Assembly: GCA_963662265.2 (NCBI GenBank)
Contig: CAXXHA010000018.1
Coordinates: 1 to 55,115 of the forward strand
Direction: 5' to 3'
From: Spirochaetia bacterium
GTDB taxonomy: Bacteria > Spirochaetota > Spirochaetia > CADAEX01
DNA length: 55,115 nucleotides
Position 1 is the first letter of the stretch, and every line of letters starts with the position of its first letter. The translations under genes were made by a program, and so were the position numbers. Shown here piece after piece: positions 1 to 55,115 of this stretch. Below the pieces are notes generated by a model, which did no database searches, was not told the origin of the DNA, and worked only from the letters and a program-made list of their open reading frames with translations.

Positions 1-748
1 CAAGACCGCCAGTGATGTAGAGAGTACCTGTTATAAGAGTACCAACGAGCATAGCTGCAGGAATTCTTTTTTCAGGTTCAATTGTTTCTTCAGCAGCAGG
101 AAGGATTGTTACAAATCCAACATAGCAGTAAACACCGAAGAAGATAGCTGTCATCCAGTCTGTGAAACTGATAGTTTCTTTGAGTACTGTCCAGTAAGTT
201 ACATCAGCTTTTCCAGAGAAAAGAACTGAAAGAGGTACAGCTACAAGACATGACCACATTATAATACCGAGGACTGACTGTGTTTTTGATGTCATTACAA
301 CACCCATGAGGTTGATAATGATAAAAATTACAGTAACAATAAGTCCCCACCAGTAATAGTGGATCTGTGGAAGGAAGTAATAGATATATCTTCCGAGTGC
401 CATAAGCTCTGCTCCGTCGATTGCGATCATACCGAGCCAGAGAGCTACAGCTGTTAAGAAACCTAAAGTGTCACTACCGATAATTTTTCTGGCATAAGTA
501 GTTACACTTCCGGCTGATGGATAACTTGAAGCAACAGTTGCAGTAGCTAACATAGCTATAATTTCTGCAGCCATACCGATTGCATAGCACCATATCAGGT
601 TAAAACTACCAACACTTGCTACAATGTCTCCGCTCATCATAAGGAAACCAACGCCTGTTACAGTACCGCTGGCAAGAGCAACAAGACCGATAAAACTGAT
701 TCCTTTTACCATCTGGTTGCCTTCGTTCATTGGGGTGGCATCTGCCAT
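1..748 (-). CDS. APC-family amino acid permease (partial, runs off the left edge)
   Basis: Not in the ORF track. I translated it by hand from ATG 748 (RBS AGGAGG upstream): MADATPMNEGNQMVKGISFIGLVALASGTVTGVGFLMM...YPSAGSVTTYARK...YVGFVTILPAAEETIEPEKRIP. It has many TM segments plus the APC motifs P-x-A-G and (A)EE-x-x-x-P. Confidence 0.88.
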   Translation of the reverse strand, partial: MADATPMNEGNQMVKGISFIGLVALASGTVTGVGFLMMSGDIVASVGSFNLIWCYAIGMAAEIIAMLATATVASSYPSAGSVTTYARKIIGSDTLGFLTAVALWLGMIAIDGAELMALGRYIYYFLPQIHYYWWGLIVTVIFIIINLMGVVMTSKTQSVLGIIMWSCLVAVPLSVLFSGKADVTYWTVLKETISFTDWMTAIFFGVYCYVGFVTILPAAEETIEPEKRIPAAMLVGTLITGTLYITGGL

Positions 749-1238
749 AAGACTCCTCCTAAAAAAATAATAACTATATAAAATCCTGCGGCAAAACAGG
801 ATAAATATATCATTTTAAATTACTGAAACTGGAAAATTTTTTAAATTATATAGGAGATGATGTTCAAATATTAAAGAAAAGCATTTAAAAACATTATTGT
901 TCATATTGTTCACGAATAATAATATTATGTTAACCTATTATTTTCATTTGTCAAGATTTTTTTTTATATGACATTTATTAAGTAGTTTTTAACAGACAGA
1001 GTCGCTATTATAACAGATATTTAATAAAAGGGAAAAATATTTTGTTCATATTGTAAAATGGGGTTATATTGTTTGTGCTGTCTGCAGTACAGGTGCAGGA
1101 ATTTGATATTGAATGAAACAGTATGAAAATTAACATATTGTTTTAAATCATAATCTTGCTAAACTGATGCTTGTAGTGTATAATGAGGTAGTCATGTACA
1201 TATGTAGACAGGTATATATATGTATAAGGAGGCTTTCT

Positions 1239-1418
1239 ATGACTAAAAAAAGAGCATTGACTGCGGGAATCATCGGCGGAGGTATAGGCGGTATTGTGGG
1301 AGCTTATATCGGGAACAGTCATGGGCTTGCTCTTGGTTACAGTCCATATTTTATTGCTTTTATGACCGGGCTATGTGCAATAGCTTTTGCAATTCTTATC
1401 AGCAAGGTGATCAGGTAA
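1239..1418 (+). CDS. Small (59 aa) glycine-zipper membrane protein
   Basis: RBS AGGAGG lies before ATG 1239. MTKKRALTAGIIGGGIGGIVGAYIG... has two hydrophobic helices with GxxxG repeats. Confidence 0.7.
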   Translation: MTKKRALTAGIIGGGIGGIVGAYIGNSHGLALGYSPYFIAFMTGLCAIAFAILISKVIR

Positions 1419-1424
1419 GTATAT

Positions 1425-1844
1425 ATGTTAAAGATTAAGAATTTACTTCTGCTGATTGTACTTTCTGTTTTTCTTTTTACAGGATGCCGGGATAAGGCAT
1501 ATCAGTCTGTTAAAAAAGCACCTGATTCTTTCAGAGAAATCATTGCAGAAGGGCTTACTGAAGATCTTAAAATCAAAAACTGTTTTTCTGTTCCTTCAAA
1601 AGATTATTCAGACAGTCATTATGTGGCTGGAGAAATATACGGTGGGAAAATGAGCGGTGATATTGTAGGTGTCTGGATCCTTGATAACTACAATAATCCG
1701 GAGAATGTTTTAAGTGTTGATCAGACTGCAATTGCATTTTCAGTTTACAAGGCGGCAAAGCATGATAAACCGGATGCAAGAATTACAAATGTAAAAGAAG
1801 CAAGAATACTTAAAAAATATATAGAAAGAAAATATTACAAATAG
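1425..1844 (+). CDS. Hypothetical lipoprotein
   Basis: Signal peptide ends in a lipobox (LFTG-C); starts 6 nt after the upstream gene. Confidence 0.75.
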   Translation: MLKIKNLLLLIVLSVFLFTGCRDKAYQSVKKAPDSFREIIAEGLTEDLKIKNCFSVPSKDYSDSHYVAGEIYGGKMSGDIVGVWILDNYNNPENVLSVDQTAIAFSVYKAAKHDKPDARITNVKEARILKKYIERKYYK

Positions 1845-2069
1845 TTGAGGCAACAGTTCCCGGATAATCTAATTAACCGGTAAATATATCAATTCGGATT
1901 TTCGGGTCCGGATTAAAAGTTGAATATCAGGACTGCTGATAACTGTACTGAGTACAGGAAAACATGTTCTGGTATAGATACTTACCCTGCAAAGGGTGAA
2001 ACAGCATTGAAAAGAGTTGCGGGAAGTTTTCGGTGCTATATTAAACTGAACTTTTATCAGGAGGGAAAA

Positions 2070-2516
2070 ATGAAAAAGGTGGCTATTGGATGCGATCCAA
2101 ATGCGGAAGATCAGAAACAGGAAATAATCAAGCTCCTTGGAGAACTTGGTTATGAAGTTGAGGATTACGGAAGCACAGATCCTATATATGCCAATGTTGC
2201 AATTGAACTGGCAGAAGCAGTTGCAGCAGGTAAGCATGAAAGGGGAATTCTCATGTGCGGTACAGGTATCGGTATGAGTATTGCAGCAAACAAAGTACAC
2301 GGCGCTTATGCTGCTCTCTGTACAGATGTTTACTCAACTCAGAGATCAATACTCAGTAATAATGCAAATATCATGTGTCTCGGAGCTTTCACTGTAGGTA
2401 TTTCCCATATGAAAGAACTGGTGAAGACATGGATGGCTTCTGAATGGGAAGTAGGCTGCAGATCTGAAGAAAAAGTAAAAGCATTCAGAGACTACGACGA
2501 AGCACATATTAAATAG
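2070..2516 (+). CDS. rpiB: RpiB/LacA/LacB family sugar(-phosphate) isomerase, DerI/SqwI-like variant
   Basis: MKKVAIGCD...GILMCGTGIGMSIAANKV...SNNANIMCLGA. RBS AGGAGG precedes ATG 2070; the ORF-track start at 1920 is too long. Confidence 0.9.
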   Translation: MKKVAIGCDPNAEDQKQEIIKLLGELGYEVEDYGSTDPIYANVAIELAEAVAAGKHERGILMCGTGIGMSIAANKVHGAYAALCTDVYSTQRSILSNNANIMCLGAFTVGISHMKELVKTWMASEWEVGCRSEEKVKAFRDYDEAHIK

Positions 2517-2528
2517 AAGGGGTAACTG

Positions 2529-3380
2529 ATGTATAAGCTTACAGATGCTGAAGAGCTGGATCTTAAGAAAAAAGCAGTTCAGCTCCGGAAAAATGTTGTT
2601 GAAATTATTAAAGCAGGTTCAGCAGGTCATATCGGCGGTGCGCTTTCCGCTACTGAGCTTATGACTGCTTTATATTATAAAGTTTTAAAAAATGTGGATC
2701 CCAAGAATCCTCTGAGACCTGACAGGGACAGATTTTTAATGTCTGCCGGTCATAAATGCCTTATTGTATATGCTGTTCTCGGAGAACTCGGATTTTTCGA
2801 TAAAGAACTTTTCAAGACATATTTTTCACTTAAATCAAAACTTCCGGGACATCCCGACATGCATAAGCTTCCGGGAATTGAAAGTAATACAGGTTCTCTC
2901 GGACACGGACTTCCAATTTCAGTAGGTATGGCTCTTGGTCTTAAAATGGATAACAGCGATGCCAAAGTCTACACAATCATGGGGGACGGAGAGCTTGGAG
3001 AAGGTACTAACTGGGAAGCAGCAGCTGCTGCAAGCCACCACAAGGCAGATAACCTTGTAGTTATGGTTGACAGAAATAAATTCCAGCTCGGCGGTCTTAC
3101 AAACGATGTAATGAATTTCGAGCCTCTTGCTGACAAGTGGGAAGCTTTCGGATGGAGTGTAAGGTCAATTGACGGACATAACCTTAAAGAAGTTGTTGAT
3201 ACACTCACAGATGCGCCTTTTGAAAAGGGTAAACCATCAATGATAATTGCAAACACTATCAAGGCTAAAGATATTTCATTCCTTCAGGATACAAAGGGAT
3301 CACATTACTGGAAAGTTAATGCTGAGCAGATCAAACAGGCCGAAGACGAATTAGATGCAATTGCAAAGGAGCTTGAATAA
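2529..3380 (+). CDS. tkt: Transketolase, N-terminal (ThDP-binding) subunit
   Basis: GHIGG, DRFLMSAGH, LPGHP, TGSLGHG and GDGE...N ThDP motifs. Confidence 0.93.
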   Translation: MYKLTDAEELDLKKKAVQLRKNVVEIIKAGSAGHIGGALSATELMTALYYKVLKNVDPKNPLRPDRDRFLMSAGHKCLIVYAVLGELGFFDKELFKTYFSLKSKLPGHPDMHKLPGIESNTGSLGHGLPISVGMALGLKMDNSDAKVYTIMGDGELGEGTNWEAAAAASHHKADNLVVMVDRNKFQLGGLTNDVMNFEPLADKWEAFGWSVRSIDGHNLKEVVDTLTDAPFEKGKPSMIIANTIKAKDISFLQDTKGSHYWKVNAEQIKQAEDELDAIAKELE

Positions 3381-4315
3381 TGAGTGATAAAAAAGACCCA
3401 AGAGTAACCTTTGGTGAAGCACTTGCGCTTGCAGGGGAAAAGAATGATAAAGTTGTAGCTGTATCTGCAGACTCATCAAGCGGTTCTCAGATGACTATGT
3501 TTAAAGACAAATATCCTGAAAGACACCTCGAGTTCGGCATCATGGAGCCCGGTATTACAGGTATCTGCGCCGGTCTTGCAACAACAGGGAAAATTCCTGT
3601 ATTTGCAACAATTGCTCCTTTTGTAACAGGCCGAAACTATGACCAGATGAAAGTTGATCTCGGCTACATGAAGCAGAATGTGAAGGTTGTAGGCCGATGT
3701 GCAGGTCTCTCATATTTTCATCTCGGCCCGACACACCAGTCTCTCGAAGATGTTGCTCTCATGAGAACAATTCCGGGTATGACTATCCTGAATCCCGGCG
3801 ATCCTGTTGAAATAGAAGCGGCAGTGCTTGCAATGGTAGAGCATGACGGTCCTGTTTACATGAAAATTGGTGCTGTTGCAATGCCTTACCTTTTTGATAA
3901 ATCAAACTACAAGTTTGAAATCGGAAAAGGTATTGAAATGAAATCAGGTTCTGATATCACAATAATCGGAACAGGAACTGTACTTTCAAGGGCAGCAGAA
4001 GCAGCTGATATTCTTGAAAAAGAGGGTGTAAGTGTAAGACTCATAAATATTCATACACTTAAACCACTTGATAAAGATATAATTCTTAAGGCGGCAAAAG
4101 AGACAGGTAAGATCGTGACTGTTGAAGAACATTATTCACAGGGAGGACTCGGCGGCGCTGTTGCTGAACTCCTTGCAACAGAATGTCCTACAAAAATGAA
4201 AATGATCGGTGTTGATGATCAGTTCGGTAGTAATGGTCCTTACGAAGAACTGATAGGTCTCTATGGACTTCTCGGTCCTCAGATCGCTGAAACATGCAGA
4301 GAAATGCTTAAATAG
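3380..4315 (+). CDS. tkt: Transketolase, C-terminal (pyrimidine-binding) subunit
   Basis: EFGIME, GPTHQS and TVEEH...GGLG motifs; TAATG overlap with the upstream subunit. Confidence 0.93.
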   Translation: MSDKKDPRVTFGEALALAGEKNDKVVAVSADSSSGSQMTMFKDKYPERHLEFGIMEPGITGICAGLATTGKIPVFATIAPFVTGRNYDQMKVDLGYMKQNVKVVGRCAGLSYFHLGPTHQSLEDVALMRTIPGMTILNPGDPVEIEAAVLAMVEHDGPVYMKIGAVAMPYLFDKSNYKFEIGKGIEMKSGSDITIIGTGTVLSRAAEAADILEKEGVSVRLINIHTLKPLDKDIILKAAKETGKIVTVEEHYSQGGLGGAVAELLATECPTKMKMIGVDDQFGSNGPYEELIGLYGLLGPQIAETCREMLK

Positions 4316-4382
4316 TGAGCTTTAATATTACCCGTTCCGGTGGGTGCGGGTTTTATGTATTTTTTATAACATTTCTATCAGT

Positions 4383-4420
4383 AGGCTGTACAGTTTTTTA
4401 ACTGGGCAGCCTTTCTTTTT
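4383..4420 (+). terminator. Probable Rho-independent terminator of the rpiB-tkt operon
   Basis: aggctgtacagtt...aactgggcagcct hairpin followed by a T-rich tract. Confidence 0.6.
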
Positions 4421-4466
4421 ATTTAAAACCGCTTTCACTTATTGAAGATAATATTTGATAACCTTC

Positions 4467-4495
4467 TTGACTTACATTAGAATTCAGACTATAAA
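4467..4495 (+). promoter_or_regulatory. Sigma70-type promoter with no downstream ORF
   Basis: TTGACT (4467-4472), 17 bp spacer, TATAAA (4490-4495). Confidence 0.5.
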
Positions 4496-4500
4496 AAAAT

Positions 4501-4572
4501 GCCTTTCAGTTTGAAAGGCATTAGGTTTGCTTGCAGGGGCACTGTTCGTTGAACAGTGCTCCTGCTTTTTTT
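4501..4572 (+). ncRNA. Candidate ~72-nt small RNA
   Basis: Promoter immediately upstream. 5' hairpin gcctttca-gtt-tgaaaggc, a 13-nt single-stranded linker, then a 15-bp terminator stem gcaggggcactgttc/gaacagtgctcctgc with T7. Confidence 0.4.
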
Positions 4573-4671
4573 ATACATTATGAATTTATCAATCCTGTAG
4601 ATTTTCTTCTGATCCAGTTCCCTTAGGTTTTTTCAGAACTTGACAGGATTACTTGTACTGAACTTCCGAAC

Positions 4672-5406
4672 TCAGAAAATACCTGTGAATGGTTTTCTGA
4701 ATGATGCACCATAGAAATAATTTATCAGTGTTGTGAAGTCAAAAACCGGTTTTTTCGTAACCTCCTGCACTGCATGCGCATATGGGGGCAGGTTTGAGCA
4801 TTCAAGCACTATGGAACTTATTTCAGGGTGTGATTGTATAAGCTCCGATGCAGTTTCCCTCATTTCAGCTTCTATTTTTTCATAATCAAGTTCAGGTTCT
4901 TCATCAAGAATCGGTGATCTGAAAAAGGGTTTTTCCTCAAGTCCCCTTATAACAACACAGTCTTTGTTTTTTACCCCTGCCGCATCAAGAAGATCGGGAG
5001 TGAGTCTTTTCCTGTTTGCGCATATGATTCCTATTTTCTGGTCTTTTCCAATTGTCCTTTCCAGGAGCGGTACCTGGATTAGAGTTGACATTATAACTGG
5101 TATCGAAAGTTCAGCTGCAACCTGCCTCTGAAAATGAATCATATAGCCGCAGTCACTTGTGATTGCCCTTACTCCCGTCTTTTCAAGTTCTTTTGCTGTC
5201 TCAATCACTTTTTCTGTAAGGGAAAGATCTCCCTGTTCTATCAGACGTTCCAGGGTTACCCCCGGAACTGTCTTATATATTACAGGGTAGTCATAGGTTG
5301 ATGCATTGCCGACATCACCCGGGATAAAAGGGGTGCTGGCATCTATCAGGAGTATCCCAATGGCATGGCCGTAGCTTTCAACGCCGCGTCTTACTCTGTA
5401 AATCAT
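4672..5406 (-). CDS. Aspartate/glutamate/hydantoin racemase family protein
   Basis: GILLID..TPFIPGDVGNASTYDYPV N-terminus; paired Cys motifs TSDCG and LECSNLPPY. Confidence 0.8.
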   Translation of the reverse strand: MIYRVRRGVESYGHAIGILLIDASTPFIPGDVGNASTYDYPVIYKTVPGVTLERLIEQGDLSLTEKVIETAKELEKTGVRAITSDCGYMIHFQRQVAAELSIPVIMSTLIQVPLLERTIGKDQKIGIICANRKRLTPDLLDAAGVKNKDCVVIRGLEEKPFFRSPILDEEPELDYEKIEAEMRETASELIQSHPEISSIVLECSNLPPYAHAVQEVTKKPVFDFTTLINYFYGASFRKPFTGIF

Positions 5407-5407
5407 T

Positions 5408-6496
5408 TTATCTCTGTCCTGTTACCATGTAATTCTGAAACTGCTCTTTTGAAAGCCCTTCAATACCCATATCATCAAGTGTTCGTCCTGTATTCCAGGA
5501 ATCAATCTGAATTACAGTACTTGCGATAGTTGCAAAGGAATCAATAAGAGGTGTTTTTACTCCTGCCAGGCCTGCGATCATTGACCATGGAACGAGTCCG
5601 TTAGGGGTGTCCTCTGTAAAATACCTGCTCTGTACGCTTTCAGGGCCTTTTATAAAGCAAAGTCCCCTGTTCCCGTTCACCTCTTTCCAGAGATCTCCCG
5701 GATTATCGAGTCCTGAGAGAGCCTGGGTAAGTGTAAGGGGATTGTAGCCGTATGCATATCCGATAGCCATTCTTTCCTTGTCCATTTCCTCTGTCACTCG
5801 GCATACTGTGGGGCTGAATCCCTCTTCGTAGAGATAGAATTCTCCGAAAACTTTTTCCATTCTGCCTGTATTCATTATACAGCCGGGAGTATGGAGAATC
5901 GGATTATGGCTGTGAAGCGCACATTCAAGAACATCTTTCACCGGTGTGAAATTATATGTTCCTTCAAGTATTTTTACAGCTTCGTCTGTTCTTTTTGCAG
6001 GGAATACTCCGAGAAGCAGAGGATCGTTCATCTTGTATACATATACTTCGCCGGGGGCAAGAACTCTTGTATCATAGGGGAGGGTGTTTGTTTCTGCAAG
6101 TATGACCTTGTCAAGCACACCCTTTTCCCTGAATATTCTTGCGGTTACAAGAGTTCCCAGAGTTCCCGGCAGAAGAGCAATAACCTGCCCCTCTTCAACA
6201 TGATCTGCTAATTCTTCTGCCATTTTTCTGTGGACAAAAGCCGGCACTGTGTAGAAGATAATGTCTGCTCCTTTTACCGCTTCTGAGAGATCTGTTGTTA
6301 CTGTCGGGATTTTAATGGTTGCTGTGCTTCTCTCGGCACCTGATATTTTAATTTCTTTTGTGTCGTAGACCTTTTTAATGAGATTAACATATTCAGGGTC
6401 CTGATACAGTCGTACATTATACCCTTTTTCTGTCATTTCAGCTGCAGCTGCGTGTCCGCCGTGTCCTGCTCCGAGAATTGCTATAGTTTTTGACAT
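5408..6496 (-). CDS. NAD(P)-dependent opine (octopine/nopaline) dehydrogenase family protein
   Basis: Rossmann motif ILGAGHGG, ETNTLPY, N(P)ILH, FYLYEEG, D.ER and RYFTEDTPNGLVP. Confidence 0.9.
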   Translation of the reverse strand: MSKTIAILGAGHGGHAAAAEMTEKGYNVRLYQDPEYVNLIKKVYDTKEIKISGAERSTATIKIPTVTTDLSEAVKGADIIFYTVPAFVHRKMAEELADHVEEGQVIALLPGTLGTLVTARIFREKGVLDKVILAETNTLPYDTRVLAPGEVYVYKMNDPLLLGVFPAKRTDEAVKILEGTYNFTPVKDVLECALHSHNPILHTPGCIMNTGRMEKVFGEFYLYEEGFSPTVCRVTEEMDKERMAIGYAYGYNPLTLTQALSGLDNPGDLWKEVNGNRGLCFIKGPESVQSRYFTEDTPNGLVPWSMIAGLAGVKTPLIDSFATIASTVIQIDSWNTGRTLDDMGIEGLSKEQFQNYMVTGQR

Positions 6497-6522
6497 ATGT
6501 TTCCTCCTGAAGACCTTTATGT

Positions 6523-7170
6523 TCAGAGTCTGTCTTTGAATCTGTCTATGAATTTCTGAACATGGTCCTGTAATAATTTTCTTGTAAGCTTTTTATCCCT
6601 TGCTTCTATTGCGGCAATCATGTGTTCCCACTGAAGCAGCTGGTCCAGGTATTCCTTGCGTGTGAATGTAAGTGAAAACCAGTACCTCGAATCTATTGCC
6701 TGAAGCTCATGGATTATGCTGATTAATTTGCGATTGCCTGTTGCCTCATATAGGAGGTTGTGAAGTTCTGAATCATACATGAGAATATCTTCATCACTTC
6801 CATGCAATTCAATTTCCTTTACTTTTTGAAATATTTTTTTGAGTTTCTCTATATCCTGGTTGCTCATTTTTTCAACAGCAAGTTCACCGACTAAACCTTC
6901 GAGAGGTATTCTTATATCGGTTATCTCTTTAAGCTGTTTGAAATCCATAGGCGCAACAATTGTGCCTGATCTCGGGAATTTCTGAATCAATCCTTCATTT
7001 TGAAGCCTGATGAAAATCTCTCTCAAAGGGGTACGTCCGATTTTATACTCCTCCATGAGCGCTTTTTCACTTAAAACAGTTCCTGCTCCAAGATGATTCA
7101 TGATTATTCTGTATTTAAGGTTGTTATAAACATCCTCTTTCAAAGTTGTTCCTGTTTCCAGAGTTCCCAT
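6523..7170 (-). CDS. GntR family (FCD domain) transcriptional regulator
   Basis: wHTH (LSEKALMEEYKIGRTPLRE) plus an FCD domain (D.ELH...TGN...EH...H). Confidence 0.92.
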   Translation of the reverse strand: MGTLETGTTLKEDVYNNLKYRIIMNHLGAGTVLSEKALMEEYKIGRTPLREIFIRLQNEGLIQKFPRSGTIVAPMDFKQLKEITDIRIPLEGLVGELAVEKMSNQDIEKLKKIFQKVKEIELHGSDEDILMYDSELHNLLYEATGNRKLISIIHELQAIDSRYWFSLTFTRKEYLDQLLQWEHMIAAIEARDKKLTRKLLQDHVQKFIDRFKDRL

Positions 7171-7185
7171 ATTTTTCTCCTGCTG

Positions 7186-8490
7186 TTAAAATTTTATTCC
7201 AAGTATTACTGATGGCAGCCACTGCGACAGTACCGGCAGATATGTTGTGAATATAAGTGTCGGTAGCCATGCGAATGCCAGAATATAAAGTGTCGGGGTT
7301 AATGTTTCATGTGTTTTTGCTCCGTTAAGCTGTCCGCTCAGGTATAAAAGCGGCGCTGTGGGCGGAGTCACATTCCCCATACCGAGGTTTACCCCCACTA
7401 TTGCTGCAAAATGTATCGGAGTAATGCCCAGCTGAATGACAACCGGAAGCAGTATCGGTGTAGAAAGCAGAACTGCACTGACATCATCCATTAGCATACC
7501 GATGATTACCATGAAAATGTTGATAAGTATCATCAGTATATATTTATTGTCTGATATTGAAGTCAGGAAACTCATGATAAGCCCTGGAAGATCTTCCATT
7601 ATATACAGCCTGCTTAAAAGCATTATTGTATAAAGCATTATCATTATTGCCCCTGTTGTTATTGCAGATTCCTTCAGAGTTTCTGCAACCCCTTTCCATG
7701 TAAGTCCCCTGTAAATCAGGAACCCTATGGGAAGTGTATATATTACAGAAATAGCAGCAGCTTCAGTAGGTGTAACAAATCCTCCGTAGATCCCTCCCAG
7801 TACAAGAAGCGGCATTGTCAGGGCAGGAATACCTTTTCCTGTCCTTGACATCAGCTGCCTCTGAAACTCTTTTTTTTCCATCCTGGGTTCGAGTACGAGA
7901 TTTTTGTTGTTTCTAAGCAGGGCCATGTTTACTATGCACATTAGAATTGTCAGGATAATACCCGGAACAAAACTTGACAGAAAACATGCCAGTACAGATG
8001 TCTGGCCTACCCATGCATATAGAATCATTATCGAACTCGGGGGAATCAGCATTCCGAGTACAGACGCGTTTGCCATGATAGCGGCAGAATGACCGATTGG
8101 ATAGCCTGCTTTCTGAAGTCTCGGAAACATTATTGATCCTATTGCAGACAGTGTGGCGCATGCGCTTCCTGTGATTGAACCGAACACAGCGCATGACACT
8201 ATTGCAACAGCTCCAAGTCCCCCTTTTATTCTTCCTACAAAAAGTTCTACAAGAGATACAAGTTTATCTCCCACTTTTGACTTGTTGATCAGTCCCCCTG
8301 CAATTATGAAAAGAGGTATGGCAAGAATTACAATTGTATTCATCTTGCTGAAGCCGTAAGGGAGAAGGAAGCTCGGGTCATAACCGCCTGTAAAAATAAG
8401 AAATGTTACAGCTGTAAGAAAAGCGAATGGTACAGGTATTCCTATTACAAGTGCCATAACAAGGATTAAAAGCGATACTGTTGTAATCAT
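7186..8490 (-). CDS. dctM: TRAP transporter large permease
   Basis: LAIPLFIIAG, GGLG, LIPPSS, TPTEAA and TPP motifs; 434 aa, hydrophobic. Confidence 0.93.
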   Translation of the reverse strand: MITTVSLLILVMALVIGIPVPFAFLTAVTFLIFTGGYDPSFLLPYGFSKMNTIVILAIPLFIIAGGLINKSKVGDKLVSLVELFVGRIKGGLGAVAIVSCAVFGSITGSACATLSAIGSIMFPRLQKAGYPIGHSAAIMANASVLGMLIPPSSIMILYAWVGQTSVLACFLSSFVPGIILTILMCIVNMALLRNNKNLVLEPRMEKKEFQRQLMSRTGKGIPALTMPLLVLGGIYGGFVTPTEAAAISVIYTLPIGFLIYRGLTWKGVAETLKESAITTGAIMIMLYTIMLLSRLYIMEDLPGLIMSFLTSISDNKYILMILINIFMVIIGMLMDDVSAVLLSTPILLPVVIQLGITPIHFAAIVGVNLGMGNVTPPTAPLLYLSGQLNGAKTHETLTPTLYILAFAWLPTLIFTTYLPVLSQWLPSVILGIKF

Positions 8491-9005
8491 ACTTCGGCTC
8501 CTTCTGTGCTTTTCAGATGCTGTTTGAATTCTGCCACTTCCTTAACAAGCTGGAAAAAGAAGTAGAATGTCATCAGGACAAAGCCTATGAAAATAGCAGA
8601 ATGTCCATATACAAGCGGAATCAAAAGGGCTACTGATTTTCCCCCTTTCACCAGGCTCCAGTGGAAGAATTCCCATCCCCACCATGAGTAGAGCAGTGCA
8701 AGTATGAATGTTACTGTCAGGCTGAATATCTTGACAGAATACACAACTTTCCGGTTTTTGCAGAATGAACTGAATAATTCAGCTGTAATATGTTTTTTTG
8801 AATGTGTTGCATATACAGCACCGATAAAATACATCCAGAAAGCTGCAATTGTTATCAGTTCCTCAGCTCCGTACAGGTCTTTTTTGAAAAGATATCTGAG
8901 TATTGCTCCGGTACCTATCCCTATTGTTACAAATGAGCAGCTGGCAACAAGAATAATATTCTGCAACTTCTTGATGTTGAGATCGATTTTTTGTATTAAA
9001 GTCAT
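8487..9005 (-). CDS. dctQ: TRAP transporter small permease
   Basis: Four TM segments, RY...EEL...W..FIGA......HI motif; lies between dctP and dctM. Confidence 0.9.
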   Translation of the reverse strand: MTLIQKIDLNIKKLQNIILVASCSFVTIGIGTGAILRYLFKKDLYGAEELITIAAFWMYFIGAVYATHSKKHITAELFSSFCKNRKVVYSVKIFSLTVTFILALLYSWWGWEFFHWSLVKGGKSVALLIPLVYGHSAIFIGFVLMTFYFFFQLVKEVAEFKQHLKSTEGAEV

Positions 9006-9153
9006 TTGTCGCCTCCTGTTACATTGTTCTTCCGGTTGACCGGATACCCACCTGGATGCAGAGAACCTGAATACATCGGGTTGACGCTGATGGCAATATT
9101 TTGCTGAAGTTCAGCATTATTTGCATGATGTATCCGGTCCGGAAGAAGAAATA

Positions 9154-10161
9154 TTAGTAATCTGCCAGCAGTCTGTCTATAACTTCTTTTGAAAGCCGTT
9201 CTTCAAGCTGAGGCCATGTAACTTTTCTGCAGTGGTCGGCCCATGCTTTAAGTTCCTTGTCATTCATATAGGTAACTTCAATTCCCTTTTCTTCGAGTTT
9301 TTTAGGGAACATCTTGTCATTTTCTTCTGCAACTTTAAGGCTCTCTTTTGAAATTTCCGCTGTTGCTTCCTCTATTATTTTCTGATGTTCAGGTGAAAGA
9401 GATGCCCATACTTCCTTGCTCATAAGGTATGAAGTGTTTTCAAAGAAGTTGTTGTTAATGAGAGCGTATTTAATTACATCGCCGAACTGGAGATAGTTAA
9501 CCATTGCAGGTCCGCCGCTCCATCCGTCTGCAACACCTGTCTGAAGAGCTGTGTAGAGTTCCGCGAAAGGTACGGAAACAGTCTGGAACCCCTGGTCATC
9601 TGCAGTTATTTTAAATACTGCCATTGGAGGCACTCTCAGGAGAATGTTCTTTGAAGATGCCGGATCCTTCATATTGTCGGGTTTTTTTGAAAAACCGAGT
9701 ATTCCGAATCCTTCAACATTGAAACCGAGAAATTTCACATCAAGATTTGAATGGAGTTCTTCCATAATGTCAAACATTGCTGATCCTTTGGCATAGACTT
9801 TTTCTGCTTCAGGATAGTTCATAGCAAGGTAGTGAAGGTAGGTTACATCAAGTCTCTGGTCAAACTGGCTTGGTACTGAGATTGTTGCCATGTCGATTGT
9901 TCCTCTTCTCAGCTCTTCGTATACCTGTGTGTAGTCACCCAGCTGATTGGCGGGATATACCTTGATTTCAATTTCTCCGTTTGATTTTGATTCGACAAGT
10001 TCCTTGAACTTGTACTGAAGTTTGGTTGTTGAGTGGTCAGGCGCATACTGTCCCGCCATTTTTAGAGTTACTTTTTTCCCTCCGTCCTCTTTGCTTCCTC
10101 CGGCAAATACCGGCATGCTGATAAGTGCCAGCACGATCAGGACTGTCAGAATTTTTTTCAT
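9154..10161 (-). CDS. dctP: TRAP transporter substrate-binding protein
   Basis: VYPANQLG, conserved Arg in LRVPP, ELYTALQTGVADG; signal peptide. Confidence 0.93.
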   Translation of the reverse strand: MKKILTVLIVLALISMPVFAGGSKEDGGKKVTLKMAGQYAPDHSTTKLQYKFKELVESKSNGEIEIKVYPANQLGDYTQVYEELRRGTIDMATISVPSQFDQRLDVTYLHYLAMNYPEAEKVYAKGSAMFDIMEELHSNLDVKFLGFNVEGFGILGFSKKPDNMKDPASSKNILLRVPPMAVFKITADDQGFQTVSVPFAELYTALQTGVADGWSGGPAMVNYLQFGDVIKYALINNNFFENTSYLMSKEVWASLSPEHQKIIEEATAEISKESLKVAEENDKMFPKKLEEKGIEVTYMNDKELKAWADHCRKVTWPQLEERLSKEVIDRLLADY

Positions 10162-10194
10162 AGGTTTGCTCCTTTTGAAAATAAATAAAATGAG

Positions 10195-10259
10195 ATGATA
10201 TTCAACTGATATATCAGTTGAATATCATTAATTATCAACCTGAATTTTTCAGCTGTCAA
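10195..10259 (-). promoter_or_regulatory. dctP promoter overlapped by a perfect 34-bp palindromic operator
   Basis: Minus strand TTGACA (10259-10254), 17 bp, GATAAT (10236-10231). Palindrome ATGATATTCAACTGATA|TATCAGTTGAATATCAT at 10195-10228. Confidence 0.75.
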
Positions 10260-10446
10260 GGTATTAATTTTCCGGAATATAGATAAAACTGAATAAAATC
10301 TTTTATTAACGATAACGAAGGATCCAATAATTAAAAATCTGTAATTGATTGAGGCGGCTGTTTTTTTATATTTAATAAGTGAGGTTAAGAAGGGCAGGTA
10401 ATCTGGATTAATAAGGAAATAAGAATCATAATTAGTATATAATGTT

Positions 10447-11424
10447 ATGAGAAAATATAAGAAAATTATTATTCTCGGTTCCGGTTTTTCGAAAGCTGTT
10501 TCTGAAAAAATGCCTGCTATGAAGCAGCTTACCGCGATGCTGAAAAAAGAAACAAATGTGCAGAAATACGGTGCCCTTATTGAGTATGTTGATATTCTGC
10601 GCGACAGGTCAAATGACTGCGATGAACTCACCTCTATTGAAAGCATCTCCAGCCTGATTCTGGGGAAATCTTTTTTTTATAACACATCAGAATCTCTTTA
10701 TTTTGAGTATCTGAAGAATCAGCTTCTGAACTGGCTGTTTGAGTCACTGAACAGGGAAGCTCCTCTGATTGACAGTAACAAGGAGCAGATGACTGCGGAA
10801 TTTGTAAAGTCTGTATCATCTATGCGAAGCAGCGAAGAGCAGAACAATACACTTGTCATGACATTTAATTATGATCTTCTTATTGAAAGGTTAATCAGGG
10901 ATGTTCTTCATGATGAAATATGTACTGATTATATTGTGAAACTCAACAGGTACTCTGATTTATCAGAAGATTCTTCAGATAAATGTGAAAGAAAATTCCG
11001 CTACCTCAAGCTTCATGGATCGTTCAACTGGTTCAGATCTCCCGGCGGGCTGAATTACAACCTGAATAATATCTATCTTGTCAAAGAGAGTGATATGGAG
11101 CGGGAGCTTATTCATCATAATGATATCCCCGTGTTTATTCCCATGATAAGTTCGAAAATCAGCTACAGGCAGGGATCTTTTTATAATGCACTGTGGAACA
11201 TAGCAGAGCGGTATCTTGATCTTTGCGATGAGGTTTCATTCATAGGGTACGGATTTCCTGTAACAGATCTTGATAACCTTAATTTTTTCCTTAAATACAA
11301 GGAAAAGATCCGGGATATTGTGGTTTTTGAAAATCATCCGGCTTTGAGAAAGAGGCTTGAGAAAATTTTTGATTATTCAGAAATAATAAACTGTGATGCC
11401 CTTGAATATATCTGTAATAACTGA
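10447..11424 (+). CDS. SIR2-like (SIR2_2) domain protein, stand-alone
   Basis: IILGSGFS...MP, TFNYDLLIE, YLKLHGSFNW and FIGYGFP.TD motifs. Confidence 0.8.
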   Translation: MRKYKKIIILGSGFSKAVSEKMPAMKQLTAMLKKETNVQKYGALIEYVDILRDRSNDCDELTSIESISSLILGKSFFYNTSESLYFEYLKNQLLNWLFESLNREAPLIDSNKEQMTAEFVKSVSSMRSSEEQNNTLVMTFNYDLLIERLIRDVLHDEICTDYIVKLNRYSDLSEDSSDKCERKFRYLKLHGSFNWFRSPGGLNYNLNNIYLVKESDMERELIHHNDIPVFIPMISSKISYRQGSFYNALWNIAERYLDLCDEVSFIGYGFPVTDLDNLNFFLKYKEKIRDIVVFENHPALRKRLEKIFDYSEIINCDALEYICNN

Positions 11425-11512
11425 GAATAAATCTTCTTCATGTGAAAAAAAGGATTGTATGTCTAAAACATATAACTGAAAAATAATCATACAATCCCTG
11501 CCTCTATAATTA

Positions 11513-12100
11513 TTAAAGCTGTTTTTTTGTTTCTATTCTGTTTATTTTAAAATTATAGGAACTTCCTTTTTTATTATCAGTAATCTCAACTGAAAGAGGG
11601 GTAATTATGTCATTTCTTACCGGAAGCTTTACAATATTCCACCAGTTCCCGTCTCTTCCCTTTATATTCGGAATTCCCTCCCTGCCTTTGTAGGTTAAAA
11701 CAGTTGTTCCCTCTTTTTTAACTGAGCAGCTGTACCATTTTGTGTTTGCATGCATCAACTCCTGTCTTCCTATATGGAGAACAATATAACCGAACTCAGG
11801 TATTCTTTTGTAGGCTTTTTCAAAATCAACAGGGGAGGCATTATTTTTTTCAAGCCTTTTTCTGACTTTCTCTTTTTCCTCTTCATGTGTGAGGTATTTA
11901 ATACCTATATATCCGTAATTATCCCTTATGAATTTCTCCGGTTCAATTGAGTAGGAAATCTCTGTTTTTATTTCCGGCTGTAATTTTTTTACCGGGACTG
12001 CTGCTGTTAAAGCCTGTTTTTCAGTTTGACAGCCTGAAAGTATAATAAAAAGGATCAGCGGAAGCAAAATAAGCAGACTGAAATATTTCCTGATAATCAC
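11513..12100 (-). CDS. Hypothetical lipoprotein
   Basis: Hydrophobic signal peptide with lipobox ILSG-C; 195 aa. Confidence 0.7.
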   Translation of the reverse strand: MIIRKYFSLLILLPLILFIILSGCQTEKQALTAAVPVKKLQPEIKTEISYSIEPEKFIRDNYGYIGIKYLTHEEEKEKVRKRLEKNNASPVDFEKAYKRIPEFGYIVLHIGRQELMHANTKWYSCSVKKEGTTVLTYKGREGIPNIKGRDGNWWNIVKLPVRNDIITPLSVEITDNKKGSSYNFKINRIETKKQL

Positions 12101-12261
12101 AATAGTGCTCCTGAATTACTGAAGTTTAAAGAAAAGACAGGGTTATTCCTGATTTCCGAATATCTGTCTCATACGTATATTAATAATATCGACATCAGGC
12201 GCAGTATTGTGAATCAGAACCTTTAAAAAAGCACTTTATGATATGTGAAAAATCAACAGAT

Positions 12262-13071
12262 TTACTGCATCAGTAAATCTGTTTTAACTATATTGTCTTC
12301 AGAAACAGGCAGCTTGAAGTCATAATTGCCTTTCAGATTGAACACCATGAATTTGGGAGAAGCAGCAGTATTTAAGGCAATATTTTCAACCATATCCTTG
12401 TGTATAAACTGTTTTACCCAGCCGTATGTTCCTGCTTTTGTTGTTTTCTGTTTATCTTCTTTGATGAATATCCATTCATTTTCAAGACCCAGTATCAGGT
12501 ATGATGAGAAGAATTTTGCAAAGAATGGCAGTTGCTTGTCATTCGCTGCAAATGGCTGCTGGTAGAAGAATTTCTGAATCTTGTCATTGCTGCTTATTGT
12601 ATCACCTGTGATATTGAATAGTTTAAGGTTCTGTTTGATCAGGAATTCGAGCTCCCTGCAGTGATAAAAACTTTTTCCATGCTCGATTTTTGAAACAGCT
12701 TTTCGTTCCCTGAAACTTTCCACAAAAGGAACAATATAGTCATTTCTGCAGGAATTGAAATTAATCTGATATGTTCTCTTTGAATGATAGATTTTAAGTA
12801 TTCCTTTCAGCAGTGCCGATGTCCACTCTATTGAAGATATATCATTGAAATCAAGAAAATTGATCAGTCCCTGTTCAGCATATTCGATTCCGCTGCGGCA
12901 GAGTGTAAGCACTTTGTTTTTATCCTTGATAAACTGAAACGGAAGAGGGGGAAACAATATTGAATAATTTTTTCCTGATCCGGCTTCATCTGTTTTGATA
13001 TCTGCAGGTATATCTTCAGGGGTTTTAATTTTGCTGGGCCAGTAGGTCATTGTATCAATAGAGTTTTTCAT
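12262..13071 (-). CDS. Hypothetical protein (possibly tandem bacterial PH-like domains)
   Basis: 269-aa ORF with RBS GAGGAG; two beta-rich halves. The fold assignment is a guess. Confidence 0.65.
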   Translation of the reverse strand: MKNSIDTMTYWPSKIKTPEDIPADIKTDEAGSGKNYSILFPPLPFQFIKDKNKVLTLCRSGIEYAEQGLINFLDFNDISSIEWTSALLKGILKIYHSKRTYQINFNSCRNDYIVPFVESFRERKAVSKIEHGKSFYHCRELEFLIKQNLKLFNITGDTISSNDKIQKFFYQQPFAANDKQLPFFAKFFSSYLILGLENEWIFIKEDKQKTTKAGTYGWVKQFIHKDMVENIALNTAASPKFMVFNLKGNYDFKLPVSEDNIVKTDLLMQ

Positions 13072-13315
13072 TACAGATCTCCTCTGATAATGTCTTTGGC
13101 CCCTCCTGATGACTTTAATTATTAAATCTGAAAAAAGGAGCCTTTATTTAAATTCTATTACCTGCTGTTTCTGCTGTCAAATAATTGAAAATTATATAAC
13201 AGAATAACAATGGATAAAATAAACTGTCAAAAATTGTGTATTGTAAAAAATATCTTGTCATATTCGGCTCAATATCTGATAATTATAACTCAAGACAAGT
13301 ATTCAAGGATTAAAA

Positions 13316-14371
13316 GTGTCAGTTAAAAGGGAAATAATAAAGCCGGGCAAGATTAAAAAAACGGAATTCTTTTCATCTTTCAGCAGCAGGGAACTCTCTG
13401 TCATTGCAGAGAACTGCAGCTTCAGGATGGTTAGAGAGGGGGAGGCTGTATTCCGGGAAGGAGACAGTTCTTCTGAACTGTTTATTGTTGACAGCGGCGA
13501 AATAATAATCAGAAAACAGGACAATGAATTCAATGATATTGATATTGCCAGGTTTCTCAAAGGCGACTGCTTCGGAGAGCTTGATATGCTTACCGGATCG
13601 AAGCGAAAGGAATCAGCACTGGCGGAAAAAGATACATCTCTGATAGTCTTTCCGGGGAAGGGGGTGAAGTTTCAGGACATGCTTACAATGCATCCTCAAG
13701 TTTCTGCCCTGATACTTCATAAATTCCTTGTCCAGATATCCGGGAGAATAAGAAACGCCAACACTCTCGTGAGTGAAAATTCCCCGCTTGTACAGGAGCT
13801 CTCCCGCCAGGTCTACCGCGATAAACTCACCGGGCGGTATAATAAAACCTACTTTGAAGAGAAAATGGAAGAGCTTCTTGCCTCCTCTTCAGGGAAAGCT
13901 GCAGTCATAATGGTTAAACCTGACAATTTCAAGGCTGTAAATGATGCCTACGGCCATGATGCCGGAGACAGGGCGCTGATAATCATGACAAAAGAGCTTC
14001 ACGATTATATGCCTGATAACAATGTTGTTGTCCGGTATATGGGTAATGAGCTTGGTATATATATTCCGGATGCCGGCAGGGAGACTGCTTTTAACGAAGC
14101 TGTCAGGATAAGGGACTTTCTTTCATCTCTTGATCTGAAAAAAGCATGTGAGGGCAATCCCTTTACTCTTTCTGTGAGTCAGGGGATATCTCTTTATCCG
14201 GAGCATACAGAAGATCCTGATACTCTTATTCTTCTTGCCCACAAACTTCCGCTTATAGGGCGTGCAATGGGGGGGAACAAAATACTTTTTCCCGAAGATG
14301 CAGATGACAGTAAAGGGGCCGGAGGATTAATAAAGTCCGGAAAAAATGAGAAGGCTCAGCGAGGGGAATAA
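13316..14371 (+). CDS. cNMP-binding domain + degenerate GGDEF domain protein
   Basis: CNB motifs (VFREGD, FGEL...R); DKLTGRYN, KPDNFKAVNDAYGHDAGD; signature replaced by RYMGNEL. Confidence 0.88.
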   Translation: MSVKREIIKPGKIKKTEFFSSFSSRELSVIAENCSFRMVREGEAVFREGDSSSELFIVDSGEIIIRKQDNEFNDIDIARFLKGDCFGELDMLTGSKRKESALAEKDTSLIVFPGKGVKFQDMLTMHPQVSALILHKFLVQISGRIRNANTLVSENSPLVQELSRQVYRDKLTGRYNKTYFEEKMEELLASSSGKAAVIMVKPDNFKAVNDAYGHDAGDRALIIMTKELHDYMPDNNVVVRYMGNELGIYIPDAGRETAFNEAVRIRDFLSSLDLKKACEGNPFTLSVSQGISLYPEHTEDPDTLILLAHKLPLIGRAMGGNKILFPEDADDSKGAGGLIKSGKNEKAQRGE

Positions 14372-16527
14372 TGAAGGAAAATATTGCTCTTCTCAAGAAA
14401 ATAGATATTTTATCTGAGCTTGAAGATGAAGAAATAAAACAGCTTTATTCGCTTATGAGACAGGTAAATCCTGAAGCAGGAAGAGCTATCTTTAACCAGG
14501 GTGATCCCGGCAACGAGATGTATGTTATCCTGAGCGGATCGATATCAATATCTGTTGAAACATCTGCCGGTGGAATGGTTGAGGTTGCAGTTCTCGGCTC
14601 AGGGCAGTTCCTGGGGGAAATGTCTATTTTCGACAATGCACCCCGTTCTGCAACATGCATAGTGAAAGAAAACGCAGAGCTTCTTTCATTCAGCAAGGAT
14701 GACTTTTTCGACCTGATTCACAATTATCCTGAGACTTCAATAAAAATACTCCACCGCATGCTGAATACGACAATAGAGAGGCTTAACAAGACAGGCAGTT
14801 TTCTTTCAGATATGGTTAAATGGGGGGAAAAAGCGAGAAAGCGTGCTGTTACAGATGAGTTTACATCGCTTTACAACAGGCGTTTCCTTGATGATTCTCT
14901 TGAAGATGTTTTTGCAAAAGCATCACTTACTTCTGAACCACTGTCTCTGGTAATGACAGATCTTGATAATTTTGGAACACTGAATAAGGAATATGGTGAA
15001 TCTGTAGGAGACAGCATAATTCTGGCGGCAGCGGAAATTTTTAAATCAGTTTTCAGGGAAGATGATATTCTTGCAAGGTATGGGGGAGATGAATTCACCT
15101 TTATACTGCCTAATACAGAGGCAGATGCTGCCCTGAAGCTGTGTGAGAAAGCAGCAGGAAGACTGAGGATGATTGATTTACTGAAAAAAAAGAAAGGCAG
15201 CATTAAAAAAGTCACTGCCAGTATCGGTGTTGCCTCATATCCTGATCATGCAGACAGCTGTGAAAAGCTTATGGAAATGGCAGACAAGGCAGTATATACC
15301 GCCAAAGAGTGGGGAAGGGACAAGGTTGTTGTCTACAGCAGCGAAGGGAGGATAAACAAGACAAAGATTGCTACTGTAAGAGAAAAAAATAATATAATAG
15401 AAAGAATAACAGATGTATTTACTGATGGAGACAGCTTTCTTGTACTCGGGCACCGTAATCCGGATGAGGACTGCGCTGCTTCTATTATTGCAGTGTCACT
15501 GCTCCTGAGAAAATTCGGGAAAACAGTTACTGTTTATGTAAAAACAGGATTTCAGAATAAATTCTCCTTTCTTTATAATATCGGCAAGTATAATTCTATA
15601 AAATTCATCGATGCAGATGATGAAGCAGAGGAAAAATACGATTCAGTTATAATTGTGGATACTCCCAAAAAGGCCATGATTGAGATGGGGCCTGTGATTG
15701 GATCATTGTTTGATAACCTCGAAATACCGAAAATTGAATTTGACCACCATCTTGGTGCAGACAGCGGTTATACAGGCGATAAGAACTATTCTCTGGTGGA
15801 TGAAGCCTCTTCCGCATGTGAACTCATCGGGTATTATGCTCTCAAGCTGAATGACCGTAAGGATCTTCTTGAGAAATTCGGAATTGATGATCTTTTTACA
15901 AGGAATTTTGTACTCTCTGTGATTACAGGTATTATAAGTGATTCAAAGATGGGTAAATATCTGAAATCCAACAGGGAGAAATGGTTTTACAGGTATTTCA
16001 GTTCTCTTTTCAACGAACTGTTGTTCGACAAAACAGACTCAGGATCAGGGAATTTTTCCACAATGGAAGATGTATTCAGTGAACTTGAAAAACTTTCGGA
16101 AGAAGAGGATTTATGCTTCCGGTATATTTCCGGAAAAATTAAAAAAACAGAATATTTTCAATATGCTGTTTTGACGGCAGAAGATATGGATTATCTTTAC
16201 AGAAATTTTCCCGATGAGGTAATTGTAACTGTTGCACGTTATTCTGCAGACATACTGGCTGAAAACAGCGGACACCTTAGCCTGTTTGTCTATTTTGATA
16301 ATCCGGACAGATCTGATCTTGTTCAGTTCAGAATCCGCCGAAACAAGGATTACAGGAAGCTTGATCTTAGAATGCTTATCAGTAAATTCAGCATAGAAAA
16401 CGGCGGAGGTCATCCCGGGGCAATCGGGTTTCGAATTGAGAGGGGCATGATAGATGATATCGAGTCATTTTCTGAGGATTTCATTAAAAATACTGAAGAT
16501 GTGATAAGAAAAATTGATAAAAAGTGA
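14371..16527 (+). CDS. cNMP-binding + GGDEF + DHH/DHHA1 phosphoesterase fusion protein
   Basis: CNB motifs (IFNQGD, FLGEMSIFDNAPRSAT); REDD-x5-GGDEF and ADKAVYTAKEWGR; DHH motifs GHRNPDED, VDTP, FDHH, GIISDS; DHHA1 GGGHPGA. Confidence 0.9.
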   Translation: MKENIALLKKIDILSELEDEEIKQLYSLMRQVNPEAGRAIFNQGDPGNEMYVILSGSISISVETSAGGMVEVAVLGSGQFLGEMSIFDNAPRSATCIVKENAELLSFSKDDFFDLIHNYPETSIKILHRMLNTTIERLNKTGSFLSDMVKWGEKARKRAVTDEFTSLYNRRFLDDSLEDVFAKASLTSEPLSLVMTDLDNFGTLNKEYGESVGDSIILAAAEIFKSVFREDDILARYGGDEFTFILPNTEADAALKLCEKAAGRLRMIDLLKKKKGSIKKVTASIGVASYPDHADSCEKLMEMADKAVYTAKEWGRDKVVVYSSEGRINKTKIATVREKNNIIERITDVFTDGDSFLVLGHRNPDEDCAASIIAVSLLLRKFGKTVTVYVKTGFQNKFSFLYNIGKYNSIKFIDADDEAEEKYDSVIIVDTPKKAMIEMGPVIGSLFDNLEIPKIEFDHHLGADSGYTGDKNYSLVDEASSACELIGYYALKLNDRKDLLEKFGIDDLFTRNFVLSVITGIISDSKMGKYLKSNREKWFYRYFSSLFNELLFDKTDSGSGNFSTMEDVFSELEKLSEEEDLCFRYISGKIKKTEYFQYAVLTAEDMDYLYRNFPDEVIVTVARYSADILAENSGHLSLFVYFDNPDRSDLVQFRIRRNKDYRKLDLRMLISKFSIENGGGHPGAIGFRIERGMIDDIESFSEDFIKNTEDVIRKIDKK

Positions 16528-16552
16528 TAATTCTGTATCCGGAGAATTGATT

Positions 16553-17116
16553 ATGGATAAAAAAATGAGATGTGAATGGTGCGGCAATGATCCTGTCTAT
16601 ATAAAATATCATGATGAAGAATGGGGAATCCCTGTTCATGATGACAGGAGACTCTTTGAAATGCTAATTCTTGAGGGGGCACAGGCAGGGCTTTCCTGGA
16701 TAACAATTTTAAAAAGAAGGGAAGGGTACAGAAAGGCATTTGATAATTTCGATGTTGATAAAGTTGCTCTCTATGATGATGCAAAGAGGGAGAAACTCCG
16801 CAGTAACCCTGAAATCATAAGGAACAGGCTGAAGATAAAATCCGCAGTGAATAATGCCCAGGTTTTTATGGATATACAGAAAGAATTCGGCTCTTTTGAC
16901 ACTTATCTCTGGGGTTTTACAGATAACAAACCTGTAAAACATCATTTCAGAGACCTGTCTGAGCTCCCTGCAAATGATGAACTCTCAGATATTATTTCAA
17001 ATGATTTGAAAAAACGGGGAATGTCTTTTGTAGGAACTACTATCATATATGCATATCTTCAGGCGGTTGGTGTGGTCAATGATCATACAAGAAACTGTTT
17101 CATGTATACTGAATAG
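16553..17116 (+). CDS. tag: DNA-3-methyladenine glycosylase I
   Basis: RCEW, YHDEEWG, LEGAQAGLSW, IIRNRLKI and VNDH...C motifs. Confidence 0.95.
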   Translation: MDKKMRCEWCGNDPVYIKYHDEEWGIPVHDDRRLFEMLILEGAQAGLSWITILKRREGYRKAFDNFDVDKVALYDDAKREKLRSNPEIIRNRLKIKSAVNNAQVFMDIQKEFGSFDTYLWGFTDNKPVKHHFRDLSELPANDELSDIISNDLKKRGMSFVGTTIIYAYLQAVGVVNDHTRNCFMYTE

Positions 17117-17326
17117 AATTATAAAAAGCTGATTGAATGGATACAGGGGTGTTATAGGCAGTTTTAAGAATAAGTTTGGTATAGTTATACTGCAGAAACA
17201 GGTTCAGAGTTATGGAACAGATCTAGTTTTTCAGTTTAATGAAGCATAAGCTGCCTGTTCTTCCTGATTAATAAAAAAAACAGGCCTGAGATTTTACCCG
17301 GCCTGCTTCAAACAATAATCTGTTAT

Positions 17327-17375
17327 GGGCACCTCTAAAACCTCGCTTTTGCGAGGTTTTTCCTTAGAGATTCCC
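17327..17375. repeat. Short nested inverted repeat (REP/MITE-like) abutting the ABC ATPase stop codon
   Basis: gggcacctctaa...ttagagattccc outer arms with an inner aacctcgc-tttt-gcgaggtt stem. Confidence 0.45.
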
Positions 17376-18134
17376 TTATATAAACTTGCTTACGAATTCC
17401 CTTATTCTCGGATGCTCAGGGTCGTTTAATACCTCTTCAGGCGTCCCGTCTGCAAGTATTTTCCCCTCATCCATGAAGATAAGCCTGTCAGATATTTCCT
17501 TCGCAAAAGCCATCTCATGTGTAACCACAAGCATAGTCATTCTGTTTTCCGCAAGCTTCTTGAGCGTTGCAAGCACTTCTCCTACAAGTTCAGGATCAAG
17601 CGCGCTTGTCGGTTCATCGCACAGAAGTACATCAGGTTTCATTCCCAGCGCACGGGCAATCGCGACTCTCTGCTTCTGTCCGCCTGAAATGCGGGAAGGG
17701 TATGAGTCTTTCTTATCAGAAAGGCCCACAGTCTCAAGGAGGGAGTGAGCTTTTTTAACAGCATCTTCCTTCTTTTCCCTGTTAACAATTACAGGAGCTT
17801 CTATTATATTTTCAAGCACAGTCTTGTGCGGGAAAAGGTTGAAGTGCTGGAACACCATTCCGAGCTTCTTGTTTAATCTTAAGACCTGTTTCTTGTTTAT
17901 ATGCTCGTGTTTTCCCTTTTCATCTATACTGACAACAGCTTCTCCCTCGATTTCAATTTTACCTGAATCGATTTTTTCCAGCTGGTTGATGCTTCTAAGC
18001 AGTGTGCTTTTCCCGGAACCTGAAGGGCCGATAATTGTCACAACTTCACCTTCATTTACTTCGAGGTTGATATCTGAAAGCGCATTAACAGTCCCGAACT
18101 TCTTGTTTACCCCTGTCATTCGTATCATATTCAT
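17376..18134 (-). CDS. Polar amino acid ABC transporter ATP-binding protein
   Basis: [35 protein letters not shown] and [10 protein letters not shown]. Confidence 0.95.
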
Positions 18135-18775
18135 CAGTCATATGCCTCCAGCTTTTTCTCGAGTTTCCTGAAAAGCCCGATAACGCCGCTTGTCATGATG
18201 AGATATATAACAGCTGCTATTACGAAAGGTGTAATCCTGAAGTCCCTTGTGAATACCTCTTTTGCCGACCTGAGAAGGTCTCCCATTCCTATGACAATAA
18301 CAAGAGCCGTATCTTTGACAAGTGTAATTGCCTCGTTGCATGAGGGGGGCAGCGTTCTCTTGAGTGCCTGGGGAAGAATAATCCTCCTCATGGTCTGCCA
18401 GTATGACATATTGAGGGCTTTTGATGCTTCATACTGCCCTCTGTCTATTGACTGTATGCCTGATCTGAAAATTTCCATCATATATGCTGTATAGTTTATT
18501 ATGAATGTGAGACTGGCCGCAGTGAACGGCTTAAGCGATATTCCGAATATTGAGAGTCCGTAGTATATGAAAAACAGCTGAAGAAGAAGAGGAGTTCCTC
18601 TGAATACCCACGCATAAATTCCCAGTGATTTATTAAGGAGTTTAGGCCCGGATACTCTTCCGAGAGCAAACAGTATTGATAGAGGCACAGATCCCAGAAT
18701 TGTTACTGCGCAGAGTTTTAAAGTCAGGCCACATCCTGAAAGGATGTAGCCTGTTGTCTGAATTATATATTCCAA
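18134..18775 (-). CDS. Polar amino acid ABC transporter permease
   Basis: [19 protein letters not shown] and GQYEA...ILPQA motifs. Confidence 0.95.
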
Positions 18776-18788
18776 ATTCTATTCCTGC

Positions 18789-19610
18789 TTAGTCAAGAAC
18801 GATATTGTCGCCGAACCATTTGTTTGAGATTTCAGCAGCAGTACCGTCTTTTCTCATTTCATCAAGAACATCGTCTACTGCTTTTCTGAAAGAATCATCG
18901 CTCTTTCTGAACCCGATTCCGTATTCCTCAGCACCGAAGTTTTCCTTGATAACCTTGTATTCCCCCGGTTTCTTTGCAAGATAGTATCTCAGGAGAATAG
19001 CATCACCTACAACTGCTTCTACCCTGCCTGCAGAGAGGTCGAGAAGAGCTTCAGGATATTTTCCGTATTTTCTGATTTCACCAGTTTTTCCGCCTACAGT
19101 TTCATCTGCCGCAATAGCATCTTCGCTCGGGCTTCCAAGCTGTACCCCTACAGTTTTACCTTCAAGGTCTTTTTTCTTTTTAATATCAGAATCAGCCAGA
19201 ACTGCCACAGCCTGTGTGTTTGCTAGGTATGGTTTTGAAAAATCAATTTTTTCTGCTCTTTCAGGTTTAATTGTCATACCGTTCCAGATTAAATCGATAT
19301 CACCCTTGTTGAGGCTCAGGATTACACCTGACCATTCAACCGGCTGGATTTCAAGTTCAACACCGAGTCTCTTTGCAACTTCTTTTGCAAGATCAATATC
19401 AAAACCTACAATGTTTCCCGCTTCATCTCTGAATCCCATAGGGGGGAAGCTGTCGTCAAGACCAAGAACAAAATGTCCCTTTGCCTTGATATCTTCAAGT
19501 GATGTGTCGTCTGCTCCCTTTTCCTTACTGCCTCCGGCAAAAAGAACTGATGCTGTGAAAATCATTGATGCTGCAAGCAGCATAGCAAGTACTTTCCTGT
19601 AGTTACTCAT
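18789..19610 (-). CDS. Amino acid ABC transporter substrate-binding protein (family 3), probably arginine
   Basis: GLDDSFPPMGF, GFDIDLA, WNGMTI..ER and YGIGFRK; ARG boxes upstream. Confidence 0.9.
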   Translation of the reverse strand: MSNYRKVLAMLLAASMIFTASVLFAGGSKEKGADDTSLEDIKAKGHFVLGLDDSFPPMGFRDEAGNIVGFDIDLAKEVAKRLGVELEIQPVEWSGVILSLNKGDIDLIWNGMTIKPERAEKIDFSKPYLANTQAVAVLADSDIKKKKDLEGKTVGVQLGSPSEDAIAADETVGGKTGEIRKYGKYPEALLDLSAGRVEAVVGDAILLRYYLAKKPGEYKVIKENFGAEEYGIGFRKSDDSFRKAVDDVLDEMRKDGTAAEISNKWFGDNIVLD

Positions 19611-19808
19611 TTTCCCTCCTGGATTTTAATCATTTCTGGTTCCCCTGTCCCCTTTTTACCCGCCTGTTGAAGCGGATTCTGTCTGCGGTATTTCAGAAAC
19701 AATTTTCTTTGTTTTTTGTATTGTATACCCTGTTTGCTCCGGACAGATTTAGGAGAATCCTTAAAAATGTTCAGACTATGGGTAAGCATGAACCGGAATA
19801 CCGGCCTG

Positions 19809-19921
19809 AATGTATTTCTATGCAGAAATACTGTAATTGATAATATAAGAAATGATTATATAAAGCAATAAAGAGCAGTTAAATTGTATATATTTTCATG
19901 ATTTTAGAATTATTATGCAAT
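19809..19921. promoter_or_regulatory. ArgR-binding ARG boxes (a tandem pair plus a single box)
   Basis: atTGTATatatTTTCAtg (19883-19900), 3 bp, ttAGAATtattATGCAat (19904-19921); third box aaTGTATttctATGCAga (19809-19826). Consensus is WNTGAATWWWWATTCANW. Confidence 0.6.
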
Positions 19922-19929
19922 GATAATTC

Positions 19930-20253
19930 TCAGCCGAATTTTACTGCAGTACCGTAGACAAGGACTTCTGCAGCCCCCTGCATAAGGGAAGTGGATGTGT
20001 AGCGGATATTGACTACTGCATCAGCTCCGAGTTTTTCAGCCTCTTCCACCATCCGCTTTGTGGCAATAGCTCTTGCCTTGTTGATAAGACCTGTGTACTC
20101 GGTGAGTTCTCCCCCTATGAGGGTCTTGAGTCCGCTCATAATATCCTTGCCCAGGTGCTTTGATTGTATGGAAGATCCCCTTACAAGTGAAAGATGGATG
20201 ATTTTTTTACCTGAAACAGTATCAGTATTTACTAATATCATCTTTTTCCTCAT
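19930..20253 (-). CDS. ybjQ: YbjQ (UPF0145) family protein
   Basis: GKDIMSGLKTLIGGELTEYT...AR..A..RM...A..LGADAVV...EVLVYGTAV; the start may be the Met of MILVNT. Confidence 0.9.
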   Translation of the reverse strand: MRKKMILVNTDTVSGKKIIHLSLVRGSSIQSKHLGKDIMSGLKTLIGGELTEYTGLINKARAIATKRMVEEAEKLGADAVVNIRYTSTSLMQGAAEVLVYGTAVKFG

Positions 20254-20446
20254 TTATAAGCTCTTTAATTCTCTGTATCAGTATGACAGGCATGATAAGG
20301 AGAATTGCGCCTATTATTGAAAGAGCTGTATATAAAAGCCAGTCCGGCATAGGCAGATTGTCAGCAGATCTGATAAGAAAAAAGCCGTATCCCACAAGGA
20401 TGGATGAGAAGATTAATGTTATGATTACAGGAACAAAATATCTCAC
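20222..20446 (-). CDS. Small two-TM membrane protein
   Basis: 74 aa with two TM helices and a C-terminal QRIKELINEEKDDISKY; overlaps ybjQ. Confidence 0.7.
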   Translation of the reverse strand: MRYFVPVIITLIFSSILVGYGFFLIRSADNLPMPDWLLYTALSIIGAILLIMPVILIQRIKELINEEKDDISKY

Positions 20447-20537
20447 TGGAATTCAATATAAAGTATTTTATTTAGTTGTCAAGCGTTTTAAAATTTTCAT
20501 GAATTATTGATAAAGATATGCCGAAAATAGTTTATAT

Positions 20538-22823
20538 ATGAAAAGGATTCTGATTGTATTAATAATATTCTCCGCAGTTTCGGTTTATGCCGAGGTTACT
20601 TTCGGCGGAATTGATCTCTATAAGGAAGATAAGACGCTTTTCTCGGCAGATGTTGATCTCCCCGGAAACGGCAGAGTCAAAAACTACAGTACACTGCTGC
20701 AGGCAGACCTTTCGACAAAGCTTATACAGCAGCTTACTTTTTTTCCTGAAAATGTTCTCTATCTCACTGAAAACGGCAATATTCAGATAAGCAACAGGTT
20801 TGGTGTTTTCAGAAGTGACAGGACCTTGAGAAAATTTCAGCCTGTCATAGAATTCCCCTCGTTTGTAAACGGGAGCCAGATAAGGACAGGCAAGATACCC
20901 GCATCTGTATCTTCTCCTGACGGTTCATACCTTGTATATATTGTACCTGATACTCCCGGTTTCGGAAAACTTGTTATTTATGATCTCAAGACTGATGAGG
21001 AAATTGTAGTAACAGAGCAGATTGAATATACGTTTTCCGAGTCCAGGGTAATATGGTCATCAGATTCCCGAATAATGATCTATGAAAAAAACAATGCAGT
21101 TTATTATTATACAGTTGACAAGAAGAGTCCCGGAAATGCTATTGCGGAAAAATTCAGAAAGATCGGCAACGGCAAAATCAGCAATGTAATCTGGAGCGGG
21201 GATGGTGTCTACTATCTCAAAGATTCATTTATTTTCAAAATACGTAGTTCCGAGCTTTTTGCAACATCCCTATACAGTGACCATATCGATACAGGAGAGG
21301 TGAAAGGCAAGATCCCTTTTACTTTTGACCCCAGTTTTGATAATTTCTGGATTTCCCCTGAAGGCGATGAGGTGATTGTATGCAAGGGTGGACGGGACTA
21401 TTTCTATTACAGGCTGGATAAAGACACATTTTTTGAAGTCAGCGATGTTAAATCACTTCCCCATATTTTTCTCCCCCGAAACAGTTCTGTCAAGAAGCTT
21501 GTATGGGGGAAAAACGGGATTGTAACAATTCTCACCCGGACCATGGTTGCGGGCAGGAATAAAACAGCTGTTTTCCGGCTTGATACTTCTGAGCCGGGAA
21601 AGGATCTCTCTTTTACCCAGATTGACGGAACAGGAATTCATGATATTTTTCTTTCTGATGACAGCAGGAGGATTGCGATAGTCAGGGACAACAGGGTGGA
21701 TATCAAGTGGTATGATACATGGAATAATATCAAGGAATATGATTTCCCATCCCCTCTTAAATGTATCTGGAAAAACAGCGAAGAAATCATTGTATTCGGA
21801 GCAAGTTACACTTCTCTTTTGAAGACAAGAACCGGCGAGAGCAGTGTTCTTACCCTGTCCCAGGTTGAAAAATCAGGGTTTGATAAAAACGACAGCAGTA
21901 TTGTTGCCCTGAACAGCGGTAAATACTATAAATGGAATCCTGAAGGTATCTGGGAAGATACAGTAAAAAGGACTATAGAACCTAACGGCAATGCTTCTGA
22001 CAGCTACCGAGTATACCTTGAAAAATCAACCGGGAAAAGCTATAAAAACATGGTATTTGTCAGGGATATAAGCAATTTTATCACAGAAACCCTCTTTCCT
22101 CATCCGGTTGTTGAATATGATCCCATACCTGTAAAAGAGGAAACTGTTGATTTCAGTAATTTTACACACGGATCCCGGACAAGGGGCAGGTATGTTTCCC
22201 TTGTCTTCAATGCAGTGAAGGATGATGCAGGCCTGACACGGATCCTGAATCTTCTCTCAGACTACGGAATAAAGGGAACATTCTTTGTGAACGGCGATTT
22301 CATGAAGAGACATCCGGGTGCAGTCAAAGAGATAGCAGATTCGGGACATGAAACAGGATCCCTGTTTTACTATTACTTCAATCTTACAGATGCGGCCCTT
22401 AGAATAGACAGCGATTTCATTAAAAAAGGGCTTGCCAGGAATGAAGATGAGTTTTTTAAAACAACAGGAAAAGAGCTTTCTCTTCTGTGGCATGCTCCCT
22501 ATTACTTCGTAAACAGCAGTATTATTGATGCGGCAGAAGAGATGAATTACAGTTATATAGGAAGGGATGTTATAACTCTTGACTGGAAATCTGATTATGA
22601 TACCAATTACGGGACTGAAAGATTTTATAAATCAGCATCAGAGCTTGTTGAAGATATAGTTAAGCAGAAAAAGCCGGGATCAATAATTACAGTGACTATA
22701 GGCCGACCTGACAAAGGGAGAAAAGATTATCTTTTCCAGCATCTTGAGAATCTTATAAACAATCTGATTACATCTGGGTATAATATTGTGCCTGTTTCAG
22801 AGCAGATTGAAATTTCAAGGTAG
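20538..22823 (+). CDS. Exported protein: TolB-like beta-propeller region + C-terminal polysaccharide deacetylase (NodB)-like domain
   Basis: Signal peptide; SPDG/WS.DS propeller repeats; GTFFVNGDF...GHETG...WHAPYY...PGSII NodB-like core. Confidence 0.8.
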   Translation: MKRILIVLIIFSAVSVYAEVTFGGIDLYKEDKTLFSADVDLPGNGRVKNYSTLLQADLSTKLIQQLTFFPENVLYLTENGNIQISNRFGVFRSDRTLRKFQPVIEFPSFVNGSQIRTGKIPASVSSPDGSYLVYIVPDTPGFGKLVIYDLKTDEEIVVTEQIEYTFSESRVIWSSDSRIMIYEKNNAVYYYTVDKKSPGNAIAEKFRKIGNGKISNVIWSGDGVYYLKDSFIFKIRSSELFATSLYSDHIDTGEVKGKIPFTFDPSFDNFWISPEGDEVIVCKGGRDYFYYRLDKDTFFEVSDVKSLPHIFLPRNSSVKKLVWGKNGIVTILTRTMVAGRNKTAVFRLDTSEPGKDLSFTQIDGTGIHDIFLSDDSRRIAIVRDNRVDIKWYDTWNNIKEYDFPSPLKCIWKNSEEIIVFGASYTSLLKTRTGESSVLTLSQVEKSGFDKNDSSIVALNSGKYYKWNPEGIWEDTVKRTIEPNGNASDSYRVYLEKSTGKSYKNMVFVRDISNFITETLFPHPVVEYDPIPVKEETVDFSNFTHGSRTRGRYVSLVFNAVKDDAGLTRILNLLSDYGIKGTFFVNGDFMKRHPGAVKEIADSGHETGSLFYYYFNLTDAALRIDSDFIKKGLARNEDEFFKTTGKELSLLWHAPYYFVNSSIIDAAEEMNYSYIGRDVITLDWKSDYDTNYGTERFYKSASELVEDIVKQKKPGSIITVTIGRPDKGRKDYLFQHLENLINNLITSGYNIVPVSEQIEISR

Positions 22824-23013
22824 CGGATTTTGAAATTCTGTGTTATAAAGTATTTTACATGTTTTATCTGACAGATATTGCCTGCAGATAAAATATTGTT
22901 CCTGTCACAGATTTTCAAATGTTTTATTAAATTGCTGTATGTTTCAGCAGATAATTATATACCGGGGAGTCTTCCCCAAAAATAAAATCAAATTGAGCGG
23001 GGTGATGTATTAA

Positions 23014-23427
23014 ATGGATCCTTTAAACATGTATCGTGAAACTTCTATCAAAACTTCAAGCCAGGGTAAGCTTATTGTCCTCCTTTATGACAAGGCAATT
23101 AATTCAACTGAAAAAGCTATTTCACTTCTTGACAGCGGCGATAAAAGACTGGACCTTGTCAACAATGCAATAATCAGAGCGCAGGAAATAATTACAGAAC
23201 TTTCCGCATCTCTTGACTTTGACAAAGGGAAGGATATTGCATCAAACCTTTTCAGCCTTTATATCTATTTCAATCAGCAGCTTATGACAGCAAACCTTGA
23301 AAAAGATTCAGGGCATATAAAACCTGTCCTTGCAATGCTTCAGGACTTGAGAGGTGCATGGAAGCAGATCGAAAATACAAAAGACCAGTCTTCTGCAAGT
23401 TCTGTAGGTATCGACGTTGCCGGTTAA
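23014..23427 (+). CDS. fliS: Flagellar export chaperone FliS
   Basis: Y.ETSIKTSSQGKLIVLLYD...AQEIITEL..SLDF..G.DIA.NL..LY.Y...LR.AW. Confidence 0.95.
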   Translation: MDPLNMYRETSIKTSSQGKLIVLLYDKAINSTEKAISLLDSGDKRLDLVNNAIIRAQEIITELSASLDFDKGKDIASNLFSLYIYFNQQLMTANLEKDSGHIKPVLAMLQDLRGAWKQIENTKDQSSASSVGIDVAG

Positions 23428-23860
23428 CAGACTTATTCAGGCGCAGGAGATCCTGATTTCAAAACTATCCAAATATCTTCATCTTGTCAGTGTACAGAGC
23501 AGGTCTATTCAGGATGAGGATGTTGAGAAACTTGTCAACCAGACAGAAGCCGGAAGAGTAATAACTGAAGAGATTGTTTCACTTAATAAAACAGTCCTTG
23601 GTATTCTCAGCGATATAATCCAGGCAGGACTGTTTTCCGAATCCATAGAAATCCAGTATGAGAAAGACAGGAAAGCATGCAGCGATCTTATTGCCCGGAT
23701 AGAGGAGCAGAGCAGCTATAACAGGGAACAGCTTACATCTCTCAAGGAGAAATACCATAGAAGCATTGAAATAGTTGAAAAAACAGTTTCTGCTGATATG
23801 AAAAAGCTTCTTTCCACCTCTTTTCCCGATGCGCCTGAACTTGTGGATATCGAGGCATAG
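23417..23860 (+). CDS. Helical protein, FlgN/FliT-like flagellar chaperone
   Basis: Overlaps fliS; predicted coiled coil; C-terminal ...LVDIEA; TTG start. Confidence 0.55.
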   Translation: MPVNRLIQAQEILISKLSKYLHLVSVQSRSIQDEDVEKLVNQTEAGRVITEEIVSLNKTVLGILSDIIQAGLFSESIEIQYEKDRKACSDLIARIEEQSSYNREQLTSLKEKYHRSIEIVEKTVSADMKKLLSTSFPDAPELVDIEA

Positions 23861-24083
23861 TAAAAAACTGAAAACATTGTTTTAATTATTCAAAAAAAGA
23901 CCGGAAACAGGCGGGACAGACAATAACAATCCCCTGGTCGCCAGTTCCTGCGGGTATTGTTTTTCTGCAGGCTGCGGGGTACAGGGTGCCCTATGGGGAT
24001 TAATCCTGCCCAGTGAAGAAAAAATCCATATACTTGGTTAAAATGCTTTACTTCTCCTTATCCGAAATGATAAATATTTATGT

Positions 24084-26903
24084 ATGAAAAAACCTTTTTA
24101 TATACTTGACGGGTACAGCCTGATTTATAAATCATATTTCGCTTTTATCAGAAATCCCCTTTTCAATCATGACGGGGATAATACTTCGGCAGTTTTCGGA
24201 TTTTTCCGTTCCCTGTTCAGCTTCATCAATGAATACAAGCCTGAATACTTTGCAGTTGCAATGGATTCGCTTGTTCCCACTTTCCGGCATGAGCAGTATG
24301 ACCAGTACAAGGCAACCAGGGACAAGACTCCTGATGATCTCCATGAGCAGATCCCCAGAATAGAAAAAATACTCGAAGCTCTTTCCATAAAGGCAGTGCG
24401 TGTAAATCGCTATGAAGCGGATGATATAATTGCCACATATGCCAAGAAATGCAGCGATGAAGAAAGGCCCTGTTTTATTCTTACCGGGGACAAGGATCTC
24501 ATGCAGCTTGTGGATGATAATGTCAGAATCCTGAAATCCGACAAGGCCGGATATATTGAAATTGATCATGATGGTGTTCTTGAAAATTACGGAGTAAGAC
24601 CGGATCAGATAATCGACTACCTCTCTCTCACAGGAGACTCTGCAGACAATATCCCCGGTGTAAAAGGGATTGGTCCCAAGACAGCTTCCGGGCTTCTTGA
24701 AGAATATGACACTGTCGAGGGAATATATAATAACATTGAAAAACTCAAACCCAGTGCATCAAAAAAGATGGAAGCTGACAGGGAAAGCTGCATGATGAGC
24801 AGGCAGCTTGTCATTCTGGATTTTGATGTTCCTGTGGAATACCGCATAGAAGATTTTTCAACATCAGCTATTGATTACAGCTCAGCAAGGCCTCTTCTTG
24901 AGAAGGAGAATGCAAAGAGCCTTGTTAAGTGGATTGATACAAACTATCCGGATACATCTGAATCATCTGACGGGCAGGGAGATCTCTTTGCATCAGTCTC
25001 TGAACCAGGTAAGGGTAAAAGCTCAAAATCATCTCCTGCCCCGGATGATTCAGGTAAAGGGATTACTGATGACTCACCGGATGATGCAAAAAAAGCTGAC
25101 AGGGACCCATCATTAAGCATTAAGGGGGAATATGAGGCAGTCTTAAGCTATGATGATCTTGACAGGTGGATTGAACTTGTTAAAAAAGAGAAGATATTTT
25201 CATTTGATATAGAGACAGATAATCTTGATACAATAAAGGCAAACCCTGTGGGGTTTTCCATATCTGTGAAATCGGGAAGCGGATGCTATATTCCGCTTAT
25301 CGCAGGCGGGGAGGAGATTCTTTCCGCTTCAATAGTAAAGAACAAACTTAAAGAGATAATCGAGGATGAAAGCCTCAGTCTTATAGGGCAGAATATCAAG
25401 TATGATTACAAAGTTCTCCGGATGTGGGGGCTGAATCCTTCAAACATATGGTTTGATACAATGATTGCAGCATGGCTTGTAAACTCAAGGATATCCTCTT
25501 ACAGCATGGACAGCCTTGCGGAGTATTACCTGGGTTATGAAACAGTCCACTTCAGCGATATTGTGCCAAAGGACAAGCTGTTTCAGGATGTTGATCTTGA
25601 TACTGCTGTAAACTATGCTGCTGAAGATGCAGACATAACATACCGACTCTATGAAGTCCTCCGTCCCCTGGTTGAGGATAAATACAGCGATCTTTTTTAT
25701 AAAACAGAAATGCCTCTTGTTTACATACTTGCCGAAATGGAGCTTGAAGGGGTAAGGGTAAGGAAGGAATCGCTTGAAGCATTGAGCCGGGACCTTGAGA
25801 AAACAATTGCTGAAATATCTGAAGAAGTTTACAAGCTGTGCAGAAAGGAGTTCAACATAGGCTCAACAAAACAGCTCCAGGAGGTCCTATTTACAGACAG
25901 GAAACTTAAGCCTGTCAAGAAAACAAAGACCGGTTTTTCGACAGATAATACAGTTCTGGAAATACTTGCAAATGAAGATCCTGTTCCCGCCCTTGTTCTG
26001 AAGTACAGGGGGCTTTCAAAGCTTAAATCAACCTATGTGGATGCTCTTCCGAAGCTTATACAGGAAACAACATCAAGAATACATACAACATTCAGGCAGA
26101 CAGGGACCCAGACAGGACGCCTCTCAAGCATTAACCCCAACCTGCAGAATATCCCGATAAAGGATGAAGAGGGGAGAAAGATCCGGAAAGCATTCATACC
26201 TACAGGCGGCAAGGTTTTCCTGAGCGCAGATTATTCCCAGATTGAACTTGTTGTTCTTGCTCATCTTTCTGAAGACCCTGGGCTTATCAAGGCATTTACA
26301 GAAGGAATTGATGTTCACCGGATGACAGCTTCGCTGATATTCCAGGTCGAGCCTGATGAGGTTAGTGCTGATCAGAGAAGAATTGCAAAGACTATCAACT
26401 TCGGGGTTATGTACGGAATGTCAGGCTTCCGCCTTTCGAGAGAGCTTAAAATACCGAGGAAACAGGCTGATGAGTTTATAAGCTCCTATTTTGAAAGATA
26501 TGCGAATATCAGGAAATTTATAGATGACACAGTCTCTGTTGCAGAGAAGAACGGCTCTGTCACAACAATACTCGGCAGGGAAAGAACTATCGCCGGGATT
26601 AACAGTAAGAATAAGAATGAGAAAAACGGCGCGGAGAGGATGGCGGTGAATACCCCGATCCAGGGTTCAGCAGCCGATATTGTAAAGCTTGCCATGCTGA
26701 AGATTGATAAAAAGATAAGAAGTGGGAAACTGAATTCAAGGCTTGTGCTTCAGGTACATGATGAGCTTATCTATGAGGTGCCTCTCTCTGAAGTGGATGA
26801 AATGAAGCAGCTTGTGAAATATGAGATGGAGAATGTCTTTAAACTGAAAACTCCTCTCCGGGTAAGTATAGAGACAGGCGAAAGCTGGGGAGACATGCAT
26901 TGA
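24084..26903 (+). CDS. polA: DNA polymerase I
   Basis: 5'-3' exonuclease (LDGYS, YEADD, GDSADNIPGV), 3'-5' exonuclease (FDIET, YAAEDA) and polymerase motifs (DYSQIEL, AKTINFG, QVHDEL). Confidence 0.98.
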   Translation: MKKPFYILDGYSLIYKSYFAFIRNPLFNHDGDNTSAVFGFFRSLFSFINEYKPEYFAVAMDSLVPTFRHEQYDQYKATRDKTPDDLHEQIPRIEKILEALSIKAVRVNRYEADDIIATYAKKCSDEERPCFILTGDKDLMQLVDDNVRILKSDKAGYIEIDHDGVLENYGVRPDQIIDYLSLTGDSADNIPGVKGIGPKTASGLLEEYDTVEGIYNNIEKLKPSASKKMEADRESCMMSRQLVILDFDVPVEYRIEDFSTSAIDYSSARPLLEKENAKSLVKWIDTNYPDTSESSDGQGDLFASVSEPGKGKSSKSSPAPDDSGKGITDDSPDDAKKADRDPSLSIKGEYEAVLSYDDLDRWIELVKKEKIFSFDIETDNLDTIKANPVGFSISVKSGSGCYIPLIAGGEEILSASIVKNKLKEIIEDESLSLIGQNIKYDYKVLRMWGLNPSNIWFDTMIAAWLVNSRISSYSMDSLAEYYLGYETVHFSDIVPKDKLFQDVDLDTAVNYAAEDADITYRLYEVLRPLVEDKYSDLFYKTEMPLVYILAEMELEGVRVRKESLEALSRDLEKTIAEISEEVYKLCRKEFNIGSTKQLQEVLFTDRKLKPVKKTKTGFSTDNTVLEILANEDPVPALVLKYRGLSKLKSTYVDALPKLIQETTSRIHTTFRQTGTQTGRLSSINPNLQNIPIKDEEGRKIRKAFIPTGGKVFLSADYSQIELVVLAHLSEDPGLIKAFTEGIDVHRMTASLIFQVEPDEVSADQRRIAKTINFGVMYGMSGFRLSRELKIPRKQADEFISSYFERYANIRKFIDDTVSVAEKNGSVTTILGRERTIAGINSKNKNEKNGAERMAVNTPIQGSAADIVKLAMLKIDKKIRSGKLNSRLVLQVHDELIYEVPLSEVDEMKQLVKYEMENVFKLKTPLRVSIETGESWGDMH

Positions 26904-27081
26904 TCTTTTCGGGAAACTGTCCCCGGATTTTTTGTTTCTGGCAGAAATACGGCCTGCAGGATGCCGCCCGATCGGTCTGAAGATGTTTTATTGGATTAAC
27001 TTTTCTGATGGCAGCAGCTGATCAGTTTTGTGAACAGAAAATTATGAAGTATTTTAACTTGAGTCATACAGGGGGTAGGAT

Positions 27082-27672
27082 GTGGTTATTGCAGGCCTGA
27101 CAGGTAAATACTGTGCAGGTAAAAACACAGTTGCGTCTGTTTTTGAAAAGTCGGGATTTGTCCATATAGATGTTGACCGGCTGGGTCATGCTGCTCTTCT
27201 CAGGATAAAGGATGAAGTTGTGGCTCACTTCGGCAGCGGAATTCTTGACGGGGATGATATAAACAGGAAGAAGCTCGGCAGCATAGTGTTTTCGGATGAG
27301 AAAGAAAAGGCTGCTCTTGAGAGGATGATACATCCCTGCATGGTCGAGATGGTTGAGGAAAAGATAGCTGAGAACAGCGGATCTGATATTCTTGTCAATG
27401 CGGCAATCCTTCATCAGATGGGGCTTGATAAGCTGTGCACCGCAGTTGTATGGGTAGATGCACCTCTCTTTACAAGGATAAAACGGGCCCTGAAACGGGA
27501 CAATTTATCACTCAGAGAAGTATTTAAAAGAATCAGCACACAATGCAATCTCAATGCTAATCTAATGAAAAAAAACTCCGATACTTATACTATAAGAAAC
27601 AGCGGAGATATTGTAAAAGTCTCTGCCGCTGTTGAAAAACTGATTGAAAAACTAAAAGAAGGAAACATATAA
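27082..27672 (+). CDS. coaE: Dephospho-CoA kinase
   Basis: GLTGKYCAGK P-loop, D.D.LGH, INRKKLG.IVF and LE..IHP. Confidence 0.92.
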   Translation: MVIAGLTGKYCAGKNTVASVFEKSGFVHIDVDRLGHAALLRIKDEVVAHFGSGILDGDDINRKKLGSIVFSDEKEKAALERMIHPCMVEMVEEKIAENSGSDILVNAAILHQMGLDKLCTAVVWVDAPLFTRIKRALKRDNLSLREVFKRISTQCNLNANLMKKNSDTYTIRNSGDIVKVSAAVEKLIEKLKEGNI

Positions 27673-27676
27673 GGAT

Positions 27677-28342
27677 ATGGAACAGCAGAAAATACTCTGG
27701 ATAATTCTTTCTGTCGCAGTACTGCTTCTTGTAGTGCTGGGGGCAGGTTTGTTTATGTTCAGCCCTGCATCAGGCAAAAGCACAGATGATACTCAGCTGG
27801 CTTCTGCAAGGGTTATAACGCCGGATGAATTTGATCCGATTGAATGGGCGCAGAATAACGAGGAATACCCCGGTATAGATAAGGAAGAGAAAGAAGCTTC
27901 AGATGCTGATTCTGAATTTGTTGTAGTATATGGAGAAACAGGCGAGAAAGAGGAACCTGTTGTTGAAGAGAAAGAAACAGAAGTTGCTGTTGTGGCAGAA
28001 CCGGTAAAGAAACCTGTTCCGGTTAAGCTGGCGCCTGTTAAGCCTGCCCCGGTTAAGCCAGCACCTGTAAAGAAGACTGTTCAGAAAGTAAGTGTTACTG
28101 AATACTGGATTCAGACAGGTTCGTTTTCCTCAGTTGCTTCTGCGGAAAAGGCAAAACAGACACTTGTTTCAAAAGGTTTCACCCCGACAATAACAACCAA
28201 GGATGTGAGCGGAACAAGTTATTTCAGAGTAAGGCTCGGTCCTTACCCTTCAAAAGATGAGGCTGATAAATTCCTTCACTGGGTAAAGGGGATAGACGGT
28301 TTTATTGAAAGCTATGTGTCAAAGGTTTATACAAAGAGATAA
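27677..28342 (+). CDS. SPOR domain cell-division protein
   Basis: N-terminal TM, acidic and KPAPV-repeat linker, C-terminal WIQTGSF...YFRVRLGPY SPOR domain. Confidence 0.9.
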   Translation: MEQQKILWIILSVAVLLLVVLGAGLFMFSPASGKSTDDTQLASARVITPDEFDPIEWAQNNEEYPGIDKEEKEASDADSEFVVVYGETGEKEEPVVEEKETEVAVVAEPVKKPVPVKLAPVKPAPVKPAPVKKTVQKVSVTEYWIQTGSFSSVASAEKAKQTLVSKGFTPTITTKDVSGTSYFRVRLGPYPSKDEADKFLHWVKGIDGFIESYVSKVYTKR

Positions 28343-28558
28343 ACTGTAAAATTTGTTTGTCAGGCTGCTTTTGTGTTTCCTCTTCTGATATAAAAAGTTC
28401 AGGGGTAGCAGAATGAAAAGGTACAGCAGCTGATAAATATTTGAAAAGACGTTGTTTGTAAAAAAGAATTGCTGCCGGTAAATTACAGGCAGAGATTATT
28501 GCAGTTCTTTTTTACTTTAAATTAAATGAATCAGATTGATTCGATTAAGATATATATG

Positions 28559-28595
28559 GCTGCAGGTCGGGGTTTGCTGATCTGCGGCTTTTTTT
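28559..28595 (+). terminator. Rho-independent terminator
   Basis: gctgcaggtcgg...ctgatctgcggc stem followed by a T-run. Confidence 0.55.
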
Positions 28596-28706
28596 ATTCT
28601 GCCCTGTATTTTCTGATTCTTATTTTATGTCTGTATCCTATGCTGGTCCGCTTGAAATAATTATTCGGCAGTTTCTTTTTTTTAATACCTGAGTTTTGTA
28701 TCTCAT

Positions 28707-28772
28707 AAACCCTTCGAATTCGACGGGTTTAAATGTGTTATGAATTACAAACCCATCGAATTCGAAGGGTTT
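28707..28772. repeat. Twin 24-bp palindromes with a 42-bp period
   Basis: aaacccttcgaattcgacgggttt (28707-28730) and aaacccatcgaattcgaagggttt (28749-28772). Confidence 0.8.
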
Positions 28773-28904
28773 TGCCGGCAGTGAAAAATATCCTGAAAAG
28801 ATATATTTATCCTGTATTCCATAGCAGGTTTTGTAAAAAGATTTTCCGCATGAATCTCTTTTAACTGCTTCCCAAATACTGTTTAATACTGCAATAATAA
28901 AGCG

Positions 28905-30785
28905 ATGAAGTTCGAGAAAATCACTGACATCAACAGAAGCTGTCTCTCTGATGAGTCCCGGCTTGAAGGGGATGCGGATTACATAGTTTTCTGCGAGAGT
29001 GTCGACGATGTCCAAGAAGCTGTTATGCAGGCGGTTGAAAAGGGATGGGGGATAACTGTCCAGGGGTCGCGGACCGGGATAACAGGCGGAGCTGTACCTG
29101 CAAGGCATGCGGAGGAAAGGGAAAATCCCTGCAGACGGGGAGGAAGTTTTTCCGGCAGGCATTCTGAAGAAGTTGATGCCATAAATGAAATTACTGCCGG
29201 CAATAATAATGGGCCGAACGGGGAAGCGCTTCTCTGCCGGGACAGAAATTTTACAGGCAGGGGAAATTCTTCCGGTATTTGCGGCCTTTCAGGGGAAGCA
29301 GTTATAAATCTGAGTAGGATGAAGCAGGTCTTCCGCATCAGGCAGGAAGGATGCGGGGTCAGGATAAAGGCCGGTTCCGGCCTCAGTCTTACCGAGATTG
29401 AAAATATTCTAAAAGGGGAGGTTTTTGATACTTCGCTTCTTGATGATGAGTCGCTTGAAACCCTTGATATTCTTAGAAAGGGAAATTTTTTCTTCCCTCC
29501 CGATCCGACAGAAAAATCAGCATCAATAGGCGGTGTTGTTGCAAACTGTGCATCAGGCTCCCGTACATTTCACTATGGTTCTGCGAGGAATTTCATAACC
29601 TCACTCGATATAATACTCGCAGATTCGTCTCAGGCTGAAGTCAACAGAACAGAAAACCATTATAAGGCGGAAGGATTTAAATTCTCTCTTCCCCTGTCTT
29701 CCGGTAAAGTGATTGAAGGAGAGCTTCCTGAGCTTTATTCCCCTGACTGCAAGACTGCAGCTGGTCTTATGTCGGAAAAAAACATGGATCTTATCGACCT
29801 GTTTATCGGTTCTGAGGGGATACTGGGGATTATAGCCTCGGTTGAGTTTATTGTCATCCCCGAGCCTCTTTCTGTAAACGGGATACTGATATTTCCCCCT
29901 GAAAGGGAATCAAACCTGAGACTTGCTGAGATTTTCTGTACTGAGGGAAGATGTAAATACTCTCAAAAATCCGGGGAGGAAAAATCCTGCAGAAAAAATG
30001 ATAATAAAAAGGACTGGCTTATCTCCGGAAGCTGCAGAATTGCTGCTGTTGAATATTTTGACAGCAATGCTATCTCTCTTTTACAGAAATATATAGAGGA
30101 GGGATCTTTCAGGACGCTTTTTCCGTTTTCTGAAAACTGTATAGGCGGGGCTTTGTATGTCGAGATCCATTCAGATGATCCGGGCGGAAGTTTTGAAACT
30201 CTTCAGAAGATTTCCGATTTTCTTGAAAAAGAGGGTGTCAGGGGGAGCTCTGTCTTTGTTTCCGATGGTGAAAGTGATCTCAGGAGGATGAAGGAGTTCC
30301 GTCATTCTGTTCCTGAATCTGTAAACATGACAATAGACAGAATAAGAAAGCAGGGCAATGATATAACGAAACTCGGTACAGACATGGCTGTTCCTGATGG
30401 GGCTTTCAGAGAACTTTTCAAGCAGTATTACAGCGATCTTGAAAAATTCAGTTCAGGATCAGCCAGGGAGAACCAGTTGTCAGATAATGCCGGATATCTT
30501 CCTGGTATCAATTATGCAGTGTTCGGCCATATCGGGAACAGCCACCTGCATGTAAATATAATTCCCGGGAGCAGGGATGAATATATAAAAGGAAAGAAGC
30601 TTGTCAGGAAGTGGGCGGAAAAGGCGGTTTCGCTTGGAGGGACTGTATCTGCAGAGCATGGTACAGGCCGGCTAAAGAAGGAATACCTTGAACTGATGTA
30701 TGGAAAAGAGGGTATAGGGAAGATAGAATATGTTAAATCTATTTTTGATCCGGGATCTGTCATAAACCGGGGAGTCATGATTTAA
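28905..30785 (+). CDS. FAD-linked oxidoreductase (GlcD/D-lactate dehydrogenase, VAO/PCMH family)
   Basis: QGSRTGITGGAVP, FFPPDP...SIGG, FIGSEGILG, FGHIGNSHLHVN, SAEHGTG..K and DP....N.G motifs. Confidence 0.88.
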   Translation: MKFEKITDINRSCLSDESRLEGDADYIVFCESVDDVQEAVMQAVEKGWGITVQGSRTGITGGAVPARHAEERENPCRRGGSFSGRHSEEVDAINEITAGNNNGPNGEALLCRDRNFTGRGNSSGICGLSGEAVINLSRMKQVFRIRQEGCGVRIKAGSGLSLTEIENILKGEVFDTSLLDDESLETLDILRKGNFFFPPDPTEKSASIGGVVANCASGSRTFHYGSARNFITSLDIILADSSQAEVNRTENHYKAEGFKFSLPLSSGKVIEGELPELYSPDCKTAAGLMSEKNMDLIDLFIGSEGILGIIASVEFIVIPEPLSVNGILIFPPERESNLRLAEIFCTEGRCKYSQKSGEEKSCRKNDNKKDWLISGSCRIAAVEYFDSNAISLLQKYIEEGSFRTLFPFSENCIGGALYVEIHSDDPGGSFETLQKISDFLEKEGVRGSSVFVSDGESDLRRMKEFRHSVPESVNMTIDRIRKQGNDITKLGTDMAVPDGAFRELFKQYYSDLEKFSSGSARENQLSDNAGYLPGINYAVFGHIGNSHLHVNIIPGSRDEYIKGKKLVRKWAEKAVSLGGTVSAEHGTGRLKKEYLELMYGKEGIGKIEYVKSIFDPGSVINRGVMI

Positions 30786-30945
30786 CCCTGTTTATTCATC
30801 TTACAATAAAGTTTTGTGGTTTATCTTTAATCAATCAGTCTGTAATTTTATATTCCTGTTTATTGATATAAAATCTGCATCCCTGTCAGGCAACAGCGTC
30901 AGTTTATGAGTAAGTTAATAATCCTCAGTAATACGGCATGGTATT

Positions 30946-31311
30946 TCAGTAGATTTCTCCGTAGTGGTTTATTTTTTTTATAAGCTGGGTATCTGCATCA
31001 AATATTATGCACACAGCTTCAAGCCTTGCAGATTTTCTGATCCTGTATTTCTCTAGATAAAAACCTGCTGTTTTCTTCATCTGGTTTATCTTTTTCCTGT
31101 TCAGGGAATCCTCCGGAGTACCGTGTTCATCTGATGTCCTTGATCTCACTTCAACAAACACAATTATATTATCAATTTCTGCAACAATATCTATATCAGA
31201 GTGGCCTATGAAAAAATTCCTTGCAATTATTCTGTATCCTGATTCTCTTAAGACAGTTGTCGCAACATCTTCGGCAAATTTTCCGAGAAGTTTTCTGTTC
31301 TGATCTGTCAT
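30946..31311 (-). CDS. yraN: YraN (UPF0102) PD-(D/E)xK nuclease
   Basis: G...E..A...L...GY.I..RN, DIDIVA and VFVEVRSR. Confidence 0.92.
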   Translation of the reverse strand: MTDQNRKLLGKFAEDVATTVLRESGYRIIARNFFIGHSDIDIVAEIDNIIVFVEVRSRTSDEHGTPEDSLNRKKINQMKKTAGFYLEKYRIRKSARLEAVCIIFDADTQLIKKINHYGEIY

Positions 31312-31470
31312 GACTTAAATTACTCCCTGTAAAATAATTATCCTGATTTCCGTTTGTCAGTCTCTGCCTGTGTTATCCGCATTTTTTATATTCATGCAAA
31401 GCTTCGGCTGGTTTTTTAATACTTCTGTTAAGCTGAATCCTGCTTCCTTTTCTGTTGATGGGATCAGGCA

Positions 31471-33000
31471 TCAGTATGTGGGCCTGTACTGTACAGCTTC
31501 AGCAATATGCTCCTCTCTTATTTTTTCCGCTCCTTCAAGGTCTGCGATTGTCTGCGCTGTCTTTATCACTTTCAGGTATGCCCTTGCCGAGAGTCTGAAT
31601 CCAGATGATGCTTCAAGCAGAAACTTCTGGGCCGCATCAGACATTTTTGTATATTTTCTTATAAGCCTGTTATTCATTTCCCCGTTTGTATGTATCTTTT
31701 CATCTTCTAGCCTGTGCTGCTGTATAAGCCTTGTCTCAAGTATTCTCTGCCGTATATCTTCCGAAGTCCGGTTGTTACCTGATGATGAGGATATTGAAGA
31801 AAGTTTTTTCACATCAATGGATGGTACATCTATATGGATATCTATCCTGTCTAGAATAGGTCCTGATAGTTTTTTCCTGTATCTGTGTATCTCATTCCCT
31901 GTACAGCTGCATCTGTCAGTTCCGTCATTAAGGTAACCGCATGGGCATGGATTTGCTGCAGCTGCAAGAATGAATCTGGAGGGATAGGTAATTCTCTCCC
32001 TGCTTCGTGATATTGTAAGTTCCCCGTCTTCAAGCGGCTGCCTGAGCGCCTCGATAACTGATCTTGGAAACTCGTTAAACTCATCCAGAAAAAGCACTCC
32101 CCTGTGTGCAAGGCTTATTTCTCCTGGACGGGGACAGCTTCCTCCACCCACAAGGCCTGCGCGTGATATTATGTGGTGAGGCGATCTGAAAGGTCTTGTT
32201 TTTATGAGTGATCCCCCCGGGGGAATACATCCTGCGCTTGAATATATTTTAGTCACTTCGATTGATTCTTCTTCTGTGAGGAGGGGGAGTATCCCCGGCA
32301 TTGTCCTTGCAAGCATTGTCTTTCCCGCCCCGGGCGCTCCTGTCATCAGTATATTGTGCCCCCCTGCAGCTGCTATCTCAACAGCTCTTTTAGCCTGCTC
32401 CTGTCCTGCTATCTCGGACATGTCAAAGCTGCCCTGAAATTTTTCTGCATTGCTTTCGCTGCTGATTTTATATTCAGAAGGTTTTATCATAATTTCTGAT
32501 TTGAGGAACCTTATAAGCTGAACAAGGTTTTCAACAGGATACACATTTATTCCCTTGACTACCGATGCTTCATTGGCTGACTCTTCGGGAAGGAAAACAT
32601 TTTTTATACAGCTTCCTGATGCAAATAACGCTGCAAGCAGCGCACCTTTTGTATGACGCAGTGTTCCATCAAGCGACAGCTCTCCGAAGAATATGCTGTT
32701 TTCAGGTATCCTGAATCCTGTCAGAAACGAGAGTATTCCGGCAGCTATCGGCAGGTCATAGAAAGCTCCCTCCTTCGGAATATCTCCCGGCGCGAGGTTT
32801 ACTGTTATTTTTTTAAACGGGAAGTGGATTCCCGAGTTGTTTATCGCTGTCCTGACCCTCTCCCTGCTCTCCGCGACTGCCTTGTTAGGCAGTCCCACAA
32901 TATCGAATGAGGGAAGCCCTTTTTCCGCAATGTTTATTTCCACATCTATGTTAAGTGTATCAAGCCCGGAGAACGACACAGAAGTGACTTTTATAAGCAT
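31471..33000 (-). CDS. comM: ComM/YifB Mg-chelatase-like AAA+ helicase
   Basis: IVGLP..AV.ESRERV, VNLAP, GAPGAGKT, RPFRSPHH, GEISLAHRGVLFLDE, NPCPCG and SGPILDRID. Start taken at MLIKV (33000). Confidence 0.95.
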   Translation of the reverse strand: MLIKVTSVSFSGLDTLNIDVEINIAEKGLPSFDIVGLPNKAVAESRERVRTAINNSGIHFPFKKITVNLAPGDIPKEGAFYDLPIAAGILSFLTGFRIPENSIFFGELSLDGTLRHTKGALLAALFASGSCIKNVFLPEESANEASVVKGINVYPVENLVQLIRFLKSEIMIKPSEYKISSESNAEKFQGSFDMSEIAGQEQAKRAVEIAAAGGHNILMTGAPGAGKTMLARTMPGILPLLTEEESIEVTKIYSSAGCIPPGGSLIKTRPFRSPHHIISRAGLVGGGSCPRPGEISLAHRGVLFLDEFNEFPRSVIEALRQPLEDGELTISRSRERITYPSRFILAAAANPCPCGYLNDGTDRCSCTGNEIHRYRKKLSGPILDRIDIHIDVPSIDVKKLSSISSSSGNNRTSEDIRQRILETRLIQQHRLEDEKIHTNGEMNNRLIRKYTKMSDAAQKFLLEASSGFRLSARAYLKVIKTAQTIADLEGAEKIREEHIAEAVQYRPTY

Positions 33001-34013
33001 TTCCTGCCTCCTGAAGCTGTGTAGCACAGTCCTTTTTTCTGCATGATGCGTCTTTTAAGGAGTAGTTTTGTAATTTCTGCTCCTGTTTCAGATACAGAAA
33101 GGCCGGTTTTCCTTGCTATCTCATCTATTGAAAGCGCTTCTTCCGTAAGAAGGGTTATAATGCGGCTGCTTTTATTATCAATTAAAGGAGTAGCAGATTT
33201 TACTCCCTGATCAGGATGAGTTGATTTGATTTTTTGTTCATGAGAAGAAGTTTTTACTCTTTGAACAGTATTATCAAATTTAACTTCCGAGCCCGAAAAA
33301 GAGGTTTCCGAATAATAATCAAGATGCTCTTTACCGTAAAACTCCAATATATCTTCAAGCCCAGTGACTATTTGCGCCCCCTTCCTTATAAGTCCTGCCG
33401 TGCCCAGTGATACGCTGCTGGTAAGAGGACCAGGAACAGCAAAGATCTTCCTCCCGAAGCGTTCTGCATATCCTGCAGTTATAAGCGCGCCGCTCTTTAT
33501 GCTTGCCTCGATTACGAGGAGTGAAGGGGAGAGCCCTGCAATAATCCTGTTGCGCCTCGGGAATGTCCACCTCGCAGGCTGCATATCTCCTTCATACTCT
33601 GAGATTACAAGCCCCCCTTTTTCCAGTATCCTTTTATAAAGCTTTTCCTGATATCCAGGGTGTATTCTCTCTATACCGCAAGGCATTACTGCTATTGTTT
33701 TCCCTCCTGCTGCAAGTGATGCTTCATGTGCAGATGCATCTATTCCGTACATGAAACCGGAAACAATTGTAATTCCCGAGGAGGCAGCCTCGGATACAAG
33801 TTTTTCTGTTATTATTTCACCGTATCCTGTCATCCTTCTTGAGCCCACGACACTCAGCGTTTCTGTGAAAACATCTTTATTCCAGGAGCCCCTGAAATAT
33901 ATTTTCCTGGGAGGGTCTTTTATTTCTTTCAGAAGAACGGGGTATTCAGAGCTTCTGATATCAATGTTTTTGACTTCAAGCAAAAAGGATTTACTGAGAA
34001 TATTTTTTTCCAT
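32991..34013 (-). CDS. dprA: DNA-processing protein DprA
   Basis: YP..LKEI.DPP, VVGSR, IVSG..YGID..AH, FPRRNRII, SGALITA and C-terminal wHTH; start uncertain. Confidence 0.93.
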   Translation of the reverse strand: MEKNILSKSFLLEVKNIDIRSSEYPVLLKEIKDPPRKIYFRGSWNKDVFTETLSVVGSRRMTGYGEIITEKLVSEAASSGITIVSGFMYGIDASAHEASLAAGGKTIAVMPCGIERIHPGYQEKLYKRILEKGGLVISEYEGDMQPARWTFPRRNRIIAGLSPSLLVIEASIKSGALITAGYAERFGRKIFAVPGPLTSSVSLGTAGLIRKGAQIVTGLEDILEFYGKEHLDYYSETSFSGSEVKFDNTVQRVKTSSHEQKIKSTHPDQGVKSATPLIDNKSSRIITLLTEEALSIDEIARKTGLSVSETGAEITKLLLKRRIMQKKGLCYTASGGRKCL

Positions 34014-34120
34014 TACATGTTGGATAACTGTAAAAATGAAAACCTGATTCAATTTTAGAGATTATCTTGCTTTTACTGAATCTGACAGGAAGCAAGCAGA
34101 GTCTGCTTATATCCGGAAAT

Positions 34121-34148
34121 AAAAAGAGCTGCCCCCGGGGGCAGCCCT
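34121..34148 (-). terminator. Rho-independent terminator after carB
   Basis: On the minus strand, agggctgccccc-gggggcagctct followed by a T-run. Confidence 0.75.
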
Positions 34149-34243
34149 TGTATTGAGAAGGAATGTTTTTTAGTCCCTGCTGATGTCTCAATATATAGAA
34201 TAACTAATCAGGTACTTATCCTGCCAGCGTCAGCTGACTGGAT

Positions 34244-37200
34244 TTATTTAAAGTCACCAAGTATATCGATAAGAGGTCTTACTATGACTTCTTTTTTCTT
34301 AAGATATTTAATAGCCCTTGTAGCTGCGTGAGCTGCTGATGTTGTTGTCGTATAAGTCAGCTTTCTCTTCACAGCTTCAATTCTTATCTCATTATCGCTC
34401 TTTTCTGCAAATTTACCAAGAGGGGTATTGATCAAAAGTGAAAAATTTCCCGCTTTTATGTGGTCAATTACGTTAGGACGCCCTTCGTGGATCTTTAAAA
34501 CCACCTCGGAGAAGATTCCGTTGTCAAAAAGGAAGTTAGCTGTTCCCCTTGTCGCCGCAATTTCAAAACCCAGGGATTTAAGCTCCTTCACAATTGGGAG
34601 GATTGTTTTTCTGTCGTTTCTGTTAACTGACACAAAAGCTTTCCCCTCTGTCGGCAGTACACCTCCTGCAGCATCCTGCGCCTTTGCAAAAGCCTCTCCG
34701 AATGATGAACCTGTGCCTATTACTTCTCCTGTTGATTTCATTTCAGGTCCCAGAACAGGGTCATAGTCTGAGAACCTGTCGTTGGAGAATACTGCTTCCT
34801 TGACAGCCCATCCTGTCTGGGGCTGACCGATACCGATGAAGCATTTATCATCTTTTATGAAGTGAGCCTTCTCTTTTGCAAGCCCCTGCTCAACCAGGTC
34901 TTTTCCCCTCCAGATCCTTACGGCTGACTGTATCAGGTTGATTCCTGAAGCCTTTGAAAGGAACGGTACTGTACGGGACGCCCTCGGGTTAACTTCAATT
35001 ATATAGAGTTCATCATCCTTGACCGCATACTGGATGTTGAGGAATCCCACGACTCCTATTTCCCTTGCAATTCTAACAGTTGCTTCAGTCATTTCATTTA
35101 TGACTTTTTCCGTAGACTTGTATGCCGGGAACACGCAGGCTGAGTCTCCCGAATGGATCCCTGCCGCTTCTATGTGCTGCATTATGCCGGCGATATATAC
35201 GTTTCTGCCGTCGCATATAGCATCTATGTCATATTCAAATGCATCTTCGAGAAACTGATCCACAAGTATCGGCCTGCTCTCTGAAACCTCTATTCCTCTC
35301 TGGAGATAAAGGTCAAGCTCCTCTTTGTTGTAGGCTATGAACATGCTTTTTCCGCCCAGAACGAAAGATGGACGGAGGAGTACAGGGTATCCCATTTCTT
35401 CCGCGCATTTTTCAATCTGGTCGAAGCTTGTCGCTGTCCTGTTGTCAGGCTGCCTTAAGGATAGTTTATTCATCAGGTCGGCAAAGAGCCCCCTGTCTTC
35501 AGCTGTATTTATTGCATCAACAGAGGTCCCCACAATATTAACACCCCAATCTGCAAGTTCTTCTGCCATGTTTAGGGGTGTCTGTCCCCCCAGCTGTACA
35601 ATGACATCTTTTACACCCTCTTTCCTGATAATGTTTTTAACATCCTCAGTTACAAGGGGTTCTATGTAGAGCCTGTCCGATACATTGAAGTCTGTTGATA
35701 CTGTTTCAGGGTTTGAGTTGACCATGATGGATTTAACACCTTCATTCCTGTATGCGATTGAAGCCAGTGTACAGCCTGTATCAAACTCGAGTCCCTGTCC
35801 TATCCTGTTCGGGCCTGATGCAAGAATTATTACTGCATCTCCTTCAGTTTTTCCCCCCTCATCAATCTCTCCGAAGGTTGAATAGAAGTATGGAGTGTCT
35901 GCCTTAAACTCGCCTGCGCATGTATCAACAAAGTGGTAGGAGGGATTTATATCCATCTCTTCTCTTATCTTTTCTATTTCAGATGCAGTTTTGCTTGTTA
36001 TTGCCGCAATCCTCTTATCGGAAAATCCGCTCTGCTTTGCATCCATGAGGAGTTTTTTGGAAAGTTCTCTTGTCTTTAGTTTTTGTTTCAATTCTTGCAA
36101 TTGATGCCATGTTGTAGAGAAACCACTTGTCATACTTTGTTTTCTCATAAAGCATGTCTATGGCGCCGTATCCCTCCCTGAGGAGTACTGTATAGATTGC
36201 ATATATTCTTAAAGGATGAAGTGTGGTGAGCATAGGCTCGAGTTCTTCATCTGTTGGTTCGCCGGGAAGGGAAGTCAGTCCCTCTTTTCCTATTTCAACA
36301 GATCTTATTGCCTTGTTAAGCGCCTCGTTGAATGTTCTTCCAAGAGCGAGAGCCTCCCCGACAGATTTCATCTGTGTGCCGAGAGTCTCGTAGCTTGTCG
36401 GGAATTTTTCAAGTTCGAAGCGTGGTATTTTAACAGCCACATAGTCAAGTGCCGGTTCAAACGCGGAAACTGTCTCTCCTGTAATCTCGTTTGTAATCTC
36501 ATCGAGTGTGTAACCTACAGCAAGCCGTGCAGAACAGCGGGCAATAGGAAATCCTGTTGCCTTGCTTGCAAGGGCAGAGGAGCGAGAAACCCTTGGATTC
36601 ATCTCGATTACAATCATTCTTCCTGTATCAGGTTTTACCGCAAACTGTACATTTGATCCTCCGCAGTCAATCCCGATTGCCCTCAGGATGTCAAGGGAAG
36701 CTGTTCTCATCTTCTGGTATTCCCTGTCTGAGAGACTCTGTATAGGTGCAACTGTTATACTGTCACCTGTATGAACACCCATCGGATCGACATTTTCGAT
36801 TGAACAGACAATAACTGCATTGTCGGCAGGGTCCCTGATAACCTCCATTTCGAACTCTTTCCACCCTATAAGGGATTCTTCAATGAGAGCTTCGTGTACA
36901 GGACTTTCAGAGAGAGCTTTTTCTATCTGATCATTAAACTCAGCCTCTGTATAGGCAATGCTGCCTCCCTTTCCGCCGAGTGTGTAACTGGGCCTGATTA
37001 CGAGGGGAAGTCCAACTTCCTTTTTAAGTTCAATAGCATCTTTAACACATTTTGCAACAACAGATCTCGGAACATCGAGTCCGATTTCCTTGATAACATC
37101 TTTGAACTTGCCCCTGTCCTCTGCAAGCCTGATTGCTTCTATGCTTGCCCCGATAACTTCAACATTGTATTTATCAAGAATCCCTGCATCATAAAGGTCG

Positions 37201-37499
37201 AGTGAAAGATTAAGCCCTGTCTGCCCCCCGATTGTGGGGAGGATAGCATCAGGCCTTTCCCTGCTTATTATCTCTTCAAGGTAGGGTACTGAGAGGGGTT
37301 CCATATAGATCCTGTCTGCAATTCCCGGTGTTGTCATTACAGTCGCGGGATTCGGGTTTACAAGTATTACCTCGTAGCCGTCCTCCTTGAGCGCTTTTAC
37401 AGCCTGTGTTCCCGAGTAATCAAACTCGCAGGCCTGTCCTATAACTATCGGTCCAGAACCGATTATAAGTATTTTATGTATATCTTTTCGTGCCGGCAC
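34244..37499 (-). pseudogene. carB: Carbamoyl-phosphate synthase large subunit with one +1 frameshift (probably a sequencing error)
   Basis: [39 protein letters not shown] and an MGS domain. The two ORFs join if one base is removed from the T5 run at 36080-36084 (RIETK-LKTRE). GTG start at 37499 after RBS AAGGAG. Confidence 0.9.
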
Positions 37500-37531
37500 T
37501 TTATTCTCCTTTTCTTCTCTCTGCTGTGTAT

Positions 37532-38819
37532 TCATATTAAGCAGAAGGGCCCTTTTTGGTTATATCTTCCGTTCAAGGGGGTTTGTCTGCACTTTGCTTT
37601 TATTACTCCCGGAATTTCTATTCCCGGAATAACCCGTGTTTCAGTTAAGAGATCCCCTTTTGAAGCATATTCAACAAAATCATCAAAGATCCATGATGAA
37701 TCAACCGGACCCGGAGCAGCCTCGGGATGAAACTGTGCAGTAAGGATATTTAAATCGTCACAGACAAATCCCTTCCTGGCTCTTGTCATTCGCATTTATG
37801 AATCTTGCTTCAACATTTGAAGGAAGAGTTTCTGTATCAACTGCAAACCCGTGGTTCTGGGAAGTTACAAATACCCTTCCTGTCCTGATATCTCTTACAG
37901 GGTGGTTGAGGCCGTGATGGCCGAATTTCATCTTGTAGGTTTTTCCTCCCAGTGCCTGGCTTATAAGCTGGTGTCCAAGACATATTCCGAAAAGAGGTTT
38001 TTTACCTATCAGGTTTTTTATCATCTCTATCTGTTTTCCGAGTACGGCAGGGTCTCCCGGTCCATTTGAAATCAGGATACCGTCCGGGTTTCCCTTCAGT
38101 ATTTCATCTGCAGCTGCTGTATCGGGGAATAATGATACTCTGCATCCCCTTTCTGTAAACTCTCTTATTATGTTTGCCTTGATACCGCAGTCCACGACTG
38201 CCATGTGTACCTTGCCATTCGGATTTATGACTTCCCTGCTTTCTGTTCCAACCTCTTTTATCAGGTTCTGACCTTCCATTGCAGGAATTGTTGAAATAAA
38301 CCTTTTTACAGAAGCTATATCCTCTTCTGTTAGTACAGTGTTTCTGCTGTCGGAAGGGCGAACTATAAGGCCGTTTGGGCTTCCATTATCTCTTATGTGG
38401 AGTGTTAGTCTTCTTGTATCTATTCCGGTGATACCGGGGGTATCGTTGTCTCTCATGAATCTGTCGAGAGTCATTCTTCCTTCGGGTACAGGACCTCTGT
38501 AAAGCTTTTTGACAACAAGGCCTGCCAGTTTTATACCCGGAAGTCTTCTTCCGTTTTCCGGACCTATTTCGCTCCACTCGTTGTCATCCCCGTAGTTTCC
38601 CGCGTGAGGATAGGTCATGGTAACTATCTGACCGGTGTAGGAAGGATCTGTCAGTATTTCGTGATAACCTGACATTCCTGTGTTGAATACTACTTCCCCT
38701 GAACCCTTTTTTGTGATTTCAAATTTTTCAAGTTCATGTGTTCTGGGAGGAAGTGCTCCGAAAGAATAGCCGGGGAAGATATTCCCGTCGGCAAGGACTA
38801 GATAACAATGTTCCTGCAT
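37532..38819 (-). pseudogene. carA: Carbamoyl-phosphate synthase small subunit with a +1 frameshift near 37770 (probably a sequencing error)
   Basis: GEVVFNTGMSGY, SNGPGDP, GICLGHQ and SQNHGF; catalytic QFHPE lies in the shifted frame. Confidence 0.9.
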
Positions 38820-39145
38820 ACTCCACCATTTTTTTATTCGCAAGGCGGGTTCAAGATACTGGAATAATTGTCCAGTACAAGTATTCCGCAGCCTGCTTTA
38901 TAATTTTATATTTCATTGTACGGATCAGTTGTCTTGAACCTGCCATACAATCCATTCCCTTATATAACAATCCCCGGCGTAACCGGGGTTTTTAAATTTT
39001 ACGAGATCCTGGGAATTATCCCTTCAAAAACATTTTATCAAGTGCTTCCTGATATAATCTTGCCTGTCTTCCTGTTCAGTAAACAGGTGTATCTTCAACT
39101 CAGAATAATTCTTAATGCACAAACTATAGCATACTGCAGATTACG

Positions 39146-40090
39146 TCAATATTCAGAAGCAATTCCAATGACATCTTTTAGTGATTTATACCCTTTTTTT
39201 TGCATAAATATGCAAATATCTTCTAAAATACTGTATAAAGATTCAGGATTTCTGAATATTGAAGTGCCTATCTGGAAGGCTGAGCAACCTGCCATCATAA
39301 ACTGAAGTGCAGTTTCCGCACAGTCGATACCTCCGCATCCCACGAGAGGAACAGAGGGAGCGCCCTGTGTATCATATAGGCAATTCTGAGTGCCGCGGGA
39401 TACATTGCAGGCCTGACATTCCTCCGAAGATATTGCCAGCACCGGTTTGCCCTTATCAATGTCTATTTTCATTCCAGGGACAGTATTTACAGCTGTAAGA
39501 ATATCAGCACCTGAATCGACACAGGCACGTGCAACATCCACAGGAGAACCTGCCGCAGGGCTGATCTTCGCCAGAAGGGGGAGTCTTGCTGTTCTTTCTT
39601 ACAGCTGAAATAACTTCTGCAGCTGAAGAGGGATCAGATCCGAAATGCATTCCCCCTTTGAAACATTTGGGCATGATATGTTTATTTCAACAGCATCAAT
39701 ACTTCCGGCTTTTTCAACCCGTTCTGCAAGAAGCTCAAATTCTATGAGTGAGCTTCCGGCAATGCTTGCAATGCATACTGCCTTGCTGTGTTTTTCCTGA
39801 ATACAGGCATTTTTTCTGAAAGGAATTTATCTATTCGACATTTGCAAGCCCTATTGAATTTATCATCCCGCTTTCAACTTCGCAGCATCGGGCGGGGGAT
39901 TTCCCTCTTTCGGTTTTTCAGATACTGATTTCAGAATTACTGCTCCCCAGTCTTCCGAGGGGCAGAAGTCATCATATTCAGTCCCGTATCCGTATGTTCC
40001 GCTTGCCGAGATTGCAGGGTTTTTAAGATCAAGCCCTGCTATAGAGGTGTTCAGTATGCTTTTGTCTATGCTGTTGTCTTTCTTAATCAT
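39146..40090 (-). pseudogene. pyrD: Dihydroorotate dehydrogenase B catalytic subunit, multiple frameshifts
   Basis: LKNPAISASGTYGYG, GNPPP, EINISCPNV (read by hand near 39670-39690), AVNT and VGCGGI...FMMAG...QIGT fragments in different frames. Confidence 0.85.
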
Positions 40091-40255
40091 TGTTTAATTC
40101 TATCTCCGGATTATTCATTATCTGGGTTATCCGCGTTAATAATTCCGTCATGTTAAAAGAGTCGGAATTATATCCTGGATTGGTTATTCCTGCTGATGAT
40201 TTATAAATGCTGCAGCTGGAATGTTTTTTCTGCCCCTGGCGGCAATTCTGCTGTC

Positions 40256-41021
40256 TTAAAGGACAACCCTCTCCGCATCAAAAACAGGGCCGTCCCTCGC
40301 AGGCTTTTTCATAGCCCCCTTCTGTAAGCTTTACTGCGCATCCTGCGCATGCACCTGCCCCGCATGCCATAAATTCCTCTAGAGACAGATATGTTTTTAT
40401 CTTGTGCCGCGCAGCTATTGCCTTGACAGCCTTCATCATCCCGTGAGGACCGCAGGAAGCAATCGCATCAGGTTTGTCTTTTTCAAGCCATTTTTCAAGG
40501 ACAACAGCAGCATTTCCGCTTTCCCCTTTTGACCCGTCATCCGTTGCAAACTCGATATTCAGGGGATGGGAATATTCATCAGGAAGGGCATCTTTAGTCT
40601 GTCCTGCCCACATCAGGCGGTCACTATCATTTCCTTCTGATTTTCTTATGCTGCTCAGAAACAGGACTGATGCAATTTCCAGTGCCTCCCCCTATCATCC
40701 ACATACTGCCTTTTATTTCAGGGTATATGTTTCCAAGCGGGCCTATGATATCCAGTTCTGTCCCTTCGTCCAGTTCTGAAAGTGCATCTGTCACTTTCCC
40801 TATTCCCCCTTATGACAAGAACAATGTAATCACTTCCTTTTCCTGCCAGGGAAAAGGGGCGTCTCAGATATCTGCCTGATTCTGCCGTAGGGGAAGTATT
40901 GTTACGAAATTTCCCGGCTGCGCAAGGGATGCAATCTTCGGGAGCCTTATTTTAAAGTTCGAATAGATTTTCTGCAATCTTTCTGTTGGATATGATTTTT
41001 CCGGTTTCTCTGATTTTTCAT
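40256..41021 (-). pseudogene. pyrK: Dihydroorotate dehydrogenase electron-transfer subunit, multiple frameshifts
   Basis: ATDDGS.G, CGP..MM, SLEE.MACG.GAC.GC [2Fe-2S] motif and DGPVFD...*. N-terminus reconstructed as MKIRETGKIISNRKIAENLFE. Confidence 0.8.
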
Positions 41022-41206
41022 TTGAAACTGATTATAGTTTAATACACTGCCTGATTCAATATTGTAAAAATTATTTCTTTACATCATCAGGAAATTACTG
41101 CTGCTGTTTGTAAATATGATAATTCTTGACACAGAAACTGCTTTTGGAATTCTGGTGATAAAGATATGACAGTTGAATATCTGAAAACTGAAACTCGATG
41201 TTCTGC

Positions 41207-42196
41207 CTAAGTAATGGAATTCTCAAGCTTTTTAAGCTGTTCAAGCGTAGTCCGGGTAAGGCGGCTAAGGAGTTCCTCCCTTATCTGCATGCTGGTTTCA
41301 TTTTTCGCTTTGTTCTCACATTTTTGTCGTTTTTGCTCACCTTCCTGTTGCGGTAATAAAGATCCATATCGACAAACCTTTTTCCCGATTCATTGTATTC
41401 AAGTCCCATCAGGATCCGTTTGATTTTTTCAGGTTTTTCGAGTGAGAACAGCCTGACCTGATAGGCAAGTACAGACATCAGGACCATTGCATGGTCTCTT
41501 GTCCATGTCTCTCCAAGTATCATTCCAACATCAAGGTCAGAAAAAACTGTAAAAAGCCTTTCATAGTGTGTTTCATAATGATCTGCTGAATCATAAATAT
41601 TGATTCTCATCTCATACCACTGCCTTTCATCGAGTGACTGGGTTAAAAGCCTTGCTCCCTGTTTTCTTAAGTCCCTGTAAAGTGAAAGATTGTCCTTCCT
41701 TATAAGCATTGGAGTGCAGATAATATCAGCTGATGTCAGTGTTTTTGACAGCGGGGTATTTGTCAGTAATACTATAGTATCATCTGCTTCCCCCTCATAG
41801 ACTGCCTGTTCTATATTTTTCATGTATTCGGCACTGTATTTTTCCGAAAACATTTTCTCAATATCACTTCCGTCTCCGATAACCCTTACAAGGATAATAC
41901 CGGAACCGAGCTGAGCAGTTTCTATCATTTCATGAACTTCAGGAAGCAAACAGCTCTGACAGGATCTGGGAAGATTCAACCGGTATCCTTACTATTTTTT
42001 CCGCATCCTCTATTCTGGTTTTTTCAAGACCTGTCGGAGTAAGGAACAGCAGTGTCTGGAATTCATCCACCTCTTTCCAACCCTCCTCGAAAGTCACTAT
42101 CTTACCGCTGCATTTTTCAACCAGATATTCAGCAAGAGGATTGATCCTGTCTGACCTGATAAAGACATTACGGGCAGTTCTCCGGATAAACAGCAT
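41207..42196 (-). pseudogene. Hypothetical protein, apparently one gene broken by two frameshifts; C-terminal R-x-x-D-x-D motif reminiscent of CitX
   Basis: ORF 42196-41939 continues into ORF 41979-41281 if one T is removed near 41947. A third frame carries on ...MQIREELLSRL...ENSIT* to 41207. Confidence 0.55.
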
Positions 42197-42224
42197 AAAA
42201 TAGTTCTCCTTATATAAGCAGGTT

Positions 42225-42887
42225 TTATAAGCCTATTTTAGGCGTCATAAGCCGGGCACTCTCTGTTCCCGGCGGGTATTTAATCTTGATAATCTTTCTG
42301 TTTTTCAGTGAAATAATATTTATAAAGGGGATTCCGTTCAAAAGGACTGTATCTTCATATTTTTTTTCTATTTCAGGCAGATTGTCTCCAAATAGATAGA
42401 AGTCTGCATCAACAGCCTGATCACTGTATTGATGGGAGAAGCAGAATGAAATATTCTTAAGCTGTATCCTGCTCATTTCAGGCAGAATTATGCTTCTTCG
42501 TGAAAATTCATCTATTGTTTCCCTGTTGTCATGGTTCCCCGGAACAAGGCAAATTTCTTTTACAGGGAGTTTTTCAATTTTGTTCAGAATTTTCCTTATC
42601 TTTGCTGAATATTCGTTCAACTGCCCGGGCCTGAATTCCAGTTTTATATCATCAATCATGTCTCCTGTGTGGATAAGGGCTTCCGGTTCAAGCTTTTTTA
42701 CAAGCCTGAATATAAAAGGATAGATAAAACCGGGTGTATCGCTTATATGGATAAGGATAGGTTTCTCCAGCTTTCTCAGCTGAGGTGTAATATAGGGTAT
42801 ATTGAAAAGGCTTAAAATCCCGGTCAATAGTGAGTTTCTGAAACTTCCCATAACAAAAATGTTAGGAGAAATATATAGCGTAGTCAA
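42225..42887 (-). CDS. Calcineurin-like metallophosphoesterase
   Basis: HISDT, HTGD..D, PGNHD and FSH motifs; start may be MGSFRN. Confidence 0.8.
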   Translation of the reverse strand: MTTLYISPNIFVMGSFRNSLLTGILSLFNIPYITPQLRKLEKPILIHISDTPGFIYPFIFRLVKKLEPEALIHTGDMIDDIKLEFRPGQLNEYSAKIRKILNKIEKLPVKEICLVPGNHDNRETIDEFSRRSIILPEMSRIQLKNISFCFSHQYSDQAVDADFYLFGDNLPEIEKKYEDTVLLNGIPFINIISLKNRKIIKIKYPPGTESARLMTPKIGL

Positions 42888-43043
42888 CTGTATGAACTTA
42901 AAAAGTGTAAAACAATATGATAATTATCACCCTGTTGAATAATAAAAGCCTTCTGGCAGCAGAGGGGAATGTTTACAGGAAAAATTACTGGATTTTTTCC
43001 AGTATACCCCTTATTCTTCTTAAAATCTGAACTGATGGAGTAT

Positions 43044-44195
43044 ATGATGATTGCAGACAGAATCAGCGGAATGGGAACAACAATATTTGCAGTAATAAAC
43101 AGCCTTGCAGCAGAATATAACGCTGTAAACTTAAGCCAGGGGGCGCCTGATTTTGATACAGAAAAATGGGTTCTTGATATAGTGAAGAAATCATTTGACA
43201 GGGGAAGAAACCAGTATGCACCTCTTCCCGGAGTTCCCGAGCTCAGATCTGCAATTTCTGACCTCTATGAGTCGGAATATTCTCTTTCCTATAATCCTGA
43301 TACTGAAATATCAGTTACCACAGGCGCCACAGAGGCTATTTATTCAACTGTAACCGGCTTTATAAATCCGGGTGATGAGGTTATTGTCTTTGAACCTTTC
43401 TATGATTCATACATAAGTTCTGTAAAGATGGCAGGAGGCATTGTAAGGCCTGTAACACTGAAGTTTCCCGATTTCAGCTTTGAAAGTTCAGATATTGAAA
43501 AGAATATTTCTCACAAAACAAAGATGATTATTATCAACAATCCCCACAATCCCGCAGGACGTGTATTCAGGAAGGAGGAACTCAAGATTATTGCCGGGAT
43601 TGCTGAAAAGCATGATCTGATTATCCTGAGCGATGAAGTATACGAGTTTCTTGTGTACGGGGAGAATAGGCATATACCGTTTGCATTTCTTGAAGGGATG
43701 AAGGACAGAACTGTAACTGTATCATCAACCGGCAAGACCCTGAGCTGTACAGGCTGGAAAATAGGCTATGCATCAGCTCCTGAGCATCTTACAAGGGGGA
43801 TACGGGGAGTAAGGCAGTGGACAAGTTTTTCTGTCAACACACCTCTTCAGCTTGCAATGGCTGAAATTCTCCCCAATATGAAAAGCCATGTGGATGATTT
43901 CAGGGACAGGATGGACAGGCACCGAAAACACCTTACAGATGAGGCTTTAAAATGCGGTTTCAGACCAGCCCCTGCCGAGGGGGGGTATTTTTTCCTTGCT
44001 GAATTTAATGGGATTTCAGATCTTCCCGGGTTTGATTTTGTCAAATGGCTTATAATGGAAAAACAGGTTGCCCTTATTCCTGTTGAAGGATTTTACTCAT
44101 CAAACAGGGACGAGGGGAGAAAACTTGTGCGGTTTAACTTCGCAAAATCACTTCCTGTAATTGAACAGGCTATTGAAAACCTTGCAGGAAGATAA
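43044..44195 (+). CDS. PLP-dependent class I/II aminotransferase (YbdL/kynurenine-glutamine transaminase-like)
   Basis: AVNLSQGAPD, NQYAP..G, TTGATEA, NNPHNP, SDEVY and SSTGKT...TGWKIG (PLP Lys). Confidence 0.92.
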   Translation: MMIADRISGMGTTIFAVINSLAAEYNAVNLSQGAPDFDTEKWVLDIVKKSFDRGRNQYAPLPGVPELRSAISDLYESEYSLSYNPDTEISVTTGATEAIYSTVTGFINPGDEVIVFEPFYDSYISSVKMAGGIVRPVTLKFPDFSFESSDIEKNISHKTKMIIINNPHNPAGRVFRKEELKIIAGIAEKHDLIILSDEVYEFLVYGENRHIPFAFLEGMKDRTVTVSSTGKTLSCTGWKIGYASAPEHLTRGIRGVRQWTSFSVNTPLQLAMAEILPNMKSHVDDFRDRMDRHRKHLTDEALKCGFRPAPAEGGYFFLAEFNGISDLPGFDFVKWLIMEKQVALIPVEGFYSSNRDEGRKLVRFNFAKSLPVIEQAIENLAGR

Positions 44196-44664
44196 ATTCT
44201 ATATACATGTGAATTGTGATATTTCCAATCCCATTGCAGTCTGTAAAATTATATGAAACTGTTTAAAACAGTTTTGTAAATTGATTTAACACTTGTGTAA
44301 ATCAAATTTACAAATTCACCTCAACGGAACTCCGTATAACTTGTTGTTATGCGTTTCATGAGAAAAAATCATTGTACATTTTCAAAAAAGGGTTTTTGGT
44401 TATAATATTCACCAATCAGGCCGTTGTATTAAAAATTATTATGATAATTATAATATAATATTGGGTAAAATGGATTTAAAACTGTTTTTCTCAATTCATC
44501 TGCTCTGTTTCTTCACGTAATAATCAAAAAAACATGCTTTATCCGATTATCAGTTATCAATACCCAGAGTTATAGATTGCTAAAATTTAATTCCTTTAAT
44601 TAACTTTATTGACACGTTTTCTGTTTGGGAGCATAGTTATAAAAAACAACGGCGAGAAGTATTT

Positions 44665-44991
44665 ATGCAGAAAACAGTTCTAAGTGAAATTTTAAAATCA
44701 GAAAAAGAGGCAGAAGCAATAATTCAGGAAGCAAGAGATAAAGCTGCTGAAATTGTATCAAAAGCTGATGCTGAATATAACAATTCTGTTTCAAAAGCCA
44801 GAGAGGAAAACCAGAAGAAAATTCAGGAAGAGATTCAGAATGCCCAGAAAAAAGCTGAAGAAGCTTTTAAGGATGCAGTCAAAGAGGCTGAAAAAGAAAA
44901 CAGTGAATTTTTTGCTGAGAGTGAGGGGCGTACCGAAGCTGTAGCTGAAAAAATAGCAGAAACACTTCTGAAACCTGAATATGAAAAATAA
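44665..44991 (+). CDS. V/A-type ATPase peripheral stalk subunit G/H
   Basis: 108-aa Ala/Glu/Lys coiled coil (EKEAEAIIQEAR..A); first gene of the operon. Confidence 0.8.
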   Translation: MQKTVLSEILKSEKEAEAIIQEARDKAAEIVSKADAEYNNSVSKAREENQKKIQEEIQNAQKKAEEAFKDAVKEAEKENSEFFAESEGRTEAVAEKIAETLLKPEYEK

Positions 44992-45009
44992 CAGCAAAAG
45001 GACTTTGAA

Positions 45010-46080
45010 ATGGGGCAGGGTAGGTTAAAAAAATACGCATTTATCAATGCAAAGCTGAGAGCCAGAATCAGCAATATTCTTTCAGATGAAGTTCTTGATC
45101 AGATGATAAAGGCACGGTCGCTGCCTGAAGCAATAAGGGTGCTTCATGACACCCCTTTTCAGATCATAGAAGAGGTTTACAGCAGAACAGGTGACCTTAA
45201 ACTTGCGGAACTTGAACTTTACCGGAAAGAAATATCACTTTACCATGAGCTTGAAAGATATGTCAGGGATGATGTCCTTGATTTTGTAAAAGCTCTTACA
45301 AGAAAATATGAGGTTGAAAACCTCAAGGCAGCGCTGAGGCTCTGGTTTGACAGGGCAGTGCGAAAAAGAAATATTGATGACTATACAGGTTATCTTTTCA
45401 GGGAAACAATCCATTACAATCTTCATGTCGATGAAATCATAAATGTAGAAACAATTGAAGGGGTTATCGAGATCCTTTCAGGCACACCTTATGCACAGAT
45501 CATAAAAGACAATTCTGCAGAGCTTGAAATTACAAAGACACTTTTTTCGATAGAAACAGCACTCGACAGATATTTCTACAAACATTTAAATGAAAAAGCC
45601 AAAAAACTTGAAAAACCAGACCTCGATATAACAAAGAGGATGATAGGTGTGGAAATTGATATGGAAAACATATCATGGCTTATCAGGTTCAGGGATTTCT
45701 ACAAGATGACTATGGCTGATGCGCTCAAAAACATGATCCCTTCCGGTCATCACCTGGATCAGAAAGCTCTTGAAGATGCTTTTTCAACAGGAGATTCTGC
45801 AGATATTATCAAGAATCTTATAAGTAAAAAGTATTCAAACCTTTCTTCAATGCTTGGTATGCAGAGTTCTGATAACCAGGGAAAACTTGTACTTGTAAGC
45901 AGACTCCTTGACCAGATTATTCTGTATGAGGTCAAGAAGGTAAAAGGCGGCTACCCGTTTAACATTGGTATTGTTCTTGCTTATTTTGTTCTCAAGAAGA
46001 ATGAGATGAGAAAGGTTATGACCATACTAAATGCTAAATATTATAATATAAAACAGGATAGAATTAAGAGTGTAATATGA
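45010..46080 (+). CDS. atpC: V/A-type ATPase subunit C
   Basis: YAFINAKLRA, L..TP(F/Y), E.ALDRY and EID..N motifs. Confidence 0.88.
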   Translation: MGQGRLKKYAFINAKLRARISNILSDEVLDQMIKARSLPEAIRVLHDTPFQIIEEVYSRTGDLKLAELELYRKEISLYHELERYVRDDVLDFVKALTRKYEVENLKAALRLWFDRAVRKRNIDDYTGYLFRETIHYNLHVDEIINVETIEGVIEILSGTPYAQIIKDNSAELEITKTLFSIETALDRYFYKHLNEKAKKLEKPDLDITKRMIGVEIDMENISWLIRFRDFYKMTMADALKNMIPSGHHLDQKALEDAFSTGDSADIIKNLISKKYSNLSSMLGMQSSDNQGKLVLVSRLLDQIILYEVKKVKGGYPFNIGIVLAYFVLKKNEMRKVMTILNAKYYNIKQDRIKSVI

Positions 46081-48122
46081 TGATGTTTACCACAAAAATG
46101 TGCCAGCTTGCAGCAATTGTTCTTGACCAGGATGCAGATAATGTAACCAAGGAACTGCTGAAGCAGGGTGTTCTTCATTTTGTTAAAGTTACAGAAGTAG
46201 AAGAGGATGCTAAAAGCATGATAACTTCTGTTTCTCCCAGAGTTTCACAGAGTAAAATACAGGATACCAGAAAGAGAATTGAGACTTTTTTCAACCTGAT
46301 TGACTACAGCCCTGTTGATATCAAGGAACTGGATATTTCAAAGCTCAATCCTGTAAATCTTGAGGACAGCAACGGAGAATTAGATATTGTTGCTTCCAAA
46401 CTGCAGAAAATCAGGGATAAGCAGAAAGGAATTCAGAAGGAGATCCACAAGCTTGAAGAAATAGACAGACAGCTTAATCTTTTTTCCGATCTCGGTACTT
46501 CCCTTGAAGGCAGGGAGAAATATTCATTTCTTTCTATAATAACCGGTAAAATTGAAGCATTAAAAGAGGAAGAGCTTGTAAATGCATTTCAGACTCTCCC
46601 GTCAGTACAGATAAAACTTTCTGAAAGTTCAGGTTATTCCACTATTCTCCTCATTACAATGAAGAGAGATTTAGGAAGAGTTGAAAAAATCCTTGAAAAA
46701 TTTGAATGGGATGAAGTTGAACTTCCGGATGATATAAACGGCCTCGGCAGTGATGCGAAGTCTGAAATTGCGGAAAGACTTAAATCACTGAAGGAAAAGC
46801 AGGATGAAATAAATAATTCTGCAAAAGAATTTGTCCTTGAAAAGAAAGAATATCTTGATGATATGTGGTCAAATTTGAGGATGAATGAGCTTTTCTACAG
46901 AATTCAGTCTTTCTACAGTAAAACATCCAGAACAATGCTGTTTTCAGGATGGCTTCCGGCTGCAAAAAGGGAGACGCTTGAGGAAAGTATCAGGGATATA
47001 ACAGAAGGAAGGTGTTATCTTGAGTGGAGCGATCCGAAAGAGATAAAGAAGGAAAAGAAGAAAGAGCCTTCTGTGCCTGTAAAAATGAAGAACCCGGAAT
47101 TTCTTTCCCCGTTTGAAATGCTTGTTAAAAACTATGCAATTCCTGAATACGGAACAGTTGATCCCACACCCATAGTAGCTGTTGCATATCTTATAATGTT
47201 CGGCCTTATGTTCGGCGATGTGGGACATGGATTTGTTATCGGAATTATCGGTATATTCGGAACTTTTATGCTTCGTAAAGAAGCAGGTACCGCTTTTCAC
47301 AAACTTTTCCAGCTCATGATATGGTGCGGAGTCTCGGCAATGATAACAGGGGCTCTTTTCGGTTCCTATTTCGGCTATAAATGGTTTGCTCCCATATGGT
47401 TTGATTACCACGGAATTATCGCAGGTCATGCTGGACCCGGTCTTATAACAGATATCGGCGGTATTCTTCTTATAACTATTTATTTCGGTATTGCAGTTAT
47501 CGGGCTTGGACTTGTTCTTAACTGGGTGAACTGTATTTCAAAGGGCAACTGGTTTAAGCTTTTCATGGACAAGGGGGGGCTCCTCGGAGGCTGGATGTAT
47601 TTTGCAGGTACATATGTGGCATTTTTCTTTGCGCAGCACAACTACAAAGAGCTTCCTGAAAGCAATCTTCTTTTCTTCCTTGTCGGTCTTCCTGCACTTC
47701 TTTTTATGTTCAAGCCGCCGCTTGAGTTTTATCTGCATAACAGGATGCACCCGGAAAACAAGCAGAAGTTTACTGTTTTTTCAATTATGAACTTCGGAAT
47801 GGAATGGCTTGTTGAGATGCTTGAAGTATTTTCAGGATATCTTGCAAACACTCTTTCATTCATGCGAGTTGCAGGGCTTGGTATTGCCCATGTAAGTCTT
47901 ATGATCGCTTTTGATCAAATTGCAAAAATGGTTACACCGGACGGCGGAATCAATATCTGGTCAATTCTTGTACTATTTGCAGGTAATGTTCTGGTAATCG
48001 GACTGGAGGGCCTTAGTGCCGGTATTCAGTCTTTAAGATTAAATTATTATGAATTCTTTTCCAAATATTTCAGCGGTAACGGCAAGGCTTATGCTCCGAT
48101 TTCCCTGAAAGGAAACAACTAA
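46077..48122 (+). CDS. atpI: V/A-type ATPase subunit I (a)
   Basis: DPTP, FGLMFGDVGHG, NTLSFMRV (essential Arg) and IQSLRLNYYEFF. Confidence 0.93.
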   Translation: MMMFTTKMCQLAAIVLDQDADNVTKELLKQGVLHFVKVTEVEEDAKSMITSVSPRVSQSKIQDTRKRIETFFNLIDYSPVDIKELDISKLNPVNLEDSNGELDIVASKLQKIRDKQKGIQKEIHKLEEIDRQLNLFSDLGTSLEGREKYSFLSIITGKIEALKEEELVNAFQTLPSVQIKLSESSGYSTILLITMKRDLGRVEKILEKFEWDEVELPDDINGLGSDAKSEIAERLKSLKEKQDEINNSAKEFVLEKKEYLDDMWSNLRMNELFYRIQSFYSKTSRTMLFSGWLPAAKRETLEESIRDITEGRCYLEWSDPKEIKKEKKKEPSVPVKMKNPEFLSPFEMLVKNYAIPEYGTVDPTPIVAVAYLIMFGLMFGDVGHGFVIGIIGIFGTFMLRKEAGTAFHKLFQLMIWCGVSAMITGALFGSYFGYKWFAPIWFDYHGIIAGHAGPGLITDIGGILLITIYFGIAVIGLGLVLNWVNCISKGNWFKLFMDKGGLLGGWMYFAGTYVAFFFAQHNYKELPESNLLFFLVGLPALLFMFKPPLEFYLHNRMHPENKQKFTVFSIMNFGMEWLVEMLEVFSGYLANTLSFMRVAGLGIAHVSLMIAFDQIAKMVTPDGGINIWSILVLFAGNVLVIGLEGLSAGIQSLRLNYYEFFSKYFSGNGKAYAPISLKGNN

Positions 48123-48157
48123 AAAAGGAAAAACAATTAAGGGAGGAGGTTTGGATT

Positions 48158-48529
48158 ATGTTCAACCCAAAAAAAGACTTTAAAAGAAAGGTGAGTTTCA
48201 GTCTGGTACTTCTTTTTGCAGCACTTGCAATGTTTGCTGTTGGAAGCGTTACAGAGGCAGTGGCACAGGATCATGCAGCAGTGGCTAAAGCTGAGATGTC
48301 AGAACAGGAAGCAGGGGTCGCTAAATTCGGTCTTATTGCGGCAGCTATTGCTTTCGGTTTCGGAGCACTCGGAGCAGGTCTTGCAATTGGTAATGTAGGT
48401 TCTGCAGCTATGGGCGCTATTGCTGAAAAACCGGAACTTGCATCTCAGGCACTTATCTTTATTGCTCTTGCGGAAGGTCTTGTAGTATTCGGTTTTATTA
48501 CTGCACTCATGATTCTCGGTAAAGTGTAA
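48158..48529 (+). CDS. atpK: V/A-type ATPase proteolipid subunit K (c)
   Basis: GALGAGLAIG..GSAAMGAIAEKPE...ALAEGLVVFG hairpin preceded by a leader. Confidence 0.92.
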   Translation: MFNPKKDFKRKVSFSLVLLFAALAMFAVGSVTEAVAQDHAAVAKAEMSEQEAGVAKFGLIAAAIAFGFGALGAGLAIGNVGSAAMGAIAEKPELASQALIFIALAEGLVVFGFITALMILGKV

Positions 48530-48536
48530 GGGAACG

Positions 48537-48842
48537 ATGAAATATTTTGTTATCGGCGATGAAGACGCTGTACTTGGATTCGGTCTTGTCGGGGTTAGAG
48601 GCGTAAAAGCTGAAAACCCCCAGGAGGCTGAATCTGCCTTTAACACAGCTCTTGAAGACAGTGATGTCGGAATCGTTATTATAGAGGACCGAATTGCTGA
48701 TATGATACGGCCCCTTGTCGACCGGTACATTTTCACGGAACAGTTTCCGCTGATTGTAGAAGTACCCGGCCGTGAGGGGAAAGACCCTTCAAGACCGGGA
48801 ATACGGGCTATGGTTAATGAAGCCATAGGGATAAAACTTTAA
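48537..48842 (+). CDS. atpF: V/A-type ATPase subunit F
   Basis: VIGDEDAVLGFGLVGV...PLIVEVP...AIGIKL. Confidence 0.93.
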   Translation: MKYFVIGDEDAVLGFGLVGVRGVKAENPQEAESAFNTALEDSDVGIVIIEDRIADMIRPLVDRYIFTEQFPLIVEVPGREGKDPSRPGIRAMVNEAIGIKL

Positions 48843-48861
48843 AACTATCAGGAATAACAAT

Positions 48862-49494
48862 ATGAAAACGTCCAGTGAAGATAGAAGTGAATTGATAGCC
48901 GGTATTAAACGGGATGCAGAAGCGGAAGCAAAAAGAATAATTGAAGATGCTGAAAGAACTGCATCAGATAAAATGCAGGCTAAGGATATGCAGGTAAAGT
49001 CTATTGAGAGAGACACTGCAAAGAAAATTGATCATCAGATTAATATTATTGAGAAAAACAGTTTATCTTCTATCAAGGTTGAAAAAAAACGGATTGCTCT
49101 GCAGATAAGGGAAAAACTGATAAATACAGTTATCGATAAAGTCAGGGAAAAAATACGTGATAAGGCTGATGCAGACGAGTATAAAGATATCCTCAAAGGG
49201 TGGATTCTTGAAGCCGCTATCGGTCTTGGAGAAGAAGAAGTTGAAGTCAACGGCTCCAAGAGAGAGCTTGAAATCATGACAGACAGCTACATAAAGGATG
49301 TTGAGAAAGAATACCATGATCTGACAGGGGGAAAGATCTCTATCAAAAAATCTGATAAAAATCCTCTTTTTGCTCAGGGTATTGTTCTTACATCTTTAAA
49401 TCATAAAACAGCATTCAACAATCAGGTACCTACCAGGCTGTTGAGGTATCAGTCTGATATGCGGAAAACTATTCACAGCGAATTTTTTGCATAA
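48862..49494 (+). CDS. atpE: V/A-type ATPase subunit E
   Basis: N-terminal coiled coil (I..DAEAEAKRII..A), C-terminal G(I)VL...FNN domain; operon position. Confidence 0.85.
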   Translation: MKTSSEDRSELIAGIKRDAEAEAKRIIEDAERTASDKMQAKDMQVKSIERDTAKKIDHQINIIEKNSLSSIKVEKKRIALQIREKLINTVIDKVREKIRDKADADEYKDILKGWILEAAIGLGEEEVEVNGSKRELEIMTDSYIKDVEKEYHDLTGGKISIKKSDKNPLFAQGIVLTSLNHKTAFNNQVPTRLLRYQSDMRKTIHSEFFA

Positions 49495-49662
49495 TTTTTA
49501 AGTACTTGAAATAAAAAGGGCTTTTGTGTTTTCAGGTTCTGATCCTTTTTACCCGGATTTCCGATCCGGGATACAGAGGTCAGTCTTCCCCCCTCTTTTT
49601 GCATAAATGACGGAATTACGGGGTAAATAACTGCAGAAGTTTCTATAATATAGAGGTTCATA

Positions 49663-51435
49663 ATGACAGAACGAATAATAGGACAGGTTAAAAGAGTTAA
49701 CGGTCCTGTAATTGAAGCAATGGGTGTAACAGATGCAATGATGCTTGAGCTTGTCAGAGTTGCAGATGTGCGTCTTATTGGAGAGATTATTAAACTTGAA
49801 GGTGATAACGCTGTAATTCAGGTTTACGAAGATACAACCGGGATATGTCCCGGAGACAATATTTACGGATCAGGTATGCCTCTTTCCCTCGAACTTGGGC
49901 CGGGGCTTATCGGTACAATCTATGACGGTATCCAGAGACCGCTTGAAGATATCTATAAAATTTCAGGCCATTTCATCGGAAGAGGAATCCAGGTTTCTTC
50001 CATTGATAAGGAAAAGAAATGGCATTTTGTTCCCTGTGAAATAGCACCCGGAACAGCTGTAACACCTGGAGCGATACTGGGAACTGTGCAGGAATCTGAG
50101 AGAATCAACCATAAAATAATGGTTCCTCCCGGAGTGAACGGAACTGTAAAAGCAATATCAGCTGAAGGGGATTATACTGTTGAAGAAACTGTTGCTCTTC
50201 TTGAAACAGCAGACGGCGAGAAGACTCTTACAATGGTGCAGAAGTGGCCTATCAGGTCGCCCCGTCCTGTAAGCGAAAGGCTTCCCCTTGATATTCCTCT
50301 TATTACAGGTCAGAGAGTAATTGATACACTCTTTCCTATTGCAAAGGGCGGTACAGTTGCCATACCGGGCGGTTTCGGTACAGGTAAGACAATGACACAG
50401 CATGCTGTTGCCAAGTGGTGTGATGCTGATATTATTGTCTACATAGGATGCGGTGAACGTGGTAATGAGATGACAGACGTACTTACAGAGTTCCCCGAGC
50501 TTATAGACCCCAGGTCAGGCAAGTCACTGATGGAAAGAACAATTCTTATTGCAAATACATCAAATATGCCTGTATCAGCAAGGGAAGCAAGTATCTACAC
50601 TGGTGTAACTCTTGCAGAGTACTACAGGGACATGGGATACCATGTTGCAGTAATGGCTGACTCCACTTCCAGATGGGCAGAGGCTTTGAGAGAGCTTTCA
50701 GGACGAATGGAAGAGATGCCGGCGGAAGAGGGATTCCCCGCATACCTGCCGACACGTGTTGCCGAGTTCTATGAAAGAGCAGGCTACATGAAGACTCTCA
50801 ACAATAAAGACGGTTCTGTAACACTGATCGGTGCGGTTTCTCCTCCGGGAGGTGACTTTTCAGAGCCTGTAACACAGCATACAAAGAGGTTTGTAAGATG
50901 CTTCTGGGGTCTGGACAGGCAGCTTGCAAATGCAAGGCATTATCCTGCTATTTCATGGCTTGAATCATACAGTGAATATCTTCTCGATATTACACCATGG
51001 TGGGAACAGAATGCAGGGGCTACCTGGGCTGATGACAGAAGTGAAATAATGGAACTTCTCCAGAAAGAGGTGAGACTTCAGCAGGTTGTAAAACTTGTAG
51101 GACCTGATGCTCTTCCAGACAGCCAGAAATTTATAATTGAAGTATGTACACTCTTTAAAAATGCCTTTCTTCAGCAGAATGCTTTCGATGATATCGACAG
51201 GTATTCAACTGTAGAAAAACAGATGAAGATGATGCAGATTATACTGATCTACTGGCGAAGGGGATCAGATGCAATAAAGAGGGGTGTTACTCTTGTCAAA
51301 CTTAAGAAGATGAGTGTTTACCAGGATATTATTAAGATGAAATTCAATGTGCCGAATGAAGATCTTAAAATGCTTGATAAGCTGGCTGTAAAGCTTGAAA
51401 GATCACTCGATAAACTGGAGTCAGTATATGCCTAG
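49663..51435 (+). CDS. atpA: V/A-type ATPase catalytic subunit A
   Basis: [31 protein letters not shown] and [14 protein letters not shown]. Confidence 0.97.
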
Positions 51436-52840
51436 TATAGATATGCATGAAAAGCAGAAAAAGCTTAAATCAGGGCTTGAATATATCGGGGTTGACAGAA
51501 TTGACGGACCTCTTGTTTTTGTAAAGAATACACATCCTGTGGGATACAGGGAACTTGTTGAGGTTGTAGATCCTGAAGGACATACAAGACTTGGTCTTGT
51601 TCTCGATACATCGGATGATGTTGTATGTGTCCAGGTTTTTGAAGGTACATCAGGCCTTACAATGCCGGATACTCATGTAAGGTTTAAGGGAGAACCTCTT
51701 AACCTTGGTGTAAGTGAAAAGATGCTCGGCCGTGTATTCAACGGACTTGGACAGCCTATCGACAACGGACCAGCGCCTGTTGCAGAGGCTGAGCTTGATG
51801 TAAACGGTATGGCTATAAACCCGACAGCCCGTGAATACCCGAGAGACTTCATACAGACAGGTTTTTCTGTAATAGACGGTATGAATACCCTTATCAGGGG
51901 GCAGAAGCTGCCTATTTTCTCAGGAAACGGTCTTCCCCACAATGAGCTTGCAGCCCAGATTGCAAGGCAGGCAAAGATCAAGGGGTCAAAGTCAAACTTT
52001 GCAGTTGTATTTGCTGCAATGGGTGTTAAGCATGATGTTGCAAGATACTTTGTAAGATCATTCGAGGAGACAGGGGTACTCGACAATGTAGCTCTTTTCC
52101 TGTCACTTGCAGATGACCCTTCAATTGAAAGAACTATTACTCCGCGAACAGCGCTCACTCTTGCCGAGCACCTGGCTTTCAACAAGGGAATGCATGTTCT
52201 TGTAATTATGACAGATATGGCAAACTACTGTGAGTCTCTTCGTGAGATCTCAACTATCAGGGGCGAGATACCATCAAGAAAGGGATATCCCGGTTATCTC
52301 TACTCAGACCTTGCAGAACTCTATGAGAGATCAGGTATGGTAAAAGGATTCACCGGTTCTATCACACAGCTTCCTATTCTTACAATGCCGAATGATGATA
52401 TTTCTCATCCGATTCCTGACCTCACAGGTTATATTACGGAAGGTCAGATTGTATTTGAGAGAGAGATGAACAGCCGTGGTATTTATCCGCCGGTTGCAGG
52501 TCTTCCTTCACTTTCAAGGCTTATGAAAGACGGTATTGGAGATGGTATGACAAGAGATGATCATCCTCACCTTGCAAGTCAGCTGTTTGCCGCATATTCT
52601 TATGTTAAGGATGTAAGAAACCTGGCATCTGTAATCGGGGAAGAGGAGCTTACTCCTCTTGATCATCAGTATCTCGAATTCGGTGAAGCATTTGAAAGAA
52701 GATTTGTTTCACAGAAAATGGATGAAGACCGGACTATTGAAGAAACACTCAACATTGGTTGGGAATGCCTTTCAATGCTGCCAGAGGAAGAACTTCACAG
52801 AGTTACTGAAGAAGAAATTGAAAAATACTACGGAAGATAA
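51428..52840 (+). CDS. atpB: V/A-type ATPase subunit B
   Basis: [34 protein letters not shown] and PSLSRLMK; start at 51428 or 51443. Confidence 0.97.
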
Positions 52841-53481
52841 TGAGAAATAATGTTGCTCCTACAAAGACAAACCTGCTCTCACTCGGACAGGAGCTGAAGT
52901 TTGCAAAACTCGGTTATGAGCTTCTTGATCAGAAAAGAAATATTCTGATTATCGAACTCTTAAACCTTGTTGACCAGGCCTCTGATCATGAGGATAAGGT
53001 CAACAAGGCTCTTTCCGAGGCATACAGAACTCTTGAAGAGGCAGTTCTGCACATGGGGAAGCTCAAAGTAACCCAGGTGGCAAGCGCTATAAATATTGAG
53101 AGCCAGGTTAATATCTCCCAGCGTAAGGTAATGGGAGTGGGGCTCCCTGTGGTAGATACATCTTTTGAAGATTATCCCCCCTATTACAGCCCCATGGGTA
53201 CAAGTTTCTGGATTGACAGCTCTCTCGAGGATTTTAAATCTGTACTCCAGGTAATGGGAAAACTCGCAGAGCTGAAGATTTCCATAATGCGGCTTGCACG
53301 GGAAGTTAAGAAAACTATCCGAAAGGTAAATGCTCTTGAAAAAATTGCTATACCTGAGCTTCAGGAGACTGTAAAATATATAGAGAACCGTCTTGAAGAA
53401 AATGAGAGGGACATGATTATCCTTCTTAAAATGGTCAAGACAAGGCTTGAAAAAAAGAAAGCTAAAATGAAACAAAAATGA
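52840..53481 (+). CDS. atpD: V/A-type ATPase subunit D
   Basis: PTK..L......A..G..LL..KR and T.RKVNALEK..IP.......I...LEE.ER. Confidence 0.95.
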   Translation: MRNNVAPTKTNLLSLGQELKFAKLGYELLDQKRNILIIELLNLVDQASDHEDKVNKALSEAYRTLEEAVLHMGKLKVTQVASAINIESQVNISQRKVMGVGLPVVDTSFEDYPPYYSPMGTSFWIDSSLEDFKSVLQVMGKLAELKISIMRLAREVKKTIRKVNALEKIAIPELQETVKYIENRLEENERDMIILLKMVKTRLEKKKAKMKQK

Positions 53482-53522
53482 TTGCACGAATTTGAAAAAT
53501 TCGGCATGCTACAGGAGATACT

Positions 53523-54011
53523 ATGGATGGACCTGTAAATAAAATTATGGTATATGTTGATGGGTCAGAGCAGTCAATTACTGCAGCTCAGTATGCAGTT
53601 TGTCTTGCAAGATCAACAGGGGCTGAGCTTTATGCTCTTTACATTGTAAACACAAGAGCACTTTCAGACCTTGTAAATGCGAGAATATTCCTTCAGGCTG
53701 AACAGGAGGAATATCAGCACGATCTTGAATCTGACGCAGACAGATATCTTCAGCATGCAAAACAGATGGGACGAGACAAGGGAGTTGCTGTAAAAACTCT
53801 CAAGGCATCCGGTACTGTTAATGTTGAAATTAAAAATATGGTCAAGGAAAATGAAATTGATCTTCTTATCATAGGGGAGCTGTCAAAAATAAGAAGCCGG
53901 CGTGATGAGCTTTATAACGAGACAGAAAGGGCAATGAGAAGTGTTCCATGCTCTGTTCTTATGGTGAAAGATGAAGATTATGTCTGGGATGTTTATAACA
54001 AACTTACTTAA
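53523..54011 (+). CDS. Universal stress protein
   Basis: KIMVYVDGSEQS..AA..A, DLLIIG and VPCSVLMVK. Confidence 0.9.
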   Translation: MDGPVNKIMVYVDGSEQSITAAQYAVCLARSTGAELYALYIVNTRALSDLVNARIFLQAEQEEYQHDLESDADRYLQHAKQMGRDKGVAVKTLKASGTVNVEIKNMVKENEIDLLIIGELSKIRSRRDELYNETERAMRSVPCSVLMVKDEDYVWDVYNKLT

Positions 54012-54024
54012 GAAGGATGGATAA

Positions 54025-54474
54025 ATGGCTATTGTTGATTTAATCTCCAGTGATGTAATTAAAGTTCCAGTAAAATCTGTTACAAAGACAGAAATAATCA
54101 GGGAACTTGTTGATGTTCTGGATAAAGCCGGAAAAATTAAAGATAAAGACAGTGTTTATAATGCTGTCATTGCAAGAGAAAACATGGGAAGCACCGGACT
54201 TGAAAAAGGAATTGCAGTACCTCATGCTAAAACTGATAAGGTGAACAGCCTTACAATGGCAATAGGCATTGCTCCTGAAGGTGTTGATTTTGATTCACTT
54301 GACGGTGAGCCTTCAAAACTCTTTTTTCTCCTGCTTGCTCAGCCGGACCAGTCAGGTCCGCATATTGAAGCACTTGCTGAAATTGCACGAATAACAAGAT
54401 CTGCAAGCTTCTGCAGATTATTGCTTGCTTCTGAAAGTGCTGACGAAGTTGTTGAGCTTTTTACAGAAGATTAA
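54025..54474 (+). CDS. PTS EIIA (Ntr/fructose-type) domain protein
   Basis: RE..GSTGL..GIAVPHAK (phospho-His), FDSLDG and H..AL. Confidence 0.92.
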   Translation: MAIVDLISSDVIKVPVKSVTKTEIIRELVDVLDKAGKIKDKDSVYNAVIARENMGSTGLEKGIAVPHAKTDKVNSLTMAIGIAPEGVDFDSLDGEPSKLFFLLLAQPDQSGPHIEALAEIARITRSASFCRLLLASESADEVVELFTED

Positions 54475-54539
54475 AAGACATTATTGTTAATTCATAATGA
54501 ATACTGCAGCGATTCTGCTGTAATTGTTTATACCAATAG

Positions 54540-54567
54540 AAAAGCTGCATCATAGGTGCAGCTTTTT
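54540..54567. terminator. Bidirectional Rho-independent terminator
   Basis: aaaagctgcat-cata-ggtgcagcttttt between convergent genes. Confidence 0.75.
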
Positions 54568-54622
54568 GTTTTATGTACAAGTGACGTTGCAAAATAACAA
54601 TAATATACTGTAACTGTGTTTT

Positions 54623-55115
54623 TTATTTTATATGTTCGGATACTTTTCTGAAATGAAGCCCGTAAACAGCAAGAGTAATTGCAGTTGATATTTTAGCAGG
54701 ATAATTTTTAAGAGTACTGCGGATCAGTTTCCAGAACTGTAATTTTCCTCTGTTCTGAAAAAGGCCCAGCATAATTACAGCTTTAAATGCAGTAAGCAGT
54801 TTTCTTTTCCTCTGCAAATTGAAATTAATTTCAGGTAATTTATATTCAGAGAGAAAAGTCATAACTCTTTCAAGATAATGTCTCGGTGAATATATCTTTT
54901 TTACCAGATTTTCATAGTTTTTAATAAGTTTGATTGGATTCATCTTTGTAATGAAGTTCAGACTGCCGTCAGTATTATTCCCTGTTGATCCTTTTAATAT
55001 TCTGTTTTCTGCTTTAAGTCTTTTATATAATCTTGTACCGTACGGAGCATTCAACAGTCCTACCATTGCATTTACTATTCCGCTTTTCTGTATGAAATCG
55101 AACTGTCTGCTGAAA
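54623..55115 (-). CDS. B12-binding radical SAM protein with DUF4070-like C-terminus (3' part only)
   Basis: ...QFDFIQKSGIVNAMVGLLNAPYGTRLYKRL..ENR...GNNT...NF...Y.P..Y..R; the frame is open to the right edge. Confidence 0.75.
   Translation of the reverse strand, partial: FSRQFDFIQKSGIVNAMVGLLNAPYGTRLYKRLKAENRILKGSTGNNTDGSLNFITKMNPIKLIKNYENLVKKIYSPRHYLERVMTFLSEYKLPEINFNLQRKRKLLTAFKAVIMLGLFQNRGKLQFWKLIRSTLKNYPAKISTAITLAVYGLHFRKVSEHIK

Follow-up and report, generated by a model that had tools for sequence, protein, structure and literature searches.

A co-inherited pair of unlike cNMP-GGDEF paralogs in Spirochaetota as a candidate asymmetric nucleotide-synthesizing enzyme

GGDEF cyclases are generally taken to be symmetric homodimers. 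Within the 55,115-nt stretch of a Spirochaetia genome analyzed here (the window), two overlapping genes encode proteins, P1 and P2, that each join a cNMP_binding domain to a GGDEF domain, and the question raised by this locus is whether the two proteins constitute a single enzyme built from unlike halves. The initial annotation had proposed an obligate, cyclic nucleotide-gated heterodimer with complementary active-site losses. We conclude that P1 and P2 are probably the subunits of a heteromeric GGDEF enzyme that senses cyclic mononucleotides, is conserved in Spirochaetota and has one metal-competent half-site. No description of a heterodimeric or paired GGDEF diguanylate cyclase was found among the matching papers listed from the accessible literature, judged by phrases and titles. 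By titles and abstracts, the accessible literature also gave no description of a pair combining cNMP, GGDEF and DHH domains in spirochetes, and that on Treponema denticola yielded nothing on cNMP-GGDEF genes.

The two genes and their domains

The P1 and P2 genes share a single base, as the last A of the P1 stop codon TAA (14369-14371) is the first A of the P2 ATG (14371-14373), and a Shine-Dalgarno-like GAGGGG is found a few bases 5' of this overlap (Table 1). The ORF coordinates agree with the TAATG overlap reported in the initial annotation, and the Pfam matches agree with the common cNMP and GGDEF layout that it had assigned to both proteins. The span given there, 13316..15330, has the correct start, but it stops with the P2 GGDEF domain at 15330, whereas the gene extends to 16527. 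A promoter and terminator scan of the locus was uninformative, with 12 promoter-like sites versus 12.0 expected from shuffles.

Table 1. Features of the P1/P2 locus, in positions of the window
Feature	Positions	Strand	Evidence
P1, family A subunit, cNMP_binding plus degenerate GGDEF	13316..14371	+	ORF, Pfam; 351 aa, GTG start
P1 cNMP_binding domain, residues 38-116	13427..13663	+	Pfam, 51.4 bits (cut-off 27.5)
P1 degenerate GGDEF domain, residues 167-309	13814..14242	+	Pfam, 103.8 bits (cut-off 23.8)
P1 motif KPDNFKAVNDAYGHDAGD, K201 at the metal Asp	13916..13969	+	Alignments to P2/PleD and of orthologs
P1 MGNEL replacing GG(D/E)EF, residues 242-246	14039..14053	+	Alignment to P2
TAATG, P1 stop/P2 start overlap	14369..14373	+	Sequence; layout consistent with translational coupling
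P2, family B subunit fused to DHH/DHHA1 phosphoesterase	14371..16527	+	ORF, Pfam; 718 aa, ATG start
P2 cNMP_binding domain, residues 35-119	14473..14727	+	Pfam, 80.8 bits (cut-off 27.5)
P2 GGDEF domain, residues 159-317	14845..15321	+	Pfam PF00990, 140 bits (cut-off 23.8); PleD alignment
P2 motif DLDNFGTLNKEYGESVGD	14959..15012	+	PleD alignment
P2 RxxD I-site (REDD, R229-D232), R236 and GGDEF signature (238-242)	15055..15096	+	PleD alignment
P2 K312 and R316 (PleD K442, R446), triphosphate-binding residues	15304..15318	+	PleD alignment
P2 DHH domain, residues 356-491	15436..15843	+	Pfam PF01368, 44.7 bits (cut-off 28.1); TM1595 alignment
P2 DHH triad D458-H459-H460	15742-15750	+	TM1595 alignment
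P2 DHHA1 domain, residues 620-706	16228..16488	+	Pfam PF02272, 19.8 bits (under cut-off 25.9)
P2 GGGH	16402-16413	+	Aligned to GGGH of TM1595

Both proteins belong to the cNMP_binding family (PF00027) by profile score and by the cassette Gly-Glu and Arg. The phosphate-binding cassette of P1 is conserved as Gly-Glu plus an Arg nine residues beyond the Glu, with F86 and G87 fully and E88 and R97 almost fully invariant in an alignment of 13 P1 orthologs (A1). That of P2 is canonical (GEM...PRSAT), and its residues G82, M84, R92, S93 and A94 are invariant in alignment A2.

When P1 is aligned to P2, its metal Asp (PleD position D327) is found to be replaced by Lys, and in its MGNEL motif the metal-binding acidic residue has become Asn (N244, invariant in A1) and the Glu at the fourth position is retained. 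K206, N209, H214 and D218 are kept at the positions of PleD K332, N335, H340 and D344, R240 corresponds to R366, and R316 and G320 stand at the K442 and R446 positions. P1 is without the signature, the metal Asp and the R446 of an active diguanylate cyclase and, by these residues, is a degenerate GGDEF domain protein that is predicted to be no cyclase in its own right. Its AF2 model has a mean pLDDT of 86.1.

The P2 GGDEF domain scores 148.5 bits against TIGR00254 (cut-off 37.4) and aligns by phmmer to residues 287-450 of PleD (chains 2wb4/9g85) at E = 6e-25, gapless across the catalytic motifs. D197, N205, D214 and the signature at 238-242 correspond to PleD D327, N335, D344 and 368-372, and substitutions are found at K332 (G202) and H340 (E210). 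P2 therefore has the signature, metal Asp, guanine ligands (N335, D344) and triphosphate ligands (K442, R446) of an active cyclase, and it also retains the cross-dimer residues R300 and E371; it departs from an active cyclase in having Gly, not Lys, at K332, and its catalytic residues are otherwise predicted to be intact. P2 is alone in having Gly332 among the GG[DE]EF domains of its genome, the 27 others having Lys (26) or Arg (1) at this position. The residue calls of the initial annotation were accurate for both proteins: K332, N335, the His and D344 kept and the metal Asp, signature and triphosphate motif lost in P1; the metal Asp, GGDEF, REDD and AKxxGR kept in P2, with Gly for K332 and Glu for the His.

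All of the DHH/DHHA1 phosphoesterase motifs are found in P2, with DxD (in GHRNPDEDC), DHH and GGGH aligning to TM1595. The nearest matches of the DHH part are stand-alone enzymes (TM1595 at 1.5e-6; an NrnA model at 2e-7), and its score of 30.2 bits against NF053633 lies under the cut-off of 350 for the NrnA oligoribonuclease/pAp phosphatase equivalog.

Inheritance of the pair and of its residues

P1 and P2 and their relatives are referred to here as families A and B. In order to sample the phylum, P2 residues 1-330 were searched against 401 genomes, 103 of which gave a match, and 129 matches from 102 genomes were analyzed (the B-driven sample). Although P2 was the only query, A was found directly 5' of B at 95 loci and fused to it in ORFs of 647-685 aa at a further 22, so that the co-occurrence expected in the initial annotation is borne out at 117/129 loci. 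A fixed-order A/B adjacency occurs in 53 of the 153 sampled genera of Spirochaetota, including genus g26 (8/9 sampled; complete genomes of 2.7-2.9 Mb), and A is first in every A/B case. Among class-level relatives, an A ortholog is directly upstream of, or fused to, all 18 B orthologs, of which 17 belong to relatives and one is that of the window itself. In the A-driven sample (80 loci selected by the pattern K[PA]DNFKx[IVL]N; ORFs under the set BLAST thresholds were left uncounted), a B ORF is next at 78 loci and the other two break off no more than 212 nt from the A gene. In 94 adjacent pairs, distances from the A stop to B lie between -355 and +196 nt and are commonly -8, -4, -1 or 0 nt; B was taken to begin at the earliest start codon of its open frame, and this choice of the longest possible frame overstates overlaps. 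The remaining 12 of the 129 B loci are without an adjacent A, which suggests that B may also function without A; eight of these solo copies come from genomes with a pair or fusion at another locus, and at least two are at contig edges.

In a phylogenetic tree, one branch with support of 100 separates A (115 rows) from B (129 rows). The tree omits one locus (L230), a repeat of the L154 region in which the B query had hit the A gene, and L012 and L013, which represent another paralog with a degenerate GGDEF and a DHH domain and without a cNMP domain, were excluded from the profile. By this topology, A and B derive from one old duplication, and the gene arrangements indicate that A/B is an old two-paralog module of Spirochaetota inherited as a unit, whether adjacent, overlapping or fused. 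The DHH/DHHA1 module is fused to P2 in the window, is encoded on its own by the following gene in some relatives and is missing in others. Since DHH is absent from 67/95 adjacent pairs and 22/22 fusions, the conserved core is A plus B rather than GGDEF plus DHH.

Counts at A positions 327, 332 and 335 are circular in the A-driven sample, so the B-driven sample was used for these, and the A-driven counts are restricted to positions outside the search pattern. Lys, Lys, His and Asp occupy positions 327, 332, 340 and 344 in 116/116 family A domains of the B-driven sample, and Gly occupies 446 in 114/114 scored domains. The A-driven sample has H340 in 80/80, D344 in 79/80, R366 in 80/80, Arg at K442 in 80/80 and Gly at R446 in 80/80, and N335 is likewise retained in family A. 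The fourth-position Glu is present in 63/80 A-driven domains and in every listed signature of the B-driven sample. Family A is, as far as these residues indicate, dead at the metal site with a retained guanine pocket; about half of the family keeps xGDEF including its acidic residue, and outside the window's clade the A site may thus be incompletely inactivated.

Family B conserves D327 (76/76), GGDEF (74/74), K442 (72/72), R446 (72/72) and N-R-R (77/77). Position 332 is Arg in 97/129, Gly in 19/129 and Lys in 3/129, position 340 is His in 68/129, and Gly332 is confined to a clade that includes the window. The substitutions K332G and H340E are thus traits of a single clade and not the founding logic of the pair. 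Accordingly, the reciprocal losses proposed in the initial annotation hold for the window's clade but not family-wide, and the expectation that homologs keep the same substitutions holds on the A side and fails on the B side, where Gly332 is the minority state. K332 is cited as a transition-state stabilizer in the accessible text of PMC12943098. No evidence was found for the idea that K332 of A serves the site of B; the trans-acting roles assigned by modeling in PMC6456294 (section 13) fall on E371, as the general base, and R300, for base stacking, and not on K332. Co-variation between A 368/370 and B 332 was considered and set aside. In the raw table, Gly332 of B is accompanied solely by Met, Gln or Glu at A 368 and Asn at A 370 (18/18). 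The tree requires just 7, 4 and 4 changes and an independent-pairs test gave a median p of 1; with so few events and a test without power, no co-evolution is claimed.

A candidate asymmetric enzyme and its alternatives

Adjacency or fusion of A and B across the phylum suggests that they are probably one asymmetric enzyme, and structure prediction agrees with the heterodimer put forward in the initial annotation. The A:B model, the one pairing that was modeled, reached an ipSAE of 0.65 versus 0.02 for the best control, passing a mark that was reached by 116/157 solved complexes and 2/215 mismatched pairs. Model runs share at least 76% of contacts, with partner pLDDT of at least 84. The predicted interface consists of parallel helices between the cNMP domains, in which A 123-154 meets B 116-148 with a fixed offset, residue n of A facing residue n-7 of B, and the GGDEF domains lie outside the confident contacts. 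This pass may mirror a likeness to solved CAP-family homodimers.

It is hypothesized that A and B pair via a parallel coiled coil of the cNMP-domain C-terminal helices, which would place a dead GGDEF domain opposite a live one. A would bind a guanine nucleotide without metal, K201 occupying the Mg position, and the 3'-OH of this nucleotide, activated by Glu241 of B, would attack the alpha-phosphate of Mg-GTP in B. The first product would be pppGpG, as a full catalytic set is present for that single phosphodiester step only, and it could then be released, or be re-bound in reverse and closed to c-di-GMP. One competent half-site is in itself compatible with c-di-GMP, because the linear intermediate could flip, as linear intermediates do in cGAS and DncV. 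Binding of cAMP or cGMP to two different sensor domains would set the helix register and hence activity, and the DHH/DHHA1 module would most likely hydrolyze the linear dinucleotide. In favor of this reading, the cassettes of both cNMP domains are conserved and the host genome contains seven class III cyclase domains. We give c-di-GMP close to an even chance of being the released product of the predicted A:B enzyme, and only tentatively consider linear pppGpG or pGpG for this role. That A:B is a single-site nucleotidyl transferase whose product is not c-di-GMP, with pppGpG or a short oligo-G as messenger, DHH/DHHA1 as its dedicated hydrolase and two cNMP sensors gating synthesis, is unlikely.

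An obligate heteromer is harder to reconcile with the bulk of family B, as most B proteins, having Arg332, resemble ordinary cyclases that could homodimerize. DHH/DHHA1 enzymes are usually dimeric, and dimerization of this module in P2 could likewise unite two B domains. P1 could instead be a regulatory pseudoenzyme only, GTP-sensing or inhibitory and bound via the cNMP helices, with symmetric P2:P2 catalysis, either within an (A:B)2 assembly or following an exchange of partners, yielding c-di-GMP. The complete catalytic set of B with its prevalent Arg332 and the existence of solo B loci fit this alternative, as do the GTP-sensing degenerate GGDEF domains described for CC_3396 and FimX in the accessible accounts. 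We nevertheless hold it to be doubtful. A and B form one chain at 22/129 loci, which favors an intramolecular A:B pair, and little would be gained from a GTP sensor on a GTP-consuming enzyme. In the window's clade, moreover, B has lost the basic residue at 332 that 26/27 other GG[DE]EF domains of the genome keep as Lys, and a symmetric B:B site would there be without the residue cited, in the part of the literature consulted, as transition-state stabilizer.

The asymmetric A:B enzyme is also to be weighed against two further readings. The order GGDEF-DHH-DHHA1 in P2 matches that of YybT in the accessible text of PMC12943098, and the DHH and GGGH motifs of P2 are intact; the P2 GGDEF domain might thus be a regulatory or ATPase-like module of a phosphodiesterase that degrades c-di-AMP, c-di-GMP or nanoRNA, with P1 as an accessory sensor. 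This is very unlikely, as the weak match to PF24898 (GGDEF_GdpP; 21.7 bits) is under the 30-bit cut-off, P2 is without a PAS match and begins with a cNMP domain, the B signature is GGDEF throughout as against the degenerate domain of GdpP, and DHH is so often absent from pairs and fusions. Tandem GGDEF paralogs are common, and GGDEF-domain matches are found in 38 ORFs of the host genome, so that P1 and P2 could be non-interacting tandem duplicates, a degenerate receptor and a cyclase with independent functions; the fixed-order adjacency over a third of the sampled genera, the 22 fusions and the predicted complex that passes its controls make this hardly credible.

Relation to known systems

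The heteromeric A/B enzyme proposed here has analogs outside the GGDEF family. In the C1/C2 domains of class III cyclases and the Palm pair of Cas10, a catalytic domain has been duplicated, one copy is without metal ligands, and the resulting asymmetric unit is sometimes a single chain. In both of these, one site is formed from both copies at their interface, whereas GGDEF copies each hold their own nucleotide, and the analogy is one of evolutionary logic and not of family membership. Compared with the homodimeric diguanylate cyclases PleD, WspR and DgcZ, P2 has the same domain and the same metal, guanine, triphosphate and I-site residues, and its activity is probably governed, as theirs is, by an N-terminal dimerizing sensor and a helical linker. 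Those enzymes have two identical half-sites, whereas the live P2 domain has Gly at K332 and is partnered by a co-inherited or fused paralog with a dead metal site.

Partial precedents exist for individual properties of the locus. GdpP/YybT (PAS, degenerate GGDEF, DHH and DHHA1), as far as the accessible text of PMC12943098 describes it, shares with P2 a single chain in which GGDEF is followed by DHH/DHHA1; P2 differs in its intact signature, in a cNMP sensor that replaces the membrane helices and PAS, and in its paralogous partner. In the accessible accounts of CC_3396/PdeA of Caulobacter and FimX of Pseudomonas, a cyclase-inactive GGDEF domain still accepts GTP in its substrate site and regulates the adjoining catalytic domain. 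The regulated domain there is an EAL domain of the same chain, whereas the partner of family A is a live GGDEF domain and the metal Asp of family A is invariably replaced by Lys. Bd1971 of Bdellovibrio (cNMP_binding-EAL), the sole cNMP_binding entry in Table 5 (chemoreceptors) of a 2022 review seen in part, is likewise a c-di-GMP enzyme gated by a cNMP_binding domain, but it is a homodimeric phosphodiesterase without a paralog pair. The Hypr GGDEF enzyme GacA resembles A/B in that half-site asymmetry and cross-dimer residues (Glu at signature position 4 and residue 300) determine the product (PMC6456294, section 13); in GacA, a homodimer, the asymmetry arises from the substrates, whereas that of A/B is encoded in two genes.

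The A/B locus would be the GGDEF counterpart of the adenylyl cyclase C1/C2 arrangement. The pair is a natural system for sorting cis-acting from cross-dimer GGDEF residues and for asking if one half-site suffices for c-di-GMP, and it bears on how cAMP or cGMP input feeds c-di-GMP signaling in spirochetes. If the single-site reading with a product other than c-di-GMP were true, it would establish an additional messenger and, for the first time, a GGDEF synthase with hard-wired asymmetry. Annotation is affected as well, as family A proteins are currently labeled "diguanylate cyclase" or "GGDEF domain-containing protein" despite the missing metal site.

Gene layout and active-site residues of P1 and P2

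P1 (family A; a cNMP_binding domain and a degenerate GGDEF domain) and P2 (family B; a cNMP_binding domain, an intact GGDEF domain and a DHH/DHHA1 half) are encoded by overlapping ORFs, in which the last base of the P1 TAA stop is shared with the P2 ATG. The sequence GAGGGG occurs a few bases 5' of the overlap. The initial annotation had closed the interval at 15330, where only the P2 GGDEF domain ends; P2 runs on through its phosphoesterase half.

Features of the P1-P2 region (nucleotide positions in the window; residue positions within each protein)
Feature	Position	Strand	Remarks
325-aa ORF	10447-11424	+	weak SIR2_2 match, 23.4 bits, just below the 24.5 cut-off
ORF	11513-12100	opposite to the 325-aa ORF	no Pfam family
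ORF	12262-13071	opposite to the 325-aa ORF	no Pfam family
P1 ORF	13316-14371	same as P2	GTG start, 351 aa
P1 cNMP_binding	residues 38-116		Pfam
P1 GGDEF	residues 167-309		Pfam
TAATG overlap	14369-14373
P2 ORF	14371-16527	same as P1	ATG start, 718 aa
P2 cNMP_binding	residues 35-119		Pfam
P2 GGDEF	residues 159-317		Pfam
P2 DHH	residues 356-491		Pfam
P2 DHHA1	residues 620-706		Pfam match under its cut-off
P2 DHH motif	15742-15750
P2 GGGH motif	16402-16413
Methyladenine glycosylase gene	16514-17116	+	PF03352, 272 bits; start at 16514 or a later ATG

Read from its first possible start, the methyladenine glycosylase gene, 3' of P2, shares 14 nt with the end of P2; in the window's genome it may therefore be transcribed together with the pair. 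The product of ORF 11513-12100 has a hydrophobic N-terminal stretch ending in Cys and was judged lipoprotein-like by eye.

The GGDEF domain of P2 was aligned to PleD (chains 2wb4 and 9g85) without gaps across the catalytic motifs. In native PleD numbering, D197 of P2 corresponds to D327, G202 to K332, N205 to N335, E210 to H340, D214 to D344, GGDEF 238-242 to 368-372, K312 to K442 and R316 to R446, and REDD 229-232 is the RxxD site. P1, aligned to P2, carries K201 at the metal Asp, MGNEL as its signature, Arg at K442 and Gly at R446, and retains K206, N209, H214, D218 and R240. Since both alignments agree with each residue statement made earlier for P1 and P2, all of those statements were correct. 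The two Mg ions are held by D327 and E370, guanine by N335 and D344, and the phosphates by K442 and R446; K332 is cited as a transition-state stabiliser (PMC12943098, PMC7288161). Of the features of an active cyclase, P2 lacks K332 alone; P1 lacks the defining catalytic features and, judged by its residues, is a degenerate GGDEF protein. Position 332 is Lys in 26 and Arg in 1 of the 27 other GG[DE]EF domains of the window's genome, within which Gly332 of P2 is exceptional.

Co-inheritance and fusion of families A and B

Three samples were used to follow the pair. At the class level, P2 was searched against 41 related genomes, and a P1 ortholog was found directly upstream of, or fused to, 18/18 B orthologs (17 in relatives, and the window's own locus). 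One of these loci, L018 (439-2463), encodes A and B together in one ORF of 674 aa; in five genomes DHH follows as a gene of its own, and in one the split is different. An A-driven sample was obtained by running the family A alignment against one genome per species, selecting by the pattern K[PA]DNFKx[IVL]N and keeping the best 80 of 369 relatives; its A counts at 327, 332 and 335 are therefore circular. Among these best 80 of 369, 78 loci are labelled by record title as Spirochaetota or a taxon within it, the two remaining titles giving no taxon. A B ORF follows A in 78, and the other two loci break off no more than 212 nt past A. B carries a fused DHH in 32 of these loci; DHH is encoded separately by the next gene in 18 and was not seen in 28 (a contig end cuts six).

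For the B-driven sample, P2 residues 1-330 served as query against 401 genomes sampled evenly across the phylum (E <= 1e-55), with matches in 103/401 genomes and 53/153 genera. All 129 matches in 102 other genomes were fetched and every GGDEF domain was typed; one match, L230, proved to be an A gene whose locus was already in the count. A and B are adjacent in 95/129 and fused in 22/129 (ORFs of 647-685 aa), and B stands alone in 12/129. Thus A adjoins or is fused to B at 117 of the 129 B loci across the phylum, which bears out the expectation that the two genes co-occur. Eight of the 12 solo B loci are in genomes with a pair or fusion elsewhere, and at least two are at contig edges. A precedes B without exception. 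In a FastTree phylogeny of 244 modules, a single branch (support 100) separates 115 A rows from 129 B rows; A and B therefore arose by one duplication followed by co-divergence.

The fusions make up a clade with the single-chain layout cNMP-GGDEF(A)-cNMP-GGDEF(B), in which the two signatures read RGNEF and GGDEF (whole ORFs at L144, L152, L153, L160, L161, L163, L165-L176, L182, L183, L195 and L209). The L144 ORF has 663 aa, and the fused ORF of L018 is placed in this clade as well. DHH is missing from all 22 fusions and from 67/95 adjacent pairs in the phylum sample, and DHH/DHHA1 lies outside the invariant core of the pair. The genomes of six of the 22 fusions also hold a solo B gene elsewhere; four of these solo B genes adjoin a DHH gene, and each solo B gene with a neighbouring DHH gene (n=4) is in a genome that also holds a fusion.

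Conserved positions in each family

In family A, positions 327/332/340/344 are K/K/H/D in 116/116 domains and position 446 is Gly in 114/114 scored (B-driven sample). Outside the search pattern, the best 80 of 369 relatives keep H340 (80/80), D344 (79/80) and R366 (80/80), with Arg at K442 and Gly at R446 in 80/80 each, and the RxxD site is absent from family A in the same sample. The signature reads RGDEF in 53, RGNEF in 23, MGNEL in 10, QGNEF in 8 and others in 22 (B-driven sample); GGDEF occurs only once, the first Gly being otherwise lost, and in some clades, that of the window among them, the metal-binding acidic residue has also been lost. That both the Lys at the metal position and the guanine pocket are invariant argues that A is not free of selection. 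In the simplest reading, A would still bind a guanine nucleotide but could not bind two metals.

Family B in the A-driven sample (best 80 of 369) keeps D327 (76/76), GGDEF (74/74), K442 and R446 (72/72 each) and N-R-R (77/77). The losses had been described as reciprocal, with A keeping K332 and the His and B losing them. This holds in the Gly332 clade of the window but not family-wide: across the phylum sample, residue 332 of B is Arg in 97, Gly in 19, Ser in 5, Lys in 3, His in 3, Thr in 1 and Asn in 1, and position 340 is His in 68/129. With Arg in 97/129, the family-wide change is therefore a conservative Lys-to-Arg one. Gly332 is limited to one clade, comprising that of the window and a genus with complete 2.7-2.9 Mb genomes, and always occurs with M, Q or E at 368 and Asn at 370 of the A partner (18/18). 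We make no claim of co-evolution between these sites, as these traits require only 7, 4 and 4 changes on the tree and an independent-pairs test had no power. In the literature examined, no support was found for K332 acting across the dimer interface.

Section 13 of PMC6456294 describes the fourth signature residue (Glu) as the general base on the 3'-OH of the opposite monomer's nucleotide, and a conserved Arg as stacking on the opposite base across the dimer. By numbering offset, this Arg is PleD R300 (537-300 = 581-344 = 237). The GacA offset (304-300 = 348-344 = 4) also places it there. Among the best 80 of 369 relatives, R300 is kept in B (77/77), position 300 of A is K in 45, R in 20, Q in 12 and other in 3, and Arg at 301 is always found in B and never in A. 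In 19/129 B domains of the phylum sample, Asn replaces Asp at the guanine-specifying position 344 (L129, L137, L138, L146, L149, L192, L197, L213, L216, L219, L222-L229 and L232); these clades may have a different base preference.

Predicted heterodimer and candidate mechanism

P1 (family A alignment) and P2 residues 1-330 (family B alignment) were modelled as a complex, which scored 0.65 (runs 0.63-0.66) versus 0.02 for the best control; the mark applied is passed by 116/157 solved complexes and 2/215 mismatched pairs, a calibration that is only rough for custom alignments. Runs shared at least 76% of contacts, with partner pLDDT of at least 84. The confident contacts of the prediction are made by the long helices that follow the two cNMP beta-barrels (A 123-154, B 116-148) and run parallel in constant register with A residue n against B residue n-7; each phosphate-binding cassette also touches the partner's helix, and the GGDEF domains lie outside the confident contacts. 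AF2 places a helix at 127-155 in P1 alone (mean pLDDT 86.1). The proposed heterodimer thus passes in modelling, although the interface is the CAP-family dimerisation mode and the pass may therefore reflect memory of solved homodimers. The natural A-B fusions are stronger evidence for pairing than the model.

In the favoured reading, the enzyme would be an A:B heteromer with one metal-competent half-site. B would hold Mg-GTP and A a guanine nucleotide without metal; Glu241 of B would activate the 3'-OH of the A-held nucleotide for attack on the alpha-phosphate in B, giving pppGpG as the probable first product. A step in the opposite direction would require metals in A, which in the window's clade lacks both acidic ligands, so the chemistry would run one way, and pppGpG would either leave the enzyme or bind again in reverse and be closed. 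The single-site dinucleotide cyclases cGAS and DncV re-bind their intermediate reversed and close it. The presence of DHH/DHHA1 instead of EAL or HD-GYP hints weakly that a linear dinucleotide may be handled here, given the substrate preferences of the DHH/DHHA1 class. Both cNMP domains have conserved cassettes, and the helical linkers are of equal length in A and B and strongly conserved within each family. The window's genome (3.77 Mb) is signalling-rich, with GGDEF profile matches in 38 ORFs and seven class III cyclase domains; together with the cassettes, the latter make it plausible that cAMP or cGMP controls the enzyme via the helical linker. The pair resembles C1/C2 cyclases in evolutionary logic but lies outside that family.

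In the open literature searched, no account came up of a hard-wired GGDEF heteromer or of the spirochaete A-B pair, and the database names of family A proteins are generic. Bd1971 was the sole cNMP_binding entry found in Table 5 (chemoreceptors) of a 2022 review.

The DHH/DHHA1 half of P2 carries DxD, DHH and GGGH motifs. Among solved structures it comes closest to TM1595, a stand-alone phosphodiesterase (1.5e-6), to a chain bearing only the name "DHH family" and to one named "phosphodiesterase acting on cyclic dinucleotides"; the match to the NrnA model is far under cut-off. GdpP identity was rejected for P1 and P2, since PF24898 is under cut-off, no PAS domain is present and the P2 signature is intact. 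A further paralog in a related genus (L012, a 561-aa ORF; L013:1501-3138) has a strongly degenerate GGDEF domain (YGEEC or CEENC in the signature region) fused to DHH/DHHA1, is without a cNMP domain and resembles a soluble GdpP.

Follow-up and report, generated by a model that had tools for sequence, protein, structure and literature searches.

A soluble cNMP-binding, GGDEF and DHH/DHHA1 fusion protein of Spirochaetota encoded beside a degenerate GGDEF paralogue

Active GGDEF cyclases are known in fusion with erasers of the EAL or HD-GYP type, and to our knowledge GdpP, which acts on c-di-AMP and whose dead GGDEF serves an unclear purpose, is the only well-known GGDEF-DHH protein. A gene in a 55,115-nucleotide stretch of Spirochaetia bacterium DNA (contig CAXXHA010000018.1; the window) raises the question of what a cyclase with an intact signature does when joined to a DHH/DHHA1 hydrolase. 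This long gene (14371..16527, + strand) is an uninterrupted ATG-to-stop open reading frame for a 718-aa protein, and Pfam searches and motif location gave the domain order cNMP-binding, GGDEF, DHH and DHHA1, with Pfam domain E-values far past chance level. These analyses bear out the sequence-only reading of the locus, which had proposed exactly this frame and quoted motifs that all lie where it placed them. Its description of the product as soluble also held: the maximum Kyte-Doolittle mean over 19 residues is 1.35, i.e., there is no membrane segment, and the predicted model consists of globular domains and linker helices throughout, with a pTM of 0.46 that makes the arrangement of the domains in the model unreliable. 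A Pfam search of the long protein found no PAS domain, the place being taken by cNMP_binding. No EAL, HD-GYP, PilZ or nucleotide cyclase gene is present within the 55-kb window, and a scan for promoters and terminators did not rise above shuffled sequence (12 promoter-like sites, compared to a shuffle mean of 12.0). That reading had also allowed that the cNMP-GGDEF-DHH architecture might already be characterized; in the literature searched, we found no paper describing a cNMP-GGDEF-DHH-DHHA1 protein.

The cNMP-binding (CAP-type) domain (14473..14727, + strand; aa 35-119; Pfam E 7e-23) contains the phosphate-binding cassette GEMSIFDNAPRSAT at aa 82-95. Cassettes of the CAP family follow the pattern Gly-Glu ... 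Arg-Ser/Thr-Ala, and the long protein has this pattern of ligand-competent domains (G82-E83 ... R92-S93-A94). G82, R92 and S93 never vary among 119 homologues, E83 and A94 show conservation of at least 90%, and R-S-A is found in 118; judged by these residues, the CAP-type pocket has an intact phosphate-binding cassette. A long helix (14728..14847, + strand; aa 120-159, H120-159 in the model, where confidence is low at aa 137-168) links the sensor to the cyclase, and its residues W151, G152, A155 and R158 are invariant in the 119 homologues. The GGDEF diguanylate-cyclase domain follows (14845..15321, + strand; aa 159-317; Pfam E 8e-41), and scores 140 bits with PF00990 (cut-off 23.8) and 148.5 with TIGR00254 (cut-off 37.4). 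Its GGDEF signature (nt 15082-15096, + strand; aa 238-242), which had been called intact, is indeed so in 119 of 119 homologues, as are N205 and D214, and the RxxD I-site, REDD at aa 229-232, is kept in 89 of 119. According to the available part of one source, Asp as against Ser at the selectivity position separates canonical GTP-specific GGDEF domains from Hypr enzymes (PMC6456294). Applying this rule, with N205 and D214 assigned by motif position and not by structure, we rejected a Hypr (cGAMP-making) GGDEF because all 119 homologues have Asp at the selectivity position, and on its motifs the active site of the long protein is canonical and guanine-specific.

The DHH catalytic domain (15436..15945, + strand; aa 356-525; Pfam DHH aa 356-491, E 2e-11) carries motif I (GHRNPDEDC, with HRNPDED at aa 361-367), motif II (DTPK, with DTP at aa 430-432), motif III (DHH, aa 458-460) and motif IV (GIISDS, aa 520-525). 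DHH is present in 119 of 119 homologues, with H361, D365, D367, D430, T431, K433, D458, H459, H460, G520 and D524 invariant, and the same residues are equally kept in 118 free-standing relatives. The DHHA1 substrate-binding domain (16156..16488, + strand; aa 596-706) contains QFRIRR at aa 652-657 (FRIRR 653-657) and GGGHPGA at aa 678-684. Pfam DHHA1 reaches only 19.8 bits here (aa 620-706), under its cut-off of 25.9, and the domain is better supported by its fold match and its invariant motifs: Q652, R656, R657 and G678-H681 are invariant, GGGH is found in 119 of 119 homologues and QF[RK]xRR in 118. Motifs I-IV with their Asp/His metal ligands, together with GGGH, are those of the DHH/DHHA1 superfamily, and by this inventory the module is a phosphodiesterase with every metal- and substrate-binding motif. 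Between the two domains lies a subfamily-specific helical insert of about 60 aa (15958..16140, + strand; aa 530-590), modeled as three helices (H534-554, H565-573 and H577-587) and seen in Foldseek alignments as about 380 columns against targets of about 323 residues, i.e., an extra 60 or so aa in the module. Many insert positions are at least 90% conserved in the 119 homologues, including K532, R535, Y540, F543, N561, E579 and C582.

Among solved structures, the module comes closest to TM1595 and Borrelia DhhP, both stand-alone enzymes, and not to GdpP. The best profile matches among solved structures are TM1595 (42.1 bits), B. burgdorferi DhhP (37.3) and GdpP (26.7), and the best Foldseek matches are TM1595 (8e-17) and DhhP (1.4e-15), with GdpP, NrnA/Pde2, Rv2837c and RecJ-like entries also matching at E 1e-14 to 1e-12. 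The highest Foldseek TM-scores (0.75-0.76) go to NrnA-type entries. NrnA is also the best NCBIfam model, but the equivalog NF053633 gives 30.2 bits over the C-terminal 384 aa, compared to a cut-off of 350, which places the module outside NrnA; two relatives gave 33.9 bits and no hit. Similarity does not discriminate GdpP-, NrnA- and TmPDE-type enzymes, save for a modest edge for TM1595 and DhhP, and neither PDB profile scores, Foldseek ranks and TM-scores nor NCBIfam separates linear from cyclic or G from A substrates.

Immediately upstream is a partner gene (13316..14371, + strand) whose stop codon shares bases with the long-gene start codon (TAATG), i.e., the two are translationally coupled. 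Its 351-aa product combines a cNMP-binding domain (aa 38-116) with a GGDEF domain (aa 167-309) whose signature is degenerate, and is a paralogue of the N-terminal half of the long protein (22% identity over 286 aa, E 9e-32). MGNEL replaces GGDEF (14039..14053, + strand; aa 242-246), and none of the 120 best partner homologues has GG[DE]EF, the motif being degenerate in 120 of 120. It takes the form xGN[E/A]x (MGNEL in 35, KGNAM in 35 and MGNEN in 19), with Ala as the fourth residue in 46, as in KGNAM. All three aligned partners retain the guanine-side residues N209 and D218. A genome-contig search with the single protein gave three loci, one of them a 2.9-kb fragment. The gene order with its start/stop overlap is the same in 3 of 3 loci examined, the partner lying at the corresponding place in the loci L001 and L003; the NCBI locus tags B6241_03465 and B6241_03470 are adjacent. 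For 34 of the 120 partner homologues, the longest contig is the same size as that of a long homologue, a proxy for co-location taken from contig sizes and not from the contigs themselves, and by the same proxy free DHH forms also share contigs with the dead-GGDEF partner (4 of 120). A model of the complex between the long protein and the partner scored 0.65, against 0.00 for the best of three controls; this mark was passed by 116 of 157 solved complexes and by 2 of 215 mismatched pairs. Different runs share at least 91% of contacts, partner pLDDT is at least 81, and the partner alignment had only three rows. The predicted interface sets residues 116-159 of the long protein, the post-sensor helix, against residues 123-166 of the partner. 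The partner is therefore predicted to pair with the long protein. Resemblance to solved CAP-family homodimers may account for this pass, and a homodimer would probably score as well because both chains are paralogues.

Our survey of homologues demonstrated that the fusion is widely shared. Length and domains are the same in 119 of the 120 best homologues, which show 44-75% identity and come from Spirochaetota, the exception being a 452-aa fragment (P0073); the cultured relative Oceanispirochaeta crateris has a homologue at 48% identity. The sequence-only reading had noted that absence from related genomes would point to a chimera, and such an assembly or gene-calling join of a cyclase gene and a neighboring DHH gene, for which the existence of free DHH/DHHA1 genes of the same subfamily might be cited, we now regard as negligible. 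The frame is uninterrupted, the homologues of the same architecture include some on contigs up to 4.5 Mb, two independent chromosome-level MAG records contain the fusion, and K330 and N340, at the junction, are conserved in the 119; these homologues and MAG records refute it.

The module belongs to a small spirochaete subfamily that also occurs as free enzymes of about 390 aa, annotated by JGI as 'nanoRNase/pAp phosphatase'. This subfamily is discrete (84 clusters at E <= 1e-30, compared to 1430 at E <= 1e-3), has 351 free forms at E <= 1e-20, and an atlas search returned only the same free DHH clusters. Using a quick tree method with SH-aLRT support only and 50 rows, we observe that fused and free forms interleave, with at least nine changes of the fused state, six of them forced by well-supported branches, and that the basal positions and the sister clade are occupied by free forms. 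Left out of this tree were N-terminally truncated rows (P0123, P0124, P0127, P0144, P0169 and P0170), the odd P0179, the full-length P0161, P0165 and P0252, the P0235 clade (P0235, P0239, P0250 and P0253), fragments shorter than 340 aa and distant NrnA-like rows. A further relative, P0131, is a cNMP-DHH protein without GGDEF. This repeated fusion, together with P0131, suggests that the phosphodiesterase itself recurs under cNMP control, for which a signaling substrate fits better than a housekeeping one.

Comparison with known systems separates the protein from GdpP, as had been claimed. GdpP/YybT likewise has an N-terminal sensor and a GGDEF followed directly by DHH-DHHA1, and its catalytic fold matches (5xsi, E 1.1e-14); however, it has TM helices and PAS where the long protein has neither and a cNMP sensor instead. 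The GGDEF of GdpP is degenerate, whereas that of the long protein is intact in every homologue and scores 21.7 bits with PF24898 (GGDEF_GdpP), under the cut-off of 30, and for the DHH module GdpP is a weaker profile match than TM1595 or DhhP. A degenerate GGDEF is thus present in cis in GdpP and here in trans, from the neighboring partner gene. Since the module nests among free spirochaete enzymes, the GGDEF-DHH architecture looks convergent with GdpP. TM1595 (TmPDE), B. burgdorferi DhhP, S. aureus NrnA/Pde2 and B. subtilis NrnA, the best profile and fold matches, share with the module DHH motifs I-IV, GGGH and an Arg-rich strand, but they are free enzymes without the three-helix insert, whereas the module shares its chain with a sensor and a cyclase. 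Its Arg motif, R654-x-R656-R657 (QFRxRR), may differ from the R-x-R-x-R of the NrnA-like subclass in a register not based on structure, with motif names and the subclass definition as given in the accessible part of PMC9757072. PggH of Vibrio cholerae, as described in the portion of PMC8861645 available, resembles the module as a DHH/DHHA1 enzyme with a structured helical interdomain linker rather than a loop, and serves specifically the c-di-GMP pathway, but is stand-alone, Vibrio-restricted and has one long linker helix instead of three predicted ones; it is absent from the 50 Foldseek matches listed for the module. XC_0249 of Xanthomonas campestris, likened here by description, is likewise cNMP-GGDEF, likely with the same cNMP-to-c-di-GMP logic, and lacks a phosphodiesterase module; the part of the source at hand describes no dead-motif paralogue partner for it (PMC3770947). 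The CC_3396-type degenerate GGDEF of C. crescentus resembles the partner in keeping nucleotide-side residues, losing the signature and having a phosphodiesterase alongside, as far as the available text of PMC12943098 describes it; by analogy, the putative partner regulator would differ in acting in trans and with DHH/DHHA1, not EAL.

We tentatively favor, at a little under an even chance, a reading in which the long protein is a soluble, dimeric, cNMP-gated enzyme that acts in c-di-GMP metabolism through two functional catalytic modules. Binding of cAMP or cGMP would shift the long post-sensor helix and set whether two GGDEF domains meet, their meeting leading to c-di-GMP synthesis. The C-terminal DHH/DHHA1 module would dimerize as its stand-alone relatives do and hydrolyze a c-di-GMP-pathway nucleotide, with pGpG (to two GMP) the likeliest substrate and c-di-GMP itself a possible one, so that synthesis and clearance would be housed in one regulated particle. 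The co-translated partner, with GTP-side residues kept and a dead catalytic motif, would pair through the post-sensor helix and act as a regulatory, non-catalytic or half-catalytic subunit. pGpG is a product of EAL enzymes and not of cyclases, and a cyclase-PDE-B fusion is therefore without obvious kinetic logic. In favor of the reading, motif conservation in the 119 homologues indicates selection on both active sites, that of the GGDEF domain and that of the DHH/DHHA1 module. As for precedent in the parts of the sources available, cGMP enhances c-di-GMP synthesis by XC_0249, an example of cNMP-to-GGDEF control (PMC3770947), and TM1595 hydrolyzes linear dinucleotides including pGpG, with PggH a pGpG-specific DHH/DHHA1 enzyme (PMC8861645). 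We infer that the substrate of the module is a nucleotide of the c-di-GMP pathway.

The choice of substrate is where other explanations enter. An unlikely one, close to the alternative offered by the sequence-only reading, is that c-di-GMP comes from the GGDEF domain and the DHH/DHHA1 module breaks down c-di-AMP and/or pApA, like GdpP, Pde2 and Borrelia DhhP, so that a single cNMP input would act in opposite directions on the two dinucleotide messengers, raising one and lowering the other. DhhP, a spirochaete enzyme of the c-di-AMP pathway, is the second-best solved relative (37.3 bits; fold 1.4e-15), the GdpP catalytic domain matches too (Foldseek 1.1e-14), and the order GGDEF-DHH-DHHA1 is common to GdpP, in the section of PMC9779919 available; however, we identified no adenine-specific feature in the module, and its repeated fusion to an active guanylate cyclase points more simply to a guanine pathway. 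Slightly less probable again is an ordinary nanoRNase/pAp phosphatase with a non-signaling substrate, whose stable dimer would serve to keep two GGDEF domains together. This would suit the best NCBIfam model, the JGI name and abundance of the free forms, and the side-by-side dimers described for stand-alone DHH/DHHA1 enzymes (PMC8861645, in the part available), but the match to the NrnA model, at 30 bits, falls short of the cut-off of 350, and a housekeeping enzyme would not be expected to form a small, discrete subfamily with a conserved 60-aa insert, to be fused recurrently to cNMP sensors with or without GGDEF, or, as free forms, to share contigs with a dead-GGDEF partner (4 of 120 by the contig-size proxy).

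We give little credence to the asymmetric cyclase invoked by the sequence-only reading, in which the active GGDEF and the dead partner GGDEF would make only the first bond and release pppGpG for the tethered DHH/DHHA1 module to cleave or trim, even though the partner is conserved in its dead motif (0 of 120 canonical) and its guanine-side residues (three aligned partners), is translationally coupled and is predicted to pair with the N-terminal half of the long protein. Diguanylate cyclases pass through pppGpG, which some variants release, according to the available parts of PMC6005682 and PMC6456294. Against this, the predicted interface is the post-sensor helix and not the GGDEF faces, the fourth motif residue is Ala in 46 of 120 partners (KGNAM), cleavage of pppGpG to GTP and GMP would make a net GTP-to-GMP futile cycle of no evident benefit, and the stand-alone relatives are known for 5'-monophosphorylated substrates. 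Equally improbable in our estimate is a cNMP-switched hetero-oligomer, in one state of which the dead GGDEF would face the active one and yield pppGpG that is destroyed or processed by DHH/DHHA1, and in the other two active GGDEFs would make c-di-GMP; if true, this would amount to an 'abortive cyclase' switch occurring in nature, or to signaling by a linear dinucleotide, and would give DHH/DHHA1 enzymes a new substrate class.

The locus thus joins a cyclase of active signature to an NrnA/DhhP-like hydrolase in an arrangement conserved across many free-living Spirochaetota, with the long gene beside a dead-GGDEF paralogue in every locus examined (3 of 3). The homologue in cultured Oceanispirochaeta crateris makes experiments feasible. 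The family may provide a handle on how cAMP or cGMP feeds into dinucleotide signaling, on which enzyme clears pGpG or c-di-GMP where DHH/DHHA1 enzymes replace Orn, and on the role of a degenerate GGDEF beside a DHH/DHHA1 phosphodiesterase, i.e., the GdpP question in trans.

The long protein is encoded on the forward strand by a single uninterrupted ORF of 718 codons (14371..16527; ATG at 14371, stop at 16527), in which Pfam places a cNMP_binding domain at aa 35-119 (E 7e-23), a GGDEF domain at aa 159-317 (E 8e-41), a DHH domain at aa 356-491 (E 2e-11) and a DHHA1 domain at aa 620-706, the last scoring 19.8 bits, below its cut-off of 25.9. The sequence-only reading had described the DHH motifs and a DHHA1 tail following the GGDEF domain, and we located every motif exactly once: GGDEF (aa 238-242), HRNPDED (aa 361-367), DTP (aa 430-432), DHH (aa 458-460), GIISDS (aa 520-525), FRIRR (aa 653-657) and GGGHPGA (aa 678-684). 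It had also seen no TM segment, and our analysis confirms this: the highest 19-residue Kyte-Doolittle mean is 1.35, so the protein lacks a membrane segment. Modelled at full length with AlphaFold2 from a 119-row alignment, the protein has a mean pLDDT of 85.0 and a pTM of 0.46, with aa 137-168 below 50 pLDDT; the arrangement of the domains within this model is unreliable.

Our search of 5.8 billion clustered proteins with the long protein returned 638 matches at E ≤ 1e-3. Among the 120 best matches listed, which apart from the self-hit are 44-75% identical to the query, 119 are 705-769 aa in length and carry cNMP, GGDEF and DHH domains, the sole exception being a fragment (P0073, 452 aa). The matches listed derive from MAGs of Spirochaetia, Spirochaetales and Spirochaetaceae and from Oceanispirochaeta crateris (48%), and are annotated just as "diguanylate cyclase" or "hypothetical". 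Complete genomes with the fusion include OY764868.1, OZ245363.1 and that of O. crateris. This recurrence disposes of the concern that the fusion is an assembly chimera absent from related genomes. In an alignment of the 119 best full-length homologues (A3), GGDEF, the guanine-side residues Asn205 and Asp214, DHH and GGGH are kept in 119 of 119, the Asp and His residues of motifs I, II and IV are invariant, the R-S-A of the cNMP cassette and QF[RK]xRR are each present in 118 of 119, and the I-site RxxD is found in 89 of 119. With these motifs kept across 119 homologues, purifying selection acts on each of the two catalytic centres and also on the pocket for the ligand. Hypr enzymes are described as having Ser where canonical cyclases have Asp (PMC6456294), and the Asp found at this position argues for a plain, GTP-specific cyclase.

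The phosphodiesterase module (aa 335-718), analyzed alone, has NrnA as its best NCBIfam model, but it scores 30 bits where the cut-off is 350 and so fails as an NrnA equivalog. A four-sequence profile of the DHH/DHHA1 module (A2), run on all PDB sequences, ranked TM1595/TmPDE first (42.1 bits), followed by Borrelia burgdorferi DhhP (9r7o, 37.3 bits), Family II pyrophosphatase (27.1 bits) and the GdpP catalytic domain (26.7 bits). Foldseek comparison of the long-protein model with the PDB returned TM1595 (E 8e-17), DhhP (9r7o, E 1.4e-15), Staphylococcus aureus NrnA/Pde2 (E 7e-15), the GdpP catalytic domain (E 1.1e-14), a RecJ-like protein of Deinococcus radiodurans (E 1.3e-14) and the NrnA proteins of Mycobacterium smegmatis and Bacillus (E about 1e-13), with target-normalised TM-scores of 0.56-0.76 that were highest for the NrnA entries. 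Based on these matches and scores, the predicted fold is that of a small stand-alone DHH/DHHA1 nucleotide phosphodiesterase; TM1595 and DhhP have a modest edge, and there is no basis for assigning a substrate. An insert of ~60 aa, well conserved among the long-protein homologues, separates DHH from DHHA1 (~380 aligned columns vs ~323 residues in the targets) and is modelled as helices 534-554, 565-573 and 577-587.

The module belongs to a discrete subfamily in spirochaetes, whose members are either fused or free-standing. The A2 profile matched 84 of 1.84 billion cluster representatives at E ≤ 1e-30, 140 at ≤ 1e-10 and 1430 at ≤ 1e-3, and the strong matches are of three kinds: the fusion (~700-750 aa, aligned from residue ~335-355); proteins of ~380-410 aa consisting of DHH/DHHA1 alone, with a Met-Lys start exactly at the domain boundary; and P0131 alone (543 aa), with cNMP and DHH domains and no GGDEF. 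When a free form served as the query, 351 relatives were identified (E ≤ 1e-20), and the contigs bearing some of them reach 299 kb. Their annotation is "DHH family phosphoesterase [Spirochaetota]" or, at JGI, "nanoRNase/pAp phosphatase"; an atlas look-up likewise showed free DHH clusters, commonest in Spirochaetota. The catalytic residues of 118 free forms are conserved as in the fusion. We built a quick maximum-likelihood tree of 50 rows, comprising 19 fused forms, 22 free forms, P0131 and eight sister-clade free forms as outgroup. Truncated rows and fragments were left out of it, as were the P0235 clade of four rows and the distant rows resembling NrnA. The ingroup has SH-aLRT support of 100%, free forms hold the basal positions, and the fused/free label changes at least 9 times, 6 of these changes being forced by branches with support ≥ 95; a quick search with 74 rows gave the same interleaving. 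Given the basal free forms and the number of label changes, the fusion arose from within a family of free spirochaete enzymes, with the link made or broken repeatedly, and such repeated changes are a signal of functional association. Because the fusion nests among free spirochaete enzymes, its GdpP-like domain order is probably convergent. In the same tree, P0131, in which cNMP is joined straight to DHH/DHHA1, has a free-standing form as its sister (SH-aLRT support 95%). The sister-clade proteins (P0185, P0190, P0193, P0196, P0203, P0216, P0219 and P0223; ~390-400 aa), which are related to the subfamily, differ in the motif I region at the N-terminus, e.g., "Y.DPDA.GS" vs "GH.NPDEDC" in the subfamily.

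Directly upstream of the long gene lies a gene for a 351-aa cNMP-GGDEF protein, the partner (13316..14371, forward strand), whose stop overlaps the start of the long gene (TAATG), with a Shine-Dalgarno-like GAGGGG upstream of the ATG. The partner is a paralogue of the N-terminal half of the long protein, with which it shares 22% of residues across 286 aa (E 9e-32). We read three related loci from genome contigs, and the pair occurs in the same order and with the overlap in both full loci, L001 (72% identity) and L003 (42%), the third, L002, being too short to show a gene pair. In one MAG the two proteins bear adjacent NCBI locus tags (B6241_03465, partner; B6241_03470, long protein). The partner has MGNEL in place of GGDEF, and GG[DE]EF is found in none of the best 120 of its 385 homologues at E ≤ 1e-30, which instead carry xGN[E/A]x (MGNEL in 35, KGNAM in 35, MGNEN in 19, and others); on the guanine side, the N and D are kept, as is the "PDNFKxxNDxYGHxAGD" block around them. 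Using a longest contig of identical size as a proxy for co-location, which yields lower bounds, at least 34 of the 120 best partner homologues pair up with one of the 120 long homologues listed and at least 4 with a free DHH form, and none of the 120 long homologues listed matches a free form.

Complex prediction with aa 1-335 of the long protein and the partner gave a score of 0.65 (best of three controls, 0.00), a value that 116 of 157 solved complexes attain, as do 2 of 215 mismatched pairs; at least 91% of contacts agreed between runs, partner pLDDT was at least 81, and the partner alignment had only three rows. The predicted interface is the helix following each cNMP domain (aa 116-159 of the long protein, aa 123-166 of the partner). 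Solved structures exist for CAP-family dimers formed through this helix, so the pass may reflect likeness to those structures, and since the chains are paralogues a homodimer would probably pass too.

No further signalling genes were identified within the 55-kb window. In the 72%-identical relative, an HD-GYP-type gene (L001:9112-10401, reverse strand) converges on the end of the pair; its product matches Pfam HD_5 (E 1e-29) and the NCBIfam model for c-di-GMP phosphodiesterases of the NosR family, the latter with 117 bits and thus short of the 400-bit cut-off. A c-di-GMP eraser adjoining the pair is seen in this genome only, its place being taken by a 3-methyladenine glycosylase gene in the window (16514..17116) and by a DDE transposase fragment in L003 (9179..9730). 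Two reverse-strand genes diverge from the pair, both without a Pfam family: 12262..13071 (269 aa), conserved in the equivalent position of L001 with 71% identity across 269 aa, and 11513..12100 (195 aa), with a lipoprotein-like hydrophobic leader at its start; this arrangement is absent from L003. Elsewhere in the window, a 325-aa ORF (10447..11424, forward strand) weakly resembles SIR2_2, narrowly missing the 24.5-bit cut-off with 23.4 bits, and overlaps a 162-aa ORF on the opposite strand. The carbamoyl-phosphate synthase large subunit appears as two overlapping reverse-strand ORFs (36015..37535 and 34244..36148; 506 aa and 634 aa), both with pre-ATP-grasp and ATP-grasp domains, so that the gene is either naturally split or interrupted by a frameshift. 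Next to a V-type ATPase operon (45010..53481, forward strand; subunits C/AC39, I, E, A, B and D), after its end, comes a gene for a universal stress protein (53523..54011).

The long protein has a cNMP pocket that looks competent to bind its ligand, a cyclase site of canonical type and a complete DHH/DHHA1 site; the dead-motif paralogue is conserved, and the fusion recurs. Our tentative reading is of a cNMP-controlled cyclase with a regulatory partner and a module that would hydrolyse a nucleotide from the cyclase's own pathway. cAMP or cGMP would act through the long helix to control the encounter of GGDEF domains; XC_0249, where cGMP enhances c-di-GMP synthesis, is a precedent for cNMP control (PMC3770947), and phytochrome cyclases use coiled-coil register (PMC6005682). 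The partner may act as a regulatory subunit, by analogy with degenerate GGDEF domains that sense GTP (PMC12943098) and with the degenerate GGDEF of GdpP itself (PMC9779919). The DHH/DHHA1 module would dimerise and hydrolyse pGpG, as a PDE-B, or possibly c-di-GMP. We favour pGpG because the module is repeatedly tied to a guanylate cyclase and cNMP sensors, because TM1595 cleaves linear dinucleotides including pGpG, and because PggH exemplifies a DHH/DHHA1 enzyme dedicated to pGpG (both in PMC8861645).

Set beside this substrate, hydrolysis of c-di-AMP or pApA by the module, which would make the protein a point of cross-talk, seems unlikely to us, and we consider it somewhat less likely still that the module is a housekeeping nanoRNase serving as a dimer scaffold. 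The sequence-only reading had proposed that a DHH eraser fits a linear-dinucleotide product of an asymmetric cyclase; for such a route through pppGpG the dead-motif partner would supply the raw material, and phytochrome cyclases pass through pppGpG (PMC6005682), but the net chemistry is unattractive and the route is highly improbable.

In the full-text literature searched, GGDEF-DHH and its variants occur only for GdpP/YybT, and reviews (PMC1183210 and PMC9779919) list GGDEF as a DHH-DHHA1 accessory domain in the GdpP sense only. The papers listed by these searches, with subscription-only literature and InterPro architecture tables outside their scope, describe neither a cNMP-GGDEF-DHH protein nor any fusion of DHH to an active GGDEF, so the architecture has not been pre-empted there. 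The contention that the protein is unlike GdpP is borne out: in contrast to GdpP it has no TM or PAS domain, its GGDEF is intact and the GdpP-GGDEF profile falls below cut-off, which together rule out GdpP membership. GdpP's own GGDEF is degenerate (PMC9779919), whereas here a degenerate GGDEF is supplied in trans, by the partner. The long protein resembles the GdpP and NrnA families in part of its working.
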